This document shows positions 1-48,633 of a stretch of 48,633 nucleotides of DNA, in pieces. Position numbers and translations under genes: made by a program. The DNA is from Mustelus asterias (Eukaryota). A model generated the notes under the pieces. That model was not told where the DNA came from. It saw only the letters and a program-made list of their open reading frames with translations, and ran no database searches. Positions within the stretch are counted from its first letter, which is position 1. Every line of letters begins with the position of its first letter. Where the stretch lies: positions 1,612,001-1,660,633 of the forward strand of contig NC_135823.1 in assembly GCF_964213995.1 (NCBI RefSeq). Reading direction: 5' to 3'.

Positions 1-430
1 CCCCACCCCGCGCTGAATTAGTTTAAACCCTCCAGAAGAGCATTAGCAAATTCCACCCCCCCCCCCCCCCCCCGCGGCCCCGCCAATGTATTGGTACCCC
101 TCTGGTTCAAGTGCACACCATCCTGTTTGTAGAGGTCCCACCTACCCCAGAAAGAGCCCCAATTGTCCAGGTATCTGCATCCCTCCCTCCTGCACCATCC
201 CTGTAACCACGTGTTTAACTGCTCTCTCCACTTATTCCTCTCCTCACTATCACGTGGCACGGGTAACAAACCAGAGATAACAACTTTATTTGTTCTAGCC
301 CTAAGATACCACCCTAACTCCATGAATTTCTGCCTTACATCCCCGTCCCTTTTCCTACCTATGTCTTGAGTGCCTATGTGAACCACAACTTGGGGCTGGT
401 CCCCCTCCCCCTTAAGGATTTCGAAAACAT
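1..430 (-). mobile_element. CR1/HER1 LINE ORF1 (SGNH esterase) fragment
   Basis: VHIGTQDIG...VVISGLLPVP...LNTWLQGWCRREG...DGVHLN motifs. Confidence 0.9.
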
Positions 431-2135
431 CGTCTCAGCATAAGGACTGAGATTAGGGGAAAACTCTTCATTCATTGATCTGTTTGGGATGCTCTACCGC
501 AGAGAGTTCTGGCTGTTCAATCGTTGAGAGCATTGAAGACAAAGATCTATGTTTTTGCGGAATTAAGGGAATGTGGATATAATGCAGAGTCGGGGTATTG
601 CCTGATGGAGAAGGAATAAAGTATTTATTTAACATTGCTTAGAATGTTGAACTTTCTGTGGGTGTTGCAATTTCTCGCCCAGACCACACCGTGCCGCTCT
701 AAATCTACTGATGCATTTTACTATCATCGAGGCCCCTGCTGTCAAATATTGACCGCCCCCTTTTCCCTCCCCCTTTTCCCTTTCTTTGCCAAACGCTGGC
801 CACGTCCCCGTGTTGGGAGGGGTGTCCAACATCGATCCATGACGACAAATCATTTACTTAAATCAAATAGCCAAAGTCAGACATCTTCAGAATAGGGAGG
901 GAAGGGAAATTCTTATCGGCGAGAATTCTGCACCGACTTTGCTCGTGATAGAATCCTTTGCCAGACGCTGGACATTGTGGAAATATGCCGCCACTGCTCT
1001 ATCCAACTATGAAAATGACTGGCTGATTTCCAAAATAGGGTTGGTACCATTTATGTATTTTGCATAGGACAGCACACGGATTTTGTGACGAATATTTTAT
1101 CATCTTAACCTACTTTCTGAAGTTGTTCTGTTTCCCTGAACAGATATACTAAAGGGAAAGTCTTTCAACGAGCCGCCAAGTGCGCGATTGTATCATTCTC
1201 AAACCGGAAGAGAAAATACTGGAAAACCTCAGCAGGTCTGGCAGCATCTGTATGGAGAGAAAAGAGCTGACATTCGAGGCCAGATGACACATTGTCGAAG
1301 CTCTTTTGGCTAGAATTCCAGCATCTGCAGTAATTTACTTTTCTCCAGCGATTTATCCGGTAGCATTCTGAACTTAACATTCCATCTCCATGTGATTTCC
1401 TCACAATCATGCACCTGTTTTGGATGCGTCAAGGTGCTACATGCATACATATAATCCTGAGGTGCAGAAGCAGGCTTCTCGGCCAATCGAATTTGCACAG
1501 ACTCTCTCATAATGCACTTTACACAGGTCCTACTCTGTAAACCCTTGTATTTGCCCGGCTAAACTCCCTACAGTTACTGGCACATTAAGCGGTAATTTAG
1601 CATCACCTAACGTACACATGTTTGTGTGAAGACATCAGACCACTCAGAGGATACCCACGCTGACACGAGAGGAACGTGCATATTCACACAGACAGTGACC
1701 CAAGCCGAGATTCGAACTCAGTTCTGTGACGAAGGAAGTAATGTTCAAACATAGTCACTGATATACAATGTGCAAAATACATTTTTATAATGATTAGAAA
1801 TTATAATAATGCGGAGTAATTGGTCTTGTTGAAACACTCCGTTTCCTTTTTTTCATTTAAAGTGGATGTGGCTCGCCAGGTTTCTAATGAGGTCAAATTA
1901 GAAATCATTTTTCTAAATATTCATAACTTTTCCAACGCACCTAATCACAAAGGTCGCTGTTCCATGAATGAGTTCATTCTAACTTTCTCGTTCTCGATCA
2001 CACATTTTCCCTGTCCCCCCTCTCACAAACATAGAGATACACACACAGACAAAGACATGCCCGCAGCAGCATACATAAACAATGATATACATTCATTTTC
2101 TCTCACACAGGGTCAGTATTCTCGACATTAAGGAA

Positions 2136-2136
<1 letters not shown>

Positions 2137-2167
<31 letters not shown>

Positions 2168-2183
2168 CACAGACACACACACA
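2137..2183. repeat. (CT)n/(CA)n microsatellite
   Basis: Direct inspection. Confidence 0.9.
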
Positions 2184-2244
2184 CAAGCTCATGTCAAATT
2201 ATCACTGTTCCTTTCCTCTATCTCTTGCACACATTCTTCTGCAT

Positions 2245-2530
2245 GGTGGCAGCTTGGTTAACACTGCTTCCTCACAACACCAGGGACGCGAGTTCGATTC
2301 CTGGCAGGGGTCACTGTCTGTGTGGCGTCTGCACGTTCTCCCCTCTGCCTGGATTTCCTCCGGGTGCTCTGGTTTCCTCCCACAGTCCGAAAGACGTACT
2401 GCCGCGGGACATTGGCCACGCTACATTATCCCTCAATGTACCGGAACAGGCGCCAGAGAATGGCAACTGGGTGGTTTTCAAATATTTCATTGCAGTGTTA
2501 ATGTAAGCCTACTTGTGCCACGAAGAAATA
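2245..2530 (+). mobile_element. V-SINE-type SINE with an alternative tail (copies near 3360, 3860, 5350, 6957, 8330, 34660, 35740, 36417, 38585, 39050, 44525, 48460)
   Basis: Same head and core as above, but 3' end ggattttcacagtaacttcattgcagtgttaatgtaagcctacttgtgac..aataaa. Confidence 0.88.
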
Positions 2531-3044
2531 AAACTTATGTCACCTTCTTCCATACATTGCTCAATTTTCACTGCCTTCTTCGGCACCAATTCACACTTCG
2601 GCCATAGCGTCCATGAAGATTTTATCTTACTCTCTCACGCCCTGAATGGATCAGGATCAATCCTCCTTAAGTTCGGAACAGCCTGAGGATCTCAAGGGGG
2701 AAGTTAATGCTGTCTGTTTTTCCAAGGCAACGGGAAGTGTAGACAGAGTCAATAGATGGGAGTCTGGTTTGCCTGAGAGACTGGGCTACGTTCACAACCC
2801 GTGTTGGTCATCGCAGGGGCCATGCCAAGCTGTGATACATACAGAAAGAATGGTTTCTATGGGGCATTATGTAAAACATGCTGAGAGTCGTAGTGGACAT
2901 GCCGAATTTTCTTAGCTTCCTGAAATTAGAGGCGTTGGTGGACTGTGTTAACTATAGTGCCAGTGTGGAGGTTCCAGGACAGGTTGTTGCTGATCTGGAG
3001 GCCAAGAAACTTGAAGCTCTCGACCATTTCCATTTCATCAGACA

Positions 3045-3310
3045 GGGGCATTCCCTTCAAGACGCATCCTGTACTCGATGACATACAGCCATTGGTTACT
3101 GCAAATAAATAAATTCTGAGGTTGCAATGTTAACTGCACGAAGGATATATCAGACACGGCCGTGGAAATTGTTGAAAGATCTGTACCATGGAAATTACTT
3201 TGGGAATGAACTGGTTTTGAGATGGTCTCAAATACAATGAGGCGATAAGTAATCTTTACAAAATGTTTTCCTTCCTCGCCTTTCACTATAGTATCTGTTC
3301 ACTCGGATAT
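3045..3310 (-). pseudogene. Highly degenerate V(J)-like exon relic
   Basis: ttcttgtttcag| acceptor, then in shifting frames DIRVN / DTIVKGEEGKHFVKITY / WYRS..GRV / LTLQPQNLFICS / TGCVLK. Motif order fits a V domain but spacing is too short. Confidence 0.35.
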
Positions 3311-4263
3311 CTGAAACAAGAAACTGCATTCAATATGTTAAAGCAATGGCTATGAACTGTGGGCGGCATGGTGACACAGGGGTTCGCACTGCTGCAACAC
3401 AGCGCTAACGGTCTGGGTTCAATTCCGGCCTTGGGTGAATGTGTGTGCAGAGTCTGCATGTTCTCCCCATGTCTATGCGGGTATCCTCCAGGTGCCCCAG
3501 TTTCCCCCACAAGTCTAAAGTCTTGCTGGTAAGGCGCATTGCTCAGACTAAATTCTTCCTCAGTGTGGCCAAACAGGAGCCGGAGTGTGGCCACGTGGGG
3601 GGTTCCAAACTAACTTAATTGCAATGTTAATTTCAGATTGTTTGTGATACCATGAAGACAATCAACTTGAACAACCTCTCCCGACCAACCTCTGTGCCGA
3701 ATCTAATATTCAATCAGGATAAAGATAAGAAACTCGATGAGCATGACAGATATGGAAACAGGTCAACATGCCCAATCAGATGAGAATATCAAAGCCCACA
3801 TCACGAGAGCATCAGGAGAATGGTCAGGAATGAAAGCTTCGATACAACACCGAGTTAATTACTTTTAATTATTAGTGTCACACGTAGGCTCACATTATCT
3901 CTGCAACGAAGTTGCTGTGAAAACCCCGTTTTTGTTACACTCCGGCGCCTGTTCGGATACACTGAGGGAGAATTTAGCACGGCCAATCCACCTAACCTGC
4001 ACATCTTTTGGACTGTGGGAGTAAACCTGAGCACCCGGAACAAACCCACGCAGACACGGGGAGAACGTGCAGACTCTGCACAGACATGAAACCAAGCCGG
4101 GAATCGAAACCTGGTCCCAGGTGCTGTGAGGCAGCAATGCTAAGCACGGCAGTACGCTCAATGTGGAGTTTGATCGGGTGGGCAATTGGAGGTTGTGCTT
4201 TTGCCATGACCCCTCTCCTCCTGCCACCTATTTCCAGCAGGTAGCAATCTTATTAAATTATTA

Positions 4264-4265
<2 letters not shown>

Positions 4266-4307
<42 letters not shown>
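4266..4307. repeat. (GT)n microsatellite
   Basis: Perfect GT run. Confidence 0.98.
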
Positions 4308-4309
<2 letters not shown>

Positions 4310-4509
4310 TACAAAGTGCGATCCCAGTGAGCAGCTGGTGAAGGGATTAGTCCCCAGAATTAATGAGCTACGTTAATCTGAATGTGAGGTGCCTGGGGGA
4401 AGGTGTTACTGACAAAATTGTTTCAAAGAACAAAGAACAAAAAACTTCTTAGAAATACTGTTTGCGTCAATTATAGTGCCACGATTGAGCTGAAAGTGTT
4501 GAGCGTTAC

Positions 4510-4622
4510 CGAGTGTATATTTTGTAGAAATGCTTGATCTTGAAGAAGTGAGTCAGGAGAAGCAGCAGCAGAGAGCGGAGCTCGGCTGCAAAGAGGTGCA
4601 TATCCGGTGACCACGGCTGCAT
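4510..4622 (-). pseudogene. Candidate signal-peptide exon (MHLFAAELRSLLLLLLTHFF...)
   Basis: ATG, Leu-rich core, donor CG|GTAACG, and a GC box (GGGGCGGAG near 4683) upstream in unique sequence. Phase 2 as written. Confidence 0.4.
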
Positions 4623-4904
4623 GCTGTGAGCGACAAAACACCCTAACCCAAAGCCCATTCGGGGCTCTGCCAAATGCGCTGAGGGGCGGAGATGGCTGGT
4701 CAAGATTCTGACCACTTCAACACCTCATGCTTCAGATGGAAAATGATGCTGTAGCCAAAAGCAGTCAGTGCCATTCCTGTTTTAATAGTTGAGGCGCTTC
4801 ATGTACAGAGTTGCCTGCAATGGTTTAACACTGGAATTCAATTTCAACTGCAGATCGAGGAGTGCTTGCAGCCTGGGGTGGATTGGCATAAGCAGAGAAC
4901 AGGC

Positions 4905-5285
4905 CACTATACAAGTACAGAGGGATATATGGCACACAAACAGGCGCTTCGGCCAACTCTTCGATGCCAACCAGGTTTCCTAATCTGAACTCGTCGCATT
5001 TGCCTGCGTTTGCTCCATATCCCTCCGAACCTTTCCCATTCCCATACCTGTCCAAATTGTTGTAGTTATCCCTGCCTCTACAAGTTTTTCTAGCAGCTCA
5101 TTACACATTACCACCGCCCTCTGTGTGAAGAGGTTTCACCTCAAGTCCGTTAAGAATCGTTCCCCTCTCACCTTCAACCAATGCCCTCTAGCTTTGGACT
5201 TTCCTTCCCTGAATAAAACCCATTGGCTATTCACCTTATCTATGCCCTTCCTGATATTATAAACCGCTATAAGGTTACACTCATA
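4905..5285 (-). mobile_element. CR1 3' fragment (similar pieces near 15405-15660, 21780-21960, 26345-26582, 34860-35180, 42200-42600)
   Basis: Similarity to the 3' ends of the longer CR1 copies in this window. Confidence 0.8.
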
Positions 5286-6019
5286 CACAGTTTACAAATC
5301 GATGTGATTGCAAATAACCATTTAGATTTTTTAAATGTATTTGTATTCCAAGTAGGCTTACATTAATACTGTAATGGAGTTACTGTGAAAATCCCCGAGT
5401 CGACACACTCCGGCGCCTGTTCGGGTTCACTGAGGGAGTATTTAGTACGGTCAATGCACCGAACTAGGGCGTCTTTCGGACTGTGGGAGGAAAACGGAGC
5501 ACCCAAAGGAAATCCACGCAGACACAGGGAAAACATGCTGACTCCGCAGAGACAGTGACACAAAGCAGAAATTGAACTCAGATTCCTGGCACTGTGAGGC
5601 AGCAGTGCTGATCATTGTGCCACCGTGCCACCCTTTTGGTGTATTTGCTGTGAATAATTTTGACGCACGACTCTTTTTGATGAAGTTGCTTCTAAAATTC
5701 ACTGGAAAAATACAAACCCAACTGCAGCGGCATATAACTGTAAAACGTATAAGTTGTTTTTGTACAGAACATCTGGTTTCGAAGTTGGACTAACTGTCCA
5801 TATCTCCGCCCTTCCATGGTACAAAGAGAAATTACGACACTAGAATTGGCGCAACCAGGATTTCTAAGAAGGATAGCTGGACTGAGATGTCATAAATCAC
5901 AGGAAAGGTAAAACAGGATGGGACTCTTTTTACTCAAGAACACAAGGCTGAGTGGTGACAGAATAGATATGTTAAAAATTGGATCAGCAGCACCATCTCA
6001 GTGCTGATTTGCGATTTAT

Positions 6020-6350
6020 GGGGAGGCGATGGCCTTATGTTATTATCGCTAGACTATTAATCCAGAAACGCAGCTAATGCTCTGGGGACATAGTTTCGAA
6101 TCCCGCCACGGCAGACGATGGAATTTGAATTAAATTTTAAAAATCTGGAATTAAGAACCTACTGATGATCATGAAGATATTGTGGATTGTCGAGGAAGAA
6201 CCCATCTGGTTCACTGATGCCCTTTAGGGAAGGAAACCTCCGTCCTTACCTGGTATTGCCTACATGCGACCTCAAAACCAGAGCAATGTGGTTGGCTCTC
6301 AACTGTCCTCGGGCAGCTAAGAATAGCAATAACTGGCAGCTCGCCACAGC
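6020..6350 (+). mobile_element. Second tRNA-derived SINE family (copies near 22120-22440, 25177-25345, 43620-43890 -, 48320-48420)
   Basis: ggggaggcgatggcc...ttcgaatcccgccacggcaga...ctttagggaaggaaa...aatgtggttg recurs through the window. Confidence 0.75.
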
Positions 6351-6700
6351 CATGTGCATTATTAATAATATATACATATAGATATTTAAACTCGAATTGG
6401 ATTTTATCCAGAGGATTCAGCATACATCCGTTCAGTCGTACTGTGACCTATTTACCAGAAATGTTATTGATATGTATCCTACCAGTTGGGTCACACAAAC
6501 GGAGAGGTATGTCAAATGACTGTTGTATTCGACCGAACACTTCACCACAATGGTGTCACAATTTGCACAGCAGAGCGCGTCATAGTTCCCACCGAATCTG
6601 AAAAGGCCTAACTCAATGCGATTCAGAACAGGCCAGTCTGCAGCCATTGTGCCTGCAGAAGGAACCCAGTCAGACAGAATACAAGGAAATCTCTATCAAG

Positions 6701-6755
6701 ATGGCGAAAGGCTCATTAGCTGTGATGCTCATTTTCCAAGTACTACGGTTTCACT
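6701..6755 (+). pseudogene. Gene A leader exon (MAKGSLAVMLIFQVLRFH)
   Basis: ATG in aagATGg context, hydrophobic 18 codons plus 1 nt, donor T|GTGAGT; phase 1 matches the V acceptor at 7332. Confidence 0.8.
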
Positions 6756-7331
6756 GTGAGTAAGAGACGGGAGGGAATTTTAAGCAAAATCACTTTTATA
6801 AATCAGAAGGAGAGTTTTCTAAGCTGAAAACGTGAGCCAGTGATCAGGTGAAGGAATTTGACCTGATCATTTACTGCTTCCACCCATAAAGCGAAGAAGA
6901 TATAAACTGAATACTAAATTTAAAAAACAATGATGACAAATAATAATGAGGTTGAGCGGTGGTGCAACAGTGGTTAGCACTGCTGCCTCACTGCACCAGG
7001 GACTGAGTTCAAATTCCCGGCTTGCACCACTGCCTGTGCGGGTCGACACGTTCTCCCGTTGTCTGTGTGGGTTTATTGCTGGTGCCCACAGTTCGAAAGA
7101 CGTGCTGGTTTTGTGCATTGGCCATGCTACATTATTCCTCGGTGTGCCCGAACAGGCGCCGAAGTGTGGCGCCTGGGGGATTTTCACCATAGCTTCATTG
7201 CGGTGTTAATGTAAACCTGCTTGTGACAGTAATGGATAAACTACAAGTTTTAAATACAGGCGCGGATTTATTTTTAAGAGACCGCTTCAGATATTTCAAA
7301 ATCCGTGGTAATGTAACAATAATCTTTCTAG

Positions 7332-7664
7332 TTAGAGAATCCGAGTCCTCTCTGTCTCAAATCCCCTTCACAATGACAGCTGAAGTTGGCCATACGGTGG
7401 AATTGTCCTATTATGAGACTTCTGAAGTGTATTTGGTTTCTTACTGTGCTTGGTACAAACAGCGTTTGGGTGAAGCCCCGATACGAATAAACGCTGCATC
7501 TTGTATTGGGGCCGACTGCAAATATATTTCTGAAAAAGGCAACCCAGCAAATGCATTGATTCTGAGAATTCGCAATGTCCAGACGAATGACTCGGGTTCA
7601 TACTACTGTTTCGATCTTGCTGGGGCAGCACCGTTCCGGAATGGACACACACTCATGGTTGGAG
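7332..7664 (+). pseudogene. Gene A germline-joined V-J exon
   Basis: ctttctag| acceptor; SLSQ...VGHTVELSY...WYKQRLGEAP...LRIRNVQTNDSGSYYC...PFRNGHTLMV; donor GAG|GTAAGA. V-set motifs and a J-like G strand lie in one exon. Confidence 0.92.
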
Positions 7665-7752
7665 GTAAGAGAGCAAGTGTACTTAATTCAGATTGTGCAC
7701 GGCATTAGCATTTTATGTAAATTAATCATTAACTTTGTGCCCATCTGTCCAG

Positions 7753-8081
7753 ACAGTTCCACCACGAAGACGGCTGTGCTGGTATTTATCCCTCCGGGTG
7801 AGCTGGATTTGAATGATACCGTGCCCTTTGTGTGTTTGGTCAGTGGAGTTTCTTCCAACCAGATTGCTATTTTCTGGAATATTTCCGTCCAGGTCATGAG
7901 GGATCGAGTGATCCCGGGATAATGGAAGAAGACGGGACCTACAGCATCAGAACTCATGTCATGGTGTCGGCGGACATTTGGAGAAGCGGCGCTGTCTGTG
8001 CTTGCATTGTTCAACTGGGAATTCCAGGGAAATACTGGACAAAGCGTGTGTCGTTCTCCAAAGCAGAAGAGACTGGAACAA
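7753..8081 (+). pseudogene. Gene A C1-set exon (frameshifted near 7896)
   Basis: ctgtccag| acceptor; VLVFIPP...VPFVCLVSG...IFWNIS, then after a 1-nt shift GIMEEDGTYSIRTHVMVSADIWRSGAVCACIVQ; donor A|GTGAGT. The V-C intron is 88 bp. Confidence 0.92.
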
Positions 8082-9659
8082 GTGAGTTGTTAATTTCCAC
8101 AATGGTGGTTTGAATTCAACTCCTAATCAATTGGGACAATGCACCAGATACTATGACACTGAAGACTCTGAATTGACTGGTAGGAGCCTCCAATTTAAAC
8201 TACGTTACCCCTATAACTTGACCGAGGGGAATTTCACAGTAACTTCATTGCAGTTTTAATGTAAGCCGTCTTGTGACTCTAAATAATAAACTTCAAACTT
8301 TAAACATTTCCCCTTCAAGTCACAATGTGGGCCGTACGGTGGCACAGAGTTTAGCACTGCTGCCTCACAGCGCCATGTACCATAGCTCAATTCCAGGCTT
8401 GGGTTACTATCAGTGCAGAGTCTGCACGTTCTCCCCGACTCTGCGTGGGTTTCCTCCGGGTGCTCCGGCTTCCTCCAGCAGTCCGAAAAACGTGTTGTCC
8501 AGATGCATTTGTTATTCTAATTTGTACTACAGTGTACCTGAACAGGCGCTGGAGTGTGACGTTTAGGGGATTTTCACATTAATTCCATTGCTGTGTTAAT
8601 CTAAGCCTACTTGTTATACCACTCAATAAACTTAAGCTCCTCTGTTTTCCCTGTTGAAAGTTACTATTGAATATGCTTGGACCGCCTTTTTCAGACAATG
8701 GATTTTGGAATTGAATTGGGGTAAGTCCTTCCGTGGATGCACTTTGCGTTCAGAAAACAAACAAGAGGTTTTTATTCTGAGGCATGAGCTCAATTTCCCA
8801 GAATCTCACTTCACAATCCTTAGTTTCCATGTGGTAACTGTTTAATTTTTAATTACTAATACCTGCAATCCAATCTCAGGAGCTAAAGCTTCACAGTAGT
8901 TGGATTTTAGATTATTTTACGCTGTTTGATCCAGCGATCTGGACCACGTCTGCAAGGTCAATGGAAGCAAATATAACAATACATTTCACAACTGGAATTG
9001 CATGTGGACTCGGCGGTGAGAAATGTGCAGTGTTGTGAGGGAAAAATAGGCATAGTACCACTATTTCAATAGATCTTTCAAAGACACAGCGAGGACGCTG
9101 TGGGCCTGTATGATTATATGATTCAGTTTTCAAATGAGTGTTGGCGTGATGCTTTTATCATGCAACCTGACACACTATGAATGTGGAACTATCCTGTCAG
9201 GGCTGTCTGATTCTTGATCCCTACTCGCAAGAATAATGCAGTTCATACCACCCTGTTCATTCACGGGTTGCTAGCAATTCCATATGTTGTTTATTTTTAT
9301 TTCACTCCCGAGTTTAAGGTTGCCACTTTTCAACTGTTTTAAAATATATTCGTGTGGCACAGGGGTCGCTGGCGACGCCAGCCTTTATTTCCCATTCTTA
9401 GCTGCTTTTGAGAAGATGGTGGTGAGTTGCATTCTTAAAACTCTCCAGTCCATGTCCTGTGGGGTGACCTGCAGAGCTGTTCGGGAGGAAATTCTAGAAT
9501 CTTTACCGAGCGACTGCGAAGGAATGGCCGATATATTTCCAAGTAAGTATACTGAGTGGCTAGGGGGGGAACTTGCAGGTGGCTGTGCTCCCAGGTATCT
9601 GCTGACCTTGTCCTTCTAGATGTAATGATCGTCGGTTTGGAAGGTGCTGTCACCACGGC

Positions 9660-12600
9660 ACCGTGGTACAGGGAACCGTTCAAGTAGGGGGAGAAAAAAG
9701 AAATGTAGTCCTAATTGAGGATAGTATTGTTAGGGACATGGACACTGATCTCTGTGACCAGGATCGAGAAACCTGAAGGTTGTGTTGCCTGCCTGGTGCT
9801 CGGGTTCGCGATACCTCATCTGGGCTGCAGAGGAACTTGGAGTGGGAGGGCAAAGACCCCAGTTGTCGTGGTCCATTGAGTTACCAATGACATAGGTAAG
9901 AACAAGGACAACGTTTCTGCTTAGGGAGCATGAACATCTAGGAGCTAAACTAAAAGCAGAACCAAAAAGTTAATAATCTCTGGATTACTACCTGAGCCAC
10001 AAACTAATTGGCACAGGGTCAATAAGATTAAGGAGGTAAATGCGTGGCTCAAAGATTGGACGGGAAAGAATGGGTTTGAATTCATGGGATATAAACACCA
10101 GTATTGGGGAAGAGGGTACCTGTTCCGATGGCATTGTCTTCATCTGAATTGTGCTGGGACGAGATTCCTGGCGATTCGTATAACTAGGACTGAAGATAGG
10201 GCTTTAAACTAAATGGAACGGGAGGATGGTTCAGATGTATAGAGAATTAAAAAATCGAAGTTAAAGGACAGGATGGAAGGGCAGGTTAATGGAGCTGAGG
10301 GCTCAGGAGAGGTTAGTAAACTTTCCAGACCACGTAAAGAACAAAGAGTATAGAAAGTGGCAGGAATCTACTCACAGGCAGAGCAAGAAAGGTGGCAAGT
10401 ACGCGAAGGGAGGTGACCAATGCAGGACTGAGGGTCGTGTACCTAAATCCGTGCAGTATACGAAACATGGTAAATGAGCTTGTTGCACACATTGAAATTG
10501 GCTGGCACGATGTTGTGGGCATCACAGAGGCGTGGCTGCAAGGGGATCAGGGCTGGGATCTAAATATCCAAGGATATGTGTCCTAATCAAAGATCAGGAG
10601 GATGGGCAAAGTGTGCTGGGTTGCATTGTTTGTAAGGAATGAAGTTAAATCTATAGCAAGAAGTGACATACTGCTGTACTTCTATACTTCTATAAGGTAT
10701 CCCAAGGGCGGCACGGTAGCACAGTGGTTAGCACTGCTGCTTCACCGCTCCAGGGACCTGGGTTCGATTGCCGGCTTGGGTCACTGTCTGTGTGGAGTTT
10801 GCACATTCTCCTCGTGTCTGCGTGGATTTCCTGCGGGTGCTCCGGTTTCCTCCCACAGTCTAAGAATGTGTGGGTTAGGTTGATTGTTCATGCTAAAATT
10901 GACCTTTGTGTCCTGGGATGCGTAGGTTAGACGGATTAGTGGGTAAATATGTAGGGATATGGGGGTAGGGCCTGGGTGGGATTGTGGTCTTTGCAGACGC
11001 GATGAGCCGAATGGCCTCTTTCTGTGCTGTAGGGTTTCTAAGATTTCTAAGAAGAGCATCAGAAAGCATAAATTCTGAGGGGATAGAGTTGAGGAATCGC
11101 AAAGGTAAAAATTCCCTCATGGGAGTTATGTACAGGTCCACTAGCAGTAGTCAGGATTTGGGGCAGAAAGTAATTCAGGCCATAGAAAAGGCATATAATA
11201 ATGGCAATATTACACTAATCATGAGGGACTTCAATATGCAGGTGGACTGGGAAAATCGGGCAAGTAGTGGATCACAAGAAAATGAATTTGTGAAATGTCT
11301 GAGAGATTTTGTTTGGAGCAGCTTGTGACAGAGCCTACTAGGGGACAGGCAATTCTAGATTTGGTGATACGTAATGAGGCATATTTGATTAGGGAACTTA
11401 CGGTAAAGGAAACCTTAGGGAGCAGTGACCACAATATGATAGATTTTACCCTGCAGTTTGAGCGAGATAAGCTGGAGTCACATGTAACGGTATTGCAATT
11501 AAATAAAGGTAACTAAAAGCACATAAATGAGGAATGGCGAGAGTAGTTTGGAAAGGGAGCCCAGCAGGGAAGACAGTGGAATTGCTATGGCAAGAGTTTT
11601 TGAGAGTTATTCGGGAGTCACAACACAAATTCCTCCCAAGGAAGAGGAAACATGTCTCGGGAGGGCGAGGCATCCATGGCTGCCGAGGGGAGCCAAGGAC
11701 AGCATAAATGCAAAAGAAAAAGCATACGAAGTGGCAAGGATTATTGGAAAGCCAGAGGATTGCGAAGCCTTTAAAAGCGAGTAGAGGACAACTAAGAAAA
11801 GCAATAAAAGGGGGGAAGATGAAATATGAGTGTACGTTATCTAATAATGTAGAAGATGATAGGAAGAGTGATTTTTTTCAATCTATAAAAGGTAAGAGAG
11901 AGGCAAAAAGAGACACTGGACCATTGGAAAATGAGGCTGGAGAAGTAATAATAGGAAACAAAGCAATGGCAGAAGAACTGAATAGTTACTTTGCATCAGT
12001 CTTCACGGTGGAAGGCACCACTGGGATGCCAGAGCTCCAGGAGAGTCAGGGACCACAGGTGAGTGTAGTGATCATCACTAAGGTGAAGGTTCTGGGGAAA
12101 CTGAAAGGTGTGAAGGTGGATAAATAGCCTGGACCGGATGGACTATACACCAGGGTTCTAAAGCTGATAGCTGAGGAAATTGTGGAGGCATTAGTGGTGA
12201 CCTTTCAGGAAGCAATGGAGGCATGGAGTTTACCAGAGGATAGGAAAGTGTAATACCGCTGTTTAAGAAGGGAGGCAGGCAGCAGACAGGATATTATAGG
12301 CCGGTTAGCCTGACTTCGGTCATTGGCAAGATTTTAGCGTCCATTATTAAAGATGAGATCGCAGAGTATTTGGAAGTGCATGATAAAGTAAGACTGAGCC
12401 TGCACGGCTTCGTCAAAGGGAGGTCATGTCTAACAAGTCTGTTAGAGTCCTTTGACGAGCTAACAAGGAAGTTAGATCAAGGAGAACCAGTGGACCTGAT
12501 TTGTTTCGATTTCCAGAAGCCCTTTGACAAGGTGCCGCATAGGCGACTGTTAAATAAGTTAAGTGCCCATGGTGATAAGGGAAAGATTCTGGCATGGGCA

Positions 12601-13742
12601 GAGGGTTGGCTGACTGGCAGAAGGCAGAAAGTGGGGATAAAGCGGTATTTTTCAAAATGGCAGCCGGTGACTAGTGGTGTGCCTCAGGAGTCAGTGCTGG
12701 GACCACAACTTTTCACAATACACATTAACGATTTGGAGGAAGGATCTGAAGTCACTGTTGCTAAGTTTGCAGATCATACAAAGTTATGTAGAGGGACAGG
12801 TAATATTGAGGATGCAGGGGGACTGCAGAAGGACTTGGACAGGTTAGGAGAGTGGGCAAAGAAGTTGCAGATGTATTACAATGTGGAAAAGTGTGAGGTT
12901 ATGCACTTTGGAAGGAGGAATGGATGCATAGACTATTTCCTAAATGGGAAAATGCTTATGAAATCAGAAACAGAATGGGACTTGGGAGTCATTGTTCAAG
13001 ACTATCTCGTGTTTAAGTGCAGATTCAATCGGTAGTTAGGAAGGCAAATGCAATGTTAGCATTCATGTCGAGAGGGCTAGAATACAAGAGCAAGGATGTA
13101 CTTCTGAGGATCTATAAGGGTCTGGTCAGAACCCATTTGGAGTATTGTGAGCAGTTTTTGGCCCCATATCAAAGGAAGGATGTGCTGGCCTTGGAAAGGG
13201 TCAAGAGGAGGTTCACAAGTATGATCCCTGGAATGAAGAGCATGTCGTCTGAGGAACGGTTGAGGACTCTGGTTCTGTACTCATTGGAGTTTAGAAGGAT
13301 GACGGGGTGGGTGGCGGGGTGTGGGGGGAGGGGGATCTTATTGAAACTTACTGGATACTGCGAGGCCTGGAAAGAGTGGCCGTGGAGAGGAAGTTTCTAG
13401 TAGGAAAAACTGGAACCAGAGAGCACAACTTCAGGCTAATGGGCCATCCTTTAAAACAGAGATGAGCAGCAATTTCTTCAGCTGGAGAGTGGCGAATCTC
13501 TGGAACTCTTTGCCGAAGAATGCTGTGGAGGCCAAGTCATTGAGTGTCTTTAAGACAGAGATAGATAGTTTCTTGTTTAATAAGGGGATCAGTGGTTATG
13601 GGGAAAAGGGAGAAGAATGGGGATGAGAAAAATATCAACCATAATTGAATGGCGGAGCAGACACGATGGAACGACACATGGAACGAGAGGCATAATTCTG
13701 CTCCTATGTCTTATGGTCTTATGGTCTTGTGGTCTTATGGTC
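9660..13742 (+). mobile_element. Near full-length degenerate CR1 LINE (ORF1 esterase plus ORF2 APE-RT) in the gene A C1-TM intron
   Basis: APE motifs (VVGITEAW, DFN, SDHN), RT motifs (FDKVPH, SGVPQESVLGP, KFADHTK) and a (TCTTATGG)n tail at about 13708-13742; SINE nested at about 10706-11050. Confidence 0.95.
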
Positions 13743-13744
13743 TG

Positions 13745-14080
13745 TCCAACTATCTTTGGTGAATTGATGCAGTGCATCTAATAAATGGTGCACATTGCTG
13801 CTTCTGAACGTTCAGTGGTGCACGGAGTGGATGTGGTGCCAAACAAGCGGGCTCCTTTGTCCTGGATGGTATCAAGCTTCTTGAGTGTTTTTTGGAGCTG
13901 CACCCAACAAGGCAAGTGGGGAGTAATCTATCACAATTCTGAATTGTGTTTTGCAGATAGTGGACAGGTTTTGGGGAGTCAGGTGGTGAGTTCCTTCGCA
14001 GGATTCCCAGCCACGAAATTGCACTTGTAGCCATCGTGCTTAAGTGGAGGATTCTGTCATGGTAAAACCATTGAATCTCA
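13745..14080 (-). mobile_element. L2-like LINE fragment
   Basis: Degenerate RT C-terminal-like translation; family assignment is tentative. Confidence 0.45.
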
Positions 14081-14174
14081 CGGGGTTACTCTGCCTGCGT
14101 TCCGTTTGACATCCTTGAAGCCCAGAAAAAATGATTTGACCCAGCAACAGTTTCGATTTTTTTTCCCTCTGCAG

Positions 14175-14602
14175 GATGGTGCACTCTGGAACATCCCACT
14201 GTCATAACTGTCCTGGTGATGCCGATTCTACTCTGGATGTTTCTTTCCATTTGAGAACATAAGAACATAAGAAATAGGAGCAGGAGTAAGCCATCTAGCC
14301 ACTCGAGCTTGCCACGCCATTCAATAAGATCATGGCTGATCTGAAGTGAATCAGTTCCACTTACCCGCCTGTTCCCCATAACCCTTAATTCCCCTACCGA
14401 TCAGAAATCCATTTATCCGTGACTTAAACATATTCAACGAGGTCGCCTCCACCACTTCAGTGGGCAGAGAATTCCAGAGATTCACCACCCTCTGAGAGAA
14501 GAAGTTCCTCCTCACCGCTGTCCTAAACTGACCCCCCCTTTATTTTGAGGCTGTGCCCTCGAGTTCTGGTTTCCGTTTGGATTTGGAAGAAAGGCAGAAC
14601 AG
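14175..14602 (+). pseudogene. Gene A transmembrane exon interrupted by a CR1 fragment
   Basis: tttccctctgcag| acceptor; RWCTLEHPTVITVLVMPILLWMFLS(I/V) [insertion 14254-14569] WIWKKGRT; donor CAG|GTAAGG, phase 1 at both ends. Confidence 0.8.
14254..14569 (-). mobile_element. 5'-truncated CR1 3' end inserted in the gene A TM exon
   Basis: (AGAACATA)n tail and CR1 3' UTR; flanked by TTTCCATTTG (14244-14253) and TTTCCGTTTG (14570-14579). Confidence 0.88.
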
Positions 14603-14699
14603 GTAAGGAATAATTTTCAGGAGGGATAATATCACGATTGTTCATCCAATGTGATTCTCCTCGTAGTTTTGTATTGCTCATCGTACTGTCTTCTTTCAG

Positions 14700-14730
14700 A
14701 AGAGCGAGTTAAGGGAGCCTGCAAAGAAAG
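14700..14730 (+). pseudogene. Gene A candidate first cytoplasmic exon (EERVKGACKE)
   Basis: tcttctttcag| phase-1 acceptor 97 bp after the TM donor; possible GC donor AAG|GCGAGT, otherwise the frame reads through to a stop at 14878. Confidence 0.5.
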
Positions 14731-15669
14731 GCGAGTAACTGAGCCATTTATAAAATTCGTCTCAAATACTACCTCTGTATTAAACTGTATTCACCCCAGT
14801 TCAACATCACCACGGATGCAAATGCTATATGTCGAAACCTTCCATAATTTAACGTTGAATATCCTTTCTTTCAAATAATTCTGGCTTTTCGGCCAGGACT
14901 TGCCCGATGTAACACTTGCTTAATTCTTTTTATTTCCTTATCCAGTTTTAGCTTGAGAGAGACAGCACACAGAGGGGGGCGGACAGACGGACAAACAGGT
15001 TGATGGTCACCAAATTGTGGAATTGAACACGGCTCCCTGGCGCTGTGAGGCAGCAGTTCCACGCAGTGCTAAAATGGAAGAAGCTGAGTGTACTTCCAGC
15101 CATCAAATTGTACCTTAATTAATCCCCTGTTAGTCCCATTGAAAAGTATACATGTTGTATTCAAATGTTGGCACCGATTCAATATCATTGAACAAACATA
15201 TAGAATCCTTACAGTGCAGAAGGAGGCCATTCGGCCAATCTTGCCTACAATGCCAACAATTCCAGCCAGGCCCTAACCCCGTAACCCCTGATGCTAACGG
15301 GCAAATGACACATCCTTTTACACTAAGGGGCAATTGCGAATGGCCAATCCAACTTACCTACAAATGTTTGGGCAAATGTTTGGGCATATAATTATACATG
15401 TTTGAGGAACTTCTTCACACAAAGTGTTGTGAATCAGTGGAATTCTCTGCCCAGTGAAGCATTTGAGGCTACCTCATTCAATGTTTTTAAGGCAAGTATA
15501 GATGCATTTTTGAACAGTGAAGTAATTAAGGGTTATGGTGAGCGGGCGGGTAAGTGGAGCTGAGTCCACAAAAACATCAGCCATGATCTGATTGAATGGC
15601 GGAGCAGGCTCGACGGGCCTGATGGCCTACTCCTGCTCCTATGCTCTTACGTTCTTATTTAGAGCCAGT

Positions 15670-15970
15670 ATAGCTTGGCCTGTTCACCTACACTACTCAT
15701 CTTTGGACACTAAGGGACAATTCAGCATGGCCAATCCATCTAAACTGCACATCTTCGGAGACTAAGGGGCAATTCAGCATGATCAATCCACCTAACTTGC
15801 ACATCTTTGGACACTAAGGAGAAGTTCAGCATGGTCAATCCCAATCCACTAAACTGCACATCTTTTCACAGTAAGGTTGAATTCGGCATGGCCAATCCAT
15901 ATAACCTGCTCATATTTTAGCAGTCAGGGGCAATTACCTTGGCTAATTCACCTAATCTGCACATCTTTTG
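15670..15970. repeat. About 52-bp minisatellite from a SINE internal segment (also 27420-27665, 32590-32830, 37230-37550, 46590-46770, 47180-47380)
   Basis: Tandem units of ggacactaaggggcaatttagcatggccaatccacctaacctgcacatcttt. Confidence 0.9.
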
Positions 15971-17049
15971 ACCGTGGGAGGAAACTGGAAAACGCAAAGG
16001 AAACCAGAGCACTCAGAGGAAACCCACGCAGATACAGAGAAGAAGTGAAAGTTCCACACAGAGAGTCACCTAATTGTGGAATTGAACACGGCTCCCTGGC
16101 GCTGTGAGGCAGCAGTTCCACGCAGTGCTAAAATGGAAGAGATTGAGTGTACTTCCAGCAATCAAATTGTTCCATAATTAATCCCCTGTTAGTCCCATTG
16201 AAAAGTATACATGTTGACCATCAATTCTGGCACTGAAATATCTCTAGTGCAATAGACGGCAGGTGGGATAGAAATGCCTTGTCCATCCATTGGTGGATTG
16301 GGATCCATTGAAGTATTATTTGACAGTTGATGTTCTGAGGGACCGGTTATGTATTAGAACAACACTGGTGGATGTGGAGCGGCTTCTTTGGATTGACACC
16401 CATTGAGACGTTAGGCCAATTGATGTATTGGTGCAACAGGGCATCATTTGAGTACTATGTCTCAAATTAATCATAGCTTAGCTGGAACAGGATTAGATTT
16501 ATATTACCATCTTCCACTTTGTTACACAGAATATCGCCAAACATATTGAATGGGAACACAAGACGGTGCAGTTCAGGTAATTGTTTTGCAAATATTTTAA
16601 TACTGTGCAGAACATTTCTGGGTTTTGGAATAAGGTGCAGGATGTCCCATGTTGGATATTTCACGCGGCTGTCAGAGAGCAGCTCACTGTCTGAAGCATC
16701 TAAATGTGAATCAAATCACATTTGTCCACACACTGGCGTCAGAACATGTCCCTCTGCGGCTCTTCCAACTGATTATACAGCGATTGAGTGAATGTTCCGG
16801 TTGGAAAATCTCTGTCAGATGTTTCTGCAGGTTTCCTGAAGTTTCATTTGCAGATTGGCAGCTTTCTGTTATTTTTCACTTTCTTTTTCTCCGCGGAGAA
16901 TCCAGTTGTCCCTCAAGTAACTCCGAGTTTCCTCCAATCTGCTCACACTTGGAAATGAATTAATTGCTGGAATTACGATGTCCAAAGCCATGGTAGTTTT
17001 TTATCGAGAAATCAACAGATGTGTTGTGTTGTAAATACACAGAGAAGGT

Positions 17050-17590
17050 TTGTATGTGTGTGTGTTTGTTTCTGTGTGAGATTCTCTGTCTTCTTTCGAT
17101 ATGAGTCAGTGTGAGATTGTGTATGTGTGTGTGTGTGTGAGAGAGAGAGATTCTTTGTGTATCTCTCTGTATGTGTCGGTGGGAGATTGTGGTTTTGTGT
17201 GTGAGTGAGAGAAATTATTGGTCTGTGCAGCTGTCAATATGTGTCGGTGTGGATTGTGTGTTGTGTGTGTGTGTGTGTGTTTGTGTGAGTGTGTGTACCT
17301 GTGTGCTGTGTGAGTTTTCGTGTGTACCTGAGAGAGAGGGAGAGAGACTGAGAGGGCGAGAGACTGTCTGTTTGAGGGAGAACATGTATGAGTGAACGTG
17401 TGTGTGAATATATGTGTATCTTCCTTTGTGACTCTGTGTGTCTATCTGTGTGTGAGGCAGTGTTTGTAAGAGTGTCTCTGTGTGTGTATGTGTGTGTGTG
17501 TGTGTGAGTCTGTGTTTGCATGTGTAAGTGTGTCTGAGTCTGTGTGCTTGGGAGTGAGAATGATTCTGAGTGCGTGCGTGTGGTGCAGTG
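17050..17590. repeat. Compound (TG)n/(GA)n low-complexity tract
   Basis: Direct inspection. Confidence 0.95.
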
Positions 17591-17640
17591 TTCTGTTCGA
17601 TATTTACTCCCTCAACAAACATCTAAAAATGCAACAATGT

Positions 17641-20600
17641 ATAGAACATAGAACAGAGAACAGTACAGCACAGAACAGGCCCTTCGGCCCACGATGTTGT
17701 GCCGAGCTTTATCTGAAACCAAGATCAAGCTATCCCACTCCCTATCTTCCTGGTGTGCTCCATGTGCTTATCCAATAACCGCTTAAATGTTCCTAAAGTG
17801 TCTGACTCCACTATCACTGCAGGCAGTCCATTCCACACCCCAACCACTCCCTGCGTAAAGAACCTACATCTGATATACTTCCTGTATCTCCCACCACGAA
17901 CCCTATAGTTATGCCCCCTTGTAATAGCTCCATCCACCCGAGGAAATAGTCTTTGAACGTTCACACAATCTATCCCCTTCATCATTTTATAAACCTCTAT
18001 TAAGTCTCCCCTCAGCCTCCTCCGCTCCAGAGAGAACAGCCCTAGCTCCCTCAACCTTTCCTCATAAGACCTACCCTCCAAACCAGGCAGCATCCTGGTC
18101 AATCGCCTCTGCACTCTTTCCAGCGCTTCCACATCCTTCTTATAGTGAGGTGACCAGAACGGCACACAATATTCCAAATGTGGTCGCACCAAAGTCCTGT
18201 AGAGTTGCAGCATAACCCCACGGCTCTTAAACTCCAAGCCCCTGTTAATAAAAGCTAACACACTATAAGCCTTCTTCATAGCTCTATCCACTTGAGTGGC
18301 AACCTTTAGAGATCTGTGGATATGGACCCTAAGATCTCTCTGTTCCTCAACAGTCTTCAGAACCCTACCTTTGACCCTGTAATCCACATTTAAATTAGTC
18401 CTACCAAAATGAATCACCTCACATTTATCAGGGTTAAACACGATTTGCCATTTTTCAGCCCAGCTTTGCATCCTATCTATGTCTCTTTGCAGCCTACAAC
18501 AGCCCTCCACCTCATCCACTACTCCACCAATCTTGGTGGCATCAGCAAATTTACTGATCCACCCTTCAGCCCCCTCCTCTAAGTCATTAATAAAAATCAC
18601 AAAGAGCAGAGGACCAAGCACTGATCCCTGCGGCACTCCGCTAGCAACCTGCCTCCAATCCGAAAATTTTCCATCGACCACCACCCTCTGTCTTCGATCA
18701 GACAGCCAGTTACCTATCCAATCGGCCAACTTTCCCTCTATCCCACACATCCTCATTTTCATCATAAGCCGACCATGGGGGACCTTATCAAACGCCTTAC
18801 TAAATTCCATGTATATGACATCAACTGCCCTACCTTCATCAACACACTTAGTTACCTCCTCAAGAAATTCTATCAAATTTCTGAGGCACGACTTGCCCTT
18901 CACGAATCCGTGCTGAACATCCAGGATTAATCCGCATCTTTCTAAATGGTCGTAAATCCCATCTCTAAGGACCTTTTCCATTAATTTACCAACCACCGAA
19001 GTAAGACTAACAGGTCTATAATTACCAGGGTCATTTCTATTCCCTTTCTTAAACAGAGGAACAACATTCGCCATTCTCCAGTCCTCTGACACCGTCCCCG
19101 TGGACAGCGAGGACCCAAAGATCAAAGCCAAAGGCTCTGCAATCTCATCCCTTGCCGCCCAAAGAATCCGAGGATATATTTAATCAGGCCCAGCGTACTT
19201 ATCGACCTTCGGTTTATTCAAAGCTGCCAGGACATCCTCCCTCCGAACATCTATTTCATCCAACCTATTAGCCTGTAACACCTTCTCTTCCTCAAAAACA
19301 TGGCCCCTCTCTTTGGTGAACACTGAAGAAAAGTATTCATTCATCATCTCGCCTATCTCTACTGACTCCATACACAAGTTCCCACTACTGTCCTTGACCG
19401 GCCCTAACCTCACACTGGTCATTCTTTTATTCCTCACATAAGAGTTAGAAGCCTTGGGGTTTTCCTTGATCCGACCCGCCAGGGACTTCTCGTGTCCCCT
19501 CCTCGCTCTCCTAAGCCCATTTTTCAGCTCATTGTTTGCTCACTTGTAACCCTCAATCGAGCCATCTGAACCTTGTTTCCTCATCCCTACATAAGCTTCA
19601 CTCTTCCTTTTCACAAGACATTCCACCTCTTTCGTGAACCATGGTTCCCTCACTCTGCCATTTCCTCCCTGCCTGACAGGGACATACCTATCCAGTATTT
19701 GTTCCTTGAAAAATTTCCACTTTTCATTAGTTCCTTTCTCTGACAGTTTCTGTTCCCAACTTATGCCCCCTAATTCTTGCCTAATCGTATCATAATTACC
19801 TCTCCCCCAATTGTAAACCTGACCCTGCCGTACGGCCCTATCCCTCTCCATTGCAATAACAAAAGACACCGAATTGTGGTCACTATCTCCAAAGTGCTCT
19901 CCCACAACCAAATCTGACACTTGGCCCGGTTCATTTCCCAGTACCAAATCCAACGTGGCCTCACCTCTTGTCGGCCTATCCACATAGTGCGTCAGGAAAC
20001 CCTCCTGCACACACTGCACAAAAACTGCCCCATCAGAACTATTTGACCTACAAAGGTTCCAATCAATATTTGGAAAGTTAAAGTCCCCCATGACAACTAC
20101 CCTGTGACCCCCACACTTATCCATAATCTGCTTAGCAATTTCTTCCTCCACATCTCTATTACTATCCGGGGGCCTATAGTAAACTCCTAACAACGTGACC
20201 GCTCCTTTCCTATTTCTAACCTCAGCCCATATTACCTCAGTGTGCAGATCCCCCTCGAAGTGCCTTTCCGCAGCCGTTAAAATATCCTTGATTAACAGTG
20301 CCACTCCTCCACCTCTTTTACCAGCTTCCCTACACTTAGTGAAACATGTATACCCCGGAACGTCCAACAACCATTCCTGTCCTTGTTCTACCCACGTCTC
20401 CGTAATGGCCACAACATCGTAGTCCCAAGTACCAATCCACGCCCCAAGTTCATCTACCTTGTTCCGGATGCTCTTTGCATTGAAGTAGACACACTTCAAC
20501 CCACCTTCCTGTCTACCGGTACCCACCCTTGACCCTGATACCTTCCCCAATACCTCAGCACTCTCACTGACTTCTGGACTACAACTCCTTTTCCCACTCC

Positions 20601-20773
20601 CCTGACAAATTAGTTTAAACCCCCCTGAAGAGCCGTAACAAATTTCCCTCCTAGGATATTGGTGCCCCTCTGGTTCAGGTGCACCCCGTCCTGTTTGTAC
20701 AGGTCCCACCTTCCCCAGAATGTGTTCCAGTTATCCACGTATCTGAAACCCTCCCTCCTACAGCATCCCTGCA
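17641..20773 (-). mobile_element. Relatively young CR1/HER1 LINE (end of ORF1 plus ORF2)
   Basis: 389-aa APE-containing and 468-aa RT-containing ORFs (VAITETW, GDFNFP, SDHN, GVPQGSVLGP, FADATK) and an (ATAGAAC)n tail. Confidence 0.97.
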
Positions 20774-22849
20774 ACTAATTTAACTGGGTCATTAATTACA
20801 TTTTCCTTCTTGGATCATACTGTTTCAAAAGGCGCAGCCACATTTACCACCTGAAATTCGATGAATACAATTTCAACAAGTGGCGGTCAACGATGAGGTG
20901 TTCAAACAAGAAAGATACAAGTAAATGCAAACTGGCTGGTGTTTGAAATTAGCTGTTTGGTTTGATGGTGGAAATTTTAATTACCTATAAAAGGGACCTG
21001 AATCTACATGTAAAATGCTGTAACGTACACGGCTACAGATTGGGTGCTGGGCAGCGGGATTGGAATAGACAGCGAGCTTTCGGGCTGGCACAAACATGAT
21101 GGGGAATGGCCTCCTTTTCTGCCATATCTGTCCTGTGGTTCAATGCCGCCAAGACATTTGATTGCGTGTGGCTATTGTGATTACATGTGAGTGATTTGCC
21201 GAAACACAAGGATAATCGGCGGCACGGTGGCACATTGGTTAACACGGCTGCTTCACAGCGCCAGGAACCCGAGTTCAATTCCTTGGATTGGTGTCTCTGT
21301 AGAGTTTGCATGTTCTCACCTTCTCTGTGTGGGTTTCCTCCGGGTGCACCTGTTCCCTCCCAAGTGTAGTTTATACGGTCACTCAGTATCCCAAGTTGTG
21401 TAGGTTAGATGGATTAGCCATGATAAATGTGTTCGGTTACAGGAATAGGGTGGGGGAGAGGGTTTGGGTCAGATTAATTGTCAGATAGTCCATACAGTCT
21501 CGATGGGATGAATGGTCTCAGTCTGCACTGTCGGGATTCTATGATTCTGAAGGGGCTTGAGAGGATAAACGCTGAGACGCTGTTCAGCGAACCTTGAACA
21601 TAACACACGGAGAAACATGTTAATTGGATTGTCTGTTTAACAGAAATCGAATTGACAGACTCAACACCAGTTTTCTGAATAAATGTTAGTGACGCCTTTG
21701 TTAAGCCGCTTTCCAAATTTTGCTTCTCTGTCACGACGTTATTTCAGTCAATTTCAGCTTATAGGCGTTGGGACGTTAAGCATTTTCAAGGCTGAGATGG
21801 ACAGCTTCTTAATCAGTAAGGGAATAAAGGGTTATGGGAATAAGGCGGGAAAGTGGACTTGACGACTGTCATATCAGCACAGTCATGAACTCATTGAATG
21901 GCGGAGCAGACTCGATGGGCTGAATGGCCTACTTCTGCTCCTGTCTCTTATGGCCTTACTATGTTACAGTCTAACTCTTCCATTGGCAATTTCCAATTGA
22001 GATAGAGGCCAATGGATGCAGATTCAATCGCCACTTTCAAAAAGGAATCGGATAACTACTTGTTGCAAAGAACAGAGCTGAGCATTATGCAGAAAGTTAA
22101 AGTGAAGGTTGGTCTTAAGGAGAGGCGATGGTCTAGTTGTCTTCGCGCGAGACTATTAATGCAGATACTCAGCTAATGTTCCAGGGAGCCGAGTTCGAAT
22201 CCCGAAAGGCAGATGGTTGAATTTTTATTCAACGAAACAACATCTGGAATTAATTATCTCCTAATGACCATGAAACCGTTGTCAGGAAAAAATCCATCTG
22301 TTTCACTTCTCTTCTTTCGGGAAGGAAATCTGCCATTCTGAACTGGTCTGGCCGACACGTAACTCCAGATCCACAGCAATGTGATTGACTCTCAACTGCC
22401 TTCTGAACAAGGACAACTCGGAATGGGCGAAGTCCATGTCCCAAAAATGAATTAAAAAATGGATAGCTCTTTCAAAGATCCAACACGGATTCAATGGGCT
22501 GGTTAGGCTCCTTCTAATTTGTGCCATGCTATGATTTTATGTCACGCGTTTGAGGTTGAGGGTAATCTTAACTATATATGGGCCGAAAGGCCTCCCTGAG
22601 CACTGGCGGGCTTCTATGATTCACTATGATGTATCTATGATTTGTGAATATTTCAGAGTGGACCTGTCTCCGCCTCCCTGTTTTTGGCCGCTTTGGAAAA
22701 GAGTTCGAAAAAGAAGGCAGGTCGAAAATGAGAGTTAGAATGATGAATTCTGGAGCAGGCAGGATGACCCGAGAATCCCACAGCATCAATGAAGTAAACA
22801 TGGTTCCAAGGAGTCTCATCTCAAACAGCTGAACTTTCCCCGTGCATTC

Positions 22850-23980
22850 GTCATAGGGAGGTTAGTTAGGAAGGTTCAGTCGCTGGGTATACATGGGGAG
22901 GTAGTAAATTGGATAAGACACTGGCTCAATGGAAGAAGCCAGAGAGTGGTTGTGGAGGATTGCTTCTCTGAGTGGAGGCCTGTGACTAGTGGTGTGCCGC
23001 AGGGATCGGTGTTGGGTCCATTGTTGTTTGTCATCTATATCAATGATCTGGATGATAATGTGGTAAATTGGATCAGCAAGTTTGCTGATGATACAAAGAT
23101 TGGAGGTGTAGTGGACAGTGAGGAAGGTTTTCAAAGCTTGCAGAGGGATTTGGACCAACTAGAAAAATGGGCTCAAAAATGACAAATGGAATTTAACGCA
23201 GACAAGTGTGAGATATTGCACTTTGGAAGGACAAACCAAAGTAGAACGTACAGCGTAAATGGTAGGACTCTGAAGAGTGCAGTTGAACAGAGGGATCTGG
23301 GAAAACAGGTACAGAATTCCCTAAAAGTGACGTCACAGGTGGATAGGGTCGTAAAGAGGGCCTTTGGTAAATTGGCCTTTATAATTCGGAGTATCGAGTA
23401 TAAAAGTTGGAGTGTTATGGTAAGGTTATATAAGGCATTGGTGAGGCCGAATTTGGAGTATTGTGTACAGTTTTGGTCACCTAGTTACAGGAAGGATGTA
23501 AATAAGATTGAAATAGTGCAGAGAAGGTTCACAAGGATGTTGCCGGGACTTGAGAAGCTGAGTTACAGAGAGACATTGAATAGGTTGGGTCTTTATTCCC
23601 TGGAGCGTAGAAGATTGAGGGGAGATTTGATAGAGGTGTATAAGATTTTGATGGGTATAGATAGAGTGAATGCAAGCAGGCTTTTTCCGCTGAGGCTAGG
23701 GGAAAAAAAAAACAGAGGTCATGGGTTATGGGTGAAAGGAGAAAAGTTTCAAGGGAATATTAGGGGGGGCTTCTTCACGCAGAGAGTGGTGGGAGTGTGG
23801 AATGAGCTGCCAGATAAAGTGGTAAATGCATTTAAGAAAAACTTGGACGGGTTCATGGACGAGAGGGGTTTGGAGGGAAATGGTCCAAGTGCAGGTCAGT
23901 GGGACTAGGCATAAAATGGTTCGGCACAGACAAGAAGGGCCAAAAGGCCTGTTTCTGAGCTGTAATTTTCTATGGTTCTA
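22850..23980 (+). mobile_element. 5'-truncated CR1 LINE (RT C-terminal half)
   Basis: SGVPQGSVLGP, KFADDTK, LVRPNLEYC and a TTCTATGG tail. Confidence 0.95.
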
Positions 23981-24414
23981 CCCACCGCCTCGGAAAAGCA
24001 GCCAGTATAATCACGGACCAGATGCACCCTGGACATACTATCTTCCAACTTCTTCTGTCAGGAAAAAAATTACAAAGGTCTGAGGTCATGGACCAACCGA
24101 ATCAAGAACAGCTTATTCACTGCTGCCATCAGACGTTTGAATGGACTTACATCGCATTCAGTTGATCTTTCTCCACAGCCTAGCTATGACTGTAGCATTG
24201 CATTCTGCAGTCTCTCCTTTCCTTCTCTATGAATGGTATGCTTTGTCTGTATAGCGCTCAAGAAGCAATAATTTTCCCTGTATCCTAATACATGTGACAA
24301 TCATAAACCAAGTCAAATAGAATTTTCTGTGTCCTTTATGAATTTTAAAACCTGGATAAAAAAAATAATGAAAAGTCTCCGTGTGGTATAGCCACAATAA
24401 TTCCATTCATTCAC

Positions 24415-24473
24415 CTCTTTATTCTGTTTGTGTTGCCTGGATTCTGTCAGTTCGTCATCACTGTTCGCGGTTC
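24415..24473 (-). pseudogene. Gene B first cytoplasmic exon (GTANSDDELTESRQHKQNKE)
   Basis: ctctttctaacag| phase-1 acceptor 139 bp after the TM donor, open frame, donor GAG|GTGAAT (phase 0). Confidence 0.7.
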
Positions 24474-24612
24474 CTGTTAGAAAGAGTAATTTAAACTGAA
24501 ATTTAAAATGGCTACATTTCACACCGAACCCGCTCAGAAGTGTCAATAACTCAGTGATAAATGAGTGGATTGAGAGCGCCGCGGAGTAACAGCGTCCCAC
24601 AACAATCGCTAC

Positions 24613-24731
24613 CTCTCTGCCGGTTCCTGCAGATCCTTCTTCCGGCCACAAGAACCAATCCTAGAAGGAGAAGCGCCGCGGCCGACAAACCCCCGAAAAC
24701 AGTAAATTACAGGTGGTCGGGAACGGAGAAT
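24613..24731 (-). pseudogene. Gene B transmembrane exon (1-nt frameshift)
   Basis: ttctttttgcag| acceptor; DSPFPTTCNLLF / GGLSAAALLLLGLVLVAG RRICRNRQR; donor GAG|GTAGCG. Confidence 0.82.
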
Positions 24732-26582
24732 CTGCAAAAAGAATTAAACTTTCACTCAAATAAAATCGATTGTGGAAATAATCAAACAAGCGAAGGATTT
24801 TGTCAAATATGTCTCTCCAATTTGACCGGAAAATGGCAAAAGATTTTGCATACTTTTCCATCATGTATGAGAGTAGCACTTTTCCAATAGAACACAGGGA
24901 GAGCTGGAGCGCGATTGTCACAGAGAGACTGAGCACTTTTTGAATAGGGCGCACACAGAGAAAGAGAGAGAGAGTGAAAGTTTCAGGGAGAGAGTAGTCA
25001 TTGAATCCCGCAGTGCAGAACGAGACCATTCAGCCCATCGAGTCTGCACTGACAACAATCCCACGCTATCCACGTAAACCCACGTACTTATCCTGCTTAT
25101 CCCCCTGACACTCTGGTCAATTTAGAATGGCCAATCAACGAACATATCTTTGGACTGTGGGAGGAAACTTTATCCTGGGGAGGCAGTGGCCTCGTGGTAT
25201 TATCACCAAGACTAGTAATACAGAAACTCAGCGAATGTTCTGGGGACACGAGTTCGAATCCCGCCACAGCAGATGGTGGAATTCGAATTCAATTTTAAAA
25301 ATATCTGGAATTAAGAATTTACTGATGACCATGAAACCATTGTCGATGGGGGCGGCACGGTAGGACAGTGGGTAGCACTGTGGCTTCACAGCTCCAGGGA
25401 CCTGGGTTCGATTCCCGGCTTGGGTCACTGTCTGTGTGGAGTTTGCACATTCTACCCGTGTCTGCGTGGGTTTCCTCCACGTGCTCCGGTTTCCTCCCAC
25501 AGTCCAAAGATGTGCGGGTTAGGTTGATTGGCCATGCTAAAAATTGCCCCTTAGTGTCCTGAGATGTGTCGGTTACAGGGATTAGCAGGGTAAATGTGTA
25601 GGGATATGGGGGTAGGGCCTGGGTGGGATTGTGGGCGGTGCAGACTCGATGGGCCAAATGGCCACTTTCTGCACAGTAGGGTTTTTATGATTCTATGAAA
25701 CCGATTCACCGGAGGAAACCCACGTATTCACGGGGAGAATGTGCAAACTCCACAGACAGATATGGGAGGCCAGAATTGAACACTGGCAGCTTAGAAACTT
25801 AGAAACCCTACAGCACACAAAGAGGCCATTCGGCCCATCGAGTCTGCACCGACCACAATCCCACCCAGGCCCTACCCCCATATCCCTGCATATTTATCCA
25901 CTAATCCCTCTAACCTACGCATCCCAGGACACTCAGGGCAATTTTTTAGCATGGCCAATCAACCTAACCCGCACATCTTTGGACTGTGGCAGGAAACCGG
26001 AGCACCCGGAGGAAACCCACGCAGACACGAGGAGAATGTGCAAACTCCACACAGACAGTGACCCAAGCCGGGAATCGAACCCAGGTCCCTGGAGCTGTGA
26101 AGCAGCAGTGCTAACCACTGTGCAACCGTGCCGCCCAGCTGGCGCAGTGAGGCGTCAGTGCTAACGACTGTGCCACCGTGCTGCCCAACCGAGAGATTTC
26201 AAATAGAACTTTTCCAATAGGACACTGGGAGAGGTAGGGAGATACAGTGACAGAGAGAAAGAGGGAGAGAGTGAAAGATTCAGGGAGGAGTAAGAACTAA
26301 GATGTTACAAAGCACAGTTTAAACAACAGAGAAATAAAGCACAAGATAGAATCATAGAGTCATAAAGGTTTACAGCATGGAAACAGGCCCTTCGGCCCAA
26401 CTGCCCCTTTCTAAAATCACTAAGCCAGTCCTATTTGCCCGCGTTTGACCCATATCCCTCTGCAGCCATCTTACCCATGTAACTTTCTAAACGCATTTTA
26501 AAGGACAAAATTGTACCCGCCTCTGATACTACTTCTGGGAGCCTGTTCCAGACAGTCACCATCCTCTGTGTGAAAAACTTCC

Positions 26583-26826
26583 TAGTAAGAAGTTTAACAA
26601 CACCAGGTTAAAGTCCAACAGGTTTATTTGGTAGCAAAAGCCACACAAGCTTTCGAGGCTCTGAGCCCCTTCTTCAGGTGAGTGGGAATTCTCACCTGAA
26701 GAAGGGGCTCAGAGCCTCGAAAGCTTGTGTGGCTTTTGCTACCAAATAAACCTGTTGGACTTTAACCTGGTGTTGTTAAACTTCTTACTGTGTTTACCCC
26801 AGTCCAACGCCGGCATCTCCACATCA
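26583..26826. mobile_element. Recent palindromic insertion (Penelope-like inverted terminal repeat) with a 12-bp TSD
   Basis: Perfect 99-bp inverted arms 26584-26682 and 26691-26789 with an 8-nt loop; TGAAAAACTTCC at 26571-26582 and 26827-26838. Confidence 0.85.
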
Positions 26827-28354
26827 TGAAAAACTTCCCCCAGATATATTGACCGAATAAATGATTCAAAGTTAGAGCATCAATCTGATGGAGCACTGTT
26901 CAAACAAGACAAGAGACGAAGAGATAGGCAGAGCAAATAACTTACACAGCATTATTCTGCTCGATTTCCAATGATGAAACGTGGAGAGAGGTTTCGAGAA
27001 AGAGAAAAAAAGAAGATAACAAAGTAGATAATGCAGAGAGAGATGGGTACACAGTTAGATGGAGCACCATGGAACTAACATCAAAAATACTAACGCTGGA
27101 GAATACTAGATAAACCAACAAATAGAGGGAGAGACAGAGACAGGGAAGGAGGGAGGGAGATCAACAGCTGAAGGTAGAGTGAGAGTGAAAGAGATGCAAA
27201 CAGTGTGTTAGGAGAGACTGACCGAGAAAGCTGCACCAGGGTAAAATGCAGGATTGATAGAGAGAAGGGGAGGGAAGGGAGGTTAACAGGGGAAGATAAA
27301 CAACTGGACAAATCGTAAAATCGCGACAGTGCACACAGGTCTAGTCGGCCCATCGAGCAAGCACGACAACAGTGCCACCCAGGGCCCAACAAATGAGCCC
27401 AAATTTATACCCTGACAGTTTAGCATGGTTAATTCACCTAACCCACACACCTTTGGACAGGAAAAGGGAATTTAGCATGGCCAATCCACATAACTTGCAT
27501 GTCTTTGGACACTAAGGGGTAATTGAGCATGGCTAATCGACATAACCTGCACATCTTTGGACACTAAGAGGCAATTTAGCGTGGCCAATCCACTTGACCC
27601 GCACATCTTTGGATATTAAGGGGCAATTTCGCACGGCCAATCCACGTAACCTGCACATCTTTGGAGTGTGGGAGATAACCGCAGTACCTGGAGGAAACTC
27701 GCGCTGGCACGGGGAGAACATGCAAACTTCACATAGACAGTTACTCAAAGCCGGAATTGAACCCGGGTCACTGGAGCTGTGAGGCAGCAATGCTAAAGTG
27801 CCATTGCGCAGATAACTTGTAGTGCACGGTGCGATTGAAAGGGATTCAAGTAGAGAGAGATGAAGGGATAAATAAATGGTTCACCACCGTGCTGAGACGA
27901 AGTGCAACACTGAGGGTATAATCACACATTTCAGTTTGTCACACCGAACGAGTAGTCCCTGACCTTCAGAAATGTAACGGTGTCTTCGGCAGACACAAGA
28001 AGTGGGAGAGGGAAAGAGGCCATTCGGCCAATCCAGTCTACTCTGCCTTTCAATAACTCCATGGTTAACCGTGTACACAAACTTAACTTTCCCACCCTTA
28101 CCCTTTCATCTATCCGTTCTCACAAATGTACTGCAGCGATTGAACATCCACGGCTCTCTACGGCAGCGAAAAAGCGTTAAAGTGTAAGGAATCGAACCTC
28201 TGAACGATTGGGAGGGCTGTGATAGCACAGCGATGAATTGGACCTCCATGGAGAAACCCGCAGAGACATTGCAAATTTACAAAGTTTGACTGCTCTGAGT
28301 GAAGTGTCCCGTTAACGTCAAAGGCCTTGAAAAAGCATCATTGTGAATAGCTAC

Positions 28355-28653
28355 CTCTCTGAGATGAGACACTTTCAATGAGAATACTTTCAACGGAGTT
28401 GACCTGAACGGCGCAAATACAGTGAGTGCCACTTCGCCAAGTTTCCACCGAGAGGCTGATGCAACTCCTGATGGTGTAGGTCCCGTCTGGCTCCAGCATC
28501 CCCGAATGGGTCTGTGCCTCGGTATCCCGCCCCGGACCGGAAAGGAATCGGGAGACACGCCTCTGACCAAACACAACAATGGGACCCTTTCCATGGCAGG
28601 AAACTCATCCAGGGGCGGGGTGAGGAGGAATATGGTGGGAGAACCCGCTAAAT
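28355..28653 (-). pseudogene. Gene B C1-set exon
   Basis: PTIFLLTPP...VPLLCLVRGVSP, then a deletion removing the C-strand Trp with frameshift, then GMLEPDGTYTIRSCISLSVETWRSGTHCICAVQ; donor GAG|GTAGCT. The V-C intron is 94 bp with a mutated acceptor (ccgg|at). Confidence 0.9.
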
Positions 28654-28747
28654 CCGGCAAATGAAACAGAGAACCCATTAACAGGTTGAACAGGACACTT
28701 TAATTGCTTTGAGATATGCACTGCAATGGAATAATCATGGAATTTAC

Positions 28748-29081
28748 CCGTGATCACTAACTTGGAGCCGTTTCCAAATATTCTGGCCATGTTTTGATAA
28801 TTGAGGATTGCAGAGTAATACATCCCAGATTCATTTTTCTGGGAATCCGCAACGATTAGTGAATAAATGCCCGCTTTTTCAGAAATCTCGCTGGAAAACC
28901 TCCCCTCAGTTCGACTGTTCTGGAACGCTGTGTAAACCAAAGCCATATCGTTTCTCTCCCTCTGTCTGTACCAGTGGAGATAGCTAGTAGCTTGACCCTT
29001 GGACACGAAACCTGAGATGAACAAGACTCCCGGCAGGGAGCGTCTGAACCGGCGGAGACTGGGACAAGGTGGCCTGAGACA
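28748..29081 (-). pseudogene. Gene B germline-joined V-J exon
   Basis: (ct)n-cttacag| acceptor; SQATLSQSPPVQTLPAGSLVHLRFRVQGS / frameshift / ATSYLHWYRQ...GRFS...YSLIVADSQKNESGMYYSA...IFGNGSKLVIT; donor G|GTAAAT. Confidence 0.92.
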
Positions 29082-29124
29082 CTGTAAGTAGGAAAGAGAG
29101 AGAGAGAGAGAACAGTCACCTCAG

Positions 29125-29560
29125 GTTATGGAACATTCCCTGAAGACAGCCTCCGACCATGATACGCCGATTGGGAGTAAATAAAACAAACCAGCCTCCC
29201 ATCCATTAACTCCATCCACACTTCCTGCTGCCTCAGAAAAAGCAGCCAGCATAATCAAGGACCCAACGCAACCCGGACATTCTCTCTTCCGCATTTTTCT
29301 GTCGGGAAAACGATACAAAAGCCTGAGGTCACGTACCAACCGACTCAAGAACAGCTTCTTCACTGCTGCCATCAGACTTTTGAATGGACCTACCTGGCAT
29401 TAAACTGATCTCTCTCTACACCCCAGCTATGATGGTAACAATACATTCTCCACTCTCTCCTTTCCTTCTCCATGAACGGTATGCTTTGTCTGTATAATGC
29501 GTTAGAAACAATACATTTCTCTGTATGCTAATACATGTGACCATAATGAATCAAATTAAA
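29125..29560 (+). mobile_element. Rex1/Babar-like LINE 3' end (related pieces near 2705-3040, 23985-24310, 31570-31890, 43130-43410)
   Basis: Translation PGHSLFRIFLSGKRYKSLRSRTNRLKNSFFTAAIRLLNG resembles the Rex1/Babar ORF C-terminus; shared 3' UTR ending tacatgtgacaataa. Confidence 0.7.
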
Positions 29561-29647
29561 TTTTTAAAAAATGCCCGATTCAAAATTAAAATCGCACTAT
29601 TAAATCGCTCTAATTATGGTGGTTAATTGCCCCATTTTCCTCCTCAC

Positions 29648-29700
29648 TTTCGAAAGGAACAATACGAGTCCATTCAACAGTAAATCTGGTTTGAATACTT
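29648..29700 (-). pseudogene. Candidate degenerate leader exon of gene B (..PDLLLNGLVLFLSK)
   Basis: Hydrophobic stretch ending at donor AAA|GTGAGG about 570 bp upstream of the V exon, but no nearby in-frame ATG and phase 0. An alternative is MMCEWAPLTILATLEKKAFQVELQ at 30482-30410 with a phase-1 A|GTGAGT donor. Confidence 0.3.
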
Positions 29701-30767
29701 GGCAGAGGACACATGTCAACTGCGAAATGTTAATCACATAAAGAGCGACAGTGACACTACATTTCTCAACTATTGCTTCCATCCCACTCTCTCCTTATAT
29801 GACACCAACTGACTGAGGATGATGGAATCTGAAACAAAAACAGAAAATACTGGAAAATCTCTGTTGGGTTATGGGAATTGTGATCAGTGCAGACTCGATG
29901 GACCAAATGGCCTCTTTCAGGGCTGCATGAATCTAGGTCCGAGAGTATCTGTGGAGAGAGAATAGAGCCACCATTCCGAGTGTGGATTACCCTCCGTCAG
30001 AGCTCCATGCTCTCTGGAGAATCGGAGAGCCCCTGCAGTGCAGAAACAGGAAACATGGCCCATCGAGTCTGAACTGATCACAATCGCCATAACCCCACGT
30101 ATTTACCCTGCCAACCCACTGACACGATGGGGCAATATAGCACAGCCAATCAACCTAACCCGCACATTTTTGTGATTGTGGGAGGCAACAGGAGCACCCA
30201 GAGGGAACACTCGCAGACACGGCAAGAAACTGCAAACTCCACACAGACAGTAACCAAAGCCGGGAATCGAACCCAGGCCCGGGTGGTGAGATGCAGCAGT
30301 GCTAACCACTGTGCCGCTGAGATGTTCCAGCATTTTCTGTTTTTGCTGCGTTTCCTCTTCTCCTCGGCCAACTTTGGGCGTTTTTTTTCGCCAAAAACGA
30401 ATAACTCACTCTGAAGTTCTACTTGAAATGCTTTCTTCTCCAAAGTGGCCAATATTGTTAATGGAGCCCACTCACACATCATATCTCAAGAGAAATGGCA
30501 ATTAAGATTAATTCCTTTCTAATCATTGTTATTAATCGACTTCCCATTTTCTCAGCAATATTTGTTTCGTTGTTATGTTAAACTTACACGCTACCTCACA
30601 TCGTATAGTACCGCAGAATCAAGGGGGAGACCGTTCGGCCCTTCGGGTCTGTGTTGAATCTTTGAAAGAGTTAGTTAACATTACTAAATTTTCCCCCTTC
30701 AATTATGTATCCAGTTCCCCCCTTTTGAAAGTGCCAATTAAACCCTTTTGGAAGTTCCTATTGAACT

Positions 30768-31120
30768 GGGCGGCACGGTAGCACAGTGGTTAGCACTGCT
30801 ACCTCACAGCTCCAGGGACCTGGGTTCGATTCCCGGCTTGGGTCACTGTCTGTGTGGAGTTTGCACATTCTCCTCGTGTCTGCGTGGGTTTCCTCCGGGT
30901 GCTCCGGTTTCCTCCCACAGTCCAAAGATGTGCGGGTTAGGTTGATTGGCCATGCTAAAATTGCCCCTTAGTGTCCTGAGATGCGTAGATTAGAGGGATT
31001 AGCGGGTAAAATATGTAAGGATATGGGGATAGGGCCTAGGTGGGATTGTGGTCGGTGCAGACTCGATGGGCCGAATGGCCTCTTTCTGCACTGTGGGGTT
31101 CTATGGTTCTATGGTTCTAT
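30768..31120 (+). mobile_element. HE1/V-SINE-type tRNA-derived SINE with CR1-like tail (near-identical copies at 10706-11050 +, 25350-25695 +, 25790-26137 -, 39276-39620 +; older ones near 21220, 30030, 40990, 46430, 47400)
   Basis: A/B-box head (GCACAGTGG...GGTTCGATTCC), conserved core gtctgcgtgggtttcctccgggtgctccggtttcctccca, and tail gggccgaatggcct...ttctatg. Confidence 0.92.
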
Positions 31121-33639
31121 CTTTCGGACTGTGGGGGTAAACCGGAGCACCTAGTGGAAACCAATACGGGCAGAATGTGCAGATTCTGCACAGACAGTGA
31201 GCCAAGCCGGGAATCGAACCCAATTCCTTGGCGCTAGGAGGCAGCAGTGCTAACCACGGTGCCACCGGGCACCCCAGCAAAGATGCACAGGGAACGGAAA
31301 AGGTGCAGTTAAGATTTCATATGAGTTATACCAGAAGAGAAAGCGTGTAACTGTCAGTGAAGCTTGAAGAGTTTGGAGCGCTTTTTCTCCAAAACGAGTG
31401 AAAATTGAGGGCTGACCGATCGAGCATTTGCAATTATGAAATGGTTCAACAAAGTAGAAGTAGAATTTCAAAATATTACAAGATGAGATAGTCGCCAATA
31501 GGGAACTCAGGACAAAAATGTATTTTGGAGGAATGGGCAGAGTATGGAGCTCGCTGCCACAGGGAGTGCTTATGATTTCATTTGATTTGATTCATTATTG
31601 TCACATGTATTAGCATAGATTAAAAAGTATTGTTTCCTGCGCGCTCTACAGACAAAGCATACCGTTCATAGAGTACATAGATGTGATTTATTATTGTCAC
31701 ATGTATTGGGATGCAGTGAAAAGTACTGTTTCTTGCGCGCTATACAGACAAAGTTTACCATTCACAGAGAAGGAAAGGAGAGAGTGCAGAATGTACTGTT
31801 ACAGTCATAGCTAGGGTGTAAAGTACCATCAACTTAATGCAAGGTAGGCCAATTTTTCGCTATATGCTAATACATGTGACAATAATAAATCAAATCACCC
31901 AACTTAAAAAGTGCCCCATTAAAAAAAAATCGCAAAATTAAAATCTGATCATAGCATTCGATGCCCCATTTTCCTCCTCATCTCTGCTCGTGACGAATGA
32001 CAAAAATGTATTTTAACTGGGGAGCTGGATAGACGCGAAGGAGAGAAAGGGCGAGAAGGATATGCTGATGGGGTGAAAGAAAGAGGGAATGAGGCACGTC
32101 TGGAGCATTAATTGCTGCGAGTGGGCCGAATGGTACCAATCTGTGCTGTATTTTGTATGCAATCGTGTTCTAAAAATATGAAATCAAAGCCATGAGGAGG
32201 CCATCCTTTGAAAGGATGATGTGTGAGCAGTTAGTGCTGCCTCTTTGCTTTGCATGGGTTGCAACGGGGCACAGCCGACATTATTTCAGTGAGATTGCAG
32301 TCGCCTTGCTTAATCTGGAGCCTGTCCGGAACAGAGAATACCCCAATGCCCTTTGCAGCCAATGATGTGTCTTCGGAAGTGCAGTTACCTTTGCAATGTA
32401 AGAGATTCAGATTTACGCAAAATCGGATGCCGAAAACAGACAATTGATAACGCCTTGAAAAGTTGACTGATAAAATCATAAAAGTCCTACAGTGCAGAAG
32501 AGGGTCATTCAGCCCAGCGAGCCTGCGCCGCCAGAAATCCCACTCAGTCCCTATTGCCGTCACGTCACATATTTACCCTACTAGTTCTCCTGACACCAAA
32601 GGGCAATTTAGCATGAACAATCCACCTAACCTGCACATCTTGATACATTAAGGACAATTTAACATGGCCAATCCACCTGACCTGCACATCTTGGGGCATT
32701 AAGGGCAATTTAGCATGTCCAATCTACATTACCTACATATCTTCGGACACTAAGGGGCAATTTAGCACGGCCAATCCATCTATTCAGCACACCTTTGGAT
32801 ACTAAGGGACAGTTTAACATGGCCGAACCCTGTCGATATTTTGCTCTTTTCTACAAATATGTATTGGTCTTTTTTGCAGAAATGTCAAATGGCGACACGA
32901 CACATAAACAGACAAGGTTCTAAATTCGAAACGAAGAAAGTAACGTGATTTGTTGTACTTAAGATAATCTTATTTCATTCACCTTAAATAGGCTGCTGGT
33001 CATAACAGTTAAGGAGAGTAATAATATTTATTTATTAGTGCGCTTCTACAAAGCCAGCACACCCATAAAAACCTCCTTTATACTGACAAACGCTCCTATT
33101 TAACAGTGACAGAAATGTCTCTTCACCTCTGCCTTAATGGTCTACCCCGAATTCAGAGACTGTGACCCCTGGTTCTGGACTCGCCGACCACTGGGAACAT
33201 CCTCTTTGCATCGACCCTGTCTCGTCTGATTAGAATTTTATAAATCTCTGTGAGATCCCCCTTCATTCATCTGGACTCCAGAGAAAACAATCATAACCTC
33301 GTCAATCTCTCCCGCAATCCGCCTGGTAAACGATCGCTGCACTCCCTCAAGAGCAAAAGAGCAAGAATATCCTTCCTCAGAGAAGGAGATCAAAACTGCC
33401 CACAATATTTCAGGTGTATTCATTTTGCCGAAATCAATATTCACACTATGCATAACGACAGATCAGACAATTTCACACCTGATATTACACTTCCAGGCCA
33501 ATGCTTACCTGATCTCTCTCTCTTTCTTCTGCATTTCTTAAATTTCCTCGGCCATGAATCTCTGTACATAAATGTGGATACCGCAAAACTGAAATAATCA
33601 ATTGTAAGAAATGCAGTGCAGATTAGAATGATATAGCCA

Positions 33640-34330
33640 TAGAAATCATACAGCGCAGAAGGAGGCATGCGGTCCATCTTGACCATGCCGACCCAAGACA
33701 TCACGGTGCCCATTCTAATCTCACCTTTGTTCACCCGGCCCATAGCCCGTAGCTTGCAGCCGTTATGGTGCAACTCCAATTGCTTTCTTTCAATCAGAGT
33801 TTAGGGTCTCTCCCTCCGTCACCAACTCGGACAGCGAATTCCAGACACCCACCGTCCTCTGCATCAAAGAAAGTTTTCCTCATATCCCCTCCATGGTTAC
33901 TGCCACTTATCTTGAATCTATGACCTCTGGTTTTTGACCGCTCTGCCAAGTGAAACAGGTTGTTCCTCTCCACTCCATCTCTACCCCTCAGAATTTTGTG
34001 TACCTCAATATTGTCACCGCTGAGCCTTCTCTGTTCCATGGAAAACAAAGCCAACCTCTCTAATCCCTCCTCGTTGCTACAATTCTCCAGCTCTGGCAAC
34101 ATGCTTGTAAATGTGCTCAGCACTCTCTCTCGAGCAATGATGTCCTTCCTGTAATGTAATGGCCAGAATTGCACGCACAGTTCCAGTTGTGCCCTCAACA
34201 GTGTCTTCTACTATTTCATCATTTGACCCCATCTTTTGTACTCTATTCCTCTGCCAGTGAAGGAGCCGTCGCTTGGTCTAAAGCCTTGCATGCCTTGACA
34301 TCACAAGTGCACAACTAAATCGTTCTTAAA
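33640..34330 (-). mobile_element. Degenerate CR1 3' fragment
   Basis: LELCVQFWPLHYRKDI...TRGHRFK translation. Confidence 0.85.
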
Positions 34331-37300
34331 TATTGTAAGGGTCTCTCTCTCTGCCACCCTGTCAGACAGTAAGTTTCAGACTCCCACCATTTCCTGGGGG
34401 AAAAAGTGTTTCCTACATCCCGGCACAACGGTATTGTTTAGCACTGCTGCAGAGGAGGTTTACCGGGATGTTTCGTGGGCTGGAGATTTTTAGTTATGAA
34501 GAGAGATTGTACGGAGTGTCGTTGTTTCCCTTCGAGCAGAGGAGACTGGGTTCGGGGTGGGGTGAGGGTGGGGGCGGGGGGAGGTGGTTGATTAAGATAT
34601 ATAAAATTATGTGGGATTCAGATGGAGCAGACAAAAGAAACGTTTTAATTTTAATTATTCGTGTCGCAAGTAGGCTTACATTAACAATGCAATGAAATTA
34701 GAGTGAAAATTCCCCAGTTGCCACACTCCGCCGTCTGTTCGGATACACTGAGGGAGAATTTAGCACCGCCAATGCCCCTAACCAACGCGCCTTTCGGACT
34801 GTGGTAGAAAACCGGAGCACCCAGAAGAAACCCACGGAAAAACGGGGAGAATGTGCAGATTCCCAAAGGTAGGGGAGCGTAAAACTAGAGGACATAGGTT
34901 TAAGGTGAGAGGGGAGAGATACAAAAAGGTCCAGAGATGCAAGATTTTCACACTGAGGGTGCTGAGTGCCTGGAACGAGCTGCCAGAGGTTGTAGTGGAC
35001 GGGGGTACCATTTTATCTTTTGAAAACCATTCAGACAGTTACATGGGTAGGCTGGGTACAGAGGGACATGGGCCAAACCTGGGCAATTGGGACTAGCTTC
35101 ATGGTAAAAACTGGGCAGCATGGGCAAGTTGGGCCGAAGGGCCTGCTTACATACTGTAAACCTCCATGAGTCTATGACTCTGAATTCGCATCCCGATGCA
35201 GCAGATAATTAGGAATTCAAGAAGCGGCGGCTTGACGTACAATAGTGAATATTTGTTAGTCCAATTGTACAGGGTATTATGCGATCATTCCTGCAATGAT
35301 ATGTCCAGTTTTGCATTCCATATACACTTGCTGTCGATGTGGTACAGTTAATGTCCTTTGGATTGGATCCTTGAACGATAGGGTTGTCCTGTGATGAGAG
35401 GCTGAGAAAACTATGCCTTGATTTGCTGTAGGACAGAAGAATGAGATGTGACATGCCAGATACTGAAGAGATTGATCCTATTGGCTGGAAAATGTGTCAC
35501 ACGGCGATACAGCCTCAGGATAAAGACACTTATATTAGAATGAGAGGAGGAAAAATTTATACACTTCGAGGATAATAAATCGTTGGTATTCTCTACCCAA
35601 GTGATCTATAGATGCTCAGTCCCTCAGTATATTGAACAATACGATCCATAGATTTTGGATACGAAGCGAAAAAAGGTATATGGAGATAGTGTGGCAAAAT
35701 GAAACTGGGGTATAAGGCCAGGCATCATGTGACTGAAAGTTAATTTATTAGTCACAAGTAGGCTTACATTCACATTGCAATGGAGTTACGATGAAAATCC
35801 CCTAAGCGCCACACTCCACTGTCTGTTCAGGAACACTGAGGTAGAGTTTACCATGGCCAACACACCTAACCAGCACTTCTTTGGACTGTGGGAGGAAACA
35901 GGAGCATCAGGAGGAAACCCACGCAGACACAGGGAGAATGTGCAAACTCCACACAGACAATGACAGAGAATCGAACCCAGGTCGCTGGCGCTGTGAGACA
36001 GCAGTGCTCACCACTATGCCACCATGCCGCCCGTGAGATTGGGCTCAGTGAACACAATGCCTTTCCTGTATTTTTGCCTGTATGCTCAGGGTCTCAAACT
36101 TTTGAAAGAAGCTTTGAGTAGCCTTGGGGTGTTGCTGGGAAACACATCCTTGAATTAACACATGGTGGGGGAAATAACTTTAATTCATAATTGAGTTTTG
36201 CTGCGTTTGCAGGGGGCGTATGATTGACGTGTGTCACATGTTGTCGAAGTTATGTCAACTGGAAAGTGGGTTATTAACCTTGCATTCTGAAATTATCTAC
36301 TCCATCTCGCCTGCATGCTATCTCCCTGAAAGTGCTCACCCCTTCATCTCTGCCCATCACCTCGTAAATTGTCGTTTCCAAACATTTATTAATTTCGCTT
36401 CCAAGACCCTGCTTTAGGGCGGCACGGTGGCACAGTGGTTAGCACTGCTGCCTTTCAGCGTGAGGCTCCCTGGTGCGATTTCCGGCTTGGGTCACTGTCT
36501 GTGCGGAGTCTGCACATTATCCCCGTCTCTGCGTAAGTTACCTCCCACAGTCTGAAAAACACGCTAGTTAGGGGCTTTGACCGTGCTAAATTCTCCCTCT
36601 GTGTCCCCGAACTGGCACTGGAGTGTGTCGATAGGGGATTTTCACAGTAACGTCACTGAAGTTTTCATGTACTTGTGACCAGTAATAAATTTAAAGTAAT
36701 CTTGATGAACTAGATTGTTAGGAGTTACTGCACGGTGGCTATACTATAAGAGTAAGGTTTATGCCTTTGAGGCTTCTACGTCGTTGAGTGGGTTCAGTGT
36801 ACATTCCCTGGGGTACAGGATAGTATGTGGTAATCTCATGAAAATATACAAGGTACTCGTCGTCCAGGGTAAATGTTGATACGCTTTATCTCCCCCTTTA
36901 TAGAGATTCTGGAACATGGATTGATAGTCTCCGAATAAAGACTGAGACGAGAGAAACCTCTTCAGTCGGAGGGTTGTGAATCTTTGGTATTCTCTACACA
37001 GAGGCCTATGTGTTTTAGGGAATTAGCAGAATGTGAAGCAGAGCTGGAAGATCAACCAAGTCCTTATTGCGCAGAGGATGGACTGGAAGCCAAAGTACCA
37101 TAGCATCCCCACATTGCAGAAGGACGCCATACGGCCAATCGTGTCTGCACCGGGTCTCCTAAAAAGCATCTATCCCCATAGCATTTCCCATAGCTGATCC
37201 AGCCAACAAACACATCTCTGGACAACAATTGGCAATTTCGCATGGCCAATCCACCTAACTGGCACATCTGTGGACACTGAGGTGCAATTTAGCATGGCCA

Positions 37301-39999
37301 ATCCACCTAAACTGCAGATCGTTGGACACTAAGGGTCCATTTAGCATGGCGAATCCACCTCACCTACATGTCTTGGGATATTAAGGGGCAATTTAGCTTT
37401 GCCAATCCATCAAAACTGCATATCATGGGACAATAAGCGGCAATTTAACATGGCGAATCAACTAACCTGCGCATTATGGGCACCGAGGGGCAATTTAGCA
37501 AGGCCAATCACCTAACGTGAGCATCTTGGGACAAAAAGGAGCAATTTAGCGTGCGATGAAACCGGAACACCGGCGGAAATCCACGCATAAATGGGGAGAA
37601 CGTGCAAACTCAACACAAACAGTGACCCAAACCAGGAATCCAACCCGGATCCCTGGCACTGTGAGACACTGTGCCACCGTGCCGCCCTACCTGCACAGAC
37701 TCTCCAAAAGAGCAACTTACCCAGACACACCGTGCCCTCTAATAAGATACAATCGTTTGAACTGCCATCTGTAGTCTGGTTCCAAAGCGGTTTTTTTTTA
37801 TTATTTCCACAGGGGATCAATACTTCCATAAGAATTACGAATTGTTCAGAATGGACCCTGTGACAGAGACTGTGGCTGCCGCTGCTCCCACTCCTTGCCG
37901 CACGGTGGGGCCGCTCTAATTCTAGAGTCCGTCTCTCCTACGCGCAGTCACATCTTGCCCGCTCGGTGTCTGGCCGCTGCTCTTTGTCAAATCCCAGTCA
38001 CGCCCCCATGATGGGGACAGACGTCTGCCATTCATTCGTGATGTCAAATCCTTTTCAAATATTCAAATCGCCATTTGAAGATGTTGATGTAGGATGTTTG
38101 TGCGTTAATTCTACCAACGATTAATGTGCTGACTGTTAGTATCATGCTGTTTCTGTTAGTTACAACATTTTGTCTGTGAGTATAATTGGGATTATTCTGA
38201 TAGGAATGGGCATACTTATTTAAGATGAGTGTAAAATAAAGGTTATTTAGGTATTTCTAGTGGTCAATTTTTTGCTTTAAAGTAAAGGATAAGGATTATC
38301 CCGAGCACATGTCTCCCGGCTCTTTGGCTCTTGGGTCGTAACGTCAGATTGAGAACGCCTGGGTGATTTTATGTGTCCCACGACAAAGATTTGCATCGAT
38401 TTACTTGCAATGCCGAAGACGCAGAACAATCTCAACGTCTGAACCCAGCAGAAACATATATTTGCTAGGGTGATGAAAAGTTATTTCAAGGAGATGTGTA
38501 TAAAGGAGAGTCTTCAATTGGAAAATGAGGACGACATTTTTCGAAGGTCAGGGAATGAATTCCAGATCTCATTGACCAGAGGACCCAGTGGTTATCACTG
38601 CTGCCACACAGTGCCAAGGATCCGGGTTTGCTTGCTGGCTTAGGTGAATGTCTGTGTGAAGTTTGTACATTCTCCCCGTGTCTGCGTGGGTTTCCTCCGG
38701 GCGCTCCGGTTTCCTCGCGCAGTCTGAAAGACGTGCTGGTTAGGTGCATTGGCCATGGTAAATTCTCCGTCAGTGTCATGAACAGGGGCCGGAGTGTGAA
38801 GACGAGGGAGATTTTCACAGTAACTTCATTACAGTGTTAATGTAACCCTACGTGTGACACGAACAGATAAACTAAACTTAAAAGCTTTAATGGTTGAACG
38901 AAGGGAACCTGGGGTGTATACATGTGGTTGCACTTTACACGCACATTACAGTAAAGTTAAAGTTTATTTATTAGTCACAAGTAGGCCTACATCCATGATT
39001 GCCATTCTGAAATGAAGGCACTCACTTTCTTACTCAGCAGCAATAGAGATAAAGTATATTTATTAGCCACCAGTAAGTTTACATTCACACTGCAATTAAG
39101 TTACTGTGAAAATCCCTCAGTCGCCAGACTCCGTTGCCTGTTTGGGTACACTGAGGGAGAATATAGCATGGCCAATGAAACCAACTGGCACGCCTTTGGC
39201 CTCCGGGGTGAACCCAGAGCACCCAGAGGACATCCACGCAGGCACAGGGAAAACATGCAGACTCCAAACAGAGAGGGGCGGCACAGTAGCACAGTGGTTA
39301 GCACTGCTGCTACACGGTTCCAGGGACCTGGGTTCGATTCCCGGCTCGGGTCACTGTCTGTGTGGAGTTTGCACATTCTCCTCGTGTCTGCGTGGGTTTC
39401 CTCCGGGTGCTCAGGTTTCCTCCCACTGTCCAAAGATGTGCGGGTTAGGTCGATTGGCCATGCTAAAATTGTCCCTCAGTGTCCTGAGATGCGTAGGTTA
39501 GAGGGATTAGCCGATAAAAGATGGAGTGATATGGGGGTCGGGCCTGGGCGGAATTGTGGTCGGTGCAGACTCGATGGGCCGAATGGCCTCTTGCTGCACT
39601 GTAGGGTTCTATGATTCTAAGAGTGTCCCCAAGCCCGGAATTGAACCCAGGTCCCGTGAGGCAGCAGTGCTATCCACTGTGCTACCATGCCACCCCATCA
39701 ACTGAGTTAATGAAGTAAAAATCAATGGTGTCTGGCAGAATCAATTAATTTAACGTTGTTACTGGAAAGTCCGGGCATGAATGGCGACTATCTGTTATTA
39801 GGTAAAGCTCCTTTACAAGTGTCATTGAAGTTAACGAGAAAATGTCAGGAAATTTTCCTGGATTTATTCCTCAATTCACAAACATCATCAAATAAGGTCC
39901 CAGGGAATATTTCAATAATGAAGCTTACAATGACCGATGTGGATAAACTATTCCACATCAACTATGTGGCATAAGAATGAGAATTCTTGGATGAGAATA

Positions 40000-40770
40000 T
40001 AAAGGCATGGTTAGTAAGTTTACAGATGACACGAAGACTGGTGGCATGGTGGACCCTGAAGAAAGTTATCTCCAATTGCAACGGGATCTTGAACAATTGG
40101 GCCAGTGGGCTGACGAATGGCAGATGGAGTCTAATTTAGACAAATGCGAGGTGATGCATTTTGGAAGATTGAACCAGGGCAGCACTTACTCAGTTAATGG
40201 TAGGGCGTTGGGGAGAGTTACAGAACAAAGAGATCTTGGGGTACATGTTCATTCGGCATGCTTGGTTTCATCGGTCAGCACATTGATACAGCAGTTGGGA
40301 TGTCTTGTTGAAGTTGTACAGGACATTGGTAAGGCGACACTTGGAATGCTGTGTGCAATTCTGGTCACCCTATTATAGAAAAGATATTATTAAACTGGAA
40401 AGAGTGCAGAAAAGATGTACTCGGATGCTACCGGGACTTGATGGATTCAGTTATAAGGTGAGGCTGGATACACTGGGACTTTTGTTTCTGGAGCGTAGGA
40501 GGCTGAGGGGTGATCTTACAGAGGTCTATAAAATAATGAGGGGCACAGATCAGCTAGATAGTCAATGTATTTTCCCAAAGGTAGGGGAGTCTAAAACTCG
40601 AGAGCATCGGTTTAAGGTGAGAGGGGAGAGATACAAAATTGTCCAGAGAGACACTGTTTTCACACAGAGGGTGCTGAGTGTCTGGAACAATCTGCCAGAG
40701 GTAGTAGTAGAGGCGGGTACAATTTTATCTTTTAAAAAGCATTTTGAGAGTTACATGTGGACGATAGGTC
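40000..40770 (+). mobile_element. CR1 3' fragment
   Basis: KFTDDTK...LECCVQFWSPYYRKDI...LRGDL. Confidence 0.92.
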
Positions 40771-41376
40771 TCGATCAATGTTGTGTTTGAACAAAATGAT
40801 TTAAAAAACTGCCAAATGCAATAGATTTCTCGAATGCATTCACAAGAAAGTTATTTGGAAGTCTTCGGCTAGCTGTCATCCAGAGTGTTCACGTCTTCAA
40901 TTAGGCTGCGTGTCATGCAAGAGTCAAATCACATGCCCTCAACTGGAGCTCAAGTCGGGAACTAACAGTTGAGAAGTTACAGATTATAAAATCTTACAGT
41001 GCAGAAGGAGGCCATCGAGTCTGCAGCGACAAATATCCCACCCAGGTCCTATCCCTATTACGCCGTGCATTGGCCGTAGCTCGCTCCCTGACACTAAGGG
41101 GCAATTTAGCAATGGCCAATCCACCTAACCCGCACATCTTTGGACTGTGTGAGAAAACTGGAGCACCTGGAGGAAACCCGCGCAGACACAGGGAGAATGT
41201 GCAAACTGCACAGACAGTGACCTAAGCTGGCAATTGAACCCGGGTCCCTGTCGCTGTGAGAAAGCAGAGCTAACCAATGTGCCACCGTACATGTTGTAAA
41301 GTCAATCTTTTGTTCACATGGTGCATAAGACGATTCTGGGGTGAAATTAAGTAAGAATTTTCTGGAGTCAAGACTC

Positions 41377-42151
41377 TGTTAAGACCCAGGCCAGAGTCTC
41401 TTGGGTTTTATGAAGATGGCCTCGATCCTATGTTTTCACATTTTCATTTGGCACATAAGATGTTTCACTCCAGGAATGATAACTGTGATCCACTAGGAAG
41501 CTTTTATCAAATAAACTTTATTTAAGGACACGGTTACAATACAATGAAAAGAATTAGCATAACATTTACCAATCATAAGATTCAAACGTGATGCAGTATA
41601 AACCTTAACTGTGAGCTATCTGTGATATTCCAAGTCAAACACCACCCCACAAACATACACCCCATTCTAGACAAGGCAGAAAGAGAAACTGTGCCCACGT
41701 GATGCTGGGTTTTCAGCTTCTTAACCTGCTGTGTATTGGCCATTTGAATGTTGGATTAAATTTCTGAGGCTTCTCAGGCCTGGAACTTTCAAAAGCCTCT
41801 GGAGAGAGATAGAGACAGAAACACACCGCCTTCTCCCACCAGGTCCTGGAAGATGCAAAGCAAAGCTAAAAATTTGGAATTTACTGTGGTTAAAACAAAA
41901 TCTGCCCTCAGGCATCACGTGACCTGCCAATCATGCTCTACCTAGCAATGATCCAAAAGGATCTTTAAGCCCCAGGACACGGCATTAGGTCAGATTAAAA
42001 ATAAACATAATGTCCATAATATTGGTAGAGTAACAATTAGAGACACTGGCTTCAGACAAAACGGTACCAATAAAATGCTCGGAGCTGCTTGAAAAACACC
42101 TGCAAAGAAACATGATTAAAATAAATTTCTTAAGGGCAGAGTATCATCACA
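41377..42151. mobile_element. Solo LTR (Gypsy-like), 775 bp
   Basis: TGT...ACA termini flanked by the 4-bp direct repeat ACTC (41373-41376, 42152-42155); AATAAA on the - strand near 41520; no coding capacity. Confidence 0.7.
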
Positions 42152-44884
42152 ACTCAGTGGCATCTGAATGCTGACAGAGTGCCCCAATGCACTCATTGCC
42201 CACTTACAAAGAACAAAGTACAATGAATAAGAAGAAAATTACGGGAACGGGAAGAGGCCCTGCGACTTGTCAAGCCTGCACCGACCATGCTGCCTCTCGG
42301 ACTAAAACCCCTACCCTTCAGGGGACCATCATCCCTCTATTCCCATCCTATTCATGTATTTGGCCAGACGCCCCTTAAAAGTCACTATCGTATCTGCTTC
42401 CACTATCTCCCTTGACAGCGAGTTCCAGGCACCCACCACCTTCTGTGTAAAAAAACTGCCTTGTACATCTCCTTTAAACCTTACTTCTCACACCTTCATA
42501 ATTGACTCTTCCAACTTGGGAAAAAGCTTCTGACTACCCACTATGTCCATGCCCCTACTAATCTTGTAGACTTCTATCAGGTGGCCCCTCAACTCCTTAG
42601 TAGTAATTAAAACCCTGCACGCGATTTTGGAGGAAAGGAACAAACGTGCCTAAATTAGATCAATAGGGAATCAATAGATTTCCTTGGGTTGGAACTTGCT
42701 TGCAGAAAGTAAAAAAGATTCCTGCATCACATCAGTAACTTTAATGTAATATGCTCTCAAAACAATCTTGAACTGCCTACGACCTGAACTGAGGCATGAA
42801 TCCACAAACCTTCAGACTCAGCAGAAAAATACTTCAAGTCAAACTGAATCACTCACGAATTAATTGCATTTAATATGTGGCTGATAAATAAATTACTTTC
42901 AATTAACATGTCTAATGTAAATTGATTTTCCAGTCTTGGCCGCTCTTGGAGTAAAGAACAATCGCATCAATGTTGCCTCTTTGTGGACACATTCTAGTGA
43001 GCTAGCGGTGCCGTGGTGGTCGGAGTCAATAGTTTCTACAATGAGGGAACTCACTGATATTGGTTCATTGGGATTTGAATTGTTGTATTGTTGACAATTA
43101 ATTGATTGTAAAGTGAAAATCATTATTTTTGCATGCTATACAGACAAAGCAACCCGTACATAGTGAAGGAACGGGAAGAGTGCAGAATGCAGTGTTACAG
43201 TCATAGCTAGGGTGTAGAGAAAGATCCACTTAATGTGAGGTAGGTCCATTCAAACGTCTGATGGCAGGAGGGATGAAGTGGTTGTTGTGTCAGTTGGTAC
43301 CTGTCTTGACATTTTTGTATCTTCTTCGCGATGGAAGAAAGTTTAAGAGATTATATCCGGGGTAAGTTGGGTCCCTGATTTTGCTGGCTGCTTTTCCGAG
43401 ACAGCGGGAAGTGTCCTGATCATGTTTGGACACGAGGGGGCAATTTAGAATGGCCATGAGCTACGATGTTATTGAATGGTGGTGCAGGCTTGAACCGCCG
43501 AATGGCCTTCTCCTGCTTTCTGCTCGTGGAAGTAATACTGCGATGGACAGTGTTGATTGGTAACAGTTGAATCTTAAATGACCGTAGGCAATTTCAAATC
43601 TTTTTTTTATTCATTGGATGTGGACATCGATGGCAGGACCGGCATTTGTTGCTCATCCCTAATCATTCATCAATTCCTCGGCTATTTAAGAGTTAATCAC
43701 ATTGCTGTGGGTCTGAAGTTACATGGAGGCCAGACCGTGTAAGGATGGCAGATTCCCTTCTCTAAAGGGCATTATTGAACGAGATGGGTTTTTACGACAA
43801 CAGTTTCATAGTCATCATTAGGGTTTTAATTTCAGATATTTTATTGAATACAAATTTCACCGGTTGCCATAGTGGGATTCGAACCCAGCTCCCAAGAGCA
43901 TTTCCGTTTATTTTATTCCATTTCATTTCATCTCGTTCATCCATTTTATCATCCTTCTTTTTCAAATCTATTTTTCCACTTCTTCATTCCAACTCTCCTT
44001 TTGTCCACACCCTCCCGCCGTTCAGTGCAACTGGCACATTCCTCAGGCTTTCTTTCACAATTTGTACCTCTGATCTGCCAGTCTCTCATTCTGATCACTT
44101 AATGGACACTGTTAGCACGTTATTAGCCTCCTGTACCCTCATGTATATCCCCTTTGTCGAATTCCACAGCCCCTCCTCCCTACCAGAAGCGCATAAACCT
44201 CTGTAAATTCCCCTTGCTCTTAGCTCTGATGAAGGGACATCGACACACGAAACGTTGACTCTATTCTATGCCCACAGTTGCTGTCAGACCTGCTGAGATT
44301 CTCCAGCATTTTCTGTTTTGGCTTCAAATTCCAGCATCCGCAGTATTTTGCTTTTATCCGCAGAACATTCCCCTGGGTCCCTGGTTTCCTAGCGCCATAA
44401 CAATATCACAACGCCAATGCGTCCCATCGGAATGGGTACTGGGGATTAACTTATTTTGACACAGTGCTAAATGCAATGCGGTTGTTAAATGCAATGCGGT
44501 TGTATTTTCTTTGATTAGATGAGATTATTATTAGTGCCACGAGTAGGCTTACACTTAAATGAAGTTACTGTGAAAATCTCCCAGTCGCCAAACTCCGGCG
44601 CCTGTTTGGGTGCACTGAGGGAAAAGTTAGCATGGCCAATGCACCCAAGCAGCACGCTTTTCAGACTGTGGATGGAAACCGGAGCACCCGGAGGAAACCC
44701 ACGCTGACACGGGGAGAACGTGCAGATTTCACACAGAGATTGATCCAAGCCGTGAGTCGAACCCGGGTCCCTGGAACTGTGAGGCAGCAGTGCGAACCAT
44801 TGTGCCACCGTACTGCCCGTCACGGGCTACGTTGGAACAATAGCTCTTAGGTCACTTCTTCCTCCAAAACACACAATTCTCGAA

Positions 44885-45170
44885 CTATGGCTGAAAGGAA
44901 ATCACTGCGGATGCCGGAATGTGAAACCAAATGAGAAAAGTCTGGAGAATCTCAGCAGGTCTGGCAGTATCCGTAAGGAAAGAAAAGAGCTGGCGATTCG
45001 AGTCCCGATGACCCTCTGCAAAGGTAAACGGCATGCCTTTTAGCTTTGACGAAGCTTCCAAGCCTTTTAGCTTTGACAAAGGGTCATCTCGACTCGAAAC
45101 GTGAGCTCGTTCTTCTCCTTTCCCATGCTGCCAGACCCGTGGAGTGTTTCCAGCAATTTCTCTTTTGGAT
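44885..45170. mobile_element. Older imperfect palindromic Penelope-like element (related pieces near 1200-1350, 29820-30000, 43950-44360)
   Basis: ctcagcaggtctggcag...tcgagtcc.gatgaccct is mirrored by agggtcatctcgactcgaaac...tgctgccagacc. Confidence 0.65.
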
Positions 45171-48100
45171 TCTCAAACTATGGATCAAACACTTAGGCTT
45201 AAAGTTCAAATGTTAAAAATCAAAACACATTGTGTAAAAAGTATTTTGAGTAGGAGCTATTCTCTCTGTTATGAAACAAGAAACTAGTTAGTATTTTAAA
45301 GTCATGCATATTAGAGGAACATTTATTCAAATGTCCCAGTTATGATGAGCTGCTTCAGCGAAACAAAGCCCTAATTAGGATCAAGTTTAGAACACAGTTT
45401 CCGTGATACGTATTGCAAAGGTTCAACATGCACCACCCTAACAGAACGAAAACACTCAGAACCTGCCGTTGGATCTATTCATTCATTTTTGGGAGACTCT
45501 CATTAGACAGTTGATTCAATTAGAAAATTGAAACAGCAAATTCAATGCTTCAGCTTCTCTGCAATAGTCTGTAGCATTTATTCCGCCAGGGAATGTTCAA
45601 AAGAATGAGGAGGAACAGAGCAGGAAGATCAGGGCGAGATACATTCATGTGAAGACCCTGGTCGAACGAATTAGTGCCACAACAGGTTCGGAAGTGAACA
45701 GAGAGTGTGCTCCTTCCAGAGTGATTGAAGTGCTCTGCAAAACGTTATGACCTTTAAAGCCAATGAAAATAATCATCAGATCTTGCAGCAGAGAGCGGGG
45801 TTGGTAGCAGACCGAGAGAGAGTGAGGCGTTGGCTGGGGCGACGCTTGTATGGTATGACCTTAAGAAAGACGCCTCGCCCACAGCTCTTTCAGGGAGTGT
45901 GCAAAGCACATCAAGCAGAAATCGCTGATCGAGATTCCGACCACATTACGCTTGAGGCGGAAAGTTGTCCGAGACAGCAGCTCACTGTGGTTTTTCGTTT
46001 TTTTTTTACAGTCGAGGCGCTACAACTGCCTCCAGAGGTCAGAAGCTGAGACACAATGTTAAGCCGCAGAGAGAAGACAGTTGGGCATTCAAGATAAGTT
46101 TAGCTGAACAAAGAACCTGTTTGTTTACAATTCAGCCATATTACAAGATTATTTTCAAAAGACAACTGGTCATTATTTGCAAGCATTCCTAGGGTTGAGT
46201 ACAATTCGCAGAAACCTCCTTTGATTCACAACAGACGCATTCATTTCATCTGCCGCTCAGAGGAACCGCAGTTTGTACTGTCTATACTCAAGCAGCAACT
46301 CAATGAGACTTTCGACACAATTTGAACGCAATCCATACAATATTTTCACTTCTCTTTATTAGGCAGCTTGCATGAGGAATCATGTGTAAACTGTTTACAC
46401 AATGAATTAGATTGAACACAATTACATTACGGCATGCTGGCACAGTAGTTAGCAGTGCTGCATCACAGCGCCAGGGACCCGGCTTCAATTCCAGCCTTGG
46501 GTGACTTTCTGTGTGGAGTTTGCACGTTCCCCCGTGTCTGCGTGGGTTTCCTCTGCGTGCTCCAGTTTCCTCCCTCAGTCCGGAGGTGTGCAGGCTCGGT
46601 GGATTGGCCATGCTAAATTGTCCCTGAGTGTCCAAATATGTGCAAGTTAGGTGCAATGGCCATGGTATATTGCCCCGTTTTTTTCAAAGACGTGCAGGTT
46701 AGTTGGATTGGCCATGCTAAATTGCCCCATATTGTCCAAAGATGTGTAGGTTAGGTGGATTCGCCATGGTAAATCGACGCAATTATGGGGAAAAGGTGAG
46801 GTGATGTGGACCTGGGTAAAATGTTGCACTGCACTGCAGGAATTCTATGATTATATTCGGAATTCCCGACAGTTCACAGACTGATACTGAGAGTTCTTGC
46901 AGCAGACGACAGTGGCAGATCAACAGGAGCACCAAAATTTCAAAGTGCCCCTCGAAGCTGCAGAGCATTCTGACTTGGAAATATATCACTGTTCCTTCAC
47001 TCCCTCCCTCACATGAACTGTGAGCGAACACAATTTGTACTGCAGGGGCTAAAAGGGCGGGTCACCATAGAATCATTAGAGCAGAAGCATGTCATTCGGC
47101 CCATTGTGTCTGCACCGACCACAATTCCACGCAGGCCCTATCCCCATGACTCCATGCATTTACCACAGCTAGTTCCTCTGACACTAAGGAGCAATTTAGC
47201 ACGGCAAATTCACCTAACCAGCACATCTTTGGACACTGAGGGGCAATTTAATTTGGCCAATCTACCCAACCCGCACATCTTTGGACACTAAGGGGCAATT
47301 TAGCACGGCCAATCCACGTAACCTGCCCATCTTTGGACACTAAGGGGCAATTTAACATGATCAATTTACCGCACCTGCAAATCATAGAATCATAGAATAC
47401 CTACCGTGCAGAAGAAGGCCATTCGGCCCATCGAGTCTGCATCAAACACAATCCCACCCAATCCCTACCCCGGAACCCCATGCATTTACCCCACCTAGTC
47501 CCCCTGACACAAAGGGGAAATTTAGCGTGGCCAGTCCCCCTAACCTGCCCATCTTTGGACTGTGTGAGGAAACCAGAGCACCAGGAGGAAACCCACGCAG
47601 ACACGGGGAGAACGTGCACACTCCACACAGACGGTGACCCAAGCCGGGAATTGAAACCGGGTCCCTGGCACTGTGAGGCAGCACTGCTAACCACTGTGTC
47701 ACTGTGCCCCCTCCCCCCACCCTCCCCCCGACGATCTTTGGATATCATAATCTTCGAAAGATCAATACACTCGGTCCTTGCCAAGGAAGTATACATCCCG
47801 CGAATGATTTGAAATTTGGCTGAAATAGTGCACATATCACTATTAAATTAGTGTACTGTAACACTCTCTGAAGACATGCTGCCTATTCATCGCTGTGACG
47901 CACAGCCGATCACCACACTGTGTCAAATGAATGTGGAATTCACCAGCACACCGAATCAAAATGGTGTAACTTTCCATTGCACAGCTCGTCATAATTTCCA
48001 CTGTATCTGAAAGCGGCGTAACTCTCTGGGACTCAGCTCAGGTCAACCAGCGGCCATTAACCCTACAGAAACAAACTGGTCACGTAACATGGAGAAATAG

Positions 48101-48633
48101 CGTGCAAAGATGTCTAAAGACTGCTTATCTGCAAGACTCATTTTCGTGCTGTTGCAGGTTTATGGTGAGTAAAAGAGGGTAAGAATTATACATTGCAATC
48201 AGCGAGAATCAGTGTTCACCCAATAGAAACTGAGACCCAATATTCAGCTGAAGGGAAATACCCTGTTCATGATAATTTGCTTCATTTTCCTCACATAAAT
48301 GTTCAGTAAATGTTCACTAACGCCCTTTAGGGAAGGAAATCTGACGTCCGTACCTGGTTTGGCCATCATGTGACTCCAGAACCGCAACAATATTGTTGAT
48401 GCTCAACTGCCCTCGGGCAACTAGGAAAGGACACTAAAAAATTTGAAGTTAAAATGTATTTACTGGTGTCACAAGTAGGCTTACATTAAGACTGCAATAA
48501 TGTAACTGTGAAAAACGCCTCGTCGCCACACTCCAGTGCTTGTTCGGGTACACTGAGGGAGAATTTACCATCGTCAATGCAACTAACTAACACGTCGTTT
48601 CGACTGTGGGAGGAAACTGGAGCACCCCGTGGA

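What the first reader, a model, noticed from the sequence alone, without database searches (positions are those of the whole stretch)
7753..28653. Shared non-canonical C1 signature (CxCxVQ) defines a family
GIMEEDGTYSIRTHVMVSADIWRSGAVCACIVQ (A) and GMLEPDGTYTIRSCISLSVETWRSGTHCICAVQ (B) align without gaps. Both replace the canonical C1 F-strand YxCxVxH with CxCxVQ, and both have VP(F/L)xCLVxGVS in the B strand. The same extra Cys in two otherwise divergent paralogs suggests an ancestral feature rather than decay, possibly an extra disulfide.
Basis: partly seen in the sequence, partly recalled or inferred. Interest (0 to 1): 0.7.

Follow-up and report, generated by a model that had tools for sequence, protein, structure and literature searches.

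The report
Cysteine mark of shark immune receptors
Two broken shark genes share an unusual extra cysteine because both belong to a cluster of about 50 antibody-shaped receptor genes that carry no sign of rearranging; the cysteine is an old family mark, also seen in rays, sturgeon and lungfish, and likely sits buried and unpaired rather than forming an extra bridge.

Summary
The motif is real, and it does mark a family. A (+) and B (-) are pseudogene copies of two subfamilies in a cluster of about 50 shark genes on G000:C23. The intact genes read leader, one-exon VJ, short intron, C1, stalk Cys, membrane segment, ITIM-like tail. The Cys two residues before the F-strand Cys is in 43 of 50 scored genome copies and 76 of 77 distinct database C1 domains (sharks, rays, sturgeon, lungfish). 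Controls have it in 4 of 377 other C1 domains and 0 of 20 from this genome. Decay from Tyr is refuted. Three corrections: the Q fills the variable +3 position and the His at +4 is lost to L/I/V; the proposed regex finds only 3 of 77; and an extra disulfide has no partner inside the domain (three Cys in 67 of 77). Phe replaces the Cys in two apparently intact genes that keep their stalk Cys, so a buried free thiol is most likely. The family works like PRARP/VJC1, but membership could not be tested. A useful marker for a poorly annotated receptor family, not a new mechanism.

The parts
6701..6755 (+). Gene A leader exon (split leader, phase 1)
   Evidence: tblastn of homolog N-termini; ATG and GT donor
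7332..7664 (+). Gene A one-exon VJ domain; B-strand Cys replaced by Tyr; degenerate J-like end
   Evidence: no RSS found in the locus
7665..7752 (+). Gene A short VJ-C1 intron (88 nt, GT-AG)
7753..8081 (+). Gene A C1 exon, frameshifted by a 1-nt deletion near 7896
   Evidence: pairwise alignment to 10 paralogs, all show the gap; Pfam C1-set for intact paralogs
7997..8005 (+). Gene A C-x-C: extra Cys (TGT, 7997-7999) and canonical F-strand Cys (8003-8005)
   Evidence: covered without difference by a public-run contig
14175..14602 (+). Gene A stalk-Cys and membrane exon, split by an insertion of about 310 nt (repeat-like, about 14255-14560)
14700..15000 (+). Gene A two short cytoplasmic exons (about 14700-14735 and 14946-15000)
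22657..22731 (+). Gene A last exon; the ITIM-like LYASL of relatives reads VSASL (Tyr lost)
28748..29081 (-). Gene B one-exon VJ domain ending FGNGSKLVIT; 1-nt insertion near 29001; both canonical Cys lost
   Evidence: insertion and second Cys loss covered without difference by public-run contigs
28648..28747 (-). Gene B short VJ-C1 intron (100 nt, GT-AG)
28355..28647 (-). Gene B C1 exon with a 13-nt deletion near 28535 that removes the C-strand Trp
   Evidence: alignment to 9 paralogs, all show the gap
28413..28421 (-). Gene B C-x-C: extra Cys (TGT, 28421-28419) and canonical F-strand Cys (28415-28413)
24613..24731 (-). Gene B stalk-Cys and membrane exon, frameshifted
24415..24473 (-). Gene B cytoplasmic exon; its leader and last (ITIM-like) exon were not found in the window

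Best explanation
The C-x-C is an inherited family mark of the C1 domain of a shark cluster of VJ-C1 membrane-receptor genes without recombination signals, and the extra Cys is likely a buried, unpaired residue standing where other C1 domains have Tyr or Phe. Shown: gene layout, family size, conservation, and that both window copies are broken. Inferred: the extra Cys points into the core on the same face as the canonical F-strand Cys (beta-strand alternation, established knowledge), the canonical B-F disulfide forms as usual, and the stalk Cys links two chains. Intact members would act as disulfide-linked germline receptors on leukocytes, most inhibitory through a Tyr motif in the tail and a minority activating through a membrane Arg, probably as A-B pairs.
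For: Family: 54 matches to the A stretch, nearly all on C23; 51 C1 exons found (26 A, 25 B). Cys at -2: 43 of 50 scored copies, none Tyr, both TGT and TGC used; 76 of 77 distinct database domains against 4 of 377, including proteins labelled lungfish and sturgeon. Tree: A, B, lungfish and sturgeon C1 on one branch (SH-aLRT 96) apart from 26 Ig, TCR-like and MHC controls; A and B each hold sharks and rays. No partner: three Cys in C1 in 67 of 77. Phe is tolerated there in P0206 and in the C23:3.229 Mb gene, and both keep the stalk Cys. The C1 model is an ordinary C1 fold (pLDDT 84; best Z 13.6, rmsd 2.5, 103 aligned) with residue 79 opening strand 79-84. Stalk Cys in 63 of 63 models with a membrane segment, ITIM-like motif in 45 of 63. 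No RSS near the V exon in 23 of 24 loci; one off-spacing match in L012. A and B alternate along the cluster: 31 switches of 45, 23 expected, p = 0.012.
Against: Burial and the free thiol were not measured: the structure tool gave no coordinates. The extra Cys is as conserved as the canonical ones (76 of 77 each), which is more than a neutral core filler needs. C1 plus stalk hold four Cys, an even number that also fits an intrachain bond. The tree is a quick search on 109 columns, midpoint-rooted. One sturgeon-labelled protein in the clade, P0129 (long branch), has Ile at -2 and was left out of both counts. Only 14 of 43 neighbour pairs were A-B in opposite orientation, so one-to-one pairing is not strict. 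No expression data.
Confidence: 0.68

Rival explanations
1. The extra Cys forms an intrachain disulfide with the stalk Cys encoded at the start of the membrane exon, clamping the base of C1 near the membrane.
For: Both Cys are near-invariant (76 of 77 and 63 of 63). C1 plus stalk give an even four Cys. The -2 position lies at the membrane-side end of strand F (Ig topology, own knowledge), and a small residue there leaves room.
Against: The stalk Cys stays when the -2 Cys is lost (P0206; C23:3.229 Mb gene). Its distance from strand G varies between members while it stays a few residues before the membrane segment. In the full-length model it starts the membrane helix after a low-confidence linker.
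Confidence: 0.18
2. The extra Cys is a backup or swapping partner for the B-strand Cys, or pairs with a neighbouring Cys in some sublineages.
For: P0001 (= L017) lost the canonical F Cys (CTY) but kept the extra one. One B sublineage has Cys in place of the EF-helix Trp together with C-x-C (P0186, L138).
Against: One CTY case only, and its model has no Tyr motif in the tail. The same sublineage's C23:3.229 Mb gene has the EF Cys but Phe at -2. A register shift of two residues would be needed (inference).
Confidence: 0.1
3. The Cys arose twice by TAT to TGT decay in two pseudogenes.
For: Both window copies are decayed.
Against: 19 of 22 copies with open V and C1 exons have the Cys and none has Tyr; 76 of 77 database domains have it.
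Confidence: 0.01

Closest known systems
PRARP (Fu et al. 2019) and Xenopus VJC1 genes (Ohta et al. 2019); titles seen in reference lists, texts not held, content recalled
   Same: Non-rearranging joined VJ exon, V-C1 layout outside birds, Tyr inhibitory motifs, disulfide-linked dimers, two related genes, members in bony fish (all recalled for PRARP; shown here for the shark family).
   Different: Here about 50 copies in two alternating subfamilies plus an Arg-membrane form, against a two-gene set (recalled). PMC10751288 lists PRARP among VJ genes in the MHC; this cluster is on C23 while all 140 MHC class I matches are on C8. No PRARP sequence was available to compare.
UrIg and UrIg2 (PMC12227049; abstract, Introduction, Results and most of the Discussion read)
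   Same: Elasmobranch one-exon VJ with split leader followed by C1; dimers; UrIg2 C3 is among the tied best folds (Z 13.5, rmsd 1.9, 93 aligned).
   Different: UrIg has three and UrIg2 nine or more C1 domains and they are single genes in the MHC or the antigen-receptor complex; this family has one C1, a Tyr-motif tail and many copies.
Germline-joined shark Ig light chains and TCR chains
   Same: VJ plus one C1; best Foldseek matches of the full model are Fab light chains and TCR beta; light-chain-like C1 exons score highest among controls; databases auto-name the family 'light chain-like'.
   Different: Intron of 88-100 nt between VJ and C1, membrane segment and Tyr-motif tail, no FYP loop, no His at +4, Cys at -2; separate clade.
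Paired receptor families (SIRP, NITR, hagfish APAR; APAR recalled)
   Same: Clustered birth-and-death family with inhibitory-type and Arg-membrane forms; NITR has a joined VJ (PMC7916673 passages).
   Different: Domain layout is one VJ plus one C1; sequence kinship to these families was not shown.

Membership tests
Ig C1-set domain | Pfam C1-set match and ABED/CFG fold | tested here: met
   25 of 25 members match PF07654; model aligns to Ig constant domains at Z 13.6, rmsd 2.5, 103 residues
Ig C1-set domain | B-strand Cys, C-strand Trp, F-strand Cys | tested here: met
   76, 77 and 76 of 77 family domains; the window's B copy has lost the Trp by deletion
Ig/TCR/MHC-type C1 | Y/F at -2, His at +4, FYP-type BC loop | tested here: not met
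   Cys at -2 in 76 of 77, His at +4 not among the residues seen, BC loop L/V-S-S/P; 20 of 20 genome controls have His, 18 of 20 Y/F
PRARP / VJC1 | V and J-like segment in one exon, no RSS | tested here: met
   no RSS in 23 of 24 loci. Feature recalled.
PRARP / VJC1 | V-C1-membrane-tail with inhibitory Tyr motif | tested here: met
   ITIM-like motif in 45 of 63 models; one motif per tail here, two recalled for chicken
PRARP / VJC1 | Two linked subfamily genes in opposite orientation | tested here: inconclusive
   Window pair is tail-to-tail; an isolated pair at C23:3.23-3.27 Mb is head-to-head; 17 of 43 neighbours are tandem A-B. Feature recalled.
PRARP / VJC1 | Sequence orthology to chicken PRARP or Xenopus VJC1 | not testable with these tools
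   No PRARP-labelled or tetrapod family member among listed hits; only 150 of 1065 hits are shown; papers not held
PRARP / VJC1 | Linkage to MHC or an MHC paralogous region | tested here: inconclusive
   MHC I on C8; PBX on C8, C13, C19 and small contigs; Notch on C8, C19 and a small contig; none on C23, but these markers do not cover all paralogous blocks
PRARP / VJC1 | Lymphocyte expression and disulfide-linked dimers | not testable with these tools
   No RNA holder listed; complex prediction unavailable
UrIg / UrIg2 | VJ followed by three or more C1 domains | tested here: not met
   One C1 then stalk and membrane segment
Rearranging Ig / TCR | Split V and J with RSS | tested here: not met
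Pre-T-cell receptor alpha | PTCRA profile match above cut-off; no V domain | tested here: not met
   3 of 25 members match weakly, best E 0.015, 14 bits against a cut-off of 23.1 for L019; V domain present

The most novel reading that the evidence does not exclude
The cluster is a germline two-chain receptor repertoire: about 50 A and B chains, older than the shark-ray split, pair like TCR chains into inhibitory or activating heterodimers. It is the expanded shark form of PRARP, and the C-x-C is a marker that traces this antigen-receptor-like lineage back to the last common ancestor of jawed vertebrates.
Probability: 0.3. Interest if true: 0.75.

Novelty: new variant of a known kind. Interest (0 to 1): 0.45.

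Why it matters
Non-rearranging VJ-C1 genes are sought as relatives of the gene that the RAG transposon split (PMC12227049, Introduction). Databases mislabel this family as Ig light or heavy chains, so one residue that separates it from true Ig and TCR constant domains (76 of 77 against 4 of 377) is a practical handle for finding members and testing orthology to PRARP. A large paired inhibitory/activating cluster would also be a candidate NK-type receptor system in sharks. The cysteine itself is probably a structural quirk, and the two window copies are dead.

Tried and rejected
Distance from the extra Cys to other Cys: no coordinates were returned. Expression: no RNA holder listed. Read check of the A deletion near 7896 and the B deletion near 28535: no laid contig bridges either. 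PRARP and VJC1 papers: Ohta 2019, Fu 2019, Flajnik 2023, Ott 2021 and Flajnik 2024 are not held. Nine library searches showed no description of this shark cluster or of the C-x-C; subscription journals are mostly missing and no supplements were read, so this does not show it is unpublished. Tetrapod members: none among listed hits; Atlas gave only auto-named Ig-like clusters. Pre-T-alpha kinship: weak profile match only, and not among the 50 fold rows. Synteny: 220 kb of flanks gave further family copies and GPCR-like frames but no anchor gene and no Ig light chain; none of the 150 scored C1-set matches of 793 candidates is on C23. B leader and last exon not found. Careful tree did not finish; quick tree used. 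Copy L139 not scored because the motif lies in Ns.

Full report
1. Observation. They align without gaps (70.4% over 98 nt). The extra Cys codons are TGT at 7997-7999 and 28421-28419. A contig of public run X2 covers the A motif without difference.

2. The two genes. Each C1 exon follows a one-exon VJ domain after a short GT-AG intron, 88 nt in A and 100 nt in B. A has a leader at 6701, a stalk-Cys and membrane exon at 14175, and tail exons up to 22731; B runs the other way with its membrane exon at 24731 and a tail exon at 24473, so the pair is tail-to-tail. Both are pseudogenes. A has a 1-nt deletion near 7896, Tyr for the first V Cys, an insertion of about 310 nt in the membrane exon and no Tyr in the tail motif. 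B has a 1-nt insertion near 29001, a 13-nt deletion near 28535, both V Cys lost and a frameshifted membrane exon. Contigs of runs X1 and X2 carry the B insertion and the second Cys loss unchanged; these runs may be the assembly's own sample, so they exclude assembly error but are not independent. The two C1 deletions were not bridged.

3. The family. The window is G000:C23:1612001-1660633. Searches of the genome found 51 related C1 exons, 26 A and 25 B: 46 between 0.08 and 1.71 Mb of C23, three near 3.1-3.3 Mb, and one each on C73 and C3499, which may be haplotype duplicates. Counts are lower bounds. A and B alternate more than chance (31 switches of 45, 23.0 expected, p = 0.012; the first run on 44 copies gave p = 0.004). 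Of the 50 scored, 22 have open V and C1 exons with canonical Cys. Database gene models give the whole protein: leader, VJ, C1, stalk Cys, membrane segment, tail. Stalk Cys is in 63 of 63 models with a membrane segment and an ITIM-like motif in 45 of 63. No RSS was found in 23 of 24 loci. Sources label relatives from eleven shark and eight ray genera, and single proteins from lungfish (P0179) and sturgeon (P0136). No chimaera or tetrapod member was among the listed hits. In a quick tree of 56 C1 domains, A (96), B (97) and the bony-fish domains share one branch (SH-aLRT 96) apart from 26 controls, and A and B each hold sharks and rays. So the A-B split predates sharks and rays, and the family likely predates bony fish.

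4. How good is the signature? Cys at -2: 42 of 47 copies, plus three copies found later (Phe; Trp and Cys), giving 43 of 50; exceptions are S, S, W, W, I, H, F, and none is Tyr. Both TGT and TGC occur. Among the 22 open copies 19 have it. In databases it is in 76 of 77 distinct family domains, the same count as each canonical Cys, against 4 of 377 other C1 domains and 0 of 20 C1 exons picked from other clusters of this genome. P0129, a sturgeon-labelled long branch inside the clade, has Ile and was in neither count. The rest of the signature is weaker: Q is in 55 of 77 and stands at the variable +3 position; the His at +4 is lost; the FYP loop is replaced; Pro at -3 of the B-strand Cys is in 64 of 77. 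The proposed regex finds 3 of 77; a relaxed pattern anchored on both Cys and the Trp finds 69 of 77 and 0 of 127 non-family proteins.

5. What the Cys does. The predicted C1 is an ordinary C1 fold (pLDDT 84; Z 13.6, rmsd 2.5, 103 aligned to Ig constant domains). By beta-strand alternation (established knowledge) the -2 side chain points into the core like the canonical Cys, where Tyr or Phe normally packs against the EF-helix Trp. An i, i+2 bond is strained (own knowledge), and 67 of 77 domains have no fourth Cys. The only conserved candidate partner is the stalk Cys. It stays when the -2 Cys is replaced by Phe (P0206; the C23:3.229 Mb gene), and it keeps its place relative to the membrane, as an interchain Cys would. 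I therefore favour a buried free thiol (0.68) over a bond to the stalk (0.18) or a backup bond (0.10). None of this was measured, and the very high conservation remains the best argument for a real role.

6. How the receptors likely work. By layout they would be disulfide-linked germline receptors with one inhibitory Tyr motif. A minority of A chains has an Arg at the start of or inside the membrane segment: 4 of 25 A membrane exons here, and P0033, P0036, P0045, P0049 from three other shark orders, whose models show no Tyr motif. These would be activating forms. A-B heterodimers are suggested by alternation and by a head-to-head pair at 3.23-3.27 Mb but are untested.

7. Known systems. The layout matches PRARP and Xenopus VJC1 as I recall them; I saw only their titles and one-line mentions (PMC10751288 passages and one Discussion section; PMC11599192 passages). 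Orthology could not be tested. The cluster is not on the MHC class I contig. It is not UrIg or UrIg2, which have several C1 domains (PMC12227049), not a rearranging locus, and not pre-T-alpha. Earlier scan notes on other shark genomes reached a similar reading; they are AI notes and count as leads only.

8. Verdict. Observation confirmed; ancestral mark confirmed; extra disulfide unlikely. The value is a diagnostic residue for a large, mislabelled, probably PRARP-related receptor family. Interest 0.45.

Noticed in passing
L071, L079, L080, L082 (C23:1.146, 0.904, 0.965 Mb; C3499): 4 of 25 A-type membrane exons carry Arg (SIVR...), a likely activating form; similar N-V-x-R forms without tail motif in P0033, P0036, P0045, P0049.
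   Followed up: partly
L123:8444-9999 and L108:7548-8324 (C23:3.229 and 3.268 Mb): Isolated head-to-head B-A pair 1.5 Mb from the main cluster. The B gene looks open in V, C1 and membrane exons but has Phe at -2 and Cys for the EF-helix Trp; P0186 and pseudogene L138 have the same Trp-to-Cys with C-x-C kept.
   Followed up: partly
window 7330-7664 and A-type relatives: A-type V domains carry an extra Cys pair (C-x-G-x-x-C) between strands C' and D, a better candidate for an extra disulfide than the C1 Cys.
   Followed up: no
L017 (C23:703 kb), P0001: Copy with the canonical F-strand Cys changed to Tyr and the extra Cys kept.
   Followed up: partly
window 48110-48165 (+): An A-type leader-like exon with GT donor; no V or C1 of A type was found in the next 20 kb.
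   Followed up: partly
L059:5429-9536 (C23:1.675-1.679 Mb, -): A further decayed B copy whose V exon is split by about 3 kb.
   Followed up: partly
L116:3996-4517, L120:7621-8601: Single-exon GPCR-like frames just beyond the cluster; identified by eye only.
   Followed up: no
window 15698-15972, 27419-27665, 32592-32824, 37211-37550, 46587-46774, 47180-47357: Arrays of a 52-nt repeat unit, likely a common shark SINE-associated repeat.
   Followed up: no
P0179, P0136: The lungfish model has two V domains before C1; the sturgeon model has two C1 domains, both with C-x-C; both may be gene-model artefacts.
   Followed up: no

Follow-up and report, generated by a model that had tools for sequence, protein, structure and literature searches.

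The closest known system to the locus reported here is PRARP/VJC1. PRARP1 and PRARP2, which Fu and colleagues are said to have described in 2019, and VJC1, said to stem from work by Ohta and colleagues in the same year, are reportedly a non-rearranging VJ(-C1) membrane gene pair with an ITIM/ITSM-like tail, and PRARP reportedly forms disulfide-linked homodimers as well as disulfide-linked heterodimers. In PMC10751288, PRARP appears among the VJ genes placed in the MHC. Two other non-rearranging proteins, UrIg (three C1 domains, secreted, MHC-linked) and UrIg2 (9-11 C1 domains), are homodimers (PMC12227049).

The present locus lies in Mustelus asterias, in a window of 48,633 nucleotides (the whole stretch of DNA analysed; positions 1612001-1660633 of contig NC_135823.1, hereafter C23), and comprises one gene of each of two types, A and B. 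Its likeness to PRARP/VJC1 is one of features rather than of tree or synteny, and every testable feature fits: a germline-joined VJ exon with no RSS inside V exons, a single C1 domain followed by a transmembrane (TM) segment, two linked gene types, and an ITIM/ITSM-like tail motif that is present in intact relatives and gone from both window copies. Unlike PRARP/VJC1, the A/B family runs to about 50 genes, varies mainly in its CDRs and includes TM-Arg forms, and its cluster sits off the MHC contig, in contrast to the MHC-listed PRARP of PMC10751288. No sequence named PRARP was among the matches of the protein searches, and a literature search that covered J Immunol thinly, and does not establish absence from print, found no paper describing this shark cluster.

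The remaining comparators, TCR, UrIg/UrIg2, NKp30 and germline-joined Ig light chains, each fail at least one tested feature. Like alpha-beta and gamma-delta TCR chains, A and B are V-C1-stalk Cys-TM chains of two types, with a J-like G strand and V-V packing residues. Unlike them, they have neither RSS nor rearrangement, carry long tails with a Tyr motif of their own, and mostly lack charged TM residues (none in 22 B proteins; one outer Arg in each of 4 of 21 A proteins). With UrIg and UrIg2, which are disulfide-linked dimers (PMC12227049), A and B share an elasmobranch setting, a split leader and a non-rearranging single-exon VJ plus C1; the difference is that those proteins have at least three C1 domains (PMC12227049), whereas A and B have one, together with a TM segment and Tyr-bearing tails. 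Nor does the cluster share the MHC linkage of UrIg and NKp30: all 140 MHC-I matches (150 of 156 candidates scored) fall on contig C8, and the A/B cluster, on C23, is therefore not MHC-linked. Germline-joined light chains differ in turn from A and B, which have TM exons and a C1 that falls outside IgL in the tree.

On the reading favoured here with moderate confidence, the window holds two pseudogenes of a shark non-rearranging VJ-C1-TM family whose intact members probably form disulfide-linked A/B heterodimers, inhibitory through one Tyr motif per tail. The features of the window are as follows.

6701..6755, + strand: gene A leader exon (split leader, phase-1 donor)
7332..7664, + strand: gene A single-exon VJ domain, frame open (Pfam V-set, E=1.8e-7)
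7753..8081, + strand: gene A C1 exon, frameshift present
14175..14602, + strand: gene A stalk-Cys/TM exon, reading (R)WCTL, with an inserted repeat
14700..14730, + strand: gene A cytoplasmic exon 1, donor GC (GT in most paralogs)
14946..14998, + strand: gene A cytoplasmic exon 2, in agreement with the tails of annotated homologs
16530..16576, + strand: gene A cytoplasmic exon 3, in-frame stop inside
22657..22731, + strand: gene A last exon, Tyr of the A motif P-L/V/I-Y-A-S-L gone
22850..23977, + strand: truncated LINE fragment, site of a deletion of about 53 kb relative to the sister pair
24415..24473, - strand: gene B cytoplasmic exon 1, the only one of this copy
24613..24731, - strand: gene B stalk-Cys/TM exon, reading DSPFPTTCNL, frameshift immediately past the Cys
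28355..28647, - strand: gene B C1 exon, frame broken by a deletion
28748..29081, - strand: gene B single-exon VJ domain with an FGNG J motif, frameshifted (Pfam V-set, E=6.4e-6)

Both genes are decayed, as the preliminary description had recognized. Gene A is a pseudogene: the B-strand (first) Cys of its V domain is replaced by Tyr, a change shared with the sister copy at C23:775k; its C1 is frameshifted; its TM exon is split at about 14254-14579 by a repeat of about 325 nt that bears a target-site-like duplication and has 194 matches across the C23, C73 and C3499 DNA examined; and, beyond the stop in cytoplasmic exon 3, its last exon reads SGPVSASL vs SGPVYASL in the sister. A possible further exon at about 8695-8720 was discarded, being absent from annotated homologs. 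Gene B is likewise a pseudogene: its V, C1 and TM exons all carry out-of-frame lesions, no leader exon was found within the window, and the last, Tyr-motif exon is missing. The C1 fragments of the window score under the Pfam cut-off, and the decayed window V as sole query retrieved no homologs, whereas profiles built from intact copies did match proteins. The pair is a duplicate of one at C23:700-780 kb, its sister in both the A and the B tree. Window positions 22849 and 23978 correspond to 762387 and 708990 there, so that about 53 kb has been lost, and the last exon of gene B lay within it. The two window genes are indeed adjacent and convergent, as first described, but their close tail-to-tail spacing is secondary, because this deletion made it, and inverted order is no rule in the family. 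Two pieces first taken for B tail exons, on the minus strand at 16829-16740 (SLYNQL) and near 20850, were rejected because they have no conserved frame, they occur with A genes without a B neighbour, and the true B last exon is different. The window copy is dead, and its value is that of a pointer to the family only.

Genome searches and local annotation (1.66 Mb out of the first 1.74 Mb of C23, its 3.2-3.3 Mb interval, and parts of C73 and C3499) yielded 25 A and 24 B genes bearing V or C1 exons, a count that leaves aside the C3499 near-duplicate and TM-only relics. V and C1 frames are both open in 14 A and 10 B genes, splice sites having been checked in part of the set. Profile searches recovered proteins of both types across sharks and rays. 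In the window, both TM exons place a Cys just outside the membrane (RWCTL at 14175, + strand; PTTCNL at 24731, - strand), ahead of TM cores without Lys, Arg or Asp, and both genes run on into cytoplasmic exons; each of these points had been made from the window alone, and each stands, the cytoplasmic exons numbering four in A and one in B. The stalk Cys is also conserved beyond the window, in 25/25 genomic A TM exons and 19/23 B TM exons, the four exceptions all coming from genes whose V or C1 is broken, and it is invariant in an alignment of hand-chosen, TM-bearing models from among the search matches to shark and ray proteins (21/21 A, 22/22 B). Given this genomic conservation, the stalk Cys is not a product of chance. 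It follows the F-strand Cys of C1 by 25-32 residues in A and 20-30 in B, a similar spacing, and the registers of the two chains therefore match. Nine residues after the V Trp, 19 of 21 A proteins have Pro, while all 22 B proteins have Leu, Met or Ile; in PDB alignments the same position holds Pro in VL and Leu in VH. Together with the matched stalk registers, this complementarity suggests Fab/TCR-like packing of A against B, with the stalk disulfide locking the chains. In the A J motif, Leu replaces the interface Phe in 19 of 21 proteins, an observation that runs counter to such packing. The predicted monomer folds (A weak, pLDDT 57; B fair, 73) yielded a generic V-C1 fold only. It had also been proposed that the V domains of A and B are very different while their C1 domains are related. 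The direction is right, but the contrast is modest: among intact copies, mean A-B identity is 29.8% in V (21-40%, 143 pairs) and 38.1% in C1 (30-45%, 42 pairs).

The idea that each chain has its own signalling tail is supported by the intact relatives, with one Tyr motif per tail, and fails for the window copies, whose motifs are dead. An xxYxxL-type motif ends 24 of 25 shark and ray B proteins (T/S/I/D-x-Y-A-x-L) and 18 of 26 A proteins (P/I/S-x-Y-A/T-S-L), some of the motif-less A proteins being possible gene-model errors. A spliced joint into the B Tyr exon was seen in 2/2 read runs, whose RNA nature is a guess. TLYARL, the B motif, is a hybrid of ITIM and ITSM. With Pro at -2, the shark A motif PLYASL departs from the canonical ITIM, which sits awkwardly with an inhibitory reading. 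In 4 of 21 A proteins and 4 of 25 genomic A TM exons, an Arg lies 6-9 residues past the Cys. The Tyr motif is missing in all four TM-Arg A proteins vs 2 of 17 non-Arg A proteins; among genomic Arg forms, a stop falls at the Tyr in A902, A1143 has lost both acceptor and Tyr, and A963, a broken gene, has kept its Tyr. LILR, CHIR and SIRP are clustered birth-and-death families in which neutral-TM, Tyr-motif members stand beside TM-Arg, motif-less ones. The A/B cluster shows the same mixture, unlike them in domains of antigen-receptor-type VJ-C1 and in two complementary chain types. The TM-Arg, motif-less A chains are, to judge from these sequences, likely activating forms. The earlier view that pairing of the CD3, DAP12 or FcRgamma type is unlikely therefore does not apply family-wide: it suits the majority of chains, with their neutral TM segments, and the TM-Arg subset of A is the exception.

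With an invariant stalk Cys, complementary V-V residues and linkage in the intact relatives, the heterodimer idea is plausible. Linkage was gauged from scaffold sharing, matched by equal scaffold size, a measure that speaks to linkage only and not to distance or orientation. By this measure, A and B lie on one scaffold in seven of the eight species having both (Cetorhinus, Heterodontus, Rhincodon, Stegostoma, two Scyliorhinus and Mobula birostris, where the accessions, XP_072139900 and XP_072139901, are consecutive); the eighth is Carcharodon, with A and B records on different scaffolds, and S. canicula has an additional B on another scaffold. The suggestion that A and B would recur elsewhere as linked inverted pairs is thus borne out as to linkage, but within this genome inverted order is not general: the nearest A/B pairs are convergent in 8 cases, tandem in 8 and divergent in 1. 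In both trees, several neighbour pairs have the same sister pair (775/703 with 1619/1640; 1304/1334 with 1711/1675; 3268/3229 with the C73 pair), and others are discordant (1281/1245; 1429/1402 vs 1487/1452). Decay is often one-sided. A1429 and A1487 are broken next to B1402 and B1452, which are open, and dead B genes adjoin the open genes A464, A578, A1304 and A1711. Alternatively, A and B may be linked but separate receptors, each a disulfide homodimer or monomer, co-duplicated merely as neighbours. Independent decay and varying orientation are what such receptors would be expected to show, each chain has a Tyr motif of its own, and homodimers occur among other non-rearranging VJ-C1 proteins of sharks (PMC12227049). 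Against this, the Pro vs Leu/Met/Ile complementarity is maintained in sharks and rays, both types share a scaffold in most species, and copy numbers are alike (25 vs 24). Separate receptors are, on this evidence, a serious but rather unlikely alternative. The stalk Cys is equally compatible with homodimers, and the inconsistent orientation, the one-sided decay, the tree discordance of some neighbour pairs and the Carcharodon scaffolds all weigh against the heterodimer.

It is considerably less probable that A and B are relics of germline-joined Ig light-chain or TCR genes to which TM exons were added. In the PDB they match light chains and TCR chains best, automated annotation names them 'kappa light chain-like', and about 14 kb to the left of the window, about 21 kb from gene A, there is an Ig light-chain cluster with RSSs. 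However, in the C1 tree (65 rows, few columns, with IgL represented by two C1 domains from this genome and one lizard protein), A and B, along with one further protein, P0173, form a single clade (99/95) apart from both the IgL C1 tested and IgH C1, divided into an A and a B side. Unnamed V-C1 proteins of sturgeon and lungfish join the A side (95/88), so that the A/B split looks older than sharks, and the charged TM segment of the TCR type is absent.

What the intact genes do establish is a germline repertoire. The V exons are single germline exons with a J-like strand, and of eight RSS-like pattern matches none falls inside a V exon. Among related open copies, 13 of 36 variable columns of A lie within CDR-like loops, which make up 20 of 109 columns (p=0.001), as do 15 of 39 in B (28 of 110 columns; p=0.02). 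In A, CDR3 has pN 0.235 and pS 0.319 vs 0.013 and 0.027 in the framework; in B, the ratios exceed 1 in CDR1 and CDR2, each resting on 9 codons. Synonymous change is raised in A CDR3 as well, and the pattern therefore does not demonstrate positive selection; gene conversion fits equally. The single invariant receptor of the preliminary description, for which a divergent basal A/B pair at C23:3.23-3.27 Mb, closely matched by one on C73, might speak, as might low copy numbers that may occur in some species, is contradicted by this genome and highly improbable, because the family has some 50 genes, many with open V and C1, and its variation is focused on the CDRs.

For the favoured A/B heterodimer, the following mechanism can be envisaged. 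A and B would pack V-V and C1-C1 in the manner of a Fab or TCR, the A Pro lying against the B Leu/Met, and the stalk cysteines would join A to B. The paired V loops would bind ligand, and varied A x B combinations would yield a small germline repertoire. Tandem ITIM Tyr sites bind SHP-type phosphatases. The two single-Tyr tails of an A/B dimer may amount to such a tandem site, and recruitment of SHP-type phosphatases to it would, in this proposal, make CD3 unnecessary, while the TM-Arg, motif-less minority of A chains would recruit an FcR-gamma-type adaptor for activation. A bolder version, in which about 14 A and about 10 B germline chains, diversified in their CDR-like loops, combine freely as TCR-shaped heterodimers, inhibitory with two Tyr tails and activating with a TM-Arg A, is tentative and on balance doubtful.

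If A and B do pair, sharks and rays would possess a two-chain V-C1 build with CDR-focused diversity and on/off signalling that dispenses with both rearrangement and CD3. The annotated intact genes of sharks and rays make the pairing question directly testable, and a positive answer would bear on the origin of Ig and TCR. Free A x B pairing, if true, would make this family a living model of a two-chain receptor preceding RAG and CD3.

Degraded transmembrane-exon relics of the A type, with matching last-exon relics elsewhere, are the marks of older dead A genes. One lies in the window, and the others are scattered along contig C23, which carries the window, and on contig C73. The dead gene A of the window additionally harbors two CR1/LINE-type elements with long open frames, two of which, of 484 and 396 aa, belong to the second element.

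Window ~45377-45481, minus strand: degraded A-type transmembrane-exon relic
C23 at 101k, 154k, 216k, 267k, 368k, 685k and 1717k, and C73 at 1891k: other degraded A-type transmembrane-exon relics
Window 11060-13690, plus strand: CR1/LINE-type element within a gene A intron
Window 17646-20730, minus strand: CR1/LINE-type element within a gene A intron

A second A/B pair resides on C73, a 7.8-Mb contig, with its members at 1.887 Mb and 4.123 Mb, 2.2 Mb apart; its nearest relative is the pair at C23:3.23-3.27 Mb. In many other sharks and rays, the family is found on scaffolds of 8-22 Mb.

Approximately 14 kb to the left of the window, a rearranging-type Ig light-chain cluster occupies the minus strand (C23:~1,595,900-1,598,500). 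It comprises a V with a 12-spacer RSS, a degenerate J and a C, and has probably decayed. Elsewhere in the genome, near-identical C1-set exons form dense arrays at C8:50.1-51.1 Mb and C13:60.0-61.4 Mb, and one copy in the latter is an Ig light chain whose V and J share one frame.

The A-type V exons (e.g., L020 positions 7654-7980) bear an additional, conserved Cys pair in the C'-C'' region, and in the C1 F strand of A and B alike, C-x-C replaces Y-x-C. Five annotated isoforms (P0009, P0016, P0018, P0077 and P0200) skip the exon encoding the stalk Cys and transmembrane segment while retaining the cytoplasmic tail; these could be soluble forms or gene-model artefacts.

Between 50 and 470 kb, C23 contains four recent tandem units of ~105-115 kb apiece, and every unit holds a single A gene and a single B gene. 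Among these units the CDR3-like loops of A differ at silent and replacement sites alike, a pattern that suggests gene conversion.
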